Shown here: piece after piece, positions 1 through 64,000 of the stretch | Layout of the letters: every line of letters begins with the position of its first letter | How positions within the stretch are numbered: the stretch's first letter is position 1 | NCBI GenBank assembly: GCA_024239055.1 | Contig: JANBVJ010000002.1 | Coordinates: 3,874 to 67,873 of the forward strand | Reading direction: 5' to 3' | Length of the DNA: 64,000 bases | Source of the DNA: Patescibacteria group bacterium | GTDB taxonomy: Bacteria; Patescibacteriota; Minisyncoccia; Minisyncoccales; UBA10102 | Program-made: the position numbers and the translations under genes | The notes under the pieces: generated by a model | The model's input: only the letters and a program-made list of their open reading frames with translations | Told to the model about the DNA's origin: nothing | Database searches by the model: none

Positions 1-75
1 ATCTGGTACTTTGCCAGTCTTACCACACATGTAGCACTTTACTGACTGAACCCATTTTGCTTTATGTTTAGTCAT
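1..75 (-). CDS. partial CDS (5' end only, continues past left window edge), small Cys-containing protein
   Basis: ATG at 75..73 forms an ATGA overlap with the stop of 72..623; reads MTKHKAKWVQSVKCYMCGKTGKVPD to the edge. Confidence 0.35.
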   Translation of the reverse strand, partial: MTKHKAKWVQSVKCYMCGKTGKVPD

Positions 76-614
76 CCTCTTTTTGCGTTTCCTTGCTGTA
101 GGTATAATGCTACTGCTTTTTTATCTGGTGGTAATGAACTAAAACCTTGCCCAAATAGTCCAGAAGAAATTGAATCAATATCAGTTGTTTTGCTTTGTGC
201 TACTGCTTTGAGTGTACATGAATCTAACTTTACATTTTGACCACTTAGATTAATTCCTCCAACCTGACCAGTGTTCGGATTAACTGATACTGGATGGCAT
301 TGTCCTAGTTGTCCTTTTGCTTCTGTTTTAATATCTGATAATACTGCTCTGCCTGCAATCTTCGCACCTGACTTTGTTGCACTACCAAGTCCCCTAAGAA
401 TTCCTTTTCCTGCTCCTTCTACAAGTGGTGTACCGATTGATGATACAGTTTTTCCTGCTCCTACTGCAACACCTTTTGCAATTCCTGATGCAACTGCCTT
501 TGTTCCTAGTGCAAGTCCACCTGTTACAATTCCAATCTGCCTTCGTTCTTTGTGAACTAATCTTTTTTGTCTTATTGGATGAAAGTTTCCTTTTCTATCT
601 TTGAATCCTTTCAA
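72..614 (-). CDS. KGFKD-leader family protein, solitary distal member with Gly/Ala/Lys-rich C-terminal region
   Basis: ORF track 72..623 starts at GTG. TTG at 614 gives MKGFKDRKGNFHPIRQKR, matches the family and makes a TTGA overlap with ORF 611..781. AGGTGG lies about 6 nt upstream. Confidence 0.65.
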   Translation of the reverse strand: MKGFKDRKGNFHPIRQKRLVHKERRQIGIVTGGLALGTKAVASGIAKGVAVGAGKTVSSIGTPLVEGAGKGILRGLGSATKSGAKIAGRAVLSDIKTEAKGQLGQCHPVSVNPNTGQVGGINLSGQNVKLDSCTLKAVAQSKTTDIDSISSGLFGQGFSSLPPDKKAVALYLQQGNAKRG

Positions 615-781
615 TGAGTCCACCTAATGTTAGCACGATCTAATTTTTCTGCCATATCTTTTTTTATTGAATAACCATTTTCCAGAACCATTTTTAGTAA
701 AATTCTGATATTCCTTCTCAAAGTCATAGGATAAACATTTGCAATTTTAGCAATTTCATTCTGAGAAATAAAATCATTCAA
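611..781 (-). CDS. small helix-turn-helix protein (56 aa, below ORF-track cutoff)
   Basis: TTG start in TTGA overlap with stop of 778..966; MNDFISQNEIAKIANVYPMTLRRNIRILLKMVLENGYSIKKDMAEKLDRANIRWTH has an HTH-like core. Confidence 0.45.
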   Translation of the reverse strand: MNDFISQNEIAKIANVYPMTLRRNIRILLKMVLENGYSIKKDMAEKLDRANIRWTH

Positions 782-966
782 GCAGATAACCCTCTACAAT
801 TATGACAAAGTAACCAGCAAGTATCAGGACTTGCTTCATCAGCACACGTAGGGCATTTATGTTCAAGTTTTTTGAAATAAAGTACAAAGCCTAATTCTTT
901 TCCACATTTTTCACAGATTATGACTTCTTCCTCTTCAACTGTTGGTTGTTTTTGTAATCCACTCAT
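778..966 (-). CDS. small zinc-ribbon protein
   Basis: CEKCGK...CPTC...CHNC cysteine pairs; 4-nt overlap with upstream gene. Confidence 0.5.
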   Translation of the reverse strand: MSGLQKQPTVEEEEVIICEKCGKELGFVLYFKKLEHKCPTCADEASPDTCWLLCHNCRGLSA

Positions 967-1616
967 ACAAATCCTCTCAATCTAGAATTTTCATACATTT
1001 TTACTGCAATAAAGAATAGAAGTATAATGAATATGACTCCTAACGCAAAAGTAAATAACAAATCTGATTTTTCTACAGTAAGTGGATCATCTCCGAATGC
1101 TTTTGTATGCTCGAAAATTCCTACCATATTTAGCCATTCTAACTGATCTGGAATCTCTATACCTCTTCCTACATAGTAAAAAACATCTATAATTCCTGTA
1201 GATAGCAGAATCAGAGGCACTAATCCCCACAATATTATGATGAAGATTCTAAGTCCTGTGAATTTTCTTTTTCTAATTGCAATTGTTAGAAATCTAAATC
1301 CGGCAAATCCTAATGGAATTACAATGAATTGAACCATTAATAATTGCCAGTAAACGTTTCCAATCTCAATTTGTGCATCAGAATCAAGGTTCATCCTTTC
1401 TCTAATAATCTGACAAAAATTCTCTTGGTTTGATGGGAAGCAAGTTTCAATTGCTAATCCTACATAGGAATCAAAAATTTCTATATCTGTGTAAACTACA
1501 AGACCAGTAATTAATACTGTAATGAAAAATAATCCTACTAATTCAGCAAAGATTGAGGCATTTTCAGTAACAACTTGTGACATCTCATCTTCATTCTTTG
1601 TTGAAAAATCTTGCAA
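963..1616 (-). CDS. integral membrane protein
   Basis: 217-aa ORF with several long hydrophobic segments (e.g. LVGLFFITVLITGLVVY, IFIIILWGLVPLILLSTGII, FALGVIFIILLFFIAV). Confidence 0.6.
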   Translation of the reverse strand: MQDFSTKNEDEMSQVVTENASIFAELVGLFFITVLITGLVVYTDIEIFDSYVGLAIETCFPSNQENFCQIIRERMNLDSDAQIEIGNVYWQLLMVQFIVIPLGFAGFRFLTIAIRKRKFTGLRIFIIILWGLVPLILLSTGIIDVFYYVGRGIEIPDQLEWLNMVGIFEHTKAFGDDPLTVEKSDLLFTFALGVIFIILLFFIAVKMYENSRLRGFV

Positions 1617-2010
1617 AAATTACCTGTCTTGCATTAATGAAGATTATGAAAGTTCCAAAGAGTAGATAGTAACCTAGCCATGCATTAATATCTGAATTAT
1701 TAAAGTTGTAATCAAATAATACAATTTGTACTACAAAGTACATTCCTATGAGGAAAATTATAATTAGTAAAACAACAGGTATGGTTGATTCCTTATCTCT
1801 TTTACGTAATGCAAGTCCTTCTATCAATGCCAATAATGTTACAATCAAAGTCACGTAGAGAAATAGAATTTGTTCAGCACTAAAAAGTGCATTAATATCA
1901 TAAGGAAATGGTAATGATGATCTAATAAGTTGTAAACCTAGAAGTAATGCTAGAATTAAAGATGCAATCTTGAATAGGGCTATCGAATAGAACTTTACTG
2001 GTGTGGTCAT
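1591..2010 (-). CDS. integral membrane protein
   Basis: 139 aa with four hydrophobic stretches; start may lie downstream of the overlap with 963..1616. Confidence 0.55.
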   Translation of the reverse strand: MTTPVKFYSIALFKIASLILALLLGLQLIRSSLPFPYDINALFSAEQILFLYVTLIVTLLALIEGLALRKRDKESTIPVVLLIIIFLIGMYFVVQIVLFDYNFNNSDINAWLGYYLLFGTFIIFINARQVIFARFFNKE

Positions 2011-2035
2011 CTTACTACAATGTAAAATAGACTAA

Positions 2036-2218
2036 CTATAAGAGAGTATTTTGTTTAAAAAACAAGATTAATCTGACAAAAATTCCTTCTGGTTCTTCTG
2101 GTTCTTCGAATAAATCCGATACTGTGATTACCCATAATGTGATTACAACAAAAAGTAAAATTACTAAAATCCCAAGTCTTTTTGTGTTTGGTTTTTCAGG
2201 ATATTCTTCATCTTCCAT
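2036..2218 (-). CDS. small membrane protein
   Basis: Acidic N-terminus then hydrophobic helix LGILVILLFVVITLWVITV. Confidence 0.4.
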   Translation of the reverse strand: MEDEEYPEKPNTKRLGILVILLFVVITLWVITVSDLFEEPEEPEGIFVRLILFFKQNTLL

Positions 2219-2661
2219 TAGTAGTAGAAGAAAATTAAAAGTCCTATTATAAGTAATGATAATACTACAAAAATCATGATGTGAATTGCAATTCTTTTTA
2301 TCAATGAGATCGCAATTATTACTGCAATTGCTCCTGCAACAAGGAACAAAATAAATTCGTCAACATGAACAGGAGAAAGAAATTGTATCAAGTCCTCAGC
2401 AAAACCATGTGATGTTTTTAGAAGATCAATACCACTTCCCACCATATCAAGTCCACTATCTTTGAGGTTTTCTGTTTCTGTCTCAGTTGCATTTAGTAAA
2501 TTCGGATCTGAAAAATCTAATTCCTCTGTAAATTCATCTACAATTGTTTCTATTCCACCTTCGATGAATTCTTCGATCTGCTCTGACTGTGCGTAGGCAG
2601 AGGGAATCAATAGTGACACGTACACGATTGATAGAATCAGAATCGCTAGAACTTTCTCCAC
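2218..2661 (-). CDS. secreted or membrane-anchored acidic protein
   Basis: Signal-peptide-like MEKVLAILILSIVYVSLLIPSAYAQ, acidic middle, C-terminal hydrophobic helices. Confidence 0.55.
   Translation of the reverse strand: MEKVLAILILSIVYVSLLIPSAYAQSEQIEEFIEGGIETIVDEFTEELDFSDPNLLNATETETENLKDSGLDMVGSGIDLLKTSHGFAEDLIQFLSPVHVDEFILFLVAGAIAVIIAISLIKRIAIHIMIFVVLSLLIIGLLIFFYY
2615..2624 (-). promoter_or_regulatory. GACACGTACA motif copy (within 5' coding end of 2218..2661, next to the divergent junction)
   Basis: Exact 10-mer, flanked caatagt|GACACGTACA|cgattgatag. Confidence 0.45.
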
Positions 2662-2694
2662 AGTAAAAAATGCAAAGCGTTACTAATAAAAAGA

Positions 2695-3225
2695 TTGAAA
2701 AGTGTTATTTTCTTGAGAGAGTTTTGTGTTATACAGATGAAGGCTAGGAGAAGTGAGATTGACAGCATGATCAATCTATTACTGTATTCATTTCGTAATG
2801 GAAAAAATCTTCCATTCATAATTCCAACAAAAAGTTGCCCTGACCTCAAGCCTTCAAAGAAAGAAAAAAGAAAATCTTGTAAGAAAAGACACTCAGAGAT
2901 TATAATAGAGTCGTATCTATCGGAAGAAAAAAAATTTCATTTAAAGTATTATGGAATGCATACTTCAAAGGATGTGTATGAGTTTGATCAAGATCAATTG
3001 CTTGTAAAACAAATGATAAAAAATAGTCTTAAAAAGAAAAAATATGGTGGTAAAACACTATTGGAAATTAGAAATGTGAAAAAACTCTTGAAGAAAATCG
3101 ATACTGATAGGATAAAACAAATTAACTTTAGGCTTTCTGAGAAGGAAAAGAAGAGTATTACTGCTAAAGCCGAAAAAAGAAATCTAGAAATTTCAGACTA
3201 TATTAGAATGAAATTATTTTCTTAG
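2695..3225 (+). CDS. ribbon-helix-helix (MobC/CopG-like C-terminus) protein
   Basis: One of few plus-strand ORFs. C-terminus INFRLSEKEKKSITAKAEKRNLEISDYIRMKL fits the RHH pattern. True start may be ATG at 2737. Confidence 0.5.
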   Translation: MKSVIFLREFCVIQMKARRSEIDSMINLLLYSFRNGKNLPFIIPTKSCPDLKPSKKEKRKSCKKRHSEIIIESYLSEEKKFHLKYYGMHTSKDVYEFDQDQLLVKQMIKNSLKKKKYGGKTLLEIRNVKKLLKKIDTDRIKQINFRLSEKEKKSITAKAEKRNLEISDYIRMKLFS

Positions 3226-3457
3226 TATCGTTGATTCCTCTATTGTTTGTAAATTCAATTCCTTGAATATTTGTTCTAATGTATTCAATGTCTCCCTGTC
3301 TCCCTGTCTCCCTAAGAAATGTGATTACTAATATAGGTTCTCATAGACACACCATGATTGAAAAAATGCATTTCTAGATCGCTTTTGAGTTGAAAAGAAA
3401 AAGTGCAGTTGGGATATGGGCACATGTGCTTGCCTCCACAACATTTGCATTGTTTTT

Positions 3458-3679
3458 TCAAAGTGCTGGAATTGAAACTTCTTTAGTTACCTCTTGAGTT
3501 TGAGTTTGATTTTGAGATAATATTTCTAAGGAAGTCAACTCCAAACATTCATGTGCACATTGAGCATCATGATCTCTGATTGGTTTGTTACAATTTGTAC
3601 AGTTTATTTTATCTTCCCCAAAACCCATTGTTTTGACATCTATTACAGTTCTTTGATGAAGATTCATTGACCATACCAC
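3458..3679 (-). CDS. zinc-finger protein
   Basis: CTNCNKPIRDHDAQCAHEC cysteine/histidine cluster. Confidence 0.4.
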   Translation of the reverse strand: MVWSMNLHQRTVIDVKTMGFGEDKINCTNCNKPIRDHDAQCAHECLELTSLEILSQNQTQTQEVTKEVSIPAL

Positions 3680-3828
3680 AATTTTTACAAACCTTCATTT
3701 CCAATCAAATAGTTTTTAATTTTCCTCTGCCATGTTCATGATTATTTTTGATATGAAGTGATAATGCAATTACATTGTCTTTCATCTCACCTAAATTTTT
3801 TCCACAATAATCACAAATTGCATCAAAG

Positions 3829-4035
3829 TCAGACATCAATCTCACTTTGTAAAATTCTAACTTTTCTTAGCATCTCATCTCTCATATCTCTGAGAATTCT
3901 TCTAATTGTTGGTCTTGGAACTCCTGTTTCTTCTATTACTTTGTGAATAATTTCATCTTTGTTTGTCAGACCTGCATCAAGAAGTCTTTCAACTTCATGA
4001 ACTACTTTATCTGTTTGATTTGTTTTTCTCATCAT
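3829..4035 (-). CDS. small HTH DNA-binding protein (paralogue of 23408..23662)
   Basis: IIHKVIEETGVPRPTIRRILRDMRDEML aligns with VVNEIGIPRPTVRRIAKLLRDELL in 23408..23662. Confidence 0.55.
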   Translation of the reverse strand: MMRKTNQTDKVVHEVERLLDAGLTNKDEIIHKVIEETGVPRPTIRRILRDMRDEMLRKVRILQSEIDV

Positions 4036-4036
4036 T

Positions 4037-4192
4037 TTAGATACAGATCTTATCCCAACAATTCATACAGTAATGTTTACCAGATTGATTTCTTTGAACC
4101 ATTACTGTTTCCCCGACTAGAAGTTCCTTTCCACATTTTCTACATTCTCTATCTTCCATTCTGATTCTAGGAGTAATTGTAACTTGTTTCAA
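4037..4192 (-). CDS. small zinc-ribbon protein (51 aa, not in ORF track)
   Basis: Hand translation: TTG start in TTGA overlap; ...ECRKCGKELL...HYCMNCWDKICI; alternative ATG at 4159. Confidence 0.4.
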   Translation of the reverse strand: MKQVTITPRIRMEDRECRKCGKELLVGETVMVQRNQSGKHYCMNCWDKICI

Positions 4193-4305
4193 GTTATTCT
4201 TCTCCCACACCTATGACAAATTGTTACTGTTGGTTGTCCGTTCATATCATTAGCGATTATAACACAATGTTCCTCTGCATGACAGTTTACACAGTATTTT
4301 TTCAT
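4189..4305 (-). CDS. small zinc-ribbon protein (38 aa, not in ORF track)
   Basis: ATGA overlap; MKKYCVNCHAEEHCVIIANDMNGQPTVTICHRCGRRIT. Confidence 0.4.
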   Translation of the reverse strand: MKKYCVNCHAEEHCVIIANDMNGQPTVTICHRCGRRIT

Positions 4306-4421
4306 TTCTTTCTTAACTCCTTCAACTCCTTGCAATCATATCTAATATGATAAAGGAATTCTGTAAAATCAAATTTTTTTCTGTTTGTACAAAGTGGGCA
4401 ATGTTTCCTTCTCTGTGTCAT
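4302..4421 (-). CDS. small Cys/His protein (39 aa, not in ORF track)
   Basis: ATGA overlap; MTQRRKHCPLCTNRKKFDFTEFLYHIRYDCKELKELRKK. Confidence 0.4.
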   Translation of the reverse strand: MTQRRKHCPLCTNRKKFDFTEFLYHIRYDCKELKELRKK

Positions 4422-4582
4422 TTTTCCCATTTCCTTTTTAGATCATCTATTGTAGGTGGTGATTTGTTTTCTGCTGATCTTCCTTGATGCTTTCTCCCAA
4501 AACACTCAAAGCAAAGTATCTGTCCTTTTTCCTGAACCAATTCAACATCACTTGTTAAACAGGAATGGCAAAGTCCTTTCAT
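4418..4582 (-). CDS. small zinc-ribbon protein (54 aa, not in ORF track)
   Basis: TAATG overlap with 4582..4860; MKGLCHSCLTSDVELVQEKGQILCFECFGRKH... Confidence 0.45.
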   Translation of the reverse strand: MKGLCHSCLTSDVELVQEKGQILCFECFGRKHQGRSAENKSPPTIDDLKRKWEK

Positions 4583-4860
4583 TATACTTCTACTTCCTTA
4601 ATTGTTTTACATTGATATTCCCAATTTGTAGTTGGAATTGGTTTTTTTGCTTTCACAAATTTACCAGTTGAGATATTTTTATCGAACCTCGCTTGAATTT
4701 CATCAACTGTTTCACCATGACAGATGCAATTATGACATTGAGGACATTCTTTTGTTCCAATTTTTAATGTAATATAATGAATGCACCATTCGCTATCCTC
4801 AAGAAATGATGTAAACCCACAGTCTTTACAAGTTACTTGGTGCTTGATCATTTTCCCCAT
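4582..4860 (-). CDS. zinc-ribbon protein
   Basis: VTCKDCGF...CPQCHNCICHG; second ATG at 4851 would give an ATGA overlap with 4848..4946. Confidence 0.5.
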   Translation of the reverse strand: MGKMIKHQVTCKDCGFTSFLEDSEWCIHYITLKIGTKECPQCHNCICHGETVDEIQARFDKNISTGKFVKAKKPIPTTNWEYQCKTIKEVEV

Positions 4861-4946
4861 GCTTCATGACCTCCACATTGTCTACAAGTAATTGTTCTAT
4901 CACTGTTAATTATCATGTGATTAGAATTGCAGTCATGACAGTTCAT
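4848..4946 (-). CDS. mini zinc-ribbon protein (32 aa, not in ORF track)
   Basis: ATGA overlap with 4943..5248; MNCHDCNSNHMIINSDRTITCRQCGGHEAWGK. Confidence 0.35.
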   Translation of the reverse strand: MNCHDCNSNHMIINSDRTITCRQCGGHEAWGK

Positions 4947-5248
4947 GTTAGATCACCATATTTTATTTTCACAAGTCTTTCATATCTGGTACAACCTTCT
5001 TCCCCTAATGCCTCTACACATATTTTGTAGTCATCAATAGTTAATTTTTCCATTAATTTCCTATCTGCTGTACTCAGTTCTTCTACAACTAGAAGATCAA
5101 TTATTTTCTGTTGGTTCACTATAATTTCACTTACTTGAGTATTGATCATATAGAAATTGAATGTAGTTGTAGCCTGAAATACAATTAGAATTGCAACTAT
5201 TCCTGTGAAAAAAAGACCTCCTGAACTCATTCTCATTTTCAATGACAA
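4943..5248 (-). CDS. membrane-anchored protein
   Basis: N-terminal hydrophobic helix GGLFFTGIVAILIVFQATTTF; start probably TTG at 5242 (TTGA overlap). Confidence 0.45.
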   Translation of the reverse strand: MSLKMRMSSGGLFFTGIVAILIVFQATTTFNFYMINTQVSEIIVNQQKIIDLLVVEELSTADRKLMEKLTIDDYKICVEALGEEGCTRYERLVKIKYGDLT

Positions 5249-5587
5249 TTACACTCGCATTCACAATCTATTGGATCTCCATGATGTCTTATTCCTTGTA
5301 ATGTTCTATACTTGCATTCTTTACTATGAATCATTTTTTTTCTCCACGAGTGGACATTGTTCTAATATTTTGAAATAGATGAAAGCAACTTCTTTACATC
5401 TTTGATTAGTATGTTTTTCAAAAACTTCATTACAATATGGACAAGTATCTTTTTCAATGCCCATTTTTAATTTCTCCCCATGTTATTCTAATTCCTAGTA
5501 AATGTAAGATGTGATGTCCTCCCCAATTCCTATAGAAAATACTCCAACCACACTCACATGTCTGCTTTAGATTATGAATAAAAATTC

Positions 5588-5854
5588 TCATTTTGTATTC
5601 CTTAATTTAATGTACATCAATATTGTTAATCCGTTTATTGCTATTGCTGTAGCAATAAAAATTACAATTAAAATTACCATTCGTTCTGGATAAGGATGCC
5701 AAGTCATCATATCAAGATGATAATTTGTTGTGTAAATTGTAAAGAGATCTATAAACACTGCACCAAATATTGCAATTCCTAAAGCAATTTTTTTAAGAAA
5801 TTTTTGATCTTCTTCTAACCTCTGTAATTCATACTCATACCAATTCCAATTCAT
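5588..5854 (-). CDS. small membrane protein (two hydrophobic helices)
   Basis: IALGIAIFGAVFIDLFTIY and MVILIVIFIATAIAINGLTILMYI. Confidence 0.45.
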   Translation of the reverse strand: MNWNWYEYELQRLEEDQKFLKKIALGIAIFGAVFIDLFTIYTTNYHLDMMTWHPYPERMVILIVIFIATAIAINGLTILMYIKLRNTK

Positions 5855-5966
5855 TTATCATCTTTCTCCAATACTTTGCGAACACGATCAATTGTTTTTT
5901 TATCTGCTTTGATATGGATATTGAGTTTTTCACCAACAATATAATCAATCTTTAATTTTTTAATAG

Positions 5967-6197
5967 TCATTTCTTTAATGCCTCATTGACCTTAGCAAGT
6001 TCATTTCTAACCCACATTATTCCAGATACATATCCTGCATTTGAGGCTTCTACTAATCCATGAAGATCACTTGGAGAGTTTTCCATTTCTTTTAATGATC
6101 TTAGAACTTCTTTTTCCATCATAATCTCAATAACTTCTAATGCATCTTTGTTACTGTATAATTCTAAAATTTCTTCTACTGAATGATATTGTTTCAT
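5967..6197 (-). CDS. hypothetical protein
   Basis: 76-aa ORF in the co-directional chain, 4-nt overlap with upstream gene. Confidence 0.4.
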   Translation of the reverse strand: MKQYHSVEEILELYSNKDALEVIEIMMEKEVLRSLKEMENSPSDLHGLVEASNAGYVSGIMWVRNELAKVNEALKK

Positions 6198-6415
6198 TTA
6201 TCATCTTTCTCCCAAACTTTTTTTTCTGGAAATTCACCTCTGTAAAAGAACCAAAAATAAGAATTACCTCTATCAACAATTGGAATGATTTGCCCTATAC
6301 GAAATTTTTTTGGTGCATCGCTTTGTGCTTGTAAGACTTTGTTTAATTGCTCTTCATTAGTTCCATATTGACCTTGAAATGAAACAGATTTGGCTTTAAC
6401 ATCAATAAAATTCAT
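6194..6415 (-). CDS. hypothetical protein
   Basis: 73-aa ORF, overlaps neighbours by 4 nt on both sides. Confidence 0.4.
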   Translation of the reverse strand: MNFIDVKAKSVSFQGQYGTNEEQLNKVLQAQSDAPKKFRIGQIIPIVDRGNSYFWFFYRGEFPEKKVWEKDDK

Positions 6416-6735
6416 TTTCTAGTCATCTTTCCTCCTTCATTTGTTTTCTTTTTATTAACATAGTTTGATTCAATTTTTTTCAACATTGCAACATCAATGT
6501 CTGCCTTTGGTCTCATAGCCATTATTTGGAAAAAGAAATGTAAAAGATCTGCTCCTTCTTCTGAAACTTCCTCATCAGACTTTCCCTGCCAAATTGCATC
6601 TAACATTTCAGATCCTTCTTGAACCATCCTACTATGCAGATAGAATAATTCTTGATTGTATCCTTTTTCCTTTGCAAGTTTACCAACTTTCAGTTGATAG
6701 TCTTTCAGATTCATTTTATTTTTGAATAGATTCAT
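6412..6735 (-). CDS. MazG-like nucleoside triphosphate pyrophosphohydrolase
   Basis: LKDYQ...VQEGSEMLDA...EEGADLLHFFFQIMAM...KKIESNYVNK fits the four-helix MazG pattern with acidic metal-binding residues. Confidence 0.6.
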   Translation of the reverse strand: MNLFKNKMNLKDYQLKVGKLAKEKGYNQELFYLHSRMVQEGSEMLDAIWQGKSDEEVSEEGADLLHFFFQIMAMRPKADIDVAMLKKIESNYVNKKKTNEGGKMTRK

Positions 6736-6920
6736 TTCCCTTCCTGTTTTAATTCATAGAAAAATTGTTGGCATTTCATTCCTTCTGCAAGAGTAGGATG
6801 ATATTCCTTACAGTTTGCATCCCAATAACATCTCCTACAAATTTGATGTTTGATGCACCAACCACACTTGCAAAATTTGTGACCAAAAAGAATGCATTTC
6901 CAGTTCTTTGTCAAATCCAT
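6732..6920 (-). CDS. cysteine-rich small protein
   Basis: CILFGHKFCKCGWCIKHQICRRCYWDANC. Confidence 0.45.
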   Translation of the reverse strand: MDLTKNWKCILFGHKFCKCGWCIKHQICRRCYWDANCKEYHPTLAEGMKCQQFFYELKQEGK

Positions 6921-7086
6921 ATCATCCCTTGTTTTCTTGCACAGTCTCTACAAATTATTCCCATACCTGTAATTATTAATTTTTGATCTGTTCTAAGGCA
7001 ACCAATACATTGATTCTCTGGTCTGTGCTTATGGCATAAGTAATCAATTTCTGGATAACAATCCTCACAACCCACTTTATTTTCAT

Positions 7087-7410
7087 TCATTTCTTATTTT
7101 TTATCTCCTTGAGAATTATTCCATCATTACAGTCGTGATGAAAGTGAATTTTTATGTGTTCATAACAATATGATCCAGTGCAAATTGGACATTGGTTTTT
7201 AGGATTCTCTTGACAACCAAAAATTCCACATATAAGTCCATTCTTTGATTCATTAGACCATTTCTGAACCTTGTCATAGAGTTCTTTAGGATCAATTTCA
7301 TCAATGTTTACTTCCTCTCTTCCATGACCAACATAAATTTCAGCATCTTCTGGAATTTTTTTCATAATCTTTTTGAATTTTTTTAGAGTATCCGAATCTT
7401 TAATGATCAT
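7087..7410 (-). CDS. zinc-finger protein
   Basis: CGIFGCQENPKNQCPICTGSYCYEHIKIHFHHDC. Confidence 0.5.
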   Translation of the reverse strand: MIIKDSDTLKKFKKIMKKIPEDAEIYVGHGREEVNIDEIDPKELYDKVQKWSNESKNGLICGIFGCQENPKNQCPICTGSYCYEHIKIHFHHDCNDGIILKEIKNKK

Positions 7411-7646
7411 TTTTTTGGAATCTCCATTTTTCTTTTATGGGCTATCATTGCACTAGCCATTAAATGATGTAAAATATTACATTGATCACATTCAGAAGCG
7501 TGTTGTCCTGTTTCAATGCCTTTTTGCAATCCCATCATAGTAATTCCATCCTCAATTTTTAGTTCTTCTAAGACTTTAATTGCAAATCTTTTTGACTGTT
7601 CAAAATTTTTTCTTGTAATTACAATATGTTCTTCTTCTTCACTCAA
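7407..7646 (-). CDS. hypothetical protein
   Basis: 79-aa ORF, 4-nt overlap downstream. Confidence 0.4.
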   Translation of the reverse strand: MSEEEEHIVITRKNFEQSKRFAIKVLEELKIEDGITMMGLQKGIETGQHASECDQCNILHHLMASAMIAHKRKMEIPKK

Positions 7647-8313
7647 CTATTGTTACACCTCTATTGATATTGTCTGCACATGAATTGTACATTGGTGACT
7701 TTGGAAAATGTTTTAGTGCTCTTTGTAATGCCTTTCTATAACAATATTTTTGATGAAAAATTCTATCAACCTTTCCAGATACAAAAAAATCAGTTAGTTC
7801 TGGTTTCATTTTAATTATATTGCTCCTTTTTGTTTTTCCAAGTTTCCTTGTTTGCATATCTGGATTTTTGAATTTATTAGGCATGTACATTCTAATTGTA
7901 ACTTCATTAAGTAATCCAAGTTTTTCGAAATCTTTTGTTATTGAATTACATACATCAGGAATATGAATACCTTTGTGCAAATATGGAACTGATAACCAAC
8001 CAAAAAATTCTTTTTTTCCGAGATTAGTCAAACCTTTGAAATATAGTTCAAACTTCTCTTGATCTCTAATTACAACATTTTTTATCATTGGTTTTATAAA
8101 TTCGAAAATCTCTACATTTGGATTTATCTGTGGTTTTTCTTTAACTACTAAATTCTTATATTTTGATACAAATTTTCTTATTTTATTTGCATCCCAATTT
8201 TTCGGAAGGATTCTTCTAAATTCTAATTCTTTTAAAATTTCATTATAAGATAATTTTTTTATTCGTAATGATATTATTGTTTTAAGTAAAAAAATTCTTT
8301 CATCTAATCTCAC
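7639..8313 (-). CDS. hypothetical protein
   Basis: 224-aa ORF, basic, no motif recognised. Confidence 0.45.
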   Translation of the reverse strand: MRLDERIFLLKTIISLRIKKLSYNEILKELEFRRILPKNWDANKIRKFVSKYKNLVVKEKPQINPNVEIFEFIKPMIKNVVIRDQEKFELYFKGLTNLGKKEFFGWLSVPYLHKGIHIPDVCNSITKDFEKLGLLNEVTIRMYMPNKFKNPDMQTRKLGKTKRSNIIKMKPELTDFFVSGKVDRIFHQKYCYRKALQRALKHFPKSPMYNSCADNINRGVTIVE

Positions 8314-8471
8314 TTTACTAACTTCACCTCAACAATATCGTCATTTTTTAAATAATGATCAATTGTATCTAAAACGGTTTTATCCCAAACATAGTCTGAA
8401 TCAAATTTCATTACTGATACATCCTTTGTTCCATCTTTAGTTTTGATTTTAATGAATAACTCTCCCATTTT

Positions 8472-9011
8472 TTATGCCTCTATATCCATATCACATGTAA
8501 CTTCACAGTCTGGTTCTGCTTGATCTGCACATGCCTGACACCAGTATTCAGGATTTTGATCATCCATTTTTTTGTTAAACTCATCAGGCATTAGAATTAA
8601 AGTTAGTTCTTGTTCCTTGCTTGCTTCTTCTTCATTCTCATCATAATTTTCCAAGTGGGATTCACTCTGACACATTCCAAACTTTTTTGAAGGATTTTTA
8701 GAGTCATCAAAGTCACAGATGTAATTTTCTCTGTCAAATGCAACCTTCAACATTTTTTTAATTGCTTTGAAACTATTCCTGTTAATGTACATCATATCAA
8801 GACCATCAAGTGCATCTATGTTTGGTTCCATCTCATCAAAGGTTTCATCTAATCCTCTTGTTACTTCCTGTTGGATTCGTTTGAGATATGTATAGGCATA
8901 CAACTTTGGAATAATATCGTATTTTTCAATTGTATCTGCAAGAACATCACTACCTCCTGTTCTTAGAATATCACATGCTTCGGTAATCATTTTTCTAGAA
9001 ATTCCTTCCAT
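8472..9011 (-). CDS. acidic protein with C-terminal Cys cluster
   Basis: 179 aa; ...YWCQACADQAEPDCEVTCD. Confidence 0.45.
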   Translation of the reverse strand: MEGISRKMITEACDILRTGGSDVLADTIEKYDIIPKLYAYTYLKRIQQEVTRGLDETFDEMEPNIDALDGLDMMYINRNSFKAIKKMLKVAFDRENYICDFDDSKNPSKKFGMCQSESHLENYDENEEEASKEQELTLILMPDEFNKKMDDQNPEYWCQACADQAEPDCEVTCDMDIEA

Positions 9012-9241
9012 TATTCCAATCTCTTTTTATTTTGAAAATATCTATCAATTCTTTTTTCATAAATTGCTGTAATCAATCCTATGAATACAATTACAATAGC
9101 AATTAACAATAAAATTGAATCTAAGTTAAAAATAAACCTAATTGCTCCAAGTGAAAATCCAGAAATCATAAGTAGTAACCAAATTCTTGTTGCATAACTT
9201 CTCATATCCAACTGTTTTCTAATGTTATCTTTAGGATTCAT
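9011..9241 (-). CDS. small membrane protein
   Basis: Two hydrophobic helices IWLLLMISGFSLGAIRFIF and ILLLIAIVIVFIGLITAIY. Confidence 0.45.
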   Translation of the reverse strand: MNPKDNIRKQLDMRSYATRIWLLLMISGFSLGAIRFIFNLDSILLLIAIVIVFIGLITAIYEKRIDRYFQNKKRLE

Positions 9242-9423
9242 CGAATTCCATCCCTCTTTACAATTTTTACTACTTGTTCATAGATGAAAATTTTGGGAAT
9301 ATCATCAAGAAGTTTTGCCATGCTTAATTCCCTGTGACACTTTTTGTAAAACTTCCACCAATCTACTATGCACTTGTAACTTCCATCGTACAAAGGAGTA
9401 GGTTCATCAAATTTGTACTTCAT
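9238..9423 (-). CDS. hypothetical protein
   Basis: 61-aa ORF with 4-nt overlaps. Confidence 0.35.
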   Translation of the reverse strand: MKYKFDEPTPLYDGSYKCIVDWWKFYKKCHRELSMAKLLDDIPKIFIYEQVVKIVKRDGIR

Positions 9424-9653
9424 TTCTTTTTCTCCTTTAGTATTTCAATTTCCAGTTCCTTCTTTGCTTCCTCAATAACCTTTTCAATAATTGGATTGAA
9501 GTTCTTAACGCCTAATCCAATTGAACTCACAAGTGTTATTGTTTTGCTGAAACTCCAACTTGATTGAGTTTCTTTGATTAAATTTGCTTGAACCTCTCTT
9601 AATTTTAACAGTATTTTATCATCAATGATTACTGTAATTCTGGTTCCTACCAT
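9420..9653 (-). CDS. ribbon-helix-helix (CopG-like) DNA-binding protein
   Basis: N-terminus MVGTRITVIIDDKILLKLREVQANL fits the RHH beta-strand plus helix pattern. Confidence 0.55.
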   Translation of the reverse strand: MVGTRITVIIDDKILLKLREVQANLIKETQSSWSFSKTITLVSSIGLGVKNFNPIIEKVIEEAKKELEIEILKEKKK

Positions 9654-9969
9654 TTGGGTTTAAACACCTTCCCACAAACTGATCTTAAACACCTGTACTT
9701 TGTATTTTTTTTAGTTGCATCAACTGGAACTGATCTTGATTCGCACTTTGGACAGAAGATCATTTACAATCTCCCTTTGACATGTGTTTTTTTAGATGAA
9801 AAGTACAGAACATTTCCTTGCAATTTTGACAAGATAAATCTCCCACTCTAATACATCCTTCTCTGACACAACTAACGAAACTCATTGATCATCACTACAG
9901 TCTAAAACTCCCTTGCAATCTGGACATCTGTACTCGCAAGCAACAGTTTTTTCCATTACAACATCGCAT

Positions 9970-10395
9970 CTAGGACACCTTATTTCCTTCATTTTTAATC
10001 ACCAAAGAATGGTCTGTATTCCAATCAATAATTTTTAGATTTACTAAAGCATTAATTAACTGACTTACTTCTGGACTACTCATCTTAGTTTTTGCCTTGA
10101 TGAAATCTCTTTGACTCCAATTGTGCATTCCTTCTAATTGAATAATTAATGTTAAAACTTCATCAAGTCTTTCTACATTAATTCTACAAAATGATTCGTA
10201 CCTTCCGTTGATTATTCTTCTTAGGAAAAATTTTACATCCAAGAGAAAACTGCTTAGTTCATGTTTTCTATACATTCTTGATCTATCTGAACCAAAATAT
10301 TTGTAGACCATGAATCCTGCAACAAATAAAAGAACTGCTTCCATTGGATTATTTACTATTGCATCAATGATTTCAAAACTCAAAGGTATAACCAC
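9970..10395 (-). CDS. hypothetical protein with N-terminal hydrophobic helix
   Basis: 141-aa ORF; AVLLFVAGFMVYKYF. Confidence 0.4.
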   Translation of the reverse strand: MVIPLSFEIIDAIVNNPMEAVLLFVAGFMVYKYFGSDRSRMYRKHELSSFLLDVKFFLRRIINGRYESFCRINVERLDEVLTLIIQLEGMHNWSQRDFIKAKTKMSSPEVSQLINALVNLKIIDWNTDHSLVIKNEGNKVS

Positions 10396-10670
10396 CTGAA
10401 AACCATTTCTCTTTCATCTTTTGAAAGTGCTTTCCAATCACAAAGAGTATCTACTTTAAAGTCTGCATTATGAAGAATTACATCTCTGTCTCTAGGATCT
10501 AATTTGTCCCACAACTCCTTAACATGTTCAAGTTTTTTTACTACTTCATTCAATTCTCTTCTAACCTCTTTGCTCCGTAAAATGCTAAACCAATTGCAAC
10601 TACTGTTAATACTACCAATGCACCAATTCCAAATTCAGAAGTGAGTAAATCAAAGAACTCTTTAACTTGA

Positions 10671-10895
10671 TCAAACAAGTCCTAACATCTCCCTGAATTT
10701 TTTTGACATTTCTTTCTGGTCATCTGGAATTTTTTCATCCATACTTTTTGCAAGATAAAATAAAATTCTGGTCTCGTTTATTCCACAGTCAGAGCAAATG
10801 TAGGTCTTTTTATCCTCACTTGAAATAGAATTTGTTTCTATAGGTTCTTTTAATCTGATTCTGCCACATCTTGGACACTCCTTCCCCATTCTCAA
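10671..10895 (-). CDS. zinc-ribbon protein
   Basis: CPRCG...CSDCG; likely true start ATG at 10889, about 25 nt after TATA-like CTTAATTATTT. Confidence 0.5.
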   Translation of the reverse strand: MRMGKECPRCGRIRLKEPIETNSISSEDKKTYICSDCGINETRILFYLAKSMDEKIPDDQKEMSKKFREMLGLV

Positions 10896-10946
10896 AACCT
10901 TACACTCGTAAATAATTAAGTGCTCTGTTGATCGGCTTTCCGTTGC

Positions 10947-10956
10947 GACACGTACA
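10947..10956 (-). promoter_or_regulatory. GACACGTACA motif copy (intergenic, upstream of 10671..10895)
   Basis: Exact 10-mer followed by tctttaattgg; about 30 nt upstream of the TATA-like box on the coding strand. Confidence 0.6.
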
Positions 10957-11117
10957 TCTTTAATTGGAATCGAGATAACACCTGTTACAGATCTGATCCT
11001 TTTTTATCCAAAGTCGTGTGCCACAGATTGAACAGGTTGGTTCCAAGAAAAATTATCCATTTTTAGTTGGATTTGAATCTTTAGTGTAAAAAAAATTGAT
11101 TGATCTCTAAATTGAGA

Positions 11118-11432
11118 TCAATTTTCGTGCTCATAACCATCATCTTCGTTGAGATGCCTTTCAATCATTGATAGAACTTCCTTTTTATCAAGTCTGTCCT
11201 TCTCAAAACTGAAACTAAATACATCGAATTCCTTCCCATCTTGGGAATATTCGTGTACGTAATGGCTATGACCACCAAACCAGATGTAAAATATCATTCT
11301 ATTTTCATCTGGTACTATGACTTCGGGAGAATCAGAAAAAGCATCTACCCAATTAACGGTTTCTTCGTAATTAGGATGCTCTCTAAGTTCTTGCATAGTG
11401 ATGTTTTTTGCTTTAATTCGTAATTTACTCAT
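11118..11432 (-). CDS. hypothetical protein
   Basis: 104-aa ORF. Confidence 0.45.
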   Translation of the reverse strand: MSKLRIKAKNITMQELREHPNYEETVNWVDAFSDSPEVIVPDENRMIFYIWFGGHSHYVHEYSQDGKEFDVFSFSFEKDRLDKKEVLSMIERHLNEDDGYEHEN

Positions 11433-11437
11433 TCATT

Positions 11438-12472
11438 TCACCTCCCTTTTGGTTTTTGTGGTTCGTGATCTGCACAATAAAACTGACCTGCTCCCCAAAT
11501 GTTACTTGTTCTAGTAGACTGACTGTAAGTAATTGGTGTACCACATTTTAAACAAAGTTCTAATCCATCTTTTGCTCTATCTGCAACTGTTCCAAGTTCT
11601 TTCTGTTCTCTTTTATCAAGTTGTTTCTCTCTGTTAATCAGTTGTTGATCCTTCATTGCATGGGCTTTTTGTCTTTTGAATTCATCAAAGACAAGTAAAT
11701 TGTATTCGTTAACACTAAGGTTTGATTTTGAATTGCATGATGGACAACTGCTAAAATGTATTTTCATTTTTGTATCACTGTGTTTTTTTCTAAGTCTGTC
11801 TTTTCTCTTCTGCTCACTCTCATCCTTCTCTTTAACCTGTAAGAGTTTTGCAGTGTTGACTCTGTTGATGTTGTTTCTTCTCTTCTGATCTTTGAAATTC
11901 ACTTCTGTTGCTACTGATTGTGGTGGGTTTGCACCTTGCCAGTAATTGGGATCTGATTGATGTTCAACCCAATACTTTTCTTTTGAGATGATTTGTTGAA
12001 GTTTCTCGTTATCAGTTTCGGTATGTGGTGCTTGCTCTGTTGGTTTTTGTTGTTGAGTTTGTTTTTGTTTTGTTGACTTTGCTTTTTTCTTTAGTTTTTT
12101 TAATCGTTTCTTCTCTCTCTTCTCTTCTGCAACTCTAACTCTTTCAACTCTCTCTACATCTGCAACCTTCCTTCCTCTCTTTGCTTTCCAGATTGCAAGT
12201 ACAACACTTTCCTTTTGTTCAAGCCAGTATTGACAAACTGCTTCTGTTACATTAACTATCTTTGCAATTTCATTAACTGTTAAATTTGGATACTGTTTTT
12301 TCTTTTCAAACATTTTTAAAACTTGATCTTCCGTAGTTGTTTGATAGGTTCTCTTTTGTTTTGGAGGTAGTTCAATTGTTTTTGAAGTGTAGAATACATT
12401 CTTGAATTTTCCAAACCACGAGTTACCTTCTGCCTCCGATTTTACGGACTTGCTTTTAGATCGTATTGACAT
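11438..12472 (-). CDS. HTH, Lys-rich coiled-coil and C-terminal zinc-ribbon protein
   Basis: LTVNEIAKIVNVTEAVCQYWL (HTH-like), long K/E/R-rich middle, CPSC...CLKCG...C; TATA-like TTTATAAATA about 25 nt before the ATG. Confidence 0.55.
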   Translation of the reverse strand: MSIRSKSKSVKSEAEGNSWFGKFKNVFYTSKTIELPPKQKRTYQTTTEDQVLKMFEKKKQYPNLTVNEIAKIVNVTEAVCQYWLEQKESVVLAIWKAKRGRKVADVERVERVRVAEEKREKKRLKKLKKKAKSTKQKQTQQQKPTEQAPHTETDNEKLQQIISKEKYWVEHQSDPNYWQGANPPQSVATEVNFKDQKRRNNINRVNTAKLLQVKEKDESEQKRKDRLRKKHSDTKMKIHFSSCPSCNSKSNLSVNEYNLLVFDEFKRQKAHAMKDQQLINREKQLDKREQKELGTVADRAKDGLELCLKCGTPITYSQSTRTSNIWGAGQFYCADHEPQKPKGR

Positions 12473-12558
12473 AGCATAGGAAATGTTCTCATTATTTATA
12501 AAGTTGTTTGTTTTTAAAACAAAGAAATGTGTGCCTAAATTACCTGTCTTTCCAGTGT

Positions 12559-12568
12559 GATACGTACA
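12559..12568 (-). promoter_or_regulatory. GACACGTACA motif variant (GATACGTACA) in divergent intergenic region
   Basis: ccagtgt|GATACGTACA|tctttgatttg; shares flanks with other copies. Confidence 0.55.
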
Positions 12569-12659
12569 TCTTTGATTTGTTTACATTGTCCGTATTGGAA
12601 CCTGTCTGTTCACATTAAGTGTAATAAGTGTTAAATACTAAATCCATACCTAGAATAAT

Positions 12660-13079
12660 ATGTCACAAACAGTAGAACCCTCAAGGGATGGCATGATGGA
12701 CAAAATTAATGTAGACTTCAAGTTTCAAGCACTCAGACCTTACTTTGATGAGGATGAAGAACCAAGAAACTGTTATGCTGTAACTGTAAGTTACAAAGAC
12801 AAAAGTACAAAATTCACCTATGGTGATTCACTTGCAGACACACATGACAATCTCAAACCAAAGAAACGAGATATTTTAGAAATCATAACGAGTGATTTCT
12901 TCTACACCAAACATAACTATCCAACATTTGGTGACTTTGCAAAAGAAATGGGTTTGAGTGAAGATTCAATCAAAGGACTTGAGACATACAAGAAGTGTCT
13001 TTTACAAGGTAAGAAACTTCACGATGTCTTTACGGAAGATGAAATCTACAATCTTAGTGAGGAATTAGACGATGCATGA
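12660..13079 (+). CDS. hypothetical protein (plus-strand island)
   Basis: 139-aa ORF with ATG start; no competing minus-strand ORF. Confidence 0.5.
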   Translation: MSQTVEPSRDGMMDKINVDFKFQALRPYFDEDEEPRNCYAVTVSYKDKSTKFTYGDSLADTHDNLKPKKRDILEIITSDFFYTKHNYPTFGDFAKEMGLSEDSIKGLETYKKCLLQGKKLHDVFTEDEIYNLSEELDDA

Positions 13080-13356
13080 ATGTCCCCACTGTGGTAGTAA
13101 AACCATAACTTGCAGACATTGTAGTTGGACTTGGAATCCAAGAGATCCAGAAAATCTTCCAGATACATGTCCACGATGCAGAAATAAATGGAGTGTTCCT
13201 TTCAAATGGACTATCAAATCAAAGTACGGACATGGTACACTTGATCCATCATTGAAGCAAGACAAGGAAATGAAAGACTACAGAGAGTACATGGAGAAAA
13301 AAGCCAAATGTCTAGATAAGTTGACTGATGCTGAGAAATATGAAATCAGTGTTTAA
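13072..13356 (+). CDS. zinc-ribbon protein (plus-strand island)
   Basis: CPHCGSKTITCRHC...CPRC; 8-nt overlap with 12660..13079. Confidence 0.5.
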   Translation: MHECPHCGSKTITCRHCSWTWNPRDPENLPDTCPRCRNKWSVPFKWTIKSKYGHGTLDPSLKQDKEMKDYREYMEKKAKCLDKLTDAEKYEISV

Positions 13357-13477
13357 CCCATTTTTTCATTTTATTTTTTATTATCCACCAAGTACGCTTG
13401 TTGACTGCAATACGGAATTTGTGTTTTCTTTTAGAATATCTTAGATAACCAAAGCCATTGCAGTAGGCTTCGTACAT
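13346..13477 (-). CDS. possible small basic protein (43 aa)
   Basis: Trimmed from ORF 13346..13570, whose 5' part reads through a motif copy. MYEAYCNGFGYLRYSKRKHKFRIAVNKRTWWIIKNKMKKWVKH follows an A/T-rich TATA-like box. Confidence 0.3.
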   Translation of the reverse strand: MYEAYCNGFGYLRYSKRKHKFRIAVNKRTWWIIKNKMKKWVKH

Positions 13478-13521
13478 TAGAAGTTGTCTCTTGAATTTTT
13501 TTAATTCTTTGTTTCCAATCA

Positions 13522-13531
13522 GACACGTACA
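13522..13531 (-). promoter_or_regulatory. GACACGTACA motif copy
   Basis: Exact 10-mer followed by cctgtgattcaacg; lies between the plus-strand island and 13710..13982. Confidence 0.55.
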
Positions 13532-13709
13532 CCTGTGATTCAACGAATACGAAAAAAAGACCGTAGCCAAGTTTTCTTTGATTTCTTTCTTTCTCCCATC
13601 GTGTAAAATTTATGATAACAAGAAAAGCAGACCAAACTATCATCCACTAACTGAATTTCCGGTATTCTTCCACAATCATGACACTTGTGAAGTTTCCAGT
13701 TTATTTTGG

Positions 13710-13982
13710 TCATGAATTCAAGTCGTAAATCTCTGATAGTTGGTCTTTGATAATTTCTTGATTCTCGATAATCTTATCAAGTTTTTTTAAATCTCCATCA
13801 AAACAAACCATATACTCTATTTCCGTTCCATTATCATCAACGTAAACATTCAATTCACAACCTCCTGTAGCCCAAATTTGTTCTTCTGACTGTGAATCTG
13901 CAATTTCAGGTATTATTACTAAGCCACTAATCAATGCTAGACCAAGAACTACCATTACTGGAATTAGAATTGAATTATTCAT
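13710..13982 (-). CDS. small secreted or membrane-anchored protein
   Basis: N-terminal hydrophobic helix ILIPVMVVLGLALISGLVIIP. Confidence 0.45.
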   Translation of the reverse strand: MNNSILIPVMVVLGLALISGLVIIPEIADSQSEEQIWATGGCELNVYVDDNGTEIEYMVCFDGDLKKLDKIIENQEIIKDQLSEIYDLNS

Positions 13983-14069
13983 TCTACATCACAACAACCT
14001 GATATATTACAAATGAAATTACTGAAATCGCAGAAATTGTTACTATAAAAAAACACTTGTCGAATCCAC

Positions 14070-14279
14070 TCATTTCTTTGAACACCTCATACAAACATCA
14101 CCTGTGAATTTTGGCATTACCGTTTTGCTATACGCATTTGGTTTTGTCATGTCTACAGATTCTATGTTTCTTATTCCCTTGAATAGTGGAAGTCCCTGTA
14201 GATCCTGTGGTAGATTTTTTTCAAATCCATGAGCAAGGAATAATTCTCCACAATCATCACAGCATAAAATTCCGGTCAT
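14070..14279 (-). CDS. zinc-ribbon protein
   Basis: CCDDCGE...CMRC. Confidence 0.4.
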   Translation of the reverse strand: MTGILCCDDCGELFLAHGFEKNLPQDLQGLPLFKGIRNIESVDMTKPNAYSKTVMPKFTGDVCMRCSKK

Positions 14280-14644
14280 TCTATGATTCTCCTTATTGCA
14301 TCTCTGATTGATTGCTGATAGTTAGTTTCAAGTGATGACCATGCAGGAAATACATGTGTATCTGGATTTATTTTTATTATATGATCCACTCTTGCTTCGT
14401 TTACAAATTTTATTTTCTGGTGTATTGTAGATTTCTCATCCCAAATTTTTTTAAAATCTGGTATGTAGTCTGATAACTTTATTCTCCAATCCTTAATCTC
14501 AAAATCCCCTTTCATTTTTTCTAGGAGTTTTCTTTTTCGTGCCTCTAATTTTGCATCAGTTAACTTTGGCATTTTGATTCTCCTGATTTCTTTTTCTATC
14601 CTCTTCTTTTTCGTTGTAGAACTTGATTGAATCATCTTTTTCAT
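14276..14644 (-). CDS. hypothetical basic protein
   Basis: ORF track start overlaps 14556..14855 by 89 nt; likelier start is ATG at 14572 (MPKLTDAK). Confidence 0.4.
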   Translation of the reverse strand: MKKMIQSSSTTKKKRIEKEIRRIKMPKLTDAKLEARKRKLLEKMKGDFEIKDWRIKLSDYIPDFKKIWDEKSTIHQKIKFVNEARVDHIIKINPDTHVFPAWSSLETNYQQSIRDAIRRIIE

Positions 14645-14855
14645 ACTGAATGAATTGTGTTAATGGCTTGTTTGGATCATGAATCTTTGCATGACATTGG
14701 TAATGAACAAATGCAATTACTTGAGGAAAATATGAAACATGATGTTTGATTAAGTCAACGTTTTGTCCGTTCTCCCATTTTTCAGGTTTGCCAAAACAGA
14801 TTAGGCATTTATCTTTTGAATTAAGATATGTAGTCGGTTCTTCTGAATGCATCAT
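14556..14855 (-). CDS. HNH endonuclease-like protein
   Basis: CLICFG...DLIKHHVSY...VHYQCHAKIHD resembles the HNH Cys/His and H-N-H arrangement. Confidence 0.5.
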   Translation of the reverse strand: MMHSEEPTTYLNSKDKCLICFGKPEKWENGQNVDLIKHHVSYFPQVIAFVHYQCHAKIHDPNKPLTQFIQYEKDDSIKFYNEKEEDRKRNQENQNAKVN

Positions 14856-14857
14856 TG

Positions 14858-15739
14858 TTAATTCCCCTTTAGATATTTTTTTGCAAAGTCCGTAATACCC
14901 ATATCATCAGCACAGTCCATACATAATCCACCAAAGTCGAATCTTGTTGTCTTTCCACAGGAACCACATGGTTCTCCATTTATAATCATCCCTTTGCTTT
15001 GTAGCGTACCATTTTTGATACCTTTTTTGATTTTTTTCTTAACATTTTCGTGATTCTCTTCAAGCCAGCAAGAAATAATTCCTTTAGGTTTTAGTTTCTT
15101 TCTTGCAATTTTTAACACCTTATCTATTTCCAAATATGGTGTAGTAACTGATGCCCAAATATCAATATGGATAAAATCAAATTTTCTGTCTGTATTTTTA
15201 AGAAATTCTATTGCATCTCCGATAATGGTGTTTGTTTTTTTGTTTTTTACAACTGGATAAACCAAATCAAGAACATCTTTTTCTCGTTCAACAATGGTAA
15301 TGCTTTTGACCTCATCTCTTTTACTTGCATAATGAACAAACATTCCAATACCGATTCCACACTCTAAAACATCACCTTTTGAATTGTTAACTGCATTTTT
15401 AGTAGTTTCAAATTCCATTGGAGTGTCACTCATCCAAACTCCATCTTGTACATCGAGGACTCTTCCATCTTGTTCTATTTGATGAAGTTGAACAGTTGAA
15501 AATGGTGTCTTGAATCTACATCTGCACATTCCTGCTTTTGTGTAGTGTTGAAGTATTGTCCCAACTGGTATTGTTAATTTTCTAATCTCAAAGTCCCCAA
15601 CTCTTCTTACTTTATGTAAGTTATACAAGTCGTGAGGATAATCTTTGTATCTTATCGGAATTGCATTTGGATCAAGTCTTACATGAGAAGGAACTTGAAT
15701 TACAGGTATCTGAAAACTATACCCATCATTATTTGTCAT
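14858..15739 (-). CDS. class I SAM-dependent methyltransferase-like protein with C-terminal zinc ribbon
   Basis: VLECGIGIGMF (motif I), IVEREKDV (acidic loop), FDFIHIDIW (motif IV-like); C-terminal CGSCG...CMDC. Confidence 0.6.
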   Translation of the reverse strand: MTNNDGYSFQIPVIQVPSHVRLDPNAIPIRYKDYPHDLYNLHKVRRVGDFEIRKLTIPVGTILQHYTKAGMCRCRFKTPFSTVQLHQIEQDGRVLDVQDGVWMSDTPMEFETTKNAVNNSKGDVLECGIGIGMFVHYASKRDEVKSITIVEREKDVLDLVYPVVKNKKTNTIIGDAIEFLKNTDRKFDFIHIDIWASVTTPYLEIDKVLKIARKKLKPKGIISCWLEENHENVKKKIKKGIKNGTLQSKGMIINGEPCGSCGKTTRFDFGGLCMDCADDMGITDFAKKYLKGN

Positions 15740-16010
15740 TTAACCAACTCCACTCGACTCATTCAAAATCTTCCTTTATTATCATTGATAGTTTTTCTGG
15801 TTTGTTTTGAGAAATTTCTATAGATTGTCTGAGTTCGTTGATAAAAGATTCATCCAATGTTGGATAATCCCCTCTTTTGAATTCAATAGTAATTACAGTC
15901 ATTTTATCTTGCACTCCTTTTGTGGAATCTTATTCAGACAGTTTGTACATGTTACTTTGTCTTTAACTGAATTTGTAATCCAAATATTGCCACAGAATTT
16001 ACACTTTAGT

Positions 16011-16220
16011 TTATTCCCCATTTGTTTTCAACTCCTTTAGTGTTTGGCAGATTAAACATTCTCCTTTCCGTAGAACAAATTCCATTGGAACCATTTCTTT
16101 ATGACAAGTTTTACACTCAGTATCTTTGCCTTTGGTTAGTCTGTCTACCATTCTGTTGAAATGTTTTCTTTCTCTTTTATCCATCGTCATTAGTTTAGCC
16201 CTCCTAGATCTTTGTACCAT
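16011..16220 (-). CDS. zinc-finger protein
   Basis: CKTCHKEMV...CLIC. Confidence 0.4.
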   Translation of the reverse strand: MVQRSRRAKLMTMDKRERKHFNRMVDRLTKGKDTECKTCHKEMVPMEFVLRKGECLICQTLKELKTNGE

Positions 16221-16519
16221 GCTTCGTATTCTTGTGTAAGATCTGGATGTCTTTGAGTTTCAAGAACATAGCCCTGCTTTCCTTTTGTGTATTTGTCGAG
16301 TGGAATGATTTGTGATTTGATTCCAAATTTGTAGAACTCCTTTGCAATTGACTGTAACACATCCTTGCGTTCATGAAATGCAAAGAAGAATGCATCCATG
16401 TTTTCAGAATCAATTCTTTTTGAAATTCTTCTGTTATCAAATGAAAGACCGGATCTATCTCTACTCCATAACATTACGCCTTGAAAGAATGGTTGTTTTC
16501 CTACCTTACTCATCCTCAT
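16190..16519 (-). CDS. hypothetical protein
   Basis: 109-aa ORF; preferred over the same-strand alternative-frame ORF 16204..16440. Confidence 0.4.
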   Translation of the reverse strand: MRMSKVGKQPFFQGVMLWSRDRSGLSFDNRRISKRIDSENMDAFFFAFHERKDVLQSIAKEFYKFGIKSQIIPLDKYTKGKQGYVLETQRHPDLTQEYEAWYKDLGGLN

Positions 16520-16742
16520 TCACCTTGAAGTCCTTAACTTTTAGATCTTCATTCATATATAGTCGTTGAAAATCTTCTGATGTTTTTTCACTACGCTTCT
16601 TAATCTCATCAATGTGTTTCTTCCTTTCAACATCTACTTTCTTTTTTTCTTGAAAATAATCTGCGATCCAACCGTTTACAACGTCTTGAGTGTACACGTA
16701 CACCTTTGATTGATCCTTTGGCAGAGGTTTTCGTTTGATCAT
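16506..16742 (-). CDS. hypothetical Lys-rich protein
   Basis: 78-aa ORF; contains a motif variant near its 5' end. Confidence 0.4.
   Translation of the reverse strand: MIKRKPLPKDQSKVYVYTQDVVNGWIADYFQEKKKVDVERKKHIDEIKKRSEKTSEDFQRLYMNEDLKVKDFKVNEDE
16693..16702 (-). promoter_or_regulatory. GACACGTACA motif variant (TACACGTACA), intragenic
   Basis: TACACGTACA followed by cctttgattgatcc; the conserved downstream flank supports a true copy. Confidence 0.4.
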
Positions 16743-16925
16743 TTAGTAATCTTCTCCTTTGATCCAGTATTTGTCTTGGTAACATTCAGTACAAAGATTA
16801 TCTGTATTAGGATTATAACCACGAATTGTTTTTCCAGTCTCATCACTTCTTTGTGGAGGTTGTGGTTCATCTGGTAAATGTTCTGGATCTGCTTTTCCAC
16901 CACAAACATCACATTCTTTTTTCAT
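16743..16925 (-). CDS. zinc-ribbon protein
   Basis: CDVCGG...CTEC. Confidence 0.45.
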   Translation of the reverse strand: MKKECDVCGGKADPEHLPDEPQPPQRSDETGKTIRGYNPNTDNLCTECYQDKYWIKGEDY

Positions 16926-17131
16926 TAGATAGATCTCCCTGCAAAGTAATCTTCTGCTTTTGATACTGCTTGCTTCAATTCTTGTAATACCTGTTTGGTA
17001 ACTGATTGTTCAATTCTGATTGTTGCACAGAGAACTCTAAGTTGAAAGTCTCCTTCGTCATCCTTCCATAATTGAACATATTCTCCATTGAAGATGTCTG
17101 ATATGTCACTCATTTTAGATTCTCCTTCCAA
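16925..17131 (-). CDS. hypothetical protein
   Basis: 68-aa ORF, 1-nt overlap downstream. Confidence 0.4.
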   Translation of the reverse strand: MEGESKMSDISDIFNGEYVQLWKDDEGDFQLRVLCATIRIEQSVTKQVLQELKQAVSKAEDYFAGRSI

Positions 17132-17355
17132 GTGTAATACATTCCTGTACGATCTGAAAAGTAACCGTTCCTTGTTGTACCATAACCTTTAGGTGCTCTT
17201 TTTGTTACTTGATAATCTTCAACCAACTTGACTCACCTTTCCACATTTTGGACAATGGTAATGATGTTTTGCAATTCCACAACTACATGCATTGTCGGGC
17301 ATGTAGATTGTTTCTGCTGTTAAGTCGTGTTTGTCACACCAATCTGCTTGTAGTT

Positions 17356-17802
17356 CTAGAGGCATTTGGTAAAACCTCCATTTGATTTCTTTATTACTTG
17401 GTCTTTTTGCAAAACTTTTAATCCTGTTCTAATCTGTTTGTCTGTTGCATCGGTTTGTAACCAATCAATTTTTTTCTTTATTGCGTTAAACTTTATGTCT
17501 GGATTTTCTTCAATAATATCTTCTACAGAAGTTGTTACCCAATGATAATAGAATGACTTGTCTGGTCTTACTCTTTCAGCACTAACAACTCTTCTTAACC
17601 AAGTTTGGAAAAATGTAACATCTTGATTATTCTTTTGTCCATCTTCTATTGCATTATAGAACATATCCATCATTTGTTCATAATTACCATTGGTTCTTTT
17701 TGCATCCTTGAATCTACTTTCTAGTGCTTTGTTTTCATCCCCACCATAAACAAATAATGCTTCAACAGAAGGATCAATCGATGATGGTGTTTTTAGAGGC
17801 AT
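17356..17802 (-). CDS. hypothetical protein
   Basis: 148-aa ORF. Confidence 0.45.
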   Translation of the reverse strand: MPLKTPSSIDPSVEALFVYGGDENKALESRFKDAKRTNGNYEQMMDMFYNAIEDGQKNNQDVTFFQTWLRRVVSAERVRPDKSFYYHWVTTSVEDIIEENPDIKFNAIKKKIDWLQTDATDKQIRTGLKVLQKDQVIKKSNGGFTKCL

Positions 17803-18170
17803 TATTTTACCAACCTCTTGTTAACAAGTTCTTTACTACATCGCAAACACATAGTTCCCATTATTTCCCCTCCAAGTCTGTATCCGTATGAAGGTGAATT
17901 AGATATTATAGGACTTGATCTCCAACTACGTTCTTCTTTCACATCAAAACCACAAAGAGAATACTTTTTGTTTCCGAAAACAATATGCATTCTTCTTACA
18001 TTATCTGTATCACCAGTTTTGTGTAGTGAAAAGAATTTCATTTTTAGATCAACTACAAACTTTCTTGGTTTGTATGAATCTGTTTTTCTATCGAAATAAC
18101 ATAGACATTCTGTATCTATTCTACCTGCATCGAATGCAGTATCCTGTGGAAATATTGTTAGTTTACTCAT
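17802..18170 (-). CDS. hypothetical protein
   Basis: 122-aa ORF; C-terminal CLRC. Confidence 0.45.
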   Translation of the reverse strand: MSKLTIFPQDTAFDAGRIDTECLCYFDRKTDSYKPRKFVVDLKMKFFSLHKTGDTDNVRRMHIVFGNKKYSLCGFDVKEERSWRSSPIISNSPSYGYRLGGEIMGTMCLRCSKELVNKRLVK

Positions 18171-18445
18171 TTTACCAACCTCTCTATGAAGTAGTCAACC
18201 TTGATTCTCTTTCCTTCTTTGTATTTTTCAGAACCAACAACTCCCAAGTCTATAAGTCGATTGATTGTTCTGTTTGCAGAATGAGAATCAAAATCATAAT
18301 CTGTTTTTAATTCGTACAAAGTCACTCTATCTTTTTTCTTTAGAATGTTGATCATGTCTCTATCCTTTTGAGTCATCTCTGATTCTAGTATCTGTGTAAT
18401 CAGTTGTTCCTTTGATTTGGTTTTTAGTTGTTCTAACAAAGTCAT
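18167..18445 (-). CDS. winged-helix DNA-binding protein
   Basis: DRVTLYELKTDYDFDSHSANRTINRLIDLGVVGSEKYKEGKRIKVDYF fits an HTH plus beta-wing pattern. Confidence 0.5.
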   Translation of the reverse strand: MTLLEQLKTKSKEQLITQILESEMTQKDRDMINILKKKDRVTLYELKTDYDFDSHSANRTINRLIDLGVVGSEKYKEGKRIKVDYFIERLVK

Positions 18446-18702
18446 TTTGTAATCCTCAAACTCTCTTCTAGTGCTTTTCTGTCTAGAACATCTTCAAGTG
18501 TGCTTAGAACTAATTTCTTATTAAGAAAATAATTAGTTCCAGAACAATAGGCTTTGAATACTGTTAAACAAAGATCAAGTAGTTCTTGACTATCTGCATT
18601 AGTTTTTTCATGAATTGGTGCTTCTTCATCTGTAAGCATCCAAGCAGATTTATTGCTTAGATCTTTCAATGCATTTAGTACATCATTTCTGTACAAAGTC
18701 AT
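18442..18702 (-). CDS. hypothetical protein
   Basis: 86-aa ORF, 4-nt overlaps. Confidence 0.4.
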   Translation of the reverse strand: MTLYRNDVLNALKDLSNKSAWMLTDEEAPIHEKTNADSQELLDLCLTVFKAYCSGTNYFLNKKLVLSTLEDVLDRKALEESLRITK

Positions 18703-19739
18703 TTCAATAACCTCTCAAATCTGCCTTTTTCTTTCCATTGTGTTTCTGATTTTAGGAAACCATCGTTGTATGCATGTGCTGTTTTTATCTTCTGGTCTGC
18801 AAGTTGTTTCTCCAAGTCTGCAATTTTATTCTGTAGAATTTCTACAAGATTCTGGTCATTCTTGTTTTCAACTGCCTTTTCAAACAAGTCCTCTTCTGCT
18901 GAGAGTTTTGTTTGAATCTGCTCTAGTTTTTTGAGTTCTTCATCTGCAACTCCGGCTTGCTTTCTCGTGATGTTTGATTCTTCAACATAGATTCTAGATA
19001 CGCCTTGTTTGAATATCTCACCTCTAACAAAGAAGTTTCCTGCTTTAAGATCAAATAATTCATCTGCAACCTTTGGTTCACCTAAGAGTTCTGCAACAAT
19101 TTTTCTGTCTCGAAGTTCTGTAGTCTTACCACAAATTCTATTTGCACATTCTCTTCGTGCCCTTATCTCAACTTCTGAAAGATATTGTGTTGATAATATC
19201 ACTGAGATGTTTAGTTTTCTTGCTCTCTTCGTCAAGTTGATTATTGGATACCTTGAAGGTATGTTTGATCTGTTTGACTTTGTTGGAATGTAGACATCTG
19301 CTTCATCAATTACAATTATTGCTGGATTACCAACTTCTTTACCAAGTGATGAAAATCCTCTGAGGAATTCTCCTACGAATGCTTCTCTGTCATATTGTTC
19401 TTCAAAGTCGTGCAAGTTAACAACTACAGATTTTCCAAGTCTCCTTGTCTGGATTCCTATCTGCTTTGCATGATCTATTGAGAAGATCTTTGGTGTTGCA
19501 TCCTTTGATATTATTTTGAACTTTGGATACTGTAACGGAATCTCAGTGAACTCTTCTTGGTCATCTAAGAAAACCATTTGTACATCAGGTCTTTCCTTCT
19601 GAACTTGTTCTACTATTTTGAGAATCAATGAAGTCTTACCTCCACCTGTCATTGACTGAATGAACGTATGCGTTTTCAATAGTGTTTTTAGATCCAACTC
19701 AAAGACTGAGTTATCTTCTAGATTAGTTCCGAACTTCAA
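18699..19739 (-). CDS. P-loop NTPase, HerA/FtsK-like (DUF87-type)
   Basis: Walker A SMTGGGKTSL; Walker B PAIIVIDEADVYIP; ISVILSTQ sensor-like segment; C-terminal coiled coil. Confidence 0.65.
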   Translation of the reverse strand: MKFGTNLEDNSVFELDLKTLLKTHTFIQSMTGGGKTSLILKIVEQVQKERPDVQMVFLDDQEEFTEIPLQYPKFKIISKDATPKIFSIDHAKQIGIQTRRLGKSVVVNLHDFEEQYDREAFVGEFLRGFSSLGKEVGNPAIIVIDEADVYIPTKSNRSNIPSRYPIINLTKRARKLNISVILSTQYLSEVEIRARRECANRICGKTTELRDRKIVAELLGEPKVADELFDLKAGNFFVRGEIFKQGVSRIYVEESNITRKQAGVADEELKKLEQIQTKLSAEEDLFEKAVENKNDQNLVEILQNKIADLEKQLADQKIKTAHAYNDGFLKSETQWKEKGRFERLLK

Positions 19740-19952
19740 CTAAAATTTCACTCCTTCGATTTGTTTTTTGATCTGTTTTTCTGTATAAGATTTTCCAAAA
19801 CCAGAATCAGTTTGAATTCTCAAACATTCAACTTTTGGGTTTTTTGCTAATCTTCCATCAAGATGTAATGCCCAAAATATTGCATGGTGTTGGTTTTTGA
19901 ATGCTCTAAATACCGTTCCACGATCTCTTACTATCCAAACATAATCAGTCAA
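19740..19952 (-). CDS. hypothetical protein
   Basis: 70-aa ORF. Confidence 0.4.
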   Translation of the reverse strand: MTDYVWIVRDRGTVFRAFKNQHHAIFWALHLDGRLAKNPKVECLRIQTDSGFGKSYTEKQIKKQIEGVKF

Positions 19953-20740
19953 TCTTTATCACTCCTGTCTAACTTTGTGATGTCATCTTTGTGTTTTACA
20001 ACAAGTCTTTTGAAAGCCCATGACAACTCGTTAATCTCATCTTTTGTGTATGAGACTTCGATGCTGTCTGTTTCTTTACCAAGTATGAATGATGGTTCTA
20101 CTTCGTTCTTACTGCACTTTTCACAAACGCATGGAGACCTGTAGTTTATGTTCCAACCTTTTTCAGAAAATACTGCATCTTCATCAAGTCTTGATTCTAA
20201 TGTTTTATCAATCACTTTGATGACTCTCTCTATATCTGTAAGAGTTACTAACATCTCAGTCCTTATTGGATCTAAGAAACCTGCAAACGAGATGATCTCG
20301 TGTTCGTCAATATTATCTATCTTTGCATGTTTGATTACATGAGTCCTTTCTTCAATAATCTTATCAACGTCAAAGTCTGTAACTGCAACACTTACGTTTG
20401 ATCCAACATTAACATCAATAACTGATGCCAAGTGTTTTCCATCTTTTGAAACAGCGAGTACAGTAAACTTGTTTGTCTGTTTGTCTCTGATTTCGTATTC
20501 CTCGTATTCCTTCTTGAATGGTTTTGATTCAAGTCTGTGTAACTTTGCAAGTGCTGACTTTAACAGTCTTACCTGTAATTTACTTTCAGGAATATTCCAA
20601 TAGGTGAGTACGTTTCTTCCTTCTGACTTGTTGTGTTCAAACGTTACTGCAAAGTACAACTCTTTCTTATCACTGTTGAAAACATCTATCCAAATGTTTT
20701 CACTGATGTAGTCCATCTGTGCTTCGTATTGTTTTGTCAA
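19949..20740 (-). CDS. hypothetical protein
   Basis: 263-aa ORF, no motif recognised. Confidence 0.45.
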   Translation of the reverse strand: MTKQYEAQMDYISENIWIDVFNSDKKELYFAVTFEHNKSEGRNVLTYWNIPESKLQVRLLKSALAKLHRLESKPFKKEYEEYEIRDKQTNKFTVLAVSKDGKHLASVIDVNVGSNVSVAVTDFDVDKIIEERTHVIKHAKIDNIDEHEIISFAGFLDPIRTEMLVTLTDIERVIKVIDKTLESRLDEDAVFSEKGWNINYRSPCVCEKCSKNEVEPSFILGKETDSIEVSYTKDEINELSWAFKRLVVKHKDDITKLDRSDKD

Positions 20741-20943
20741 TCTTCTGCATCCACCTTTGCTTGTGCTATTGCAATTTGTCGGTTAATTTTTGGTAATTCT
20801 TCCTCACATTCTTTCCATTCACCAAGCGAAAGTCCTTTGTGTCTTATCATTTGTTCGCATTCTTCTTTTTCTGCTAGTAATTCGTCAAGATCTCTTCTTG
20901 CTCCGACTAATGCACTAATACCTAATGCTCTTTTCCATCCCAT
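20737..20943 (-). CDS. hypothetical protein
   Basis: 68-aa ORF. Confidence 0.4.
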   Translation of the reverse strand: MGWKRALGISALVGARRDLDELLAEKEECEQMIRHKGLSLGEWKECEEELPKINRQIAIAQAKVDAED

Positions 20944-21105
20944 TTAGATTACACCTCCTATAGAGTCAGTTACAATTGGTGTGAACTGTCCAAACCAACT
21001 TGTAACACCTTGTATGAAGGATTTTGGATCTGCAAGTGCTGGATACACTGCAAACGTTGTGATAACTGATCCTGCTAGGAATTTGTAAAAGAATCCAAGT
21101 ACCAT
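20944..21105 (-). CDS. small hydrophobic protein (53 aa, not in ORF track), paralogue of 21728..21892
   Basis: Hand translation MVLGFFYKFLAGSVITTFAVYPALADPKSFIQGVTSWFGQFTPIVTDSIGGVI; TAAATG junctions on both sides. Confidence 0.45.
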   Translation of the reverse strand: MVLGFFYKFLAGSVITTFAVYPALADPKSFIQGVTSWFGQFTPIVTDSIGGVI

Positions 21106-21513
21106 TTAGATTCCCACCTCAATGTAGCCTGCTGGATACGATCTTAGAAGTTCACCAGTTTCACTTTGTTGTTCTTCAATAATCACATTACCCGATGTGT
21201 CTTTCAAGTCTTTGATTCCATCTTCGATTTTACAATATTTGTACAATGAAACATCATAATATCCTCCAAAGTCATTAATTCTCCAACCATTTTGAACTAA
21301 GATGTCAACATCATCTGCAATTTCTTGAAGTCTTTCATACAGTTCAACAGACTTTGCTCTAATCTGTCTTAGAACACTTTTAGTTTGTGTTGCTGATTTG
21401 AACTCCCATTCTGGTTTTCCAAACAATTGAATTGAAATTCTACAGTCAACTTGTGTATCTGGATTGAACTTTGTGTGTATGTCTATTCCGTTTACTGTCT
21501 TTGTTTTACTCAT
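21106..21513 (-). CDS. hypothetical protein
   Basis: 135-aa ORF. Confidence 0.45.
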   Translation of the reverse strand: MSKTKTVNGIDIHTKFNPDTQVDCRISIQLFGKPEWEFKSATQTKSVLRQIRAKSVELYERLQEIADDVDILVQNGWRINDFGGYYDVSLYKYCKIEDGIKDLKDTSGNVIIEEQQSETGELLRSYPAGYIEVGI

Positions 21514-21731
21514 TAGTATCCCATCTCCTTGTACTCTGCTTGTTTGTCATGGTAGAACTCTAAGTCTTGTTTTGAAGGCTTTGATGTTTTCAAGTATTTG
21601 ATATAGTCTGTATTTTGAATGAATATTGGATCAACTTCAAAGTCTAATGACAATTCTTCTTTTGCCTCTCTGAGAGTTCTTGCAGTTATTTCTATTGGAT
21701 AATAGAATACAAAGTTCTTTATCGGTTTCAA
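21513..21731 (-). CDS. hypothetical protein
   Basis: 72-aa ORF, TTG start in TTGA overlap. Confidence 0.4.
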   Translation of the reverse strand: MKPIKNFVFYYPIEITARTLREAKEELSLDFEVDPIFIQNTDYIKYLKTSKPSKQDLEFYHDKQAEYKEMGY

Positions 21732-21892
21732 TTTGTAACTACCTCTGCTACTCCACCAATGTAAGTGAATACTTCGAAGATTTTTCCTCCAATCTCTTTT
21801 GCTGTTTCGAATGTTGCTACTGGATCTATAATCATTGCTGGAACTACGAAGAATCCAACTAGAATTCCTAGAATGAATTTTGCTCCGATCAT
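21728..21892 (-). CDS. small hydrophobic protein (54 aa, not in ORF track)
   Basis: ATGA overlap; MIGAKFILGILVGFFVVPAMIIDPVATFETAKEIGGKIFEVFTYIGGVAEVVTN. Confidence 0.45.
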   Translation of the reverse strand: MIGAKFILGILVGFFVVPAMIIDPVATFETAKEIGGKIFEVFTYIGGVAEVVTN

Positions 21893-22050
21893 TGAACTAG
21901 ACCTCCTTCAATTGCAATTACATGTCTGTCACTTTCTGTCTGTGTTTTGTTTAGACAATATCTGCTAAGTCTGTAATCGTCATTTGTACAAATAGGACAA
22001 TCACATTTTTCTTCCTCCGATTGGTTACGGACATCTTGTTTTTGGTTCAT
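21889..22050 (-). CDS. small zinc-finger protein (53 aa; trimmed from ORF 21889..22272)
   Basis: ATG at 22050 follows the conserved promoter module directly; MNQKQDVRNQSEEEKCDCPICTND... The upstream 74 codons of the tracked ORF read through two regulatory motif copies. Confidence 0.5.
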   Translation of the reverse strand: MNQKQDVRNQSEEEKCDCPICTNDDYRLSRYCLNKTQTESDRHVIAIEGGLVQ

Positions 22051-22058
22051 ACTAAAAT

Positions 22059-22074
22059 GACAGTAGTAGTAGTT
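22059..22074 (-). promoter_or_regulatory. conserved promoter-proximal module AACTACTACTACTGTC (copy 1) with adjacent TATA-like TTTATTAA
   Basis: Identical 16-mer at 22059, 32759 and 38163, each 3-8 nt upstream of an ATG and just downstream of an A/T box. Confidence 0.6.
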
Positions 22075-22163
22075 AATAAAACCGATCACTCTATGTGCGA
22101 AGAAGTGCACAAACAGTTTTTTATATTCAAAATTTTCAAAATTGTGCGTAATGTTTCCAGTGT

Positions 22164-22173
22164 GACACGTACA
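22164..22173 (-). promoter_or_regulatory. GACACGTACA motif copy (intergenic)
   Basis: ttccagtgt|GACACGTACA|catcttaatca; one of two copies 60 bp apart. Confidence 0.6.
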
Positions 22174-22223
22174 CATCTTAATCAAACAAAAAACCTTTCT
22201 TTGCAAAAAAACGTTTCCAACAT

Positions 22224-22233
22224 GACACGTACA
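22224..22233 (-). promoter_or_regulatory. GACACGTACA motif copy (intergenic)
   Basis: ttccaacat|GACACGTACA|catctgcgtg. Confidence 0.6.
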
Positions 22234-22290
22234 CATCTGCGTGAAAAAAATAAAAAATAACGAAGAACTCACTGGAATTTTTACCCTGAC

Positions 22291-22590
22291 TTACCCTAAC
22301 ACATTCACATAGTATTTTCTTGAAACATGCAAAGATGAATCAGCAGTAGCATAAGTTTTAGCAGGGCTACTTGGCATCCCTTTTGGTAATTTACCAGAAG
22401 AATAATACCTATAATATTCTGCTTCGCTTTCAATTCCTAATTTTTTTACAACCTTTTGGGCTTTGTCATAAGGAAATAATTTGATAGGTTCTTTGAGTTC
22501 TCCACTTTCTTTTTGTCTTTTTTTAAGACATCTTCTACATAAATGAACTCCATAATTCCTTCCACAATACATACAACATGTTTCGGTCAT
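22291..22590 (-). CDS. zinc-ribbon protein with one copy of the LPKGxPxxP repeat unit
   Basis: CMYCG...CRRC, then YDKAQKVVKKLGIESEAEYYRYYSSGKLPKGMPSSPAKTY, matching repeats in 23659..24951. Confidence 0.5.
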   Translation of the reverse strand: MTETCCMYCGRNYGVHLCRRCLKKRQKESGELKEPIKLFPYDKAQKVVKKLGIESEAEYYRYYSSGKLPKGMPSSPAKTYATADSSLHVSRKYYVNVLG

Positions 22591-23411
22591 TTTTCTCTTA
22601 ACTCCTTTAGAACTGGTTGTCGAAGTTTGCCCTGTGACTTCATATATTCTACAACTGCTGTCATACCTTTGAGTTTCTTTTTCATTTTTTCTGATTGAGG
22701 ATAGCCAGTGTAGTTGACTTTGCCAACATAGTTTCCTTTCTTATCTTTTAGTTCAAGTGCTGTAATATCCCTCTTCTCAGAAGTAAAACTATCAACAATG
22801 AAATCTCTCTCAAGTTTTTTCTTGAATTTCCTCCAAGTCTCCTGCCTTACTGAATCATAAGTTGATGTTGGTTCTTTTACTACAATTCCTTCCAAGTCCA
22901 ATTTCTCAACTACCTTCAATAGATCTTTTGACTTCCATTGTGATATTAGAGTAAAAGGACTCTTTGGAATTTGTTCTAGTATTTTTCTTCTTTCTGTAAA
23001 TGGTTTTTTAGTTAGATCTTTTCCTTCAAATTTTAAAATATCAAATGCCACGAATGTAGCCGGATTTTTGTTTGATAGTAATGAAATCTTCATTTGGTTT
23101 AGTAGGTGCATTCTCTTTTGAATTGCTGGAAAGTTTGCAATTAAAGGAGTATCCAATATGCAGATCTCACCATCAATTATTGTGTCTGGTTCTAATGCCA
23201 TTGATTCTACTGCTTTACTAATGACCTCTGGAAATTGTACTGACTTTGGTTTTCCATCATCTCTAATTAGGGTAATGTCTTTAATTCCTCGTTCTTGATA
23301 GCCTACTGACATGAAACAACGCATCCCATCCATTTTTGGTTCTGCAATCCAGTCATTGAATGACCCAATCTTATCCCAATAATCTAGAAATGGTTTTGAA
23401 AAATTAGTCAA
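22587..23411 (-). CDS. lig: ATP-dependent DNA ligase (minimal, 274 aa)
   Basis: Motif I EPKMDGMR (KxDG), motif III IIDGEI, IIIa FVAFDIL, IV EGIVVK, V WRKFKKK; C-terminal OB-like region ending LRQPVLKELR. Confidence 0.85.
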   Translation of the reverse strand: MTNFSKPFLDYWDKIGSFNDWIAEPKMDGMRCFMSVGYQERGIKDITLIRDDGKPKSVQFPEVISKAVESMALEPDTIIDGEICILDTPLIANFPAIQKRMHLLNQMKISLLSNKNPATFVAFDILKFEGKDLTKKPFTERRKILEQIPKSPFTLISQWKSKDLLKVVEKLDLEGIVVKEPTSTYDSVRQETWRKFKKKLERDFIVDSFTSEKRDITALELKDKKGNYVGKVNYTGYPQSEKMKKKLKGMTAVVEYMKSQGKLRQPVLKELREK

Positions 23412-23662
23412 TTGTAACCTTCTCCTATCTTTGGTTTTTCTACTTGCTGTTCTAAAATTGAAACTGCACTCAATAACTCATCTCTAAGTAGTTTTGCAAT
23501 TCTTCTTACAGTCGGTCTTGGAATACCTATCTCGTTAACTACTTTGCTGTATAGTTCTTGTTTGTCAGTTACACCTTTTTTGATATAACTCATAATAATT
23601 TCTTTTACTATTTTTTGTTGGTTAGGAGTTCCCAAATAACCTGTCTTACTATCAAAAGTCAT
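23408..23662 (-). CDS. small HTH DNA-binding protein (paralogue of 3829..4035)
   Basis: VVNEIGIPRPTVRRIAKLLRDELL. Confidence 0.55.
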   Translation of the reverse strand: MTFDSKTGYLGTPNQQKIVKEIIMSYIKKGVTDKQELYSKVVNEIGIPRPTVRRIAKLLRDELLSAVSILEQQVEKPKIGEGYN

Positions 23663-24951
23663 TTTGTTCCTCTCCTATAGCAACTCATTGTTTCTCTTTC
23701 ATTCTGATTTTTTGAGAAGTATTTATCTGGATTTCTTGGCATATTCGATGGTAATTTTCCTTTTCTTCTTAATTCAGAAAATTGCAGTGCTGTTTTTATC
23801 CCAATTTTTTTACAGTAATCACTTGCTTCTTCAAATGTCATAAGTTCTTCTCTTTGAAGAAAACTATGCCAACCTTTCCATTCTTTTTTGAAAAAGATTC
23901 TTGGGTTTCTTGTTAGACCTTTTGGTTTATTTTTAAATGCATGAAATTCCCCACTTGTCTGAATATCATTTTGTCTGCACCAATCACTTGCCTGTTTGTA
24001 TGTAAATTCGTCTTTGTATAGCAATTCTGACCAATGTTTTTTATATTGTTTAAGTGGACTTGATGGCATTGTTTTTGGTAGTATTCCTTTTCCCTTTAAT
24101 TCAAAGAATTGAATCTGTGATGTTACTTTGTGTTTTATAATTAATTTTCTTGCTTGTTCAAATGTCAGGAATTTTATTTTCTTAGTTCCGAAGAAATCAT
24201 AATAAGTTCTCCATTCTTTTTTGTACATTCTTCGTACATTGACTGAAAAAGATTTTGGTAATAATCCACTTTTCTTTGCTTCTAACAATTGTTTAAATGA
24301 TGTAATTTTATATCTCCTAACTGTTTTTTTATGTTCTTCAAAACTCATAATTTCTCTTTTCTTTACTTTCTTTACAATTATTTTCTTTACAATTCCAGAA
24401 TCCCATTTGCTGTTCTTATTTCCTGTTAAGAAATGATTCCAGTTTATCCATCCTTTGTTTTTGTAATATCTTTGTGGTTGTTTTAGTAATTTGTTTAATT
24501 CTTTATACTTTCTTACATTTTTAGTATAATCACTATATGATTTGAATTTGTATGGTATTACTAATTTTTGAGATTCTTTGTATGAAAGTGGGTTAGTGTT
24601 TAAAAAAATTTCCCAACCTTCCCATTGATCTCTATATTGAAAACAACAATCAGGTGATTTAGGAAAACCTTTTGGTTTTGGCGTTCTTACATATTCTCTC
24701 ATACTTTTAATTTTGTTATCTTGTGCCCATTGCTTGACAATATCATATTCTATGAATTTTTTTGCTTTTGAACCACCTCTTCCCACTCTTCCCTTTCTTG
24801 AATAGAAACTACTTGGATCACTTGGTAATCCTTTTGGTAATTTTTTTGCACTAAATAGTTTATTGTAATGTGTATAACTTTCAATTCCTAATTCTTGAAC
24901 TACAGTTTGAGCATCATTATACGATAAGATTGTAGAGGATCTACCTTTCAA
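23659..24951 (-). CDS. tandem-repeat protein (about seven 55-60-aa repeats)
   Basis: Recurring units such as YNDAQTVVQELGIESYTHYNKLFSAKKLPKGLPSDPSSFY and FEEASDYCKKIGIKTALQFSELRRKGKLPSNMPRNPDKYF, several ending W.GW..FL. Confidence 0.6.
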   Translation of the reverse strand: MKGRSSTILSYNDAQTVVQELGIESYTHYNKLFSAKKLPKGLPSDPSSFYSRKGRVGRGGSKAKKFIEYDIVKQWAQDNKIKSMREYVRTPKPKGFPKSPDCCFQYRDQWEGWEIFLNTNPLSYKESQKLVIPYKFKSYSDYTKNVRKYKELNKLLKQPQRYYKNKGWINWNHFLTGNKNSKWDSGIVKKIIVKKVKKREIMSFEEHKKTVRRYKITSFKQLLEAKKSGLLPKSFSVNVRRMYKKEWRTYYDFFGTKKIKFLTFEQARKLIIKHKVTSQIQFFELKGKGILPKTMPSSPLKQYKKHWSELLYKDEFTYKQASDWCRQNDIQTSGEFHAFKNKPKGLTRNPRIFFKKEWKGWHSFLQREELMTFEEASDYCKKIGIKTALQFSELRRKGKLPSNMPRNPDKYFSKNQNERETMSCYRRGTK

Positions 24952-25226
24952 TTTCTATTCCCCTTCTCTGTTTTGATCTCCATGAAAATATCATTATGCT
25001 TTTTTATTATATCTCCTGCAAATTTTACTGCGTTGAAATGTTCTTCAAGTCTTAATCTCATTTGAAAATCATAGATGGGATCATCTTCTAACAATGCGAA
25101 CTTAGTAAATCCAAAGGATTCTAGAATTTCTCTTGCTTTACTGTTAGTTGTCTTTGCTTTGTAAATAGAAAATTTATAGATAAATGGTATTTTTGGTTCT
25201 GATTTACCCTCTATGAAAGGTGTCAT
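24948..25226 (-). CDS. hypothetical protein
   Basis: 92-aa ORF. Confidence 0.4.
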   Translation of the reverse strand: MTPFIEGKSEPKIPFIYKFSIYKAKTTNSKAREILESFGFTKFALLEDDPIYDFQMRLRLEEHFNAVKFAGDIIKKHNDIFMEIKTEKGNRN

Positions 25227-27694
25227 TAAATTTCCTCTCCACTCTTCTTCTTGATCACTGGAACTTTTAATTTTCTAGCCTCTTTTCTAGTTGGTAATAG
25301 TGAACTTTCTTTTACTACCATTAGTTCTAACATTGATTTTCTTATTTCTGCTTTCTTTGGCAGTTTTATTTTTTCTGGATTTTCACCATCTGTAACACAT
25401 CGACTTTGTTGATTCTTGTACAGTAATCTATTCCATTTGACCTTTAAATCATATTCAAATACTTTTGTACCACCACGTTGTTTGATTTTTGCCATTATCA
25501 AATGAACCCGAACTCTTGCTTTCTTTGCTCCTTTGCTTTTGCTTCTTCCTTTTCTTATCAATCTTCCAATTACTTGTTCAAACTTTGCATAAGTGAAAGG
25601 ATATACAGCAAAGATTATGTTACCAGATACTTTTTGTAAACCATCAAAACCTTCTGAAAGTGCTGATGAACAAATTAAAACATCTCTACCATTATTGAGG
25701 AATGGATCTTTACCACTTTTTTCTTTTCCTGTATAGATACCTACTGAGTATCCTTTTTCTTCAAGTCTTTGTTGTAACTTTTCTACTATTCCTGTAACAT
25801 ACTCACAATAAATTATGGTTTTTCCTTTTATCCTTTTGATTATTTCAGGGATTTTTCCTTCTAATGCTATCTGTTCATAGTTTAACCAATGCATTTTTTC
25901 TAGGTCTTTTAATGTACAACCTTCTGGTAAGTAAGATGTAACTTCAATCAGATCTTTTTCATTTAATCCAATTACTTCTATATTCAGATTTCCCATAAAT
26001 CTCATACAGTAAGGCAAAAATAGAGTATGAAGGCTTGATGCGTTTCTAACTGTACTTGTTTCTCCAACATTTTCTAATGCTTTCAATAATTCTTTATCAT
26101 TATGAGCACATAACTCTAACATTGATTTGCCTTCTTTGATGTTATTGATTACAGGTGTTGCTGAAAGACATAATACTTTGATATTTTTTAACTTTGCAAG
26201 TTTTCTAATCAAATGATCTACTGAATATCTTCTCAGAGATTTTGTCTCATCATCTCTAACTTTGATGTTTTGTGCTTCATCAAGAATTAGAAAGTCTATT
26301 GGTTCTTGTTTTATTTTTGAAATTGTTGTTCTAACATCTTTGATACTGAATTTTTCATAGTTGATTATATGGTAGTTTGCTACTCCTTTGACAAACTTGT
26401 GTGGTATCTTACCTACTGATATTACTGAATTTGGAAAACACTCCAATAGTTGTTCTCTCCATTGTTCTAAAATCGAATTTGAGCATACTATCAATGTATA
26501 TTTTGAATTTACTACCCTTGTAGATAGAATTCCTGCAATTGTTTTTCCTCTACCTGAACCTGACATGTTAAAGAATCCATCTATCTGTGTCATTATCCAA
26601 GCGTTGAAAAATTGCATTAGTGTTGGCTTGATCTTTGGATTCCAACCATCAGGAACTTTTATGTTTTTTACTTCATCATATTCAGATAAGAAAGTCTTTA
26701 CCACAGTATCATGGAATTTATTTCCATTTAGTTTTTCTTTTTTGATTTTTGCTACTACTGAATTTCTTATTTTATTTTCTTTGCCAACTGCTGATTTCCA
26801 AAAAAACTGACAAGTAATTACTACATGTTGATCAAAGGTTTTTGGATTAAGTGCACTATAATCTATATTTCTAATATCTTTTAGAAGTTTTCTAGCATCT
26901 ATATTATCTTCATCTATTATTTTTGATCTATCTTTTGATTTTGTGATTAAAGTCTGTGTATCTATTTTCTTCCCTTCTGGATTTACAACAATACCTCCAT
27001 CTGTTAATGCCATATTACCATAGGGTTTGTCAAATCTCTCGGTTCTAGCCCAATATAATAACGCCTTTCTACCTTGTGGAGTTTTTCTTAAATCCATAAA
27101 GTTGTTGAAATATGATCTTCTGAATAGATTTTTGTCTTTGAAACAACCCTCTGCATCAAACCATCGATACAAACTCCCATCTGTCCATATCTTGTAAAAT
27201 GACCAGTGTTCTCTTAATCTTATAATTACATCTCTAATTCTTTTTTTATCTACCTCATTTTTATTTTCTGTTCCAAGAAAACCATACCATCCTCCCCTAC
27301 CCTTCCAATCTTCATCAAATACATCTGGTTCCTTAACTCTGGACTTTGATGTTTTAGTTAATTCCTTTGTAAATAATTTTAAGAATTTTTTATCTTCTTT
27401 AGTGGTAACGAATAATTTTCTTTCATTAAAGAATTTTTCCAACTGTTTACTTGTATATTTTGAATATTTTTTACTCCAATTTTTTTGTACTTCGTTTAAT
27501 GCCTTTGTTATTGCTGTTCCTCGTTTCTTTTTTAGGATTCCTGTATAGTGTTTTTCCCACCAAAGTTCTTCAAGGTACTGAGTTCTTTCAACCTTCTTTG
27601 TTTTACCAGTGACACGTACATCATTGAAACCTTTTGGTAATACCTGCCCTGTGCTTAAATCAATTTTATTGTCTAAATCATTTGCCATTGCCAT
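25226..27694 (-). CDS. SNF2/SF2-family helicase (822 aa)
   Basis: Walker A MSGSGRGKTIAG; motif II LILDEAQNIK; motif III LSATPV; motif VI QVIGRLIRKG. The N-terminal region carries W.GW..FLG repeat-like elements. Confidence 0.85.
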   Translation of the reverse strand: MAMANDLDNKIDLSTGQVLPKGFNDVRVTGKTKKVERTQYLEELWWEKHYTGILKKKRGTAITKALNEVQKNWSKKYSKYTSKQLEKFFNERKLFVTTKEDKKFLKLFTKELTKTSKSRVKEPDVFDEDWKGRGGWYGFLGTENKNEVDKKRIRDVIIRLREHWSFYKIWTDGSLYRWFDAEGCFKDKNLFRRSYFNNFMDLRKTPQGRKALLYWARTERFDKPYGNMALTDGGIVVNPEGKKIDTQTLITKSKDRSKIIDEDNIDARKLLKDIRNIDYSALNPKTFDQHVVITCQFFWKSAVGKENKIRNSVVAKIKKEKLNGNKFHDTVVKTFLSEYDEVKNIKVPDGWNPKIKPTLMQFFNAWIMTQIDGFFNMSGSGRGKTIAGILSTRVVNSKYTLIVCSNSILEQWREQLLECFPNSVISVGKIPHKFVKGVANYHIINYEKFSIKDVRTTISKIKQEPIDFLILDEAQNIKVRDDETKSLRRYSVDHLIRKLAKLKNIKVLCLSATPVINNIKEGKSMLELCAHNDKELLKALENVGETSTVRNASSLHTLFLPYCMRFMGNLNIEVIGLNEKDLIEVTSYLPEGCTLKDLEKMHWLNYEQIALEGKIPEIIKRIKGKTIIYCEYVTGIVEKLQQRLEEKGYSVGIYTGKEKSGKDPFLNNGRDVLICSSALSEGFDGLQKVSGNIIFAVYPFTYAKFEQVIGRLIRKGRSKSKGAKKARVRVHLIMAKIKQRGGTKVFEYDLKVKWNRLLYKNQQSRCVTDGENPEKIKLPKKAEIRKSMLELMVVKESSLLPTRKEARKLKVPVIKKKSGEEI
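27611..27620 (-). promoter_or_regulatory. GACACGTACA motif copy, intragenic (5' part of the SNF2 gene)
   Basis: accagt|GACACGTACA|tcattgaaacc, 75-84 nt into the ORF. Confidence 0.4.
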
Positions 27695-27885
27695 TAATCA
27701 TCACTCCAAGTATAGTCATTAACTGAATCAGGATGATCTTCCTTCATGTGGGAATACAAATTTTGTTCATAGAACATTTTATCGCATTCTGGACATGATT
27801 CAAAACCTAATTCTTCTGATGTTGGATTTGGATCGATTATTCTTTTCAATTTTTTATATCCTCCTTTGATATACAATCTCCACAA
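27694..27885 (-). CDS. C2H2-type zinc-finger protein
   Basis: CPECDKMFYEQNLYSHMKEDH. Confidence 0.5.
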   Translation of the reverse strand: MWRLYIKGGYKKLKRIIDPNPTSEELGFESCPECDKMFYEQNLYSHMKEDHPDSVNDYTWSDD

Positions 27886-28006
27886 ATGTAATCCTCAGTC
27901 TTTGTGGACTTGAAAGCCATTGTAATGTGAGCATTACAAAGAGGACATTCTTCTCCATCTGTACTCCAAAATTCTTTGAAGTCACCAAAGTCACCAAAGT
28001 CATCAG

Positions 28007-28258
28007 TCATTTTTTCTTGCCTCCTTTTTTGAAAATTCTTACTGCTTCACAGTGGGAACAATCCTGTTTATTGAATTTCCAACCATCACATTCGCAGTAA
28101 AGATCGTACTTGTATTTTTTATCTGCAACTTTAACAGTGTAGTGTCCACCACTTGAGGATTGTACATAGAATATTTCTTTTGAATCTTCATCACGTTTTA
28201 CAAGTCCCTTTTTTACTAAAGACCTTGCTTTTTGAATTACACCTATTGATAGACTCAA
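28007..28258 (-). CDS. SWIM zinc-finger protein
   Basis: YCECDGWKFNKQDCSHCEAV matches the CxCx(n)CxH SWIM signature. Confidence 0.65.
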   Translation of the reverse strand: MSLSIGVIQKARSLVKKGLVKRDEDSKEIFYVQSSSGGHYTVKVADKKYKYDLYCECDGWKFNKQDCSHCEAVRIFKKGGKKK

Positions 28259-28512
28259 TTTGATCTCTCCTTTGATTCATATTCTAGAAATAGAATATCT
28301 TCTAATTCACCATCTTCAACTTCAAAACTTCTAAGTTTTTTCTTCAATAGACTTTCTACTGCAAGAATTCTTGAACCTTCTCTGTTGAATCTTCTTGATT
28401 CACGATCAATCTCTTCTTGAGTTAGTTCTTGATTAGCATGACCTGTCCAAGAATTACGTTCTCCATCGTGATTCTTATCATAAATAATTTCATACCAAGT
28501 CATTTTTACCAA
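28255..28512 (-). CDS. hypothetical protein
   Basis: 85-aa ORF. Confidence 0.4.
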   Translation of the reverse strand: MVKMTWYEIIYDKNHDGERNSWTGHANQELTQEEIDRESRRFNREGSRILAVESLLKKKLRSFEVEDGELEDILFLEYESKERSN

Positions 28513-28880
28513 GTCCTATACTTTGTTACCCTTTGAGGGTAGATTTCTGGATTATCAGGGTCACTCAAATTTCCTAAGACATCTTCAATCCATCTTACAG
28601 GTGGATTCATTTTCAGTCTTGGAATTGCAAACTTTGTAATGTCATCAATGTGAATGTAAAAGAACACATCGGATCTTCCTCCTGTTCCTTCAACGTTGTT
28701 TCCACTTTCATCTCTGTCAGGGAAAGTATGGATCACTTCGATGAATTTTACTCTGATCTTGTATTCTTTGAGCATGAATTCTTCGAACACTTTTTCCTCA
28801 CCTTTGTTTATGATTGTGCTTTGCCAAACGCAAACTTGTGTGAATGGATTGTCTTGTTTTGTTTTACTCAATTTTACCAA
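28506..28880 (-). CDS. hypothetical protein
   Basis: 124-aa ORF. Confidence 0.45.
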   Translation of the reverse strand: MVKLSKTKQDNPFTQVCVWQSTIINKGEEKVFEEFMLKEYKIRVKFIEVIHTFPDRDESGNNVEGTGGRSDVFFYIHIDDITKFAIPRLKMNPPVRWIEDVLGNLSDPDNPEIYPQRVTKYRTW

Positions 28881-29059
28881 CCTCTCTTATCAAGATGTAA
28901 TTCCTTGATTGTATTTTCTGCTTCTGTATCTCCGAACTTTTCTGCAATCTGACCCAAGACTATACCAATTATGTTATGTGAATACGGTTTGATGTCTATG
29001 TAAGGCATTTCCGTTCTGATTTGTGCTATGAGTTCTTCTTTTGTTTCACCTAAAGTCAA
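28874..29059 (-). CDS. hypothetical protein
   Basis: 61-aa ORF. Confidence 0.4.
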   Translation of the reverse strand: MTLGETKEELIAQIRTEMPYIDIKPYSHNIIGIVLGQIAEKFGDTEAENTIKELHLDKRGW

Positions 29060-29427
29060 TTTCTATTCCTCCATTCATGTCTAAAGTCTCCCCAAATATC
29101 ACAAATGTAATCAAATTCTTTTTCTGAGAAAAAGTGATTACCACCAAAAGATGATATGTTATACCAAACTTGCGATTCTATGAACTCTCGATAATACTTG
29201 TGAGGTTTTTCAAACAAGTACAATAGTTCCTTTGATTCTTGTAACTCATATTCTTCCCAAACCAAGTAACTTGCTACTTGTAAGACATTACCGTAATCTC
29301 CAAACCATTCCTTTTCTGGAAACTTTTCTTGCAACTCTTCTGCTACTGAAATTAATCCTTCAACAGAAAGATATTGAGATTTAGGATCATGTTCATCTGG
29401 ATGCTCATCTAATTCGTATTGACTCAA
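29056..29427 (-). CDS. hypothetical acidic protein
   Basis: 123-aa ORF. Confidence 0.45.
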   Translation of the reverse strand: MSQYELDEHPDEHDPKSQYLSVEGLISVAEELQEKFPEKEWFGDYGNVLQVASYLVWEEYELQESKELLYLFEKPHKYYREFIESQVWYNISSFGGNHFFSEKEFDYICDIWGDFRHEWRNRN

Positions 29428-29711
29428 TTTTCTGCCTCCCTTTTTGCTATATCTGCAAGAACTATTCTCTGGTTTAGTGCTCTTGTTCTGATTAAGTCAA
29501 CTTCTCTTCGCAAAACATTAATTGCTTCTGACAAGTGACCTATAGTGCTATCAATTTTAGCAAGACTTACTAATGTTTCTTGAGGACTCCTTTTTGGATT
29601 ACTACATAATCGCATTGCTTTGAATTCTGGATCTTTACAAACATCACAATCACAATCGGTTTGTCCATAAACTTCTTTAACACTTTCTGATCTTTCATCT
29701 TGTTGACTCAT
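29424..29711 (-). CDS. hypothetical protein
   Basis: 95-aa ORF with CDCDVC. Confidence 0.4.
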   Translation of the reverse strand: MSQQDERSESVKEVYGQTDCDCDVCKDPEFKAMRLCSNPKRSPQETLVSLAKIDSTIGHLSEAINVLRREVDLIRTRALNQRIVLADIAKREAEN

Positions 29712-30475
29712 TTCAATCTCTCCAATAGTTCTCTGACAGCAGTTGCATTCAGTTTTGCAAATCTAAGATTAAAGTCACCATCTGCTCTTTGTTGTAGTTC
29801 TATCTCTGTTCCATTGGGAATTGATTCCTTTTTGATGTTAAGATAGTTTCCTTCTCCCAATGAACTATAATGTGTTGTTTCTTTTCTACCGAACCCAAGT
29901 TTTTCTGCAAAGTCTGGAAATGATTTTGATAGTTTTTCTTGACTCTCCCTCTCCTTTACACCAATCAAATGATTTTCTCTATTTATTTTGAATCTTCTTT
30001 GGAGTTCTGTTACAAGTTCATTGAGGATTTCATCAAGTCTGTCAATATTTGTTGGTGTAACTCGTTTTTCAAGTTTCCTTGTTAGTCCCTCTTTACTGTA
30101 ATCGCTTCTTGAATTACCTACACTTAGTTTGATTGAAAGGAAACCATATTTGTAATCATAACCTCCCCTAATAGGAACAACATCTAATTTTTCAGATGTT
30201 GTAGAATATCCATCGGGAGAAACAGCACTTGTTTTACAAAAATTGAATTGTCCATTTCTGATTTTTTTCTTTGTATGACTACCATACATATCCTTAACTG
30301 TATAGATGTCAAAGTTAAACTCTATTTTTTCTTTTTTGTCGTTAAACAAATCTCTTACTTCAAGAGATAACTTTGGATCTAGTTGCAGGACTTTTTTCTT
30401 TATTTTTAGTAATACTGAACGAGTTTCGTCAATAGTCCAAGTCTGCAATTTTCTTTGTGTGTACAATCCAGTCAA
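29708..30475 (-). CDS. hypothetical protein
   Basis: 255-aa ORF. Confidence 0.45.
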   Translation of the reverse strand: MTGLYTQRKLQTWTIDETRSVLLKIKKKVLQLDPKLSLEVRDLFNDKKEKIEFNFDIYTVKDMYGSHTKKKIRNGQFNFCKTSAVSPDGYSTTSEKLDVVPIRGGYDYKYGFLSIKLSVGNSRSDYSKEGLTRKLEKRVTPTNIDRLDEILNELVTELQRRFKINRENHLIGVKERESQEKLSKSFPDFAEKLGFGRKETTHYSSLGEGNYLNIKKESIPNGTEIELQQRADGDFNLRFAKLNATAVRELLERLK

Positions 30476-30996
30476 TTTCTATCTCTCCTTTTTACTTCTG
30501 CATTTATGTCAAAAATAGATGTGTACGTTTCACTTTTTAGTACGTTTTCAATACTTTGAACTATACTATCGATTTCGTATGGCTTGAAGATAACTGCATT
30601 GACTTTTAATCTCACCAATTCTTTTTCTTCTTCAACACTGAATAATTCATCTCCTATCACTATGATTATCTTGGATTGTTGATCAAATTTTCTTATTGCT
30701 TTCAGAGCATCAAGTCCTTCAAAATACTTGTTATCAGGATCAGGCATGTGTAGATCAATAAGGATTACATCAGGTTTGTGTTCTTTGTATAACTCGACTG
30801 CTGTTCTTCCATCGAATCCTCTTGCAACAATATCAAAATCGTGGATAGATAGATATTCACAGAATACTCCAACGGTATCACGATCATCATCTATTACAAC
30901 TACTCTTGTATCAGTCAAAGTAACACCTTTAGATTTTTTTCTGCTTTGTCTAGAAGTTCGGTTAAGAGTGAGTTGTTTGAATTTACTTTCTTCCAA
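30472..30996 (-). CDS. stand-alone response-regulator receiver (CheY-like REC) domain protein
   Basis: VVVIDDD (acidic pocket), DVILIDLHMPD (phospho-acceptor Asp), IIIVIGD, AVIFKPY (conserved Lys). An alternative TTG start at 30918 would make a TTGA overlap with 30915..31139. Confidence 0.8.
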   Translation of the reverse strand: MEESKFKQLTLNRTSRQSRKKSKGVTLTDTRVVVIDDDRDTVGVFCEYLSIHDFDIVARGFDGRTAVELYKEHKPDVILIDLHMPDPDNKYFEGLDALKAIRKFDQQSKIIIVIGDELFSVEEEKELVRLKVNAVIFKPYEIDSIVQSIENVLKSETYTSIFDINAEVKRRDRN

Positions 30997-31139
30997 GTTG
31001 CTTTACAACTTGGGCTTCTGCATACACTAAGTCTGAATCCTGACATTGCTGTTTGACCCTTTGCTGTTGCTTGTTTTAGTTTATTTTCTGCAAGGCAGGG
31101 TTCACAAAGATTAATTTTCAATCCCACCAAAACCTCCAA
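30915..31139 (-). CDS. possible zinc-ribbon protein
   Basis: CEPC...CRSPSC; overlaps the tracked REC start by 82 nt, but only 4 nt if REC starts at TTG 30918. Confidence 0.35.
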   Translation of the reverse strand: MEVLVGLKINLCEPCLAENKLKQATAKGQTAMSGFRLSVCRSPSCKATWKKVNSNNSLLTELLDKAEKNLKVLL

Positions 31140-31597
31140 GTTCCATCTTCTTCTTGATGAAACTCATCAGGATGAATTTTGTCTCTTAATTTTTCTGCTT
31201 GTTCTTTTGTTGTTTTTAGATATATTGATTCCAGAGTAATTCTCTGATCATCTCTTCGTTCATCATCTTCGTTAATGAAATATCCACCAACAGTGCCTTT
31301 GTATTTTTTTGCCAAAGTCACCAATTTTTTTGCAGTTGGAGAATAATTCTGTGTGTCTTTTGGAGCAATATTTGGATAACCAGTCAATAGTTTCTCAGCA
31401 ATTTTTGTTGGAAGTCTTTCAAAGGTTCCATAGTCTGACTTGATTCCTAATGGATACTTTGCTCCAAATAGTGGTTTCAAAGCATGTTTACTGATGTAAA
31501 CGAATGGTGCAATCAAGTCTAGTCTTTGTTTTCCTATCTTACGGAATTTCTCTTCAAGATACTTTCCGTTTTCTAAACGACCTATTACAACACTCAT
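31118..31597 (-). CDS. hypothetical protein
   Basis: 159-aa ORF immediately downstream of the Ku-like gene. Confidence 0.45.
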   Translation of the reverse strand: MSVVIGRLENGKYLEEKFRKIGKQRLDLIAPFVYISKHALKPLFGAKYPLGIKSDYGTFERLPTKIAEKLLTGYPNIAPKDTQNYSPTAKKLVTLAKKYKGTVGGYFINEDDERRDDQRITLESIYLKTTKEQAEKLRDKIHPDEFHQEEDGTWRFWWD

Positions 31598-32367
31598 TAT
31601 TTTTTGCCTCCTACATCAAAGAATGAAGATTTTTTGGTTGCTTTCTTAACAAAGTCTTTTACTAACTTTCCTTCAATAGCCTTTTGAATATTTTTTGCAT
31701 ATTCATCTTGAATTGAAGCAACATCAACTATTTTTAATGAATCAATCCATTTCTTTGCTAATGCTTTTTCTTCTTTGCTGACTTTAACATCTACTTCTTC
31801 ATCAAGTTCGTTGATTACTTCCTGATATGGAATATCAAGTAATGCAATTGCGTGTCCTTCTGGTCTGAGTATTCCTAGTTTTTCTCTGCCTGACTTTGAT
31901 GTAGTATATTTTACAACTATGTCCTTTCCGTTTGATACTGCACTGTACAATATTTTGAATGCTTGTAATCCATCATCTTCATTCTCTGCAAGTGCTAATT
32001 CATCTTTGTTGAATTCTCTAGGTAGAATGTAACTGCCACCAATTGTAACTCTTGTATCTTCTTTTGGTCTTGCTCCAAGAATTTCTATTTTACTTACTTG
32101 TTTTTTTATGCTTTTCAATAATTCCTTATCGATAACTTTTCTTTCATCTGCTGAGTAAACAAATGCAGATAAAACTTCACCTGATGGAATTACTTTGCCA
32201 CAGTCAACATTTTTACAAACATCTTGTCTGCCTACATCGGATTCACAATGAGGGCATGTATTTGTGAATGGTGACTTGCTATAAGATGTCTTTACAAAAC
32301 TACAAAGTCTAATTGGAATATTCTTAGTTCCTAACTTGATTAACAGATTGAAATTTGTATGTACCAT
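31597..32367 (-). CDS. ku: Ku-like DNA end-binding protein
   Basis: Collinear with bacterial Ku as I recall it: LGTKNIPIRLCSF (cf. FGLVNVPVKVYSA), Cys-containing insert, KIEILGARP...GGSYILPRE (cf. IEVLEFV...RSYFLEPD), DIVVKYT...REKLGILRP, then a helical tail. Confidence 0.65.
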   Translation of the reverse strand: MVHTNFNLLIKLGTKNIPIRLCSFVKTSYSKSPFTNTCPHCESDVGRQDVCKNVDCGKVIPSGEVLSAFVYSADERKVIDKELLKSIKKQVSKIEILGARPKEDTRVTIGGSYILPREFNKDELALAENEDDGLQAFKILYSAVSNGKDIVVKYTTSKSGREKLGILRPEGHAIALLDIPYQEVINELDEEVDVKVSKEEKALAKKWIDSLKIVDVASIQDEYAKNIQKAIEGKLVKDFVKKATKKSSFFDVGGKK

Positions 32368-32705
32368 TATGAAAATACACCTCTTCGTGTTTGATAGTTT
32401 ACGTTACTTGCTAGTTCTTCTGTGATTTCATCATCTGCACCTGATTGGTCTTGGCTAATTCCACCTGACAATTTATTGATCAAGTCTGAAACGAGTAATT
32501 TGATTTGCTCAGTTTCAAGTGTGACACTTGTTTGAGTAGATTTTCCAAAAACGTCAGTTCCCTTTATGTGAAAGTTTACACCTTGTTTTTGAACACCAAC
32601 TTTGTTACTTCCTCTGCCAACTTGAGTGATTGATAAGAAACCGATTTTTTCTCCTGAATCATCATCTGTGTACTCATTTGCGAATGTGCGAATACCTGAT
32701 GACAT
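32367..32705 (-). CDS. hypothetical protein
   Basis: 112-aa ORF; GGAGG about 12 nt upstream of the ATG, inside the mini-uORF. Confidence 0.5.
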   Translation of the reverse strand: MSSGIRTFANEYTDDDSGEKIGFLSITQVGRGSNKVGVQKQGVNFHIKGTDVFGKSTQTSVTLETEQIKLLVSDLINKLSGGISQDQSGADDEITEELASNVNYQTRRGVFS

Positions 32706-32753
32706 TTAGATTTCTGCCTCCGATTGATTACGGACTTCATTATTGTGGTTCAT
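32706..32753 (-). CDS. mini upstream ORF (15 codons)
   Basis: MNHNNEVRNQSEAEI then TAA abutting the ATG of 32367..32705. Homologous in DNA and peptide to the N-terminus MNQKQDVRNQSEEEK of 21889..22050. Confidence 0.35.
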   Translation of the reverse strand: MNHNNEVRNQSEAEI

Positions 32754-32758
32754 GAAAA

Positions 32759-32774
32759 GACAGTAGTAGTAGTT
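32759..32774 (-). promoter_or_regulatory. conserved promoter-proximal module AACTACTACTACTGTC (copy 2) with TATA-like TTAAATGC
   Basis: Identical 16-mer; the first ATG is 5 nt downstream. Confidence 0.6.
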
Positions 32775-32889
32775 GCATTTAAGTCTGATCGCAATTTGAT
32801 TATGAATATAATGGACTGTTTGTGCATTTGCTCGCACAAATCAGGTCTTTAACGCTGGCACAGTCGTGGAGCAAGCAGGTCTCAAGTGA

Positions 32890-32899
32890 GACACGTACA
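32890..32899 (-). promoter_or_regulatory. GACACGTACA motif copy (intergenic)
   Basis: Exact 10-mer followed by cctctgattcaatgag; 9 nt past the stop of 32908..33165. Confidence 0.6.
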
Positions 32900-32907
32900 C
32901 CTCTGAT

Positions 32908-33165
32908 TCAATGAGAAAAAAACGGTATTACGCCTAAGTCCGAATCCTTGAATTGATACTCATATTTTATGTCAGTTGAAAACTTAATTCTTTTTGAATT
33001 TGATGGTTTGAATGGATATGTAGGACTGCCATATTTTTCCAAGTCTGAAAAATATTTTGAATCTAAATTGTGTTCAAATTTTTCGTGTATAGCAATAGAT
33101 AGTGATCCTTTACGGATTGCCTTACAGTAGGCACATTGAAACTTCCTTTTCCTTGAGTATTGCAT
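32908..33165 (-). CDS. C2H2-type zinc-finger protein
   Basis: FQCAYCKAIRKGSLSIAIHEKFEH. Confidence 0.5.
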   Translation of the reverse strand: MQYSRKRKFQCAYCKAIRKGSLSIAIHEKFEHNLDSKYFSDLEKYGSPTYPFKPSNSKRIKFSTDIKYEYQFKDSDLGVIPFFSH

Positions 33166-33221
33166 ATACCGTTCATCATAATTCGATTAACACCTGAATT
33201 CTTAAACTTTGTTTCACTTGT

Positions 33222-33231
33222 GACACGTACA
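33222..33231 (-). promoter_or_regulatory. GACACGTACA motif copy (intergenic, upstream of 32908..33165)
   Basis: cacttgt|GACACGTACA|tatcttaatca; about 15 nt upstream of TATA-like AAGTTTAAGAA on the coding strand. Confidence 0.6.
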
Positions 33232-33362
33232 TATCTTAATCAAAAATTTGGTATTTTCTAGCATCGACTTTGTGCTTACATTCACGATTTGAGCAAGTAA
33301 CATAAGTGTCACGTTTGGATTTTGTAATCCAAACACGATCACATTCAGGGCATTTGAGTTTC

Positions 33363-33599
33363 CTAGTGTCCAAATGTTGCTCCATATTTTCCATCTCCTG
33401 TAACAATTACTTTATTATTTTGGTGATCAAGTTTCTTGTAGAATTCATCAGCAAAACTCAGAATTTCACCATCTATTAGTTTGATCTCGTTTTCCTGTAG
33501 GTACTCAAAGATTCTGATACAGCATTCTTCTAATGCTAGATCTATCTCACTTAGAACTTCTTCCTTAGTTTTTTTCTCAGTCAATCTTGCATCTCCCAT
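33363..33599 (-). CDS. hypothetical acidic protein
   Basis: 78-aa ORF. Confidence 0.4.
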   Translation of the reverse strand: MGDARLTEKKTKEEVLSEIDLALEECCIRIFEYLQENEIKLIDGEILSFADEFYKKLDHQNNKVIVTGDGKYGATFGH

Positions 33600-33997
33600 T
33601 TTGCTTCTGAAACAATTTCTTGACAGTCACCACAAACATTTCCTTTGTCTCCATAATTTTCAAATGGAAGGCTACATACTCTACAAGTTATTTCTGTCAA
33701 AGTCCCACATCCTTTCCACCAAATAATGCATCAGTGAATTCCTTTGAATGTTCCTTTGTAAGATGTTCTGTAGAACCAACTCCATCTATTTTGAAATTTT
33801 CCATTATCTTATCACAGAAGGGACATTTTTCTCCGTTACCGATTGCGATCAATTTTTGATTACCTCTTTTATTTTCTTTGTGTATTTCTTACTGTAGTAT
33901 TCGCAACTACAAGTTCTAACGCTACACATGTAACCATGAGCACCATAATCCTTTCCATATTCATGTTCACTTCTCATGTGACCACATTTACAGACCA

Positions 33998-34198
33998 TTA
34001 CTTCTTCACCTCTTCAAAAAATCCCTTGATTACATTGTCTGGATTTGCTCTCAATGCTGGATCTTTATTACCAAATGATTTGTATATTATATCCATCATT
34101 CTAGGATGGAACTCATTCAAGTGATCATCAATTTCACTTTTCTTTATCACTTTACCACATGGTTTGTTTTTGCATCTTACTAACGTGTCTTTACTCAT
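33998..34198 (-). CDS. zinc-finger protein
   Basis: CKNKPCGK...H..FH. Confidence 0.4.
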   Translation of the reverse strand: MSKDTLVRCKNKPCGKVIKKSEIDDHLNEFHPRMMDIIYKSFGNKDPALRANPDNVIKGFFEEVKK

Positions 34199-34397
34199 TC
34201 TTTATCACTCCATAACTTTTAACGCCTTTATTATTGCAATATTTACATCCATTTCCTTCACATTCAAGACATCTATTTTGATTTTCTGAATCCCATCTCA
34301 TATCAGTACAAACACAATCAATAGGATCTGTTGGTTCATCACCATCATAGAAAATGTTCTGTTTTGCACCATTACAGATTTTACATGGAGTAGTCAA
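34191..34397 (-). CDS. cysteine-rich protein
   Basis: CKICNG...CVC...CLECEGNGCKYC. Confidence 0.45.
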   Translation of the reverse strand: MTTPCKICNGAKQNIFYDGDEPTDPIDCVCTDMRWDSENQNRCLECEGNGCKYCNNKGVKSYGVIKNE

Positions 34398-34825
34398 TTT
34401 CTACTCTCCTGTGGTTTGGTTTTTTCAATCCATTGATTGATTGCCTCAGTGATTGCAAATGATTCTTTACTTTGATATTTGATTCGTATTGACTTCATGA
34501 TTTTTGCATGTAAAACTTTACGTTTTTCAAGTGATTTCTGAATCCTTAATGGATTTTTTCTTGCATAAGAAAATTCTAGTGCTCTTCTTGTTTCTTCAAC
34601 TTCATCTGCATATTCCAATAACAACTTCAAATCAATTTTATGATTCTTAATAGTAATTTTTTCTGGTTTCATGGTGACGTTCTTTTCGTTTTTATGAACC
34701 CATCTTACTGTTCTTTGGTCTTTGTCACCACAGTCATCGCACTTTATTCCATCAGGAAAATTGTAGCAACCATCCTCTGGTTTGAATACATATCCACATA
34801 CTGAGCAGTTTGGATCTTTGCTCAA
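34394..34825 (-). CDS. zinc-ribbon protein
   Basis: CSVCGY...CDDCG at the N-terminus. Confidence 0.45.
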   Translation of the reverse strand: MSKDPNCSVCGYVFKPEDGCYNFPDGIKCDDCGDKDQRTVRWVHKNEKNVTMKPEKITIKNHKIDLKLLLEYADEVEETRRALEFSYARKNPLRIQKSLEKRKVLHAKIMKSIRIKYQSKESFAITEAINQWIEKTKPQESRN

Positions 34826-34907
34826 ATGAAAGTCACTCCTAGTCTTGCTACTTCTAATGAACCGTATGTGATTACAGTTATTGCAGTTAGAAAAAAAGAT
34901 GTGAGAA

Positions 34908-35225
34908 TCATTTTGTTTTTACCTCACTTATTGAGTGTATGACAAAGACCTCATTGAATTTTTCAATAATCTCTTCTATGTCTGTGCTTCGGAACTGAGA
35001 ATAGAAGTCAACATCAAAGTTGAAACTATCTCTTCCGTTCTTATTACTGATTTTTTCAGTAACAGATGAAACTTTGAATTCACCTTTTTGAAAAAGTCTG
35101 ATGACTTCAAGGTTGCGAGCATTGGTTGTAGCATCTTCAACGTTCTGCTTTACTTCTTTGCCTTCGAGTTTTATCGGTATCAACACACCATTGAAGGAAA
35201 TGGTTGCTTTGAATTTGGTTGTCAT
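34908..35225 (-). CDS. hypothetical protein
   Basis: 105-aa ORF. Confidence 0.4.
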   Translation of the reverse strand: MTTKFKATISFNGVLIPIKLEGKEVKQNVEDATTNARNLEVIRLFQKGEFKVSSVTEKISNKNGRDSFNFDVDFYSQFRSTDIEEIIEKFNEVFVIHSISEVKTK

Positions 35226-35977
35226 TGTTTTTGTCTCTCCTTCATCTCAACTATTGTTTTGTAAGTCCCTGCAATTTTGTCTTTGAGTGCCAAGATTTTA
35301 TCCAAGTTGAATTGGTATTTTCTTGCCTCATCTTCGTCATCTGAATACCTGTTGATTAATTCTGTAGCATCGACTGATTGTTTGTCTATTGCCTCAACGA
35401 TTCTGTGAATTCCTCTGATAGTCTTTTTAGGATCTTCTGCAACATCATCTGCCAAGTCCAACAATTTTCTGTGTGCACTTTCAAGATGTATTTCCATATC
35501 TTCGAATCTGTCAGTTAGAACCTTCTTGAATGCCTTTGAGACACCTTCGATTGATCTTGGACTTTCAAGATTGAATCCCATTACATGACAGTTGACATCT
35601 TCATCTTCTCCCCATGCTTTAAGAAATTCTTCTGCACCAGTAATATCCAAGTCCTTACCATCATTGTCTTTTACAACCTTTAGTGGCAAAAGATACAATG
35701 AATCGCTAAGATACATTGCTCCCATTCTCAGTAGTTTTTCTCTGAAACGGTTTCTTTTTGCGTTGCTTCTTTCTGAACTACTGTAGCCTCTTTGTTCTGC
35801 TATCTGTGCTTCTGTTCTGTTATGTTGATTTATGTATCTGATGTGTCTTGACCAGTTTCTTCCATGAATGTCGTATCCTACAAGTAGATACTTTGTAAGA
35901 AACTCACTCTTTGATAGTGAGATGGATTTGTCTTTCTCCATCTGTTCTATCAATTTTTCTACGGATTTAAGAGGCAA
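35222..35977 (-). CDS. hypothetical protein
   Basis: 251-aa ORF. Confidence 0.45.
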   Translation of the reverse strand: MPLKSVEKLIEQMEKDKSISLSKSEFLTKYLLVGYDIHGRNWSRHIRYINQHNRTEAQIAEQRGYSSSERSNAKRNRFREKLLRMGAMYLSDSLYLLPLKVVKDNDGKDLDITGAEEFLKAWGEDEDVNCHVMGFNLESPRSIEGVSKAFKKVLTDRFEDMEIHLESAHRKLLDLADDVAEDPKKTIRGIHRIVEAIDKQSVDATELINRYSDDEDEARKYQFNLDKILALKDKIAGTYKTIVEMKERQKQ

Positions 35978-35978
35978 T

Positions 35979-36425
35979 TTAGAGATGCTCCTTTGGATTA
36001 AATTCTTGTGCTTTGTTTATTGCACCTGTCTGTGTACAGAGTCTTTCAATCTCTTGTTTTGCAGAGTCGATTAACTGATGATAGTGTTTGTTTTCTGCTG
36101 TAAAGTCGCTGAACATTGCGTTGAAAATTTGACTTCCATTACCAAGTTTTGTGACCTTTAGATCGTACTTGGTTTGTTTCTCAAGTTTTTTCTTCTCTGT
36201 TTCACTGAGTTTCTTTCCTCTCTGTGCTTCTTCTCTTTCTACTGCTTTGAGATAAACTTCCTGACCTGCTGGTTTTTCAAGTTTCAATAATGCTTGTTGT
36301 TCTGCTCTTGTTCTTGCAAGTTTGTTTGGATAGTCAATGTAGACTGCAAGTTGTTTTTGAATTGCAGTTAATTCTTCTGACATTACGCTACCATCAAGGA
36401 ATGGATTGTCTTTCAATGCTCTCAT
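35979..36425 (-). CDS. hypothetical coiled-coil protein
   Basis: 148-aa ORF, K/E/Q-rich. Confidence 0.45.
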   Translation of the reverse strand: MRALKDNPFLDGSVMSEELTAIQKQLAVYIDYPNKLARTRAEQQALLKLEKPAGQEVYLKAVEREEAQRGKKLSETEKKKLEKQTKYDLKVTKLGNGSQIFNAMFSDFTAENKHYHQLIDSAKQEIERLCTQTGAINKAQEFNPKEHL

Positions 36426-36829
36426 TTGTTCTCAACCTCAACTGCTTCTTTCTGTTCTTCTGCATCTTCAACAACTTCTTCTGAGTCCTCTTCGGTCTCA
36501 GTTTCTTCTTCCTCAGTTTGTTTTCGTTTAGCCTTTTTCTTTGGTTTCTTTTTGATTTCGTAACCAAGTGCATCTAGAACTTCTGTGATAATGTCTCTAG
36601 TCATCTCATCGAATTCTGATTCATACATCTCTTCAACGAGTTTGTCAACTTCTTCCTGAGTGAGAGGTCTGCCTTCTGATTCAAGGACTGCTCTAATTTG
36701 CTCATCAGACTTTGAACAAAATGCTCCTATATTTTCCTGAATGAACTCCCAATCTGCTTCTTGGAGTTCTAGTTGCTCCATTAGGCGTTTCTTTGCCCTT
36801 CGAAGTCGTTCTCTCCATGAAAGACTCAA
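36422..36829 (-). CDS. hypothetical acidic protein
   Basis: 135 aa; C-terminal KKKPKKKAKRK then an E-rich tail. Confidence 0.45.
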   Translation of the reverse strand: MSLSWRERLRRAKKRLMEQLELQEADWEFIQENIGAFCSKSDEQIRAVLESEGRPLTQEEVDKLVEEMYESEFDEMTRDIITEVLDALGYEIKKKPKKKAKRKQTEEEETETEEDSEEVVEDAEEQKEAVEVENK

Positions 36830-37161
36830 TTTAGAATACCTCCTTCAAAAATTTTGGTACTGATGTTTTCTAATTCAACATCTGGTGAATGTCTACCATG
36901 AACATACACATTTTTACCGTTTTTGTCTAGGTATGAATACTGTGTAGAAGTTTGGTATCTATGTTGAAAACCATAGGTACAGTCAATTTTTCTTCTTCTA
37001 CCAAGTCTAAGTTTTCCAACTTGAACGTTGATAGATTTGAAGTGGTCATAATCTTTTTGTGCATCTTCTTTAGTGCCAAAACACATGACACCAAAGTTTT
37101 TTGCGTTGAAATTCCATTGTTGGGCTTTGTCAAATACCCAATCTATGCTTGATTTACTCAA
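36826..37161 (-). CDS. hypothetical protein
   Basis: 111-aa ORF; preferred over the alternative-frame ORF 36927..37133. Confidence 0.45.
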   Translation of the reverse strand: MSKSSIDWVFDKAQQWNFNAKNFGVMCFGTKEDAQKDYDHFKSINVQVGKLRLGRRRKIDCTYGFQHRYQTSTQYSYLDKNGKNVYVHGRHSPDVELENISTKIFEGGILN

Positions 37162-37862
37162 GAGGCATCTACCTCCTGAATAATTGCTTTCTTGTCAACA
37201 GTGATTGTTGAAGCGTTCTTGTACAATGCAAGTTCAGTTCTGTCACCAAAACCATAACTACTTCCATAGTATTGCTGACCGTTTTTGATGTATCCATTTC
37301 TGATTGTTATAGAGTCACCTTCATTGACTGAATCTGTCTGACCATTCCACAAAGTAATTACGATGTGATCTTCTCTTTCATCTTGAAGAGTTACTTCACA
37401 GACTTTGTAATTCTGACCAGTTTTCTTTGATGTTACATCTCTGACTTTGGTTTTTTTGATGATAGTTCCACGAACATTGATTCCTTTTGTTATTTGGTAT
37501 CCTTGAATCACTTGCAAGTGGGTTGTTGTTAATAGTTCATACAATTCCTTGTTTCGTTTGATATTTGCATCACTCTCGAACATTTGTTCAATTGTTACAA
37601 ATTCAGGTAAAACAAAGGTTTGCTCAACTACTGTAGGTTGACAGTCTTTGTATTTTTTTGTCTCTGTATGTTTTGCAACTTGTTGTAATGCTCTGTCCTG
37701 ACCTGATGCTCTGAATTCTTTTCCACATTCACATGTTGGTTTGAATCCCAATGTGAGATATGCACCACGCAAATGTTTTCCTTCTAGATCCTCAAAAAGA
37801 GTTTCAGGTGAACCAATAAAAGTTAGTTCAGTATCCATTGCTTGGTTGTAGTAGCCTGTCAA
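37158..37862 (-). CDS. OB-fold (RPA-like) single-stranded DNA-binding protein
   Basis: VRGTIIKKTKVRDVTSKKTGQNYKVCEVTLQDEREDHIVITLWNGQTDSVNEGDSITIRNGYIK fits the archaeal/eukaryal RPA OB-fold pattern. Confidence 0.55.
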   Translation of the reverse strand: MTGYYNQAMDTELTFIGSPETLFEDLEGKHLRGAYLTLGFKPTCECGKEFRASGQDRALQQVAKHTETKKYKDCQPTVVEQTFVLPEFVTIEQMFESDANIKRNKELYELLTTTHLQVIQGYQITKGINVRGTIIKKTKVRDVTSKKTGQNYKVCEVTLQDEREDHIVITLWNGQTDSVNEGDSITIRNGYIKNGQQYYGSSYGFGDRTELALYKNASTITVDKKAIIQEVDAS

Positions 37863-38158
37863 TTGTGACTACCTCCAATTGGTTTTGTGAAGCCGAAGTT
37901 ATTCTCAATTCCGTTGAAGTGATCAACGATGAGCAATTCTGCTTCAAGTTTGAAATTTCTATGTCTGAGATTTAACTGTCGTTTTACAACTACAGGTCTG
38001 TCAGATACAGACTTTGTGCCAAAAAAATTTGAGGCTTGAATATGTTCTGAATCAAGTGCGAGAACTGATAAGTGCTCATCTTGATTCATGCCGGAATCTC
38101 TTACAAGTAGATCTCCTAATGTGAAAGATTCCAAGTTGGTACTATTCTTGTGAGTCAT
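37859..38158 (-). CDS. hypothetical protein (first gene after promoter module copy 3)
   Basis: MTHKNSTN...; shares the MTHKN start with 41764..42600. Confidence 0.45.
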   Translation of the reverse strand: MTHKNSTNLESFTLGDLLVRDSGMNQDEHLSVLALDSEHIQASNFFGTKSVSDRPVVVKRQLNLRHRNFKLEAELLIVDHFNGIENNFGFTKPIGGSHN

Positions 38159-38162
38159 AAAA

Positions 38163-38178
38163 GACAGTAGTAGTAGTT
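38163..38178 (-). promoter_or_regulatory. conserved promoter-proximal module AACTACTACTACTGTC (copy 3) with TATA-like TTTAATAG
   Basis: Identical 16-mer; ATG 4 nt downstream; GACACGTACA copy 27 nt further upstream. Confidence 0.6.
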
Positions 38179-38204
38179 GCTATTAAACCTGTCGAATCGA
38201 CCCT

Positions 38205-38214
38205 GACACGTACA
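38205..38214 (-). promoter_or_regulatory. GACACGTACA motif copy (intergenic)
   Basis: Exact 10-mer about 50 nt upstream of ATG 38158. Confidence 0.6.
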
Positions 38215-38364
38215 CAGTTGAGTTGTCCGTTAAATCGCACATACACTTACTCATATAGAAAAAATCTCCTTCCTAAGTCATGGTTAGTTTGGTCATATCA
38301 AGATGGAGAAATCCCTGAAAAATCGACACCAGAGGGTTAAGAGTTATCAGGGAAAATCTCATCT

Positions 38365-38550
38365 CTATAATTTCAATTTCAAGTAAACGTATCTGCTTTC
38401 CAATTCTTCTTTGAACTTTTCTTTGGTAATTCTGCCTGATGAGAATACCAGATTTTCAATAGTAATTTTTTTTATTTTATCCTTTAATTCGTATTCATTT
38501 TCTGCTTCGATTATAAGATCTCTTGGCACTAACGAAATCTGGAAATACAA
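38365..38550 (-). CDS. hypothetical protein
   Basis: 61-aa ORF, weak support. Confidence 0.3.
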   Translation of the reverse strand: MYFQISLVPRDLIIEAENEYELKDKIKKITIENLVFSSGRITKEKFKEELESRYVYLKLKL

Positions 38551-38715
38551 TTAGTCATAACCACCAAGTTTCCACTTCTTGATGTACTTCCATAGAACTT
38601 TTGTCATTTCAGGTGGAGTTAACTTGTTTTTTCCAAAAAGTTGTTCTACTGTTTCAGTGCATCCTTCAAAAGCGATGTTGAAACCACCAAAAGGTACTTT
38701 TTTAGCCAAAGTCTA

Positions 38716-39705
38716 CTACTCCTTGTTTGCTTTCTTTATGATTTGAATTTTGTGTTCATGTAATTCAGTATTTGGTACTAGGAATACTTCTTCTTTAATT
38801 TTGACTGTGGTGTGAGTAATACCTATGTGCGTTACTTCTCCTTCCTTTCCTTCATATTTTATTTGATCACCATTACCTAATCCACTGTGTTTAAGTCCTT
38901 CACCATAAGACCAACTTCTGAAAACTTCTCTGAATCCGGTTCCACCTGCAATCAACAGTCCCATAATACCTGCAATGATAACCCAATAAAGAATTGGAAT
39001 AATCTCTTCACCAACACCAAGTTGTGTGATTCCTATTCCGAATATCAGTGCATAAATGATTACTGTTACAAGTGTTTTTACCATTGGCATACTTCCATCG
39101 TCACCGAAAAGATCAGAGTTGAATTTAGCCATCCACTGCAAAATTACTCTTGTACCAATAATTCCTACAACAATTAGAATTATGAATGCAATAATGTTTG
39201 GAATGTAAGTCCATAATACTCCAAGCCATGAAGATGCTTCTGTAAATCCTAACAAGTCAATTGCAATTACAAATGCGTAAATCCATGCAAACCACTTTGC
39301 AGTCATTGGAATTAGATCAGAGATTTGTCCCCAACCTGCTTTCTCATAAGTTTCTCCTGCTTTAATTCCACCTTTCTCTACGAGAAGTTTGTTTGAGAAA
39401 AGTTTCTTTAGGAATTTTCGTAATGCAAACTCTACAGCACGACCAATAAAGTAACCAATACCTAAAACTATGATTGCTGATAATACTCCTACACTGTTAA
39501 CTGCAATTGTATCTCCCCAACTTGAGAAGAGTTTTATCCAGAACTGAAAAAATGGATTTGATTCCTCAACTCCTAAAAACTCGGATACTGGTTGTTTTTC
39601 TTCAATTGCCTCTTGAGCAAATGCCAATGGAGCAAATAGAGTGCCCGACAGCATGATTGATACCGTTGATAACAGTAGAATGATTCCCCATTTGCCCTTG
39701 ATCAT
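38716..39705 (-). CDS. MscS-family mechanosensitive channel-like membrane protein
   Basis: Signal-like N-terminus and several TM helices, then GLLIAGGTGFREVF...GLGNGDQIKYEGKEGEVTHIGITHTTVKIKEEVFLVPNTEL, matching the MscS pore helix plus beta-domain pattern. Confidence 0.65.
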   Translation of the reverse strand: MIKGKWGIILLLSTVSIMLSGTLFAPLAFAQEAIEEKQPVSEFLGVEESNPFFQFWIKLFSSWGDTIAVNSVGVLSAIIVLGIGYFIGRAVEFALRKFLKKLFSNKLLVEKGGIKAGETYEKAGWGQISDLIPMTAKWFAWIYAFVIAIDLLGFTEASSWLGVLWTYIPNIIAFIILIVVGIIGTRVILQWMAKFNSDLFGDDGSMPMVKTLVTVIIYALIFGIGITQLGVGEEIIPILYWVIIAGIMGLLIAGGTGFREVFRSWSYGEGLKHSGLGNGDQIKYEGKEGEVTHIGITHTTVKIKEEVFLVPNTELHEHKIQIIKKANKE

Positions 39706-39768
39706 TGGTATCCTATCATTCCAATAAGGGCTTTAAAAGAATTTCTGTGATCGCTTCATATCGTATGC

Positions 39769-39778
39769 GACACGTACA
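39769..39778 (-). promoter_or_regulatory. GACACGTACA motif copy (intergenic, upstream of the MscS-like gene)
   Basis: Exact 10-mer followed by catctgattctacg; TATA-like TTTTAAAG at 39731-39738. Confidence 0.6.
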
Positions 39779-39838
39779 CATCTGATTCTACGAGGTAGAG
39801 GTAAAATTGGAATTTCTAGAGGTAGAGGTAAAAAAAAA

Positions 39839-41386
39839 TTAGTTGGATGACTTTACTTTGTCGATCCAGTATTGGATTCCTTTGAGTCCAACTTCTCCTG
39901 CTGTTCTTCCAAACTCTGTAAGAAACTCATGTGAGAAGTGACCGTATCCTTCATTCTGTCCCCACTTGTCATGTGCAATTTCGTGGCAAAGTGTACCAAC
40001 TGCAAATGCTGAGAACTTGTCAAAGAATCTTTTTCCACCACATCTCCTGACATTCCATACAAGTGAATGTGGTTTTCTAAGACTCAAGATGTCGCCTTCT
40101 TTTGAGTAATCAGCGAATTCCTCAGTTTCCTTTGTTGTTACAAAGTCTATATCGATGTCCTCTTTGATTACATCCTTTGCAACTGCTTTGCAGACTTTGG
40201 CAAAGAACTTCATTCCTTCTGTTGGTTCAACTCTTACTGCATGTTCCCATCCCGAAGAAGAATGCTCCTTTGATGCATACGTTAGAGTGCCTTGTTCTTT
40301 CAAGTGGTCAACAACATCTGAGTCAAGTGTTCCCTGTGGGATCAAGTATGCTCCTGCCATCTTTGCTCTCTCGTTTTCAGCAGAGTCCGATGATTCTATC
40401 ATCACGTTATCTGTTCCGTATCTTTTTACAAAGATCTCCTTTGTTGTTTCTACTTCGGTTCTCTTGAGTGCTTCGTTGATCCAGTTAGCACCACAGTTTT
40501 CCTTGTCTATAAGGTCAAGTGTGTTCTCAGTGATCTCTGCATAGAGTTTTTGCAGATAAGCATCTGAGATTACATTTCTGTCAGTTGTCTGTGGAATCTT
40601 TTGTTGGATGTCTACATGCCATCTTAGATCTTGTTCAATCTCCTGAACTACACATCCTAGTTCAAAGATGATTGGATCTTCATGCTCTTCCTTTTCATAA
40701 AGGAATACTTTGGTATCCTCAACTCTCTTGACTAACTTTTGGTTTGCTCCTAGAGCAATTACTGTTGGTAGTCTTGCTGTGAACGTTTTGATCAAAGTCT
40801 TTTGTTCGATGTAGGTTCCATTGACTTTGAGTTTCTTGTTCTCTGGAACTGCAACCTTTTCTACAGAAGTGATTACTGAACCTAGTGATTCATCCTCATC
40901 GTTTTCAAAGACTGCATGGACTTGAGCACCTTGAATTTCTGGAATTTCAGAAACCCTTCTGGTATCCTCTTGGAATTCGATTAAGATTTTTCCTGTCTTT
41001 ACCCATCCTGAGACTGCTCTTGCAAAGAACTGTTTTTCTCCCAAGTTGTACCTTCCCCTCTGGTTCTTGTTGACTCGCTTATAGGAGTCCTTGAAGAGAG
41101 TGTAGATGTCTTTTTCATCTCTGAATCCGTTTCCGTTGTCTACTATATCGACTACTATTCTGCCCTTCTTATCCTGTGATACGTCACATGATATGACAGT
41201 TACAGGCTTCTCATCAAACGAGTTTGAGATGATCTCTTGGATTAATCTCCAAAGTTTCATCTCAGACATCTGAGTTGCGAAACCCTTTGTGTCGATTTCA
41301 AATCGCCTTTCAACGATTGTTTCTTTCTTCATTGTTTCTTCCACCGATTTTGAAGTGTTACGGTCTTTGTGATCCTTGTGGGACAT
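39839..41386 (-). CDS. GHKL-type ATPase (HATPase_c/MORC-like N-terminus) with C-terminal HExxH region
   Basis: N box EIISNSFDE, G1 box VDNGNGF, G2-like GRYNLGEK; C-terminal GTLCHEIAHDKWG (HExxH). Confidence 0.6.
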   Translation of the reverse strand: MSHKDHKDRNTSKSVEETMKKETIVERRFEIDTKGFATQMSEMKLWRLIQEIISNSFDEKPVTVISCDVSQDKKGRIVVDIVDNGNGFRDEKDIYTLFKDSYKRVNKNQRGRYNLGEKQFFARAVSGWVKTGKILIEFQEDTRRVSEIPEIQGAQVHAVFENDEDESLGSVITSVEKVAVPENKKLKVNGTYIEQKTLIKTFTARLPTVIALGANQKLVKRVEDTKVFLYEKEEHEDPIIFELGCVVQEIEQDLRWHVDIQQKIPQTTDRNVISDAYLQKLYAEITENTLDLIDKENCGANWINEALKRTEVETTKEIFVKRYGTDNVMIESSDSAENERAKMAGAYLIPQGTLDSDVVDHLKEQGTLTYASKEHSSSGWEHAVRVEPTEGMKFFAKVCKAVAKDVIKEDIDIDFVTTKETEEFADYSKEGDILSLRKPHSLVWNVRRCGGKRFFDKFSAFAVGTLCHEIAHDKWGQNEGYGHFSHEFLTEFGRTAGEVGLKGIQYWIDKVKSSN

Positions 41387-41575
41387 ACTAGATCTGAATT
41401 ATGAGAGTAGTTATAGTTTTCAAGGCTACGCAAAAAATTTATCTAAGTCAACAAAAGTTTTTACACACAAAACTTTTTGGAAAATTCTGCCATCGCCACA
41501 CGAAACTCGAAAAAATAAAGATTGAATTTCTGCTTAACGTACAAACAGAGTTCAAAATTTACTTTTTCAAAATAA

Positions 41576-41782
41576 TTATTCAGTCACCTCCCAAACTACT
41601 TTTCCATAATTGAGATTTCCAAATGGTTTTGCTGAAATTGATCCATCTCTCTGATTAATTACTGTGTGATGTGTATGCCTCCCTAATTCATGTCGTTTTT
41701 TTCTTTGTTCAATTAACGGATCATTACCATCAAATTCTTGTTCACATAGATTACATTGGTGAATCAAATTAAAATCCCCCAT
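41576..41782 (-). CDS. C2H2-like zinc-finger protein
   Basis: CNLCEQEFDGNDPLIEQRKKRHELGRH. Confidence 0.45.
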   Translation of the reverse strand: MGDFNLIHQCNLCEQEFDGNDPLIEQRKKRHELGRHTHHTVINQRDGSISAKPFGNLNYGKVVWEVTE

Positions 41783-42600
41783 AATACTTCACCTGCAACT
41801 ACGTTTTCAGTTGCGACTTTGTGAAACTCTTCATGTTGCTTTTTTGTTTGTTCTGCATTGACATTGTTATCGTATTCAATTTTACAAATACTACATATCC
41901 ATTTCTTTTTCTTCTCAACTGTGACCTGATATTCTTCTATGCAGTCAACCAGTCTTTTACATAAAGCCTTCATGTGTTTTTTAGAAGTAATTTGATATTC
42001 AGTTCGTTTCAAATACTTTTGTTTCTCTTTATTGAAGAATTGTTCCCATGATATGTAACTGAAAATTTGCATTCCAATAAAGTCATCTAATCCAATCTTA
42101 TCTCCGTACCACCATAATCCTAATTCAAAATTTTCTACTCCGAATCTGGAACTAGATGTTTGATAATCAAATTCAAAATTACTAGCATTGAATTCTAAAA
42201 AGTCCTGTGGATGTGGCTTTACATAGATTCTCCATTTTCCTGAATCATCTAGTTCTATTGCACATAAACGATCTTTGTATTCGAATCTTTCAAACCAACC
42301 TCTTTCCTTGATTTGAGAGATGATGATTTTCATTACCTTTTTCTGGTATGGAAGCCATTTACAGAAACTTAGATTTAACAAGGATTCTGTTTTCTCATCG
42401 AATTCTTCTTCGGTCATACAATTGAGATACATGTCAGTATTAGTCATGTTTTCAGTAGCATTCAATTCGATTTGTTTTTGAATTTGTAGACTACATAGTT
42501 TTTTTGTAGTCATTGGAATATTACGACTGAGGCACTCTGCTGAGTTTACAGAGTTCTCAGAAACCTCAGTCCTTTTTTTGGTTTGATTCTTGTGAGTCAT
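41764..42600 (-). CDS. hypothetical protein with C-terminal C2H2-like finger
   Basis: MTHKNQTKK...; CSICKIEYDNNVNAEQTKKQHEEFH; TATA-like TGCTATATCATT about 25 nt upstream. Confidence 0.5.
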   Translation of the reverse strand: MTHKNQTKKRTEVSENSVNSAECLSRNIPMTTKKLCSLQIQKQIELNATENMTNTDMYLNCMTEEEFDEKTESLLNLSFCKWLPYQKKVMKIIISQIKERGWFERFEYKDRLCAIELDDSGKWRIYVKPHPQDFLEFNASNFEFDYQTSSSRFGVENFELGLWWYGDKIGLDDFIGMQIFSYISWEQFFNKEKQKYLKRTEYQITSKKHMKALCKRLVDCIEEYQVTVEKKKKWICSICKIEYDNNVNAEQTKKQHEEFHKVATENVVAGEVLWGILI

Positions 42601-42794
42601 AAGAAAACTACTGTGCCGAATGATATAGCAATTTAACAGTATTATACAAAAAAGATTTGTATAAAACGGTCAGATTAGGCACGAAATTAGTTTGAACTAA
42701 TATCTTTTTTTTTCGGCACAAAGTCTGCATGTTTTAAATTTACGTTTATGCATTTTGTGATTTTTTTCTGTTGCTAAATCGTAATGAAATGGCA

Positions 42795-43433
42795 TTACTT
42801 TCTATGCAGACTATCTACAAGCCTCTTTGCCTTCTCAAACTCTTCTTCATTGAAAACATTTGTTGGAAGTCCTAGTTGTTTTCTAGTTTCAATCTCTTTT
42901 ATCACTGAGTTTATTTCATCTGGATATTCCAATCTTTTGTCAGGTAAGATACCAAAGTTTCCTTCAATGAATGCTTCTTCTTGTTCTTGCAAAGTCAGCA
43001 TCAAGTCTGGTGTGAATGGATCTATTCTGTTTCCATCCTTGATGAACTGCTCGTACTTTCTGTTACCACTTTCTAACTTGTCGTTAAAGTCTATGTGTTC
43101 AAACTCATGATCTCCTAATGCTTTGTAGTCTCCTTCTGTCATGTTTGGTTTCTTGTTGAATGTTGCTTCTCCATCTGTTGTATCTACTTTGGCAATCCAA
43201 TCCTCACTTTGTTTTTTATTCTTGAAAGTAATTTTATGAATTTGTTTTCTAACACTCTTTGGTTGCTGTGCAAAAGATTCTGTTACTCCCTTTATCATTC
43301 CGTTGCTTTGAGACTTTTTTAATTTATTTACTATCTTTATTCCTTCAAGTGTTGCAGGAGATCTTCTCTTTCTTACTTTCTTGTAAGATTTGATTGGATG
43401 GAACTTGTTGTTAGAGTCTTTGTAGCCTTTCAT
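42795..43433 (-). CDS. KGFKD-leader family protein (last gene of operon 48653->42795)
   Basis: MKGYKDSNNKFHPIKSYKKVRKRRSP...GIKI; 4-nt overlap upstream; body unlike neighbours. Confidence 0.7.
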   Translation of the reverse strand: MKGYKDSNNKFHPIKSYKKVRKRRSPATLEGIKIVNKLKKSQSNGMIKGVTESFAQQPKSVRKQIHKITFKNKKQSEDWIAKVDTTDGEATFNKKPNMTEGDYKALGDHEFEHIDFNDKLESGNRKYEQFIKDGNRIDPFTPDLMLTLQEQEEAFIEGNFGILPDKRLEYPDEINSVIKEIETRKQLGLPTNVFNEEEFEKAKRLVDSLHRK

Positions 43434-44467
43434 TCTCCCTTCATTGCCTTTTCAATTATTGGAATTACTTCTTCTTTGTGTCTTTCTTCTCCAATTCCAA
43501 TCAAGTCTGTGTCTTTGTCTCCTACAAGTCCTTTGACATCTTCATCTCTGATAATGAAACCATCTTTTGCACTTCCATCCTCTGGAATAACTTCGTAGTG
43601 GTAATCATCAATTACTTGTTTAATCACTCCCCACGTATTATGAAAATCACTCAATTCTGGATCTTCACTTGCAATTTTTACAACTAAACCTGCATAGTAA
43701 CCGGAAGCCTTTGCATCATCTCTTTGTTCTACACCAAATGTTTTTCCTAGAACTGCATTAAGAAAACCTCCTTCTGGTCTAAGACCTTGAACTTGTGCAG
43801 TGGATAATTTTAGTCCGTTCTTATCAGTGATTTTACCTTCTTCTACATCCTGAATGAATTGATTTAATGGTGATAATAGATCTGAAACTGCATATCCATC
43901 TTTTACCTTTACAACTTTGTTGTCAGAAAATCTTCCGTATTTTAGATAACTTCTTTTTGAGTCATCTGCTTCCATCTGAGTCCATTTCTTTAGAAAATCT
44001 TCTATTCTTGACTTTTCTGATTTAGGATCGAAGGTCTGCATTAAGTTCCATGCATCTTTAACTTCCTTTGGTACTTCTTCCCTCTGTTCAATCATTTGTG
44101 GATGGAATCTTGTTTTTGATTTATCACCAATTGTAATTCTTTCTAACTGTCTCGGTCTAAGAATTATTGTTGGCATACCATCATCGTTCTTTCTAATTCT
44201 GAAATATCCTGTAGGCTTTGACCATTTTCCTTTAGGATAATTTTCTCTAATGAAATCTTCCCATTCTGCTGTAACTTTAATTCCTTCTCTAGTTCTTTCA
44301 TCTTTTTTCAAAGTCGTTGCAAACTGAGATGTTGGTCTTGCCTGAAATGAAGTCATCTTCACTCCCTTTGTTTTTTTCAAAGTCCTTATTGGATCTAATG
44401 CTTTTCTAACTTTCTTGTATCGCTGAATTGGATGGAACTTGTTGTTAGAGTCTTTGAAGCCCTTCAC
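43430..44467 (-). CDS. KGFKD-leader family protein
   Basis: MKGFKDSNNKFHPIQRYKKVRKALDPIRTLKKTKGVKM; 345 aa; unique body. Confidence 0.7.
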   Translation of the reverse strand: MKGFKDSNNKFHPIQRYKKVRKALDPIRTLKKTKGVKMTSFQARPTSQFATTLKKDERTREGIKVTAEWEDFIRENYPKGKWSKPTGYFRIRKNDDGMPTIILRPRQLERITIGDKSKTRFHPQMIEQREEVPKEVKDAWNLMQTFDPKSEKSRIEDFLKKWTQMEADDSKRSYLKYGRFSDNKVVKVKDGYAVSDLLSPLNQFIQDVEEGKITDKNGLKLSTAQVQGLRPEGGFLNAVLGKTFGVEQRDDAKASGYYAGLVVKIASEDPELSDFHNTWGVIKQVIDDYHYEVIPEDGSAKDGFIIRDEDVKGLVGDKDTDLIGIGEERHKEEVIPIIEKAMKGE

Positions 44468-45513
44468 TTAAATTCCTCCATAAATCTCATTCTGCTTTCA
44501 AAATCAATTAGAATTTTTCCATCACCAAAGTCTCCTAACTTCTTTTTTAATGCATTTGCTATCTCAGTTTTGTTAAGCATTATCCATGCTTTGTCATTAA
44601 CTGTCTTGGCTTTAAAATCTCTAGTTAATTTAGGATCTTCAATATATCTTATGAAAGTTGAATATCCAATCTTATCTGGATAGTAAGTTATTCGTGTAAT
44701 GTCTTTTGGTGTTATCTGCATGTCCTTGTCAACTCTAATCTCTTGCTCATCAACAAACAATGCGTTTTGTTTTCCACGAATAGGTTCTAGACTCCCTAAA
44801 TCTGAACCACGTTCAAAATCTACTGCTAATACCGGAAAAAAATCCATAGAATAATTTACTTTATTAGCATCCCCTGAATTTCTAATAGAATCTGCATTAT
44901 ACATGATTGAAACTCCTTCATTGAATGTTGCTTTTGCTTGAGATGGATTCATAGTTAATGATACAAAGTCAAAATCTGAATCAAAGTCTGAACCTAAAAT
45001 GCCTTCATCTATGTAGTTATCAATTTCATACATATCTGTCCCACGATAAAATACATTCGTTTTTTTGTACTTCTCATCTGTTAATTTGTTGTAAGCATCA
45101 ACTTCTATCTGCATTTTATTGATAATATCCTTAATCGGTTTATTTTCAGGTTTTTCTATCCAAACTTTCCATATTCTAAGTGAACCATGAAAAACTTCTT
45201 CATCAGTGTATTCTGTAATGGTCATATCAAGCCCATCTAATCCAGAGTTTGAATAATCTATTTGGCTTTGTGGATGTTCGGCATTATACTTGTCAATTAT
45301 ATTAAAAAATCCTGTACTGTGTGTTCCTCTCCCAAATCTTCTTGATATTTTTTCTGAAACGTCAGTTGCAAACTTTGGTGTAATTGTAGTTTGGCTTTGT
45401 CTTTGTAATCTTACTCCCTGAGTTTTTGTAGATGTATCCCTTCGACTACGTACACCTTTGTATTGAGTTATCGGATGAAACTTTCCTTTGGAGTCTTTGA
45501 ATCCACGAGTCAA
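44464..45513 (-). CDS. KGFKD-leader family protein with ADP-ribosyltransferase-like (R-S-ExE) body
   Basis: ORF track 44464..45531. TTG at 45513 (TTGA overlap) gives MTRGFKDSKGKFHPITQYKGVRSRRDTSTKTQGV. Body has VFYRG, FVSLTMN and FVDEQEIRV in ART order. Confidence 0.6.
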   Translation of the reverse strand: MTRGFKDSKGKFHPITQYKGVRSRRDTSTKTQGVRLQRQSQTTITPKFATDVSEKISRRFGRGTHSTGFFNIIDKYNAEHPQSQIDYSNSGLDGLDMTITEYTDEEVFHGSLRIWKVWIEKPENKPIKDIINKMQIEVDAYNKLTDEKYKKTNVFYRGTDMYEIDNYIDEGILGSDFDSDFDFVSLTMNPSQAKATFNEGVSIMYNADSIRNSGDANKVNYSMDFFPVLAVDFERGSDLGSLEPIRGKQNALFVDEQEIRVDKDMQITPKDITRITYYPDKIGYSTFIRYIEDPKLTRDFKAKTVNDKAWIMLNKTEIANALKKKLGDFGDGKILIDFESRMRFMEEFK

Positions 45514-46307
45514 TAGTGTAGTTTCTCCCATAAGTTTACGAGTTTGCTCAAGTTCAAATCATCTATCAGTTTTTTATGATAAGAGTATCCATAAACAATT
45601 TCTGCTACAGCACTGTGTTGTTCATTTGCATACCTTGTCATTGTATCATGACCGTTTTCTTTTAGTTTCTCTTCCATCTCTTGATATGCTTCTGTTGCTT
45701 GATCACTTTCATTATATTCTCCATATTTTTTCTTGTAGTTTTTCCAATCTTCATCATCATCATTCCATTTTCTCCATTTCTCTTCATTATCACGTACATA
45801 ATCATTTACTGGTGGCATTTCGTTAGCAAGTCTATTGAATTCCACAAGTTCTACCCTTCTCCATTTTGTAGATTGATGCCAAAATGTATGACCAATAACT
45901 TCGTGAACAATAAGAGATTTGAAATCATTTGGTGTCATCCTACCATCATCAAAAATTGTTAATTTTTTCTTATCATCATCCCATATACCAACATGTTTTA
46001 CGTGTTCAGAATATTGAATTGTTAGATAATCAATGTGTTTCTTCATTCTCTTTATTGTAAGATCATTATTCCACATTTCTTTAAGTGTCTCAACAATTTC
46101 TTTTCTAGGTGCAGGTTTGCTTCCATGACTCCAACCTCCTGCTGTTGATTCAGCGATGTAAATTCTATTAACGCCTCTAAAACCATAGGTTTGTCTTTTT
46201 CTTTTCAGTCGGATTCCTTGTTGTTCTGGTTCTTCAACTCTTGATTTTCTAACTCCCTTTAACTGAGTTATCGGATGAAATTTTCCATCTCTAGTAAATC
46301 CTTTCAA
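45510..46307 (-). CDS. KGFKD-leader family protein with HExxH (zincin-like) motif
   Basis: TTG start in TTGA overlap; MKGFTRDGKFHPITQLKGVRKSR...GIRLKRK; LIVHEVIGHTFWH. Confidence 0.6.
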   Translation of the reverse strand: MKGFTRDGKFHPITQLKGVRKSRVEEPEQQGIRLKRKRQTYGFRGVNRIYIAESTAGGWSHGSKPAPRKEIVETLKEMWNNDLTIKRMKKHIDYLTIQYSEHVKHVGIWDDDKKKLTIFDDGRMTPNDFKSLIVHEVIGHTFWHQSTKWRRVELVEFNRLANEMPPVNDYVRDNEEKWRKWNDDDEDWKNYKKKYGEYNESDQATEAYQEMEEKLKENGHDTMTRYANEQHSAVAEIVYGYSYHKKLIDDLNLSKLVNLWEKLHY

Positions 46308-47056
46308 TTGAAAATTACCTTGTCAGGAAATATACCTGCTTTTTGTTTTGGAAAATCTAATTGATTAAAGTCACCTATTTTCTGTGCATGTCGATTTTTC
46401 TTTCCAGATTTTTTGTTAAAGTTAACCCACATACCTTGTCCCTGTGTTTCAGTAAACAATGCTCTGGTAGCATCTTTACTATACAATTTTTTATGTTCAA
46501 TGTATGAATTCAGTTCTCCTTCTGGTGTAAATTTTGATTTAGAATTGTAATGTCCGTTGATGTCATGAATTGCACGAAAAACATCATTTACTCTCATTCT
46601 ATCTCCATTTGTGTTTTTGATGTTCGTTAATTGGAACATTGGATGATCCTCTGTACCTTTGTAATCATTATCTGATGGTCTGTATAACAAATTTTTGTTA
46701 TCTTTAACATCTTTGAACATGGCATTAGCATCTTTGTATCCCTCCATCTGGAATTTCATACCTTTCTTTTGTAATTTTCTTGCTTGTTCCAAAGTTTCAT
46801 TGACAAATATCTTATAGGCTTTTTTCACTTGTGGATTATTTGGACTATGTTTTAGATTCTCGTAACCGTTTGCAATGTTTAGACCATAAGCAGGATCTAC
46901 TGTTGGATGTTGTTCAAAGTCCTCAAACTCGTGACTTGCTATCTCCTTTCTTATCCTAACTCCCATTGTTTTTTCTTTCTGATCTCGTGACTTTCTTACT
47001 CCCTTGTGAATTGTTATAGGATGGAACTTGTTGTTTGAATCCTTGAAGCCCTTCAT
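46304..47056 (-). CDS. KGFKD-leader family protein
   Basis: MKGFKDSNNKFHPITIHKGVRKSRDQKEKTMGVRIRK; unique body. Confidence 0.7.
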   Translation of the reverse strand: MKGFKDSNNKFHPITIHKGVRKSRDQKEKTMGVRIRKEIASHEFEDFEQHPTVDPAYGLNIANGYENLKHSPNNPQVKKAYKIFVNETLEQARKLQKKGMKFQMEGYKDANAMFKDVKDNKNLLYRPSDNDYKGTEDHPMFQLTNIKNTNGDRMRVNDVFRAIHDINGHYNSKSKFTPEGELNSYIEHKKLYSKDATRALFTETQGQGMWVNFNKKSGKKNRHAQKIGDFNQLDFPKQKAGIFPDKVIFN

Positions 47057-47748
47057 TTATCCTTACTCCTGTCTCTTGTTTTAAAATCTGTGTTAACTGT
47101 TCCATCTTCGTTGTAACCAATGAATCTACCTTCATCAACTAATTCATTCCAATGTTCAGGACTTGTTATAGGAAAAGAAGCGTAATAATTTCCATGCTTA
47201 TCAGTGTAATCACCAAGCATCCAAATTCCTCTCACTTTTGTATCGTTGAAACGTAACTTTTCTACAGTGAAATAATTTTGTTCTTCTGGATCAATGTAAA
47301 ACATTAGTGGCTTACCAACTTTCTTTACTAAGGAAACTGCTTGGTCTTTTGTTAATGATGCCTCCTTTCTATATTTTTTAAAATTTGTTACTCTTTCCAT
47401 TACATAATCAATATCTTTTTGTTTACCTTCTTTAGAATGATAATGTAAAACAAGATCCTTTTCTCCTTTTACTTTTTCATAACTTGCTTTTGCACCTGAT
47501 GGAAGTGTGAATATTTTTCCTGCCACATGCCTTTGAGGTTTTTCTTTAATTATAGATTCAATTGGTTCACCTTTTTTTGTTGCATCAATTATGTGGGTAA
47601 TTCTTTCAACTAACTGTTCTTCTGGTTCTCTTGCTTTTCTTATCCTAACTCCCCTTGTTTTTTCTTCCTGATCTCGTGACTTTCTTGTTCCCTTCTTGTA
47701 GTCTGTTATCGGATGGAACTTGTTGTTAGAATCTTTGAATCCCTTCAT
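47053..47748 (-). CDS. KGFKD-leader family protein
   Basis: ORF track 47053..47835. Internal ATG at 47748 makes an ATGA overlap with 47745..48653 and gives MKGFKDSNNKFHPITDYKKGTRKSRDQEEKTRGVRIRK. Confidence 0.7.
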   Translation of the reverse strand: MKGFKDSNNKFHPITDYKKGTRKSRDQEEKTRGVRIRKAREPEEQLVERITHIIDATKKGEPIESIIKEKPQRHVAGKIFTLPSGAKASYEKVKGEKDLVLHYHSKEGKQKDIDYVMERVTNFKKYRKEASLTKDQAVSLVKKVGKPLMFYIDPEEQNYFTVEKLRFNDTKVRGIWMLGDYTDKHGNYYASFPITSPEHWNELVDEGRFIGYNEDGTVNTDFKTRDRSKDK

Positions 47749-48653
47749 CTTAGTCCAACTCTTCTTCTCGCTTCCTGTGCTGGTACTCCTTGTTTCACTA
47801 ATTCCATTGCTCTGTGTACATCCGTACTTGGACACTTGCCTCTAGTTAATCCACCAGCACAAATTGGACATAACTTAATTTTAGTTTCTAATTTTCCTTT
47901 ACCAACTGCCTCATAAGGTTCATACCATTTCTGTCTTGGATCATCACATGTAATTATTCTAAGTCTATCTTCATTTCTTACTGTTCTTCTTTCATCAACA
48001 AACTGTCCACCTGCTCCATCAATTATTGTTCCATCTGCAAGTCTGAACCATTCATGAGTCACCTCTTTGTTTACTTTATCATAATCAACACTATTTTCTA
48101 CACCTTCCCCTGTGTAATGTCCTTGTTCTGCAACACCTACACTTTTACCATATTTTTTAAAGATTAAATTTTCTATTTCCTCTGTTACTGCTCCACAAAA
48201 TTCTTCAACCTGACCACTTCTTTGTCCAGTTCTTTCTGCAAAGCCTTCCGGTCTATTCAGATTTCCATCTCCACCTAAGAAACATCCCTTGCGTTTTGCA
48301 GTTCTTTTTAGGATCTTCTGGAAATTATCTTCTACATCTGCAATAATCTCAAATGATTGCAGTTCAGTAGGTGTCATCTCTAGAAGTTTTTTTCTATATC
48401 TTTTCATCCTTGCCTTTGTAACCATTCCTTCAAGTCGCTTTGGATAATTTTTCATGTGCTTTTGGCACATATACTCTCCACACATTCCACAGTATTGTGT
48501 ATCTTTTGAATTGCAGAAATAACATTTGTGACCGGATCTTTCTTTTCTTAGAACTCCCTGAGTTTTTTGAGATGTATCCCTTCGACTACGTACACCTTTG
48601 GTTTGAGAAATTGGATGAAACTTACCAGTGCCATCTTTGAAGCCTTTGACCAT
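47745..48653 (-). CDS. KGFKD-leader family protein with Cys-cluster body (operon-leading MVKGFKD type)
   Basis: MVKGFKDGTGKFHPISQTKGVRSRRDTSQKTQGV; CYFCNSKDTQYCGMCGEYMCQKH and CPICAGGLTRGKC; conserved promoter upstream. Confidence 0.7.
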   Translation of the reverse strand: MVKGFKDGTGKFHPISQTKGVRSRRDTSQKTQGVLRKERSGHKCYFCNSKDTQYCGMCGEYMCQKHMKNYPKRLEGMVTKARMKRYRKKLLEMTPTELQSFEIIADVEDNFQKILKRTAKRKGCFLGGDGNLNRPEGFAERTGQRSGQVEEFCGAVTEEIENLIFKKYGKSVGVAEQGHYTGEGVENSVDYDKVNKEVTHEWFRLADGTIIDGAGGQFVDERRTVRNEDRLRIITCDDPRQKWYEPYEAVGKGKLETKIKLCPICAGGLTRGKCPSTDVHRAMELVKQGVPAQEARRRVGLR

Positions 48654-48690
48654 TCTACTCTAAAATAGAATCGATCTAATATGCATTAAA
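48654..48690 (-). promoter_or_regulatory. conserved promoter of MVKGFKD-type operon-leading gene
   Basis: Coding strand reads CTTTAATGCATATTAG-N7-CTATTTTAGAGTAGA-ATG. The last 15 nt are identical to those at 58903-58917. Confidence 0.55.
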
Positions 48691-48706
48691 GCCGATTGAC
48701 TTATAA

Positions 48707-48934
48707 TTATGCAGAAATTGGTTTGGTTTTATTTATCTGAGAATCTATGAATTCGTTCTCAGCATTTACCCTTTTTAATACATCAGCAGGAACGCAATCT
48801 CTTTTCATGAATCCTTTGTCAAGAAGATAGATTATCACTGGAATGCTGAAAATCTTATTCTCAATCAAATCTGGTGCAAAATTATTAGGAATATTTTGTT
48901 CTGTATCCCTGTGTTTGTACCTGTATTCGTACAT
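48707..48934 (-). CDS. hypothetical protein (non-family gene between the two array operons)
   Basis: 75-aa ORF; TATA-like CCTTTAATAACTAC about 25 nt upstream of the ATG. Confidence 0.4.
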   Translation of the reverse strand: MYEYRYKHRDTEQNIPNNFAPDLIENKIFSIPVIIYLLDKGFMKRDCVPADVLKRVNAENEFIDSQINKTKPISA

Positions 48935-48980
48935 GAAAAATCTACTTTTTTGTAGTTATTAAAGGATTGTAAGGTAAGTT

Positions 48981-49585
48981 TTACAAAACAGGTTTAGAAC
49001 CCTGCTTTGGAATTTTTACATCTGGTAATCGTACTGGTTTGATACCTCCTTTTTGAGAAATACCAATAATTATTTCTTGAACTTGATTTTTTGCTCTTCT
49101 TATTGCATCTTCTTCTGTAGTAGAAATTGGATATGAAACGTCAAGAAATTGTTTTCCATCTTTTGATTTGTATCCACCAAAAAATGGATGTCTGCCTTTG
49201 TTATCTTGATCAATGTAATTTGATTCTAGTAGTCTAATTCCTATAGCATCAAGTGACTTTGTAGTATTATTAGAGGAACCTATTACCCAAACTCTCTCTG
49301 TATTCTTTTTTGGTTCAAAGAATTTTTTGAAAAATCTTTTGTTTTGTTCCCTTTCTTTGAATAGATAAGCAATATTATCTTCTGGATCATAAGTAAAATC
49401 AGTTTCAGTATTTGTTTCTAAAAAATCTTGAAACCTTTCTATTGCAACTCCAAAATCTAATGCTTTTCTAATTCGTTTCTTTCTTAGAATTATTCCAGTA
49501 GTTGTAACACTACTTCGTTTTTTTTTATTCCTTTGTAATTTCTTATCGGATGAAACTTGTTGTTAGAGTCCTTGAAGCCCTTCAT
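48981..49585 (-). pseudogene. KGFKD-leader family member interrupted by a frameshift at an A9 (plus-strand T9) run
   Basis: ATG 49585 (ATGA overlap) gives MKGFKDSNNKFHPIRNYKGIKK, then stops after 28 codons. Adding one A in the run 49518-49526 opens a frame with no ATG (...KRSSVTTTGIILRKKR... to TAA at 48981-48983), so it is absent from the ORF track. Confidence 0.6.
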
Positions 49586-50271
49586 CGTGATTTACCGAAT
49601 GCTGGAAGTGGTTTATTTTTTGTTAACATTTTAAGTGAATCCCAACCAGTGTTACCCATTCCATTCCAAGCAGAGTCTAAGAAGAATCCAATCATACCTG
49701 CATAAGCAGGTGCTTTATCTGCAAGTCTTTGTACAAGTTCTTTTGGATCTGCACCTGATTCATCACTTCCTAATCTTATCCCACCATAACTTGACATCAC
49801 ATCTGCTACCCAACTAAATCCATCTTTGCCTGCACCAGTATTCTCTTCTAACTCTTTAACAGTCCATGCGTTTTGACTTGCTACATCTTCTTTAATTTTT
49901 GGATGAATGTATCTCCATTGTGGCATTAGAATTACTTCTGCAACATATTTTTTATCTGGTTCAAAGTCGTCACCTGTAGCCTCTTCCATATTGATTAGGT
50001 TGACGTAAATATTACTTGGAATTCTTCTTGTAATCATTGGTTCAGCAACTACATCTATTACTCTGTGAAGTGATCCATCATCTGCATTTCCACTAGGATT
50101 TGAAACAATTTCAGTTGGAGTTTTCAATCCTTTTGGACTACTTGCAACTGTTAATCTTTGTTTTCTGATTTTAGTTCCTTGAGTTTTTGCATTCTGGTCT
50201 CTGGACATTCTTGTTCCCTTTTTGTAGTCTGTGTGAGGATGAAATTTCCCCTTTTCCATGTGACCTTTCAT
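49582..50271 (-). CDS. KGFKD-leader family protein (KGHMEKGKFHPHT variant)
   Basis: MKGHMEKGKFHPHTDYKKGTRMSRDQNAKTQGTKIRKQR. Confidence 0.7.
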   Translation of the reverse strand: MKGHMEKGKFHPHTDYKKGTRMSRDQNAKTQGTKIRKQRLTVASSPKGLKTPTEIVSNPSGNADDGSLHRVIDVVAEPMITRRIPSNIYVNLINMEEATGDDFEPDKKYVAEVILMPQWRYIHPKIKEDVASQNAWTVKELEENTGAGKDGFSWVADVMSSYGGIRLGSDESGADPKELVQRLADKAPAYAGMIGFFLDSAWNGMGNTGWDSLKMLTKNKPLPAFGKSR

Positions 50272-51020
50272 GCTATTGAACCATCCTCATTAAAGTCGTA
50301 TTCATTTGAAATCAAAGTTTCTTTCACTGCTTCATCTGAAAATTGATAATCATAAGAATCACTTAATGATCTCAAAGCATCGTTCATCATATCATCCCAT
50401 TTTTCTGAGGCTTTAATGAGAATATTGAATTCTTTTTCAGTTAATGGTTTTGCTTCTCCTGAATATTGTGCTTCTGCATACAATGGTTCTTTGTAATCAC
50501 TATAACTTTCATCTATGTCTATTTCTCCATTCCATTCATAATCTAGAAACTCTATCTTTGTGGTGTTTTCTCTTTCACTTTTGAATCTAAAGTCAATTTT
50601 TCTTCTTAAAGATTCAGGAATACCAAGCATTTTAGCAAGTTTTTTATCATCTTTGATTTCTAATTCTGGAAACTGAATGAAATGTCCTCTGTCAAAATCA
50701 TAATATTTTTTGCTATATTTTGAGAAAACATCATAATCTGCTAACTTTGTTTTTTTGTCATAGATTAATCCATCATACTCTGCCCAAAAATTATCAAAGT
50801 CTACATTTATGTCACGATTTTCTTCAAGAATTTTTTCCTGTAAATCTTCTGGTGCATCCTCAAATTTCCAAACTTTGAATTCAAGTTTTTTTATTCTAGA
50901 ACCATCAGTTCTTTTCATTCTTACTCCTTCTAACTTTGCAGATTGATCTCGTGACTTTCTTGTTCCCTTCTTGTATTGTGTGTGTGGATGAAAACCATCC
51001 TTTTCCATGTGACCTTTCAA
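50268..51020 (-). CDS. KGFKD-leader family protein (KGH variant), acidic body
   Basis: MKGHMEKDGFHPHTQYKKGTRKSRDQSAKLEGVRMKR; D/E-rich C-terminal body. Confidence 0.7.
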   Translation of the reverse strand: MKGHMEKDGFHPHTQYKKGTRKSRDQSAKLEGVRMKRTDGSRIKKLEFKVWKFEDAPEDLQEKILEENRDINVDFDNFWAEYDGLIYDKKTKLADYDVFSKYSKKYYDFDRGHFIQFPELEIKDDKKLAKMLGIPESLRRKIDFRFKSERENTTKIEFLDYEWNGEIDIDESYSDYKEPLYAEAQYSGEAKPLTEKEFNILIKASEKWDDMMNDALRSLSDSYDYQFSDEAVKETLISNEYDFNEDGSIA

Positions 51021-51895
51021 TTGAATTTCCTCACTACAGTATCACCAACTTTTACATCTCTTGCTAATCTCTGTTGACTTCCCTCAGTAACTTGCTTTTC
51101 CATTCTTTGTTCTCTGGTTGGCTTTAATTCTCCTTCCTTCTTTAGTTTCTCCACTGCATTAACAATTGCATCACGTACCTTTGCTTCTGCTCCTAAGACA
51201 TAATACTCTGCAATATTATAAGTGAAGGTTTCATCTTTCATCTTATCGAAGAATTCTTGGTATGTATTGCTGTCATTGATAAATTCCTTCATTTCTTTTT
51301 TTATCTCTTCACCATGCTCTTCTTCAAAGTCCTCAAACTCGTATCTGTAATCACTATTCCATAGTTCATCAGAAATTTTTTCTATTTGTTCTTCGTTATA
51401 CTCATCTTCCATTTCTTCTAACTCTTCATTTGCTATTGCTCCCTCATCAATGTCTTGATTGAAATGCCATCTAGTGTTGTCACCAGAAATTTCATACAAC
51501 CAACTTCCACCACTCTTTATTTTGCTCATGAGTAGTGGTTTTAATTTATTGAATGTGATTCCTAGACCTTCCATAGATTCAATGAACTCTTCATCGATTT
51601 GACTTTTGTTTACTCTAACCAAGTATCCAATGATGTCATTCTCATCTCCATCCCAATGCCAACCTGCATCAGACCAGTTACCAAGTCTTAACCTACTAAT
51701 CTTACCACCTGTAGTTTCAAATCCCCAATAGTTTTCTGATACACTAACATCCTTTAGTTTTGAACCTGTGATTACTCTTGCTTTTCTTTCAACTTTAACT
51801 CCCTGTATCTTTGCTTGCTGATCTCTTGACTTTCTTACTCCCTTCTTGTAGTCAGTGTGAGGATGGAACTTTCCATCTTGCATGTGTCCTTTCAT
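51017..51895 (-). CDS. KGFKD-leader family protein (KGH variant), highly acidic body
   Basis: MKGHMQDGKFHPHTDYKKGVRKSRDQQAKIQGVKVERKAR; stretches such as EELEEMEDEYNEEQ and EFEDFEEEHGEE. Confidence 0.7.
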   Translation of the reverse strand: MKGHMQDGKFHPHTDYKKGVRKSRDQQAKIQGVKVERKARVITGSKLKDVSVSENYWGFETTGGKISRLRLGNWSDAGWHWDGDENDIIGYLVRVNKSQIDEEFIESMEGLGITFNKLKPLLMSKIKSGGSWLYEISGDNTRWHFNQDIDEGAIANEELEEMEDEYNEEQIEKISDELWNSDYRYEFEDFEEEHGEEIKKEMKEFINDSNTYQEFFDKMKDETFTYNIAEYYVLGAEAKVRDAIVNAVEKLKKEGELKPTREQRMEKQVTEGSQQRLARDVKVGDTVVRKFN

Positions 51896-52425
51896 TCTCT
51901 ATATGTAGCCTCTATTGTTGCAATCAGTCCTTCAAACATAGAATCTTCATACAAGTCAAGTAAACCAATTAACCATTCATCATATTCTTTTTCTGCAAAG
52001 TCAGAGTCAGTTTCAATTCTTTTTGTAAGTTTTTTATCGCTTGTATCAAACCAATCGTCATTAGAAAATGCTTCTTGATATTCAACACTACCAACTCCTT
52101 TGTAAAATGCAGTTATTGTAAAGTATTCTGAATCAGATGTTCCATGTGATCCTGAATATGTTACATCAACATCCCATGTTACATTCTTTAATCTCTGTAA
52201 GTCTGGACTCCATTGATTTTCATTTAATCCTTCAAGTAGGGATTTTTTCAATCTGTCTATTGCCATGTCAAAATTAGTTTCTTCTGCAATTGCTGATTTC
52301 TTTCTTATTCTACTTTCAATCTTAACTCCTGTTGACTTTGTAGATTGATCTCTTGACTTTCTTGTTCCCTTCTTGTTATTTGATATTGGATGGAACTTGT
52401 TGTTGGAATCCTTGAAGCCTTTCAT
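51892..52425 (-). CDS. KGFKD-leader family protein
   Basis: MKGFKDSNNKFHPISNNKKGTRKSRDQSTKSTGVKIESRIRK. Confidence 0.7.
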   Translation of the reverse strand: MKGFKDSNNKFHPISNNKKGTRKSRDQSTKSTGVKIESRIRKKSAIAEETNFDMAIDRLKKSLLEGLNENQWSPDLQRLKNVTWDVDVTYSGSHGTSDSEYFTITAFYKGVGSVEYQEAFSNDDWFDTSDKKLTKRIETDSDFAEKEYDEWLIGLLDLYEDSMFEGLIATIEATYRE

Positions 52426-53057
52426 GATCGTTTATCTTCCCATTCCCATTGTTTAGTCCAGTAAACTTTCTTTGCTTCATCTAAATTATTTGCTTCAATA
52501 GTAACAAATTCATCTGAATTATTGAAAGCATCAGTGGTGTTTTTAAAATGTTTTATCTTATCATCTCTTGAACTATATCCCAAAACAAAACTTTTTTTAT
52601 CTTTTTTGTATCTGAAATCTTTCATAGCAGTTCCCTGAACAACAGGATAACCAATCTGGTTTTGCATTCTGTTTGGATCTTTATTCCATACTATGATAAA
52701 GTCATCAACTGCCTGACCATAACTATCTGCCATTACAACTGTATCTGATCCTTTTACTTTTTTGTGTTTTTTCATATCAGTTACATGCATGATGTATGGT
52801 TTTCTTCTATTGTTAGTGTTCACATGTGTATCGTATGTTGGTATTCCATTTCGCTTTGCTCGCAATACAACTTGGTTTAATGCCTTTGAGAATGTGGCAG
52901 GGACACCTCTGTTAAGGAGTTTGATCTGTTCTTTGTTTACTTTGGCAATAGAACTTGGTTGAAGTGATACAGACCTAACTGAAACTCCCCTCTTTGGTTT
53001 TATTGGAAATGATTTTCTATTCTTACCTTTGCCTTTTGAAATATATCTAACTGCCAT
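52422..53057 (-). CDS. degenerate KGFKD-leader family member
   Basis: MAVRYISKGKGKNRKSFPIKPKRGVSVRS keeps the KG...K.F(H)PI..K.GV spacing only. Confidence 0.55.
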   Translation of the reverse strand: MAVRYISKGKGKNRKSFPIKPKRGVSVRSVSLQPSSIAKVNKEQIKLLNRGVPATFSKALNQVVLRAKRNGIPTYDTHVNTNNRRKPYIMHVTDMKKHKKVKGSDTVVMADSYGQAVDDFIIVWNKDPNRMQNQIGYPVVQGTAMKDFRYKKDKKSFVLGYSSRDDKIKHFKNTTDAFNNSDEFVTIEANNLDEAKKVYWTKQWEWEDKRS

Positions 53058-53926
53058 TATGATCTCCTATGAATTTTCTTGTGTTTACTTAATTCCTCAG
53101 CAGATCTATAAAACTTTCCACAATTATCGCATAGCCCAAAGTCTATACTTGCAGGATTTTTGTTTGGATCATCAAAGTATTTGTCTTTGATAAGGTCTTG
53201 GGAAAGAACTATTCCTTGTTTCCGTAATTCGTCAAAGAATAATGTAGCATCTCTATCCTCTTCTAAAAATACACTATCACCTTCTCTCTTTGAAGAACCA
53301 GAAATTTTATCTTCAATTCCTAAATCTTTTAACATTTCTTTGCTTACTTCGTAATATCCATGAGAAGGATCTTCGTAGAATGTTATTGGTGATGCTAATA
53401 CATTTTTAGTAAGTTCTCTTTTCTTTCTTGTATCTTCCTTTTCTCCAAATGCAACCTTGCCTGATGCCATTGTAATGTAACCTGAAATCATTGGATGATC
53501 TACTTCTACAAACTCTCCTGTTACTTCATCATCAACTTCGATTTTGTTTTCTTTGATGAATTCTTCTTGGTGATCAATGCTATCAAACTCAAACCATTCT
53601 TCTCCGTTTGCAAACCTTACTGATGTAACTGGTCTGCCATCCATCATTTCATGTTTTACTTTAACAATTTCTGAACCAACTGCATTTTCCCACTCCATTT
53701 GTTCCGTAACTGACATGTCGATTGGCATCTCATGATGTGGCATTTCCATTTCCTGTTCTTTTCTATCTCTAACTTTTACATCCCTTTGCATCTGGATTAA
53801 TTTTGCTTGAGGAATTTTTACTCCATCTCTTTTTACATCAAATGGTTCTTCTCGTTTTTTTCTAGGCTTTGCTTTGTAAGTTGTAATTGGATGGAACTTG
53901 TTGTTTGAATCTTTGAAACCTTTCAT
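53057..53926 (-). CDS. KGFKD-leader family protein with C-terminal C2H2 finger
   Basis: MKGFKDSNNKFHPITTYKAKPRKKRE; CDNCGKFYRSAEELSKHKKIH. Confidence 0.7.
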   Translation of the reverse strand: MKGFKDSNNKFHPITTYKAKPRKKREEPFDVKRDGVKIPQAKLIQMQRDVKVRDRKEQEMEMPHHEMPIDMSVTEQMEWENAVGSEIVKVKHEMMDGRPVTSVRFANGEEWFEFDSIDHQEEFIKENKIEVDDEVTGEFVEVDHPMISGYITMASGKVAFGEKEDTRKKRELTKNVLASPITFYEDPSHGYYEVSKEMLKDLGIEDKISGSSKREGDSVFLEEDRDATLFFDELRKQGIVLSQDLIKDKYFDDPNKNPASIDFGLCDNCGKFYRSAEELSKHKKIHRRS

Positions 53927-53928
53927 TT

Positions 53929-54636
53929 TTACTCTCCCCTGTAGTCTTTAGCCCACTCGTATCTGCCAATAAAAGTATCATATTCTGATGGATCACTAGG
54001 ATGACGTTGTACTTTACTTAGAAAGTGTTCAAGTCCAATATCATGTAACATTACCAGATTTTTTGAATCTGCTCTATACATCGCATCGGCATACCTTCCT
54101 TCAAATAATGCTTCACCAAAATGTCCATGACCTAAAGAACCTCTTCTATATTCTTCTGCAATTTGTGAGTTAGGGAATTTTTCTACATAAATTTGGTAAA
54201 GGTCACTTGCTTTTGATTTTTGCCAGTCTGTGAATTTTCTATCATCTTCTTTGGAAACACCTTCCTTGAAATATCCTTTACGAATTTCCTTTGCTTCTTC
54301 ATCTGAAATAACATTTTCAAGTCTTGCTTTTCTTACACTATTTTCAAGTCTTGCTTTTCTTACACCAACATAGTTTCCTCCACAATCACAAACTCCTGAA
54401 TGATGTGAATGTGCATCCATTTCTAGATGATCTTTGATGTGTTGTTTTACTTCTTGTTGAGTATCTCTCGTAATTTCAGAGTTACAAACTGGACAGAAGC
54501 CAGTTGAACCACTCCACAACCTTTCTTTTCTAATCTTAACTCCCTCAGTCTTTGTAGACTGGTCTCTTGACATTCTTGTTCCCTTTTCGTATTTTGTGTG
54601 AGGATGAAATTTCCCCTTTTCCATGTGACCTTTCAT
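53929..54636 (-). CDS. KGFKD-leader family protein (KGH variant) with zinc-finger-like segment
   Basis: MKGHMEKGKFHPHTKYEKGTRMSRDQSTKTEGVKIRKER; CPVCNSE...H..DH; internal 9-aa duplication VRKARLENS/VRKARLENV. Confidence 0.7.
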   Translation of the reverse strand: MKGHMEKGKFHPHTKYEKGTRMSRDQSTKTEGVKIRKERLWSGSTGFCPVCNSEITRDTQQEVKQHIKDHLEMDAHSHHSGVCDCGGNYVGVRKARLENSVRKARLENVISDEEAKEIRKGYFKEGVSKEDDRKFTDWQKSKASDLYQIYVEKFPNSQIAEEYRRGSLGHGHFGEALFEGRYADAMYRADSKNLVMLHDIGLEHFLSKVQRHPSDPSEYDTFIGRYEWAKDYRGE

Positions 54637-55109
54637 TTCTTTATATCATCACACAACATACACCACTGACTTTCTGGATGATGAATATCTACACCAGAAG
54701 AAGCAACGTGGAATACTTTTCCACCTCTAAATTCGGTTCTTATCGGTTTATTTTTAGATACATGTCTGTACCTTGCAGATCTTTTGAACCTGTCTGGTAC
54801 TTCACATAAAACTGCCTTTACTCCACTTCCACCTAACTGAAATGTTCTGCACTCTCCACCTTTCTTAATTTTATTTGGATCGAACTGCCTAATCCTCAAA
54901 GTGTTTTTCTGAGTATCTACCTTCGTTGATTTAAACTCGTGATCACTTGCCCACTTCTTAGCCTTTGACATGTTGAATTTTTTCTTATCAAATATCAAAG
55001 TCTGAATTTTTGATTTTTCAAACTTTTTTGTTCTTGATGCTTTTGTTACTCCCCTCTTCATTCTTGAGATGGGATGGAACTTGTTGTTAGAATCTTTAAA
55101 GCCCTTCAT
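54633..55109 (-). CDS. KGFKD-leader family protein
   Basis: MKGFKDSNNKFHPISRMKRGVTKASRTKK. Confidence 0.7.
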   Translation of the reverse strand: MKGFKDSNNKFHPISRMKRGVTKASRTKKFEKSKIQTLIFDKKKFNMSKAKKWASDHEFKSTKVDTQKNTLRIRQFDPNKIKKGGECRTFQLGGSGVKAVLCEVPDRFKRSARYRHVSKNKPIRTEFRGGKVFHVASSGVDIHHPESQWCMLCDDIKK

Positions 55110-55486
55110 TATAGGAACCTAATCTCATTTTTTACTTCATCCGGTAATGTTCTTCTTTCCTCTTTGGTTAGTTTTCTTAGATCTTTCTTTAGATCATTTC
55201 TTAATGCTTTTATTACTTGATTATTTTGTTTAATCTGATCTCTTCTCGAAACTGCAAACGCTGAATCTGGACTTGATTCTATCTTATCTGCTATTGCTTC
55301 ATTTCTATCTGTTAATTTTTCTTTTAATGCTACATCTCTGTTAATGTCCTTTTTTATCATTCCAAAAGATTCTTCTCGCTTTGGAAGTCTTAATTCTAAC
55401 TTTGGAACTAATGACTTTCTGGTTTTGCTGTATCTCTTATTCCTTATCGGATGGAACTTTCCCCTCTTATCGGTAAAGCCTTTCAT
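55109..55486 (-). CDS. KGFKD-leader family protein, short coiled-coil body
   Basis: MKGFTDKRGKFHPIRNKRYSKTRKS. Confidence 0.65.
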   Translation of the reverse strand: MKGFTDKRGKFHPIRNKRYSKTRKSLVPKLELRLPKREESFGMIKKDINRDVALKEKLTDRNEAIADKIESSPDSAFAVSRRDQIKQNNQVIKALRNDLKKDLRKLTKEERRTLPDEVKNEIRFL

Positions 55487-56101
55487 CTAAAACACATCCA
55501 CATCGCTAAGGAAAGATTTTACAAATACATTTTCACTTAATCGTTTCAATTTATCCATTGGTGCTTTTTTGAGTACATCTTTTAATTGATCTGATGCTTC
55601 TTGTGAGTAATCATAAGAAGTTGCCAAGAAATTCCCTGCAACATAAAACTCAGTTCCACCTTCAATGTCATTCATAATATCAAAACCTAAAACAGAATCT
55701 ATTTCATTTCTTGCATTTTGTAGAATGTGTTCATATAGAACAGCAACTACATCTACATCTGATAATGATGTTCCTGTGTCATCTGCAAATTCTCTAGCCA
55801 AGTCTGCTACTTCACCACCATCCAAACCAACTTCTTCTCCTTTATCAACTGCTGATGCTATATCACCTGAACCAAAATCTGTAATACTCGAAGTGAATCT
55901 GTCAAACTCTCTAGCCCTTATTTCTGCTGATACAGGTTCAGATTTAAGTTCAAACATTTTTTCAATACTTTTTTCTGGAACTCTTGCTTTTCTTTCAATC
56001 TTAATTCCTGTAATCTTTGCAGATTGATCTCTTGACTTTCTAACTCCCTTTGATTGAGTTATGGGATGGAACTTGTTGTTAGAATCCTTGAAGCCCTTCA
56101 T
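55487..56101 (-). CDS. KGFKD-leader family protein, acidic body
   Basis: MKGFKDSNNKFHPITQSKGVRKSRDQSAKITGIKIERKAR. Confidence 0.7.
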   Translation of the reverse strand: MKGFKDSNNKFHPITQSKGVRKSRDQSAKITGIKIERKARVPEKSIEKMFELKSEPVSAEIRAREFDRFTSSITDFGSGDIASAVDKGEEVGLDGGEVADLAREFADDTGTSLSDVDVVAVLYEHILQNARNEIDSVLGFDIMNDIEGGTEFYVAGNFLATSYDYSQEASDQLKDVLKKAPMDKLKRLSENVFVKSFLSDVDVF

Positions 56102-56823
56102 CTTTTATCATCCTTATGCATAACTTTCTTGAAAGATTTGTCAGATGGATCATACAAAGTCAGATTACCACGATTGTTTAGATTGTAATCATTGTCTGTA
56201 TTACCACTTTCGAATCCTTGACCAGAACCTATACCAAAGAATGCCTTGTCTGCTCCACCTGCTTTTTTTACTGCATCCTCAGTTGTGAATCCATGCTGTT
56301 CGCCTTTTGGTTTTGTAAGATCGTAAAAGTCATTGCCACCATAAATTGTATGAAAATTATCTTCTTCTTCATCATCTTGTTGAATCTCAAATCCTTCTGT
56401 AACCCAATTTACTGCTTCCTCTCCCTCCTTCTCTTGTATTGTTTCTATTTCATTTTGTGATAACTCGTTTCCTTCTTCGTCAGTTGCATAACTTGTAGTG
56501 ACGTATGCTGTCTCTTCATCACTACCATCTACATCCAAGTCGTTCTGAACTCTTTTTTGGAAAAAGTCTTTCTTTATGAAATCAATTACCTCATCGAGAT
56601 TTTTTGCCCTGATATGTGCTGTTTCTTGTCTGTCCCCATCATACTCAGTTGACCTTGTTGAATAAATTACAAAGAGATGTGATTTTACTTTTACTCCATC
56701 TTTTTTGAATCGTTCTTTCATTCTTACTCCCTGAGTCTTTGCAGATTGATCTCTTGACTTTCTTGTACCCTTCTTGTAGTCAGTTATCGGATGGAACTTT
56801 CCATCTTTAGTGAATCCTTTCAA
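56098..56823 (-). CDS. KGFKD-leader family protein, acidic body
   Basis: MKGFTKDGKFHPITDYKKGTRKSRDQSAKTQGVRMKER; EIQQDDEEEDNF. Confidence 0.7.
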   Translation of the reverse strand: MKGFTKDGKFHPITDYKKGTRKSRDQSAKTQGVRMKERFKKDGVKVKSHLFVIYSTRSTEYDGDRQETAHIRAKNLDEVIDFIKKDFFQKRVQNDLDVDGSDEETAYVTTSYATDEEGNELSQNEIETIQEKEGEEAVNWVTEGFEIQQDDEEEDNFHTIYGGNDFYDLTKPKGEQHGFTTEDAVKKAGGADKAFFGIGSGQGFESGNTDNDYNLNNRGNLTLYDPSDKSFKKVMHKDDKR

Positions 56824-56862
56824 CGGAATTTTCCCTCATTGAATGCTCTCTGAACTTTATCT

Positions 56863-57318
56863 TTATCTGATTGCATCTTTTATTGCCCTTCTTGCTTCAC
56901 CTAATGTTGAAAATCCTTGAAATTTACCAAGTGCATTAATGTCACCATCAACATCAATTATTCTAACTGTAAATGCCCTTGCTGAACCTGCATGTTTGAC
57001 AGTTCCTTTATCTGCTTCACTTGTAATAAAATAAATATTTGATTTTTGATAATCTTTCAACTCACCTTCTGACCACATTAATTCTGATAATCTACTTGAA
57101 AAAAATCTCATTGTATCTTTATCAAAGAAATGTGGTGAACCTTTTTCTGCTCTACGTTTTATTTCATCTCCCAAATATCTACCTCTATCAAGAAACTGTT
57201 TCATAGATGTAGTTTTCAGTAAAACTCCTTCTTGTTTTACGTTCTGGTCTCTGGATTTTCTAACGCCTTTGTAATCTGTTATCGGATGGAACTTTCCATC
57301 TCTAGTAAATCCTTTCAT
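56863..57318 (-). CDS. KGFKD-leader family protein
   Basis: MKGFTRDGKFHPITDYKGVRKSRDQNVKQEGVLLK. Confidence 0.7.
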   Translation of the reverse strand: MKGFTRDGKFHPITDYKGVRKSRDQNVKQEGVLLKTTSMKQFLDRGRYLGDEIKRRAEKGSPHFFDKDTMRFFSSRLSELMWSEGELKDYQKSNIYFITSEADKGTVKHAGSARAFTVRIIDVDGDINALGKFQGFSTLGEARRAIKDAIR

Positions 57319-57947
57319 GCGTGTTTTCGAGACTCCATTATTTGTTCAATGACTTGATCCATTAAAGTATCCATTTCATTTTGTGCTCCTTCAAAGTATT
57401 TGTCACGATCACCTATCAATTCATTGTTATCATCTATCTTGTTTAGTTCTTCTATCAGAAGATTGGTTATTGGTAAATCGAACCCTTCATTTTCAAATCT
57501 TCTTACTTCAAAGTCATTACCTTCTCCTTCTAAGTTATCTCCACCATTGTTGAAGATTTCATAATAAAGATTTGATGCTCTTCTATAAAGATCTACATTT
57601 CGATCAGGTGATTCTCCTTCATTTGGAACTAATTTATTTAATACATCTGCTTCATTTTGATATTTTCCTTTTTGACTCCAATAGGATCTTTCAATATCTC
57701 TTGCTTTTCTTTCACCATGAATTAATTCTACATTTGCTAAATTCTTTCTACAACTTGGACATTTATTTGATACAGGACTATAATGATGTGTCAAATCGGT
57801 TTTACAGAAAGGACAATGTAAAGAATCTCTTGCTTTTCTTTCAACCTTAACTCCTGTTGACTTTGTAGATTGATCTCTAGATTTTCTAGTTCCCTTCTTG
57901 TAGTCAGTTATTGGATGGAAAGTTCCATCTCTTGTAAAGCCTCTCAT
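57315..57947 (-). CDS. KGFKD-leader family protein with zinc ribbon
   Basis: ORF track 57315..57962. ATG at 57947 (ATGA overlap) gives MRGFTRDGTFHPITDYKKGTRKSRDQSTKSTGVKVERKAR; CPFC...CPSC. Confidence 0.7.
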   Translation of the reverse strand: MRGFTRDGTFHPITDYKKGTRKSRDQSTKSTGVKVERKARDSLHCPFCKTDLTHHYSPVSNKCPSCRKNLANVELIHGERKARDIERSYWSQKGKYQNEADVLNKLVPNEGESPDRNVDLYRRASNLYYEIFNNGGDNLEGEGNDFEVRRFENEGFDLPITNLLIEELNKIDDNNELIGDRDKYFEGAQNEMDTLMDQVIEQIMESRKHA

Positions 57948-58282
57948 ACTATTAACTTCCAATCCTTTGTATCTGGAATTTTTTTTACTTCTCTTTTAAC
58001 TTCTGGATATTGTTTTGGACTTTTTTCAACTACTTCATATAATCTTCCCCATTTCACATCACCAGCAAAAGTAGAATTCTTTGCAAGAATTATACCTCTC
58101 TTTCCATTTGTTGTTCTTGCTACGAGTGTGCCTCTAAGTCCCTCTCCTTTTTTTGCAATAAACTTGTTGATGTTTGCTTTTCCTTCTGGATTGTCACCTA
58201 CGTTAATTTTTCTTCTAGTCTTACTTGGACTTCTTTTGTTTCTAATCGGATGGAACTTGCCTTTTTTAGTAAAGCCTTTCAT
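57944..58282 (-). CDS. KGFKD-leader family protein (short, basic)
   Basis: ORF track 57944..58309. ATG at 58282 (TAATG overlap) gives MKGFTKKGKFHPIRNKRSPSKTRRK. Confidence 0.65.
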   Translation of the reverse strand: MKGFTKKGKFHPIRNKRSPSKTRRKINVGDNPEGKANINKFIAKKGEGLRGTLVARTTNGKRGIILAKNSTFAGDVKWGRLYEVVEKSPKQYPEVKREVKKIPDTKDWKLIV

Positions 58283-58902
58283 TATAGTTCTGCTCCACAA
58301 TCTTTGCAAATCCCTGTAGAAGTTCCTGTCTTGTAACCCTTATGACATCTCCAACAATATTGTATAGCAGGTCTAGCAAAAACATCTAAGTTTCTAACTG
58401 TACCATCAGGAAACATTGCATGTTTGTAACTTCCATGTCCAGCACCATCTGGTTCTGTCCATGTTTCAACTCTTATGTTACTTCCTCTGTAATCAACAAA
58501 CTCTGGTTCACCAAACTTTATTCCCATCTCCATTAATCTTTTTTTGTTGTCACCATCTGCACGTTCTAATGCTCTATACATATCTCCTGATGCTAAAGCC
58601 TGAACAAAACTACCTCCCATTTTTAGAAATAGATCCCCATGACCCTCTTTAACACTACGAGAATATTCTTTTGAGATAGGTGCATCAGGAAATGCTCTTA
58701 CATAATGCATCCAGTTGTAAGATGGTTTATTTTCTACAATTGTTCTCTTTAGTCTGTACCCTTCATTATCATATTTGGAAGTGTGAAAAACTTTGACTCC
58801 ACCAGTTGGAGTCACCATGTCTTTTGATGGCATCCTTTTTTTTCTTGAAGATTGAGTAATAGGATGAAAAGTACCTTTACTATCCTTGAATCCTTTGACC
58901 AT
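58282..58902 (-). CDS. KGFKD-leader family protein (operon-leading MVKGFKD type) with C-terminal zinc ribbon
   Basis: MVKGFKDSKGTFHPITQSSRKKRMPSKD...GGVKV; CWRC...CKDCG; conserved promoter upstream. Confidence 0.7.
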   Translation of the reverse strand: MVKGFKDSKGTFHPITQSSRKKRMPSKDMVTPTGGVKVFHTSKYDNEGYRLKRTIVENKPSYNWMHYVRAFPDAPISKEYSRSVKEGHGDLFLKMGGSFVQALASGDMYRALERADGDNKKRLMEMGIKFGEPEFVDYRGSNIRVETWTEPDGAGHGSYKHAMFPDGTVRNLDVFARPAIQYCWRCHKGYKTGTSTGICKDCGAEL

Positions 58903-58940
58903 TCTACTCTAAAATAGTCACAATCTATTATCTTTTAAAG
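58903..58940 (-). promoter_or_regulatory. conserved promoter of MVKGFKD-type operon-leading gene
   Basis: Coding strand reads CTTTAAAAGATAATAG-N7-CTATTTTAGAGTAGA-ATG, a near-duplicate of 48654-48690. Confidence 0.55.
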
Positions 58941-59056
58941 CGATTTGCTGAACAAATTTGAACTTGAGAGTGGATTTCCACAACTCAAGCCAGTCACGAT
59001 TCATTCACATATCTCCCTCCCCAATAGAGTTTAATTGAATCAGACATCTAAGGCTA

Positions 59057-59160
59057 AGAAAAATTGTTTAAAAAATGTTTTGTAATTCGTCAATTAAAGG
59101 AGACATTAAAGAAAAATTGTTTGAAAATGTTTTGTAATTCGTCAATTAAAGGAGACATTA
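59057..59160. repeat. tandem direct repeat, 2 x about 52 bp
   Basis: agaaaaattgttt(a)aaaaatgttttgtaattcgtcaattaaaggagacatta occurs at 59057-59108 and 59110-59160, with one substitution and one 1-nt indel, in the divergent intergenic region. Confidence 0.8.
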
Positions 59161-59195
59161 TACTAATTTGTACTAAGTGAACCTGCATTTTTTAC

Positions 59196-59318
59196 ATGGC
59201 TAAACAATCTCATGCCTCAAGAGTGAAGGCAGGAAAAAAAGGTGCTAGAACTCGAAAAGCGAAAAAGGCTAAACGAAAAGCATCAGCACGTAAAAGTGCA
59301 AGAAGAAGAAAACGCTAG
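59196..59318 (+). CDS. possible 40-aa Arg/Lys-rich peptide
   Basis: Hand translation MAKQSHASRVKAGKKGARTRKAKKAKRKASARKSARRRKR; plus strand, just downstream of the tandem repeat; below ORF-track cutoff. Confidence 0.35.
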   Translation: MAKQSHASRVKAGKKGARTRKAKKAKRKASARKSARRRKR

Positions 59319-59791
59319 TCTGATTCAGTAGTAATGATGATGACAGCAATTATTTTTTTATTTATCTCTACTTCCAGTTCACCATGATGTATTCTTACAA
59401 AGTGTTCCTTGTGACCTGAACCTTTGAAGTTTCCTTTGCACTTGTAAATATCAACCTTTGACATGTTTAGATCTCCTGTTGCCTTTCTTTGTAAGTTCAT
59501 GTAGACTTTGCCAATAGGACATCTTAATTGTGGTTGCCTTTCAAACAATCTTTTTCCTAAGACTTTGCCATCAGGTTTTTTAAAAATATCTGAAACATTA
59601 TTGAGTAGGAAATATTTTTTTGCTTTCTTAATTATAATCAGATGTTCATTGTGTGCCTTGTCTCCCTTGCAGTGACCAATCCAAACTCCTAACTTTCTAC
59701 TTGATATTGGTTGCAGATAGTTGAGTCTGTTTGGTCTTGATTGAATCTCACCAATGACACACCTGTAGTTTTTTGCTTGTGCCTCTTTCAT
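59315..59791 (-). CDS. hypothetical basic protein
   Basis: 158-aa ORF. Confidence 0.45.
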   Translation of the reverse strand: MKEAQAKNYRCVIGEIQSRPNRLNYLQPISSRKLGVWIGHCKGDKAHNEHLIIIKKAKKYFLLNNVSDIFKKPDGKVLGKRLFERQPQLRCPIGKVYMNLQRKATGDLNMSKVDIYKCKGNFKGSGHKEHFVRIHHGELEVEINKKIIAVIIITTESD

Positions 59792-60447
59792 TTTAGTTCT
59801 TCCAGAGATTGCATTAGTGTCAACTGCTTTTCCTTTGATGGCATAAGATCAATGCCAAACATTCCAATGAAAACTCTTCCACATACAACATGAAAATTGA
59901 AAGTTTCTCTTCTGTAAAGTTTTTGTGAGAACAAAGTTACTGATGAAATTGTTTCTCCCCAATGTCTAGGATTGTCAAGTGTATTGCACTGCTCTTGGCA
60001 AGTGCATGTTAACTCATGTAAACAAAGCCTGCAAACTTTGTTTCTATGATCACGAAGAATTTGTCCCATGTGTTTTATTCTTCTCCAAACTTCATTCTGC
60101 ATTTCAGTCTTGATTTGTCTTTGTCTTTCAATCGGACTGTTTAAAGATACAAGTTTGTCTTGTTCTTGAAGTGCTCTAGTAATCTCCCTTTCAAGATCTC
60201 TTACTTTTTCATCGTATGCTTTTTCTGGTTTCCATATTTTCTGCCTTAATCCCTGCAAATTATTCATTCTAGTCTTGATATTTTGAGACTGAACTAGCAA
60301 TCTCCCAAAAACTTGATCGGAATGAGACTGACAAACTTCTCTTTCACCATTCCACATTCCATGTGCATCTCTGTAGTAGATGTAATTAATTCCAGTTATC
60401 GATCCACATCTTAAACCGTTTTCTTTTATGTGCTGACAACTTCCCAT
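59788..60447 (-). CDS. hypothetical Cys/His-rich protein
   Basis: 219-aa ORF with several C/H clusters (CQH...C, CRLCLHELTCTCQEQC). Confidence 0.45.
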   Translation of the reverse strand: MGSCQHIKENGLRCGSITGINYIYYRDAHGMWNGEREVCQSHSDQVFGRLLVQSQNIKTRMNNLQGLRQKIWKPEKAYDEKVRDLEREITRALQEQDKLVSLNSPIERQRQIKTEMQNEVWRRIKHMGQILRDHRNKVCRLCLHELTCTCQEQCNTLDNPRHWGETISSVTLFSQKLYRRETFNFHVVCGRVFIGMFGIDLMPSKEKQLTLMQSLEELK

Positions 60448-60612
60448 TCACTTCACTTTCTTTTTGAGATGATCTGCACGACACTTTAATGAACAGAAAA
60501 AAAGATCATGGAAAAAAGTTGGGTTCTCCCTGAAATAAAGTCCACAATACTTTTCACACTCTGCACATTCTAGAGTTGTGTACTTTAATTTGTCATCATC
60601 ATACATTGTCAT
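60448..60612 (-). CDS. small FCS/TRASH-like zinc-finger protein (54 aa, not in ORF track)
   Basis: Hand translation MTMYDDDKLKYTTLECAECEKYCGLYFRENPTFFHDLFFCSLKCRADHLKKKVK; TGAATG junction with 59788..60447. Confidence 0.4.
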   Translation of the reverse strand: MTMYDDDKLKYTTLECAECEKYCGLYFRENPTFFHDLFFCSLKCRADHLKKKVK

Positions 60613-60663
60613 TGGGTACTCTGTTTCCGTAAATTCTCAGGAATAAAAGAATTTCTATGATCT

Positions 60664-61329
60664 TTATCCGAACCTAATTTTATAGATAAATGGTTCGTTG
60701 TTGGCAAGATTGTTTATCTTTGTACAATCTCCACCACATGTAACCTCTACATCATACCTAGTCAGTTCAACATCAGCAAATACCCTTATACCTGTATCAA
60801 AAGTAAATGGTAAATCTGATAATGATCTTTCTTTGACTACCATTGTCTTTGTGCCAATTGATCTTCCATCATCTGTCCTGATGAACTCCATTGTAATTGT
60901 GAATTCTAGATCTGTGATGTTTGTAAATGCAAGTTGGGTTACAAGTGCATCAAAATTTTCTGTAGTTATTACTGGTAGCAATTGCAAGAATGTCCCACTT
61001 CCTTCTGTATAACATCTATCAAAGTCTGCTACAGCAACTTCTGGATGGAATACCTGTCCACCAGAATTTGGTGAAGATCTTCCCAAGTACAACCGTTGAT
61101 CAGTCTCCAAGTCTAAACCAAAACCTGCTTCATCAAATGCTCCCCACAATTTAAATCGCAAATCACAAACTGTAGAACCATCTCTGTTTTTTGCTTTGTT
61201 TGCTTGTTGTTCAAAGAAATCTTCAATGAATGCAAAAACATTTGTAAAAAATGCTGAAAAGAATGTTATTGCAAAGACAATTACAATAAGAAAAAAGGCT
61301 ACACCAATTAGCGAACCTGCTAATCCCAA
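60664..61329 (-). CDS. membrane-anchored protein
   Basis: N-terminal long hydrophobic segment GLAGSLIGVAFFLIVIVFAITFFSAFFTNVFAFI; abuts 61330..62163. Confidence 0.5.
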   Translation of the reverse strand: MGLAGSLIGVAFFLIVIVFAITFFSAFFTNVFAFIEDFFEQQANKAKNRDGSTVCDLRFKLWGAFDEAGFGLDLETDQRLYLGRSSPNSGGQVFHPEVAVADFDRCYTEGSGTFLQLLPVITTENFDALVTQLAFTNITDLEFTITMEFIRTDDGRSIGTKTMVVKERSLSDLPFTFDTGIRVFADVELTRYDVEVTCGGDCTKINNLANNEPFIYKIRFG

Positions 61330-62163
61330 TTAAACTATCTCCGATGGAAAGCCAAACTTAAAGTCCTTGTTCTCACTTTTCTCTTGATCTTTTGCCATCT
61401 CATCAAAGACATCCTGTGCAAATGTTGTTTCTTGTTTCTGTTCTGTATCGGCTTTCTTTTCTGACTGTTCTGCCTTTGCTTTTGATTCTTTTACATCTTC
61501 TTTTGGAGCACCTTGATTCATTCGTTTATTCAGTTCATCAATGTCTTTTTGATGCTGTTTTTCTGCTTCTTTGTGTTGTTTTGCTTCATTTTGTAATTTT
61601 TCTATCTTGTTAAGCCATTTTTTATGATCTTGTTTCTCTTGCTGTGCAAACTTGTCATCTCTTTCTGCTTCAATCTTCTTGAAAACTGCTTCTGACTCTG
61701 TTAGTGCCATTTCAAATGCATCGTTAAGTTGTTTCTGTTCTGCTTCACTCTTTCCTTTAATTTTTTCCTTGAACCTTTTTTCTTCCCTGATAAATTCTCC
61801 AAGAACTTTTTCAACAAATCTGTTTGTCTTTTTTCCTTGTGGAAGGTCAGGAATGTTTTGTCTGATAAACTTCTCAAGTTCTTTTGGTCTTGTAATTTCC
61901 TGTGCTCTTGCTAATCTAAATGACCTTATCAATGCAACTCTGAATTTTCTACGAAGATCTAAATCTTCTTGGAATTTTTGATTCTGAGTTGATTTCCAAT
62001 CATTGTATCTGTCTCGATTTAATCTTGCAAAGTCCTTTGCTCCCTGACTCAGAATTTCAGATAGACCGGAATCATTTGCATATCTAACTCTAGACTTTCT
62101 TACTCCCTTTGATTGAGAAATCGGATGGAATTTGCCATCCCGATCTTTAAATCCTTTAACCAT
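61330..62163 (-). CDS. KGFKD-leader family protein (MVKGFKD type), K/E-rich coiled-coil body
   Basis: MVKGFKDRDGKFHPISQSKGVRKSRVRY; separated from the main array by three unrelated genes. Confidence 0.7.
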   Translation of the reverse strand: MVKGFKDRDGKFHPISQSKGVRKSRVRYANDSGLSEILSQGAKDFARLNRDRYNDWKSTQNQKFQEDLDLRRKFRVALIRSFRLARAQEITRPKELEKFIRQNIPDLPQGKKTNRFVEKVLGEFIREEKRFKEKIKGKSEAEQKQLNDAFEMALTESEAVFKKIEAERDDKFAQQEKQDHKKWLNKIEKLQNEAKQHKEAEKQHQKDIDELNKRMNQGAPKEDVKESKAKAEQSEKKADTEQKQETTFAQDVFDEMAKDQEKSENKDFKFGFPSEIV

Positions 62164-62205
62164 TCTACTTTACAATTTTTTCAATTGTTTTCTGCATATT
62201 AAACA
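62164..62205 (-). promoter_or_regulatory. promoter of 61330..62163 (diverged version of the MVKGFKD promoter)
   Basis: Coding strand reads GTTTAATATGCAG-N20-TTGTAAAGTAGA-ATGGTTAAAGGA; shares TTTAAT..GCA and GTAGAATGGT with the other two. Confidence 0.4.
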
Positions 62206-62220
62206 GATCTGAGTAAAACT

Positions 62221-63009
62221 CTATTCTCTCTTTGGTGGATTTTGTTGGTCTCCACCTTGACCAGTCATGAGTCTTGCAGTCTCTAACTCCTTCTCCATCG
62301 CTAGTGTTCCTGTGTAAATTCTTTCTATCTTGTCAGTTTCCTTCTCTTCTCTAATGTCTAATGCTCTCATAACAATATTAGATATTGCAGGTTCAATTCG
62401 TGTATTCAAGAATGTAACCTCATTGTTTCTGTAGTTAATCATACCAAAACCATCAAACTCATTTTGCCATTGAACTCCATAATGATGATAGAGTATCAAT
62501 TTTTTCCAGATTTGAGGAATGTTTCTAATCTCTGCCTTCCAATCTTCTGACCTTACCCAAGCATCCTCTAATGACTTTGGGAGATTCGTTTCTTCTTTTT
62601 TTCCTAGCATTTTATGAAATATGCTTGGCTTTGCAGTATTCACATTGATTACTTGTCTTTCTGGTTGCTGTGGATCTCCCTCCTTTTTTATGTAATTTGA
62701 TTTTTGATATGACTCTGTATCACTTCCGGCAATCTCAGATACATCTTTTACAACTAGATAGACTGCCTTTGTTATGCCTGAGAGTTCTGTTTGAAATTTG
62801 ATAAATTCAGACTGAGTTGATTCTAGATACTGGTAAATGTATTCAGGTTTGTCTTTGTCTTTTTTATTCTCAAGAATAGTTTTGTAATACCAAGTGTTTA
62901 CCTTCACGAAGAAATCTGTTAACTGTTTTTGCTCTCTTGGTATCCTATCATAAGATTCCTGAAATATCTCAGCGAAATCTGATATTGCTTCTTTTTCTAC
63001 GCTACTCAT
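62221..63009 (-). CDS. hypothetical protein
   Basis: 262-aa ORF. Confidence 0.45.
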   Translation of the reverse strand: MSSVEKEAISDFAEIFQESYDRIPREQKQLTDFFVKVNTWYYKTILENKKDKDKPEYIYQYLESTQSEFIKFQTELSGITKAVYLVVKDVSEIAGSDTESYQKSNYIKKEGDPQQPERQVINVNTAKPSIFHKMLGKKEETNLPKSLEDAWVRSEDWKAEIRNIPQIWKKLILYHHYGVQWQNEFDGFGMINYRNNEVTFLNTRIEPAISNIVMRALDIREEKETDKIERIYTGTLAMEKELETARLMTGQGGDQQNPPKRE

Positions 63010-63021
63010 GTTTCATCATAC

Positions 63022-63990
63022 CTACAAATTTGCATTCACATCAACTCCCTCTTCTTCCATCAAGTCCTGATCCTGTTGGCTTCGAGATTTTCTAGTCATC
63101 ATATAGATTGCCATCGTTGCAACGCCTCCCATTGCCTGTAAGAACTGTGGAGGTATGCCACTCAATGATGGAATCATTACTGGTAGATAACCTGCAACTA
63201 TAATTGCGAAAATTGTAAGTGCAATCCATTGAATAATGTCCTTTGGCTTGTAAAATCCTGCTGGTAAGTCCGTACCAATTAGTTTTTTCTGTCCAAGTAG
63301 TAATTTTAACGTGTTAATCTTTTGCCTGTACTTGTTTAGCAACTGGTCTCTTGTCTGTAATTCTTCTTGCTGTACTTGGATGTGCTCATCTAAGCCTTCA
63401 ATGTATTCTACCTGCTTTGATGCCTGTACCATTGATGATGCTACCTTTGCTAAATCTTCTGAATAAGGTAAGATGTTGATGTTCATTTCTACTTCTTCTG
63501 GTTTCCTATCTTTCCAGACATTGAATATTACTTCGTTTTCTTCTGCTTCGTTTTTCTTATCATAGGTAGATCTTAGTTTTGCGTTTGGAATTGGTGACAT
63601 TAGCCATACATCCATCCATTGTTTGTTTGAAACTTCAACTTCAAACCTTTCAGTTGAATTGTGGCATACACATGTTTTCATATATTCCCAACCGAATGTA
63701 GCCCAAGAGAACTTTGATTCTGATTGTGAGAATGAAATCTCTGGTTCATCTAGTGGAGCAGTTGAAATTAACATTGGTGGTATTCCCCTTCTCTTTACAG
63801 TTGATGTAATCAATTCCTTTGTGTCCCTGTAGTAAGCCTGATAGAAGAACAACTGTTCATTATCTCTAAGTCTAAGAATCTCATTTATTGCCTTTGTGAA
63901 TTTTTTGTTTGATTTTAATGCACGAATGATTGATGCCCTTACAGGAGCATCATATTTGTTTACAAACATTTCGACCAGACCTTGACCCAT
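63022..63990 (-). CDS. hypothetical protein with coiled coil and C-terminal transmembrane helices
   Basis: 322 aa; IQWIALTIFAIIVAGYLPVMIP and AMGGVATMAIYMM. Confidence 0.5.
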   Translation of the reverse strand: MGQGLVEMFVNKYDAPVRASIIRALKSNKKFTKAINEILRLRDNEQLFFYQAYYRDTKELITSTVKRRGIPPMLISTAPLDEPEISFSQSESKFSWATFGWEYMKTCVCHNSTERFEVEVSNKQWMDVWLMSPIPNAKLRSTYDKKNEAEENEVIFNVWKDRKPEEVEMNINILPYSEDLAKVASSMVQASKQVEYIEGLDEHIQVQQEELQTRDQLLNKYRQKINTLKLLLGQKKLIGTDLPAGFYKPKDIIQWIALTIFAIIVAGYLPVMIPSLSGIPPQFLQAMGGVATMAIYMMTRKSRSQQDQDLMEEEGVDVNANL

Positions 63991-64000
63991 AATTACGAAC

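Follow-up and report, generated by a model that had tools for sequence, protein, structure and literature searches.

A conserved A9 tract, probably a programmed slippage site, in a leader-tagged gene of a virus-like element from deep-sea sediment

A gene located in an uncultivated virus-like element from deep-sea sediment is split between two reading frames at a run of nine A residues. Comparison with its relatives indicates that this run is probably a conserved programmed slippage site, where the extra nucleotide is most likely a single A added by RNA polymerase. The genome templates an mRNA with nine A, whose translation would yield just a 31-aa leader peptide. In some transcripts RNA polymerase would realign on the T9 template and insert one A, and the resulting A10 mRNAs, decoded normally, would give a 201-aa protein consisting of the leader and a cargo domain. 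Since slippage would occur in a fraction of transcripts, the tract would set a low, constant ratio of the full-length to the leader-only product from one gene.

The kind of recoding is already known, and it is the gene family that is novel. On this reading an apparent 540-nt "non-coding" gap becomes a real gene, missed by every gene caller in at least eight contigs, and expression of the recovered gene depends on non-standard decoding. The locus would be a phylogenetically deep case of productive homopolymer slippage outside insertion sequence (IS) elements and secretion systems. It is unusual in that the site lies in a novel leader-tagged family, is conserved down to ~30% protein identity, and is found in a family where in-frame and out-of-frame orthologs coexist.

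Structure of the split gene

The analyzed stretch of 64,000 nt is referred to as the window. The features of the locus, all on the minus strand, are as follows.

48981..49585, minus strand: whole recoded gene (leader, A9 tract and cargo domain), 605 nt; 201 aa if one A is added
49490..49585, minus strand: templated (zero-frame) ORF, encoding the 31-aa leader-only peptide MKGFKDSNNKFHPIRNYKGIKKNEVVLQLLE, followed by TAA
49518..49526, minus strand: putative A9 slippery tract; T9 on the plus strand, which is the template strand; zero frame AT[A AAA AAA AA]C
48981..49517, minus strand: shifted-frame coding sequence 3' of the tract, RSSVTTTGIILRKKR...PKQGSKPVL, followed by TAA; without a usable start codon
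49029..49454, minus strand: cargo domain, ~140 aa, folded alpha/beta in the AlphaFold2 model
49582..50271, minus strand: upstream leader-family gene, 229 aa; syntenic in L002, L009 and L010
48707..48934, minus strand: small downstream gene, 75 aa; syntenic in L001, L002, L009, L017 and L019

The ATG of the recoded gene (49585-49583) overlaps the TGA of the upstream gene in an ATGA junction and starts MKGFKDSNNKFHPIRNYKGIKK, which is the N-terminal half of the leader common to ~24 tandem paralogs. The A run at 49526-49518 is exactly nine nucleotides long, and the templated frame stops at TAA (49492-49490) after 31 codons. The shifted frame has 193 open codons (49562-48984) and ends in TAA at 48983-48981. 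Given the composition of the coding strand, stop codons are expected to make up ~8.3% of random codons, and thus the chance of a 193-codon open frame is ~5e-8. With one added A the two frames form a 201-aa protein, in which residues 21-41 are the remainder of the family leader and which can be aligned end to end with the in-frame orthologs. Neither ATG nor GTG is present in the shifted frame, and its sole TTG is the last sense codon.

Most of this structure had been described in a first-pass annotation of the same DNA. The leader opened by the ATG at 49585, the restoration of a 201-codon frame by one extra A in the run of nine, the completion of the family leader by the shifted frame down to the TAA at 48981-48983, and the lack of ATG in the downstream frame are all confirmed here. 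The length of the templated frame, given there as 28 codons, has to be corrected to 31.

Separate initiation in the downstream frame, or reinitiation there, was considered and rejected. There is no start codon, and promoter-like matches for this frame are at chance level. Moreover, the second half of the leader stands in the shifted frame right after the tract, and the in-frame orthologs are contiguous fusions.

Apart from the split gene, no frame of the window begins with more than 55 start-less codons, and therefore the assembly is not broadly frameshift-ridden. The A8 run at 57979-57986, where two overlapping open frames could be taken for a second frameshift, is an ordinary ATGA gene junction. 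The A9 tract is the only coding homopolymer of at least 9 nt in the window, the remaining two 9-nt runs being intergenic. These are located at 39830-39838 (immediately past the 3' end of the gene for the GHKL ATPase) and at 42705-42713 (between 42600 and 42795).

Orthologs and conservation of the tract

The first relative found with the restored protein was P0001 (63% identity), whose DNA is L001. Homology of the shifted-frame coding sequence to P0001, L002, L009, L011, L012, L013 and others extends over its entire length. In several relatives the annotation comprised no more than a 31-aa leader peptide or a short C-terminal fragment preceded by a "gene-less" gap of 250-390 nt, and their DNA has the same architecture as the window.

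Eight lineages are out of frame and need one additional base, namely the window lineage (to which L015 and L016 belong), L002, L009/L010, L011, L012, L013, L017 and L019. The tract context in all of them is NNA-AAA-AAA-AAC (A9), and the downstream homologous frame is open for 175-190 codons in all eight. Every out-of-frame copy requires a single inserted A, so the direction of the shift is the same throughout. Other orthologs keep the tract while being in frame: L001, where GTA followed by A9 makes A10 (GTA-AAA-AAA-AAA-CGA), and L007/L008 and L014, with GTG followed by A9. Finally, P0003, P0028, P0030 and P0031 are in frame with an ordinary leader and have no tract. The existence of in-frame and tract-less relatives means that the out-of-frame arrangement is not obligatory for the protein.

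The out-of-frame lineages come from at least seven datasets (ENA, NCBI, Logan and JGI assemblies of different projects). The window lineage probably comes from Arctic Mid-Ocean Ridge sediment, and the relatives come from Loki's Castle sediments and other metagenomes. In the tree of C-terminal domains, the out-of-frame state is present in all three deep clades, down to 29-34% amino acid identity. One of these clades is mostly out of frame (6 of 7 lineages), with the in-frame L001 nested inside.

The three lysines of the tract are encoded as AAA-AAA-AAA in 11 of 11 tract-bearing lineages, including the in-frame ones, despite saturated synonymous divergence. The tract is exactly A9 in ten of the 11, and neither A8 nor A11 occurs among them. 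As a separate observation, L019 has a second long run in the long frame, an A8 (AGA-AAA-AAA-AGA, positions 2418-2425) located 35 nt 3' of its A9 tract.

Selection on the downstream frame and avoidance of A runs

The dN/dS values are 0.30-0.73 for all pairs of out-of-frame lineages, only moderately below 1. In the close pair L002-L009, where synonymous sites are not saturated (dS 0.13), the ratio is 0.44. Neither stops nor frame-breaking indels are found in the downstream frames of the eight out-of-frame lineages. In a simulation of neutral drift, run along terminal branches alone, the probability that the frame stays stop-free is 0.018-0.035 for each of four long terminal branches, and the joint probability for six lineages is ~7e-8.

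Long A runs are strongly depleted in the coding regions of the window. Runs of at least 8 nt occur four times, compared to 23.3 +/- 3.5 in synonymous-codon shuffles (n = 300; the minimum count was 15), and runs of at least 9 nt occur once, with 11.0 +/- 2.5 expected. Among the 23 Lys-Lys-Lys tripeptides encoded in the window just one is pure A, the tract itself (8.1 expected). Outside the tract there are none among 22, with 7.8 expected (P ~7e-5). In particular, A runs of at least 8 nt are depleted in all three codon phases, while the in-phase A7 heptamer A_AAA_AAA is not depleted (25 observed, 18.1 expected). Since the depletion is set by the length of the run and not by its phase, it points to the polymerase rather than the ribosome. 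Such length-dependent avoidance is consistent with a polymerase that slips once a run approaches the length of the RNA-DNA hybrid. The tract itself is under selection.

Another short homopolymer is also rare in the window: CCCC is absent from the coding strand (GGGG on the plus strand), with ~25 occurrences expected from base composition. Synonymous shuffles yield 5.3 +/- 2.1, and most of the deficit is explained by the scarce use of CCC, which encodes 9 of 494 Pro.

Proposed transcriptional slippage and alternative explanations

According to Baranov et al. 2005, functional transcriptional slippage is marked by under-representation of runs together with a conserved extension in the shifted frame (PMC1088944). 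Here, an A/T run of about 9 nt within the coding sequence is present as A9 or A10 in 11 of 11 tract-bearing orthologs, such runs are under-represented in coding regions of the same genome (as seen in the window), and the shifted-frame extension is conserved in eight out-of-frame lineages. Thus, as judged from sequence comparison, the site shows three of the four features by which programmed transcriptional slippage is defined. When bacterial RNA polymerase slips on an A9/T9 run, it adds nucleotides (PMC5009743), and the need for one inserted A is consistent with an insertion-prone bacterial RNA polymerase on such a run. Slippage of an archaeal polymerase on A9 was not found documented in the literature consulted.

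The same 201-aa product would arise if the mRNA stayed A9 and the ribosome shifted by -1 at A_AAA_AAA or A_AAA_AAC within AT-A-AAA-AAA-AAC. The heptamer has the correct zero-frame phase in 8 of 8 out-of-frame lineages, and there is an archaeal precedent at A-AAA-AAT (PMC8211752). Sites of this kind are expected to have stimulators, but neither an RNA structure 3' of the tract nor a Shine-Dalgarno (SD)-like element 5' of it is conserved: folding z-scores are -1.4, -0.4 and +0.5, with different structures, and the upstream hexamers differ (AGGAAT, ACCATT, TTATAT, CGGTAT, CGGTCT). A 6-bp hairpin (AGTAGT/ACTACT) just 3' of the window tract was dropped as a candidate, being missing from the orthologs. 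Given the undepleted in-phase A_AAA_AAA heptamers in the window genes, described above, the heptamer alone evidently does not cause efficient shifting in the host. Moreover, ribosomal frameshifting leaves unexplained why the run is always at least nine nucleotides long and why the in-frame lineages have a pure-A tract. We therefore consider it unlikely. Avoidance by run length rather than by phase, together with the lack of a conserved 3' structure and 5' SD-like element, favors programmed transcriptional slippage.

The length change could also occur in DNA, with replication slippage toggling A9 and A10 within the viral population, so that the cargo would be OFF or ON and the assemblies would mostly show the OFF majority. 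The hypermutable tract is indeed kept by both in-frame and out-of-frame relatives, the A10 in-frame L001 sits within an otherwise out-of-frame clade, and replication slippage equally predicts avoidance of long runs elsewhere (PMC1088944). A toggling tract would be expected to vary, whereas this one is A9 in all but one of the tract-bearing lineages, and for three lineages its length is identical in independent assemblies or samples (as read from consensus sequences). The frame state tracks clades and is not scattered; no in-frame version of any out-of-frame lineage, that is, no ON allele, was found among 5.8 billion proteins; and L002 and L009 are both OFF while accumulating substitutions under purifying selection. 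Phase variation is thus a rather unlikely explanation.

The two remaining explanations fare much worse. Loss of one gene to a frameshift mutation would be tolerable given ~24 paralogs in the window, and a different paralog elsewhere (in L018) is split by an in-frame stop. A plain pseudogene is nevertheless very improbable, as eight diverged lineages share the lesion and keep the downstream frame intact at dN/dS < 1, the joint probability under neutral drift is that given above, and the tract is retained against the genome-wide trend. An assembly error, with A10 as the true sequence, might be suggested by the notoriety of homopolymers as a source of errors and by the A10 reading of L001, but it is scarcely credible. 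The data for the window lineage are Illumina HiSeq 2x150 and give A9 with two assemblers, unrelated studies both give A9 for L009/L010, eight lineages agree on A9, and the A10 of L001 was assembled without trouble. Furthermore, the coding sequences of the window contain 49 A7 runs and yet no other frame-split gene. The comparative data (eight lineages, independent assemblies and run avoidance) thus reject both explanations, which even taken together have a very small probability.

The first-pass annotation had left open a pseudogene, a sequencing error or a slippage switch, and had proposed a comparison with related genomes as a check. This comparison, with its eight diverged out-of-frame lineages, stop-free downstream frames and dN/dS < 1, supports a slippage site and, together with the agreement of independent assemblies, excludes the other two. 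The "switch" part is retained in the sense of a stable, conserved site acting at the level of expression, and not in the sense of a rapidly toggling DNA switch. From the same data we infer that the slip takes place at the RNA level, and neither on the ribosome nor in DNA, and the same status applies to the efficiency of slippage and to any role of the short peptide.

Comparison with known systems

The closest parallels are IS transposases made by transcriptional realignment on A9/T9 runs (PMC1088944; Roseiflexus IS630, PMC5009743). As in the window gene, a 9-nt A run lies between overlapping frames, and the sites are recognized by a conserved shifted-frame extension in run-avoiding genomes; as proposed for the window gene, the templated mRNA gives a short product and the slipped one a fusion. 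Unlike the transposases, the window gene would encode a leader-tagged cargo protein, and some of its orthologs are in frame yet bear the tract.

In Shigella flexneri, transcriptional slippage gives an extended product of mxiE and truncated products of spa33 and mxiA (PMC5009743). As proposed for the window gene, the full-length MxiE protein needs polymerase slippage on a homopolymer, while the in-frame tracts of spa33 and mxiA, with their truncated by-products, resemble the in-frame orthologs of the window gene. The Shigella genes belong to the type III secretion regulon and are experimentally proven, whereas the present case is drawn from sequence comparison.

According to the account of Larsen et al. 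2000 given in PMC1088944, transcriptional slippage on A9 in dnaX of Thermus thermophilus yields two products at a ratio of ~50%. In that account, as proposed for the window gene, a coding A9 run leads to two products from one gene; the templated product is the long one and the slipped product the short one, which matches the in-frame L007 and L014 and not the window. In Citrobacter rodentium tssM, as described in PMC4256274, transcriptional frameshifting rescues an interrupted gene and two length variants are made. Both genes have a premature interruption, and in tssM, by that description, the rescue occurs at the RNA level. There the case concerns one species and a type VI secretion system (T6SS) membrane protein, while the window site is conserved across deep divergence.

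Ribosomal -1 frameshifting is represented by fucA1 of Saccharolobus solfataricus, at A-AAA-AAT (PMC8211752), and by E. coli dnaX (A_AAA_AAG). Both sites resemble the window site in having an in-phase A-rich heptamer and the -1 relation of frames. They are flanked by stimulators (an SD-like element, a stem-loop, rare codons), whereas at the window site none is conserved and the run is always at least nine nucleotides long.

Contingency genes of Neisseria, Haemophilus and Campylobacter have phase-variable homopolymers with length polymorphism within strains and populations. The window family shares with them a simple-sequence tract in the coding region and the presence of in-frame and out-of-frame alleles among relatives, but the length of its tract is essentially fixed at nine.

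Predicted products and the cargo domain

The templated products of the orthologs are leader-only peptides of 26-31 aa, one of which was annotated as a gene by another pipeline (P0044). The tail of the short frame, NEVVL[QHA]LLE*, is conserved in one subclade, formed by the window, L012, L013 and L001. In the same four lineages, the 9-codon overlap shows variation in one of nine third positions of the long frame, compared to 107 of 167 elsewhere (Fisher P = 0.002). The tail is not conserved across the wider family, differing in L002, L011 and L019. Since the conservation is confined to one subclade, these data give a hint, and not more, that the 31-aa peptide has a function and that the overlap codes for both products.

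As predicted from its sequence, the long product is a leader-tagged cargo protein of a novel gene family. Its domain of ~140 aa has an AlphaFold2 alpha/beta model with pLDDT 85.4 and pTM 0.77. A Foldseek search with this model gave no match in PDB, and yielded weak matches to uncharacterized Caudovirales proteins, some of them modules within proteins of 767-1102 aa. Searches of the restored protein and its neighbors against Pfam and PHROGs gave nothing significant. The cargo domain is also fused to other N-termini, being C-terminal in larger proteins (P0015, P0017-P0027). In P0015 it is joined to a region similar to the N-terminal part of a Mu-like portal, this portal match being below the Pfam cut-off. 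The distribution of the domain suggests that it is a mobile, phage-associated module. Several proteins of the P0015/P0017-P0027 set share the motif W[IV]T[IV].G.P[IV].I upstream of the cargo domain.

The consistent association of the cargo domain with slippage control suggests that it is dose-sensitive or conditionally harmful. A more far-reaching interpretation, which we regard as doubtful, is that the A9 tract is a rheostat in a new protein-targeting system of a possibly archaeal deep-sediment virus, and that the 31-aa peptide is functional. The peptide could then compete for, or prime, a receptor that recognizes the leader of ~24 cargo proteins, and polymerase slippage would set the ratio of the peptide to a dose-sensitive cargo protein. 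If this is true and the host is archaeal, it would be the first programmed transcriptional slippage described for an archaeal virus. Retention of the tract in both frame states would provide a natural experiment on the evolution of slippage sites and on the product ratios they set.

Leader family and the surrounding element

The recoded gene is a member of a tandem array, and three further genes of the window bear on the nature of the element.

42795..62163, minus strand: tandem array of ~24 paralogs with a common basic leader of ~40 aa and unrelated C-terminal domains; the recoded gene is one of them
31597-32367: Ku
22587-23411: ATP-dependent DNA ligase
37158-37862: RPA-like OB-fold single-stranded DNA-binding protein (SSB)

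The consensus of the leader is MKGFKDSNNKFHPI..YKKGTRKSRDQ..K..GV.I.K, and an extra member of the family lies outside the array, at 72-614. The leader is conserved as a protein sequence, with synonymous sites free to vary, which fits a targeting or recognition peptide, and the leader family may thus represent a targeting signal for cargo proteins. The paralogs have no matches in Pfam or PHROGs, and the leader scan of GTDB representative genomes did not find the family. IMG/VR gave no match when scanned with the alignment of orthologs, with that of leaders or with the exact pattern of the tract.

Internal proteins of phage T4 combine unrelated cargo with a shared N-terminal capsid-targeting sequence and form a variable array. 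Similarly, in the leader family a short conserved N-terminal leader is found on many unrelated proteins, and by this analogy the leaders may be akin to capsid-targeting sequences of the T4 type. The two differ in that there is no sequence similarity between them, and neither a capsid, nor a protease, nor a cleavage site was found here.

The window has a GC content of 34%, with essentially all genes on one strand, frequent ATGA overlaps and some TTG and GTG starts; this organization is prokaryote-type. In addition to the genes listed above, it encodes a SNF2 helicase, a HerA/FtsK- or terminase-like ATPase, a GHKL ATPase, an MscS-like protein, a methyltransferase and a receiver domain. Ku and the ATP-dependent DNA ligase are a possible end-joining pair, and the RPA-like SSB hints at an archaeal-type replication system or host. 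Scans of the window for tRNAs and Rfam families were empty, and no protease, capsid or portal was recognized in it. Megablast of 12 kb against phage genomes gave no match, and protein-level comparison of two large window proteins with phages gave remote matches only.

A different paralog, in L018 (SDBS01002914.1, 3001-3567), has an in-frame TAA after 34 codons, and an ORF of 145 aa in the same frame resumes eight codons past it. This could be a nonsense pseudogene or, possibly, a case of stop-codon readthrough.

Finally, a conserved element of ~45 nt (..GCTTTAA..ATTAGAT.G...CTATTTTAGAGTAGAATGGTCAAAGG) is found at 58913-58870 and 48664-48620 of the window (minus strand) and at ~1000-1050 of L002. 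It precedes "MVKGF" members of the family that come after short intergenic gaps, and may act as a promoter or mark where a transcription unit begins. The unit preceding this element ends with the recoded gene and the 75-aa gene.
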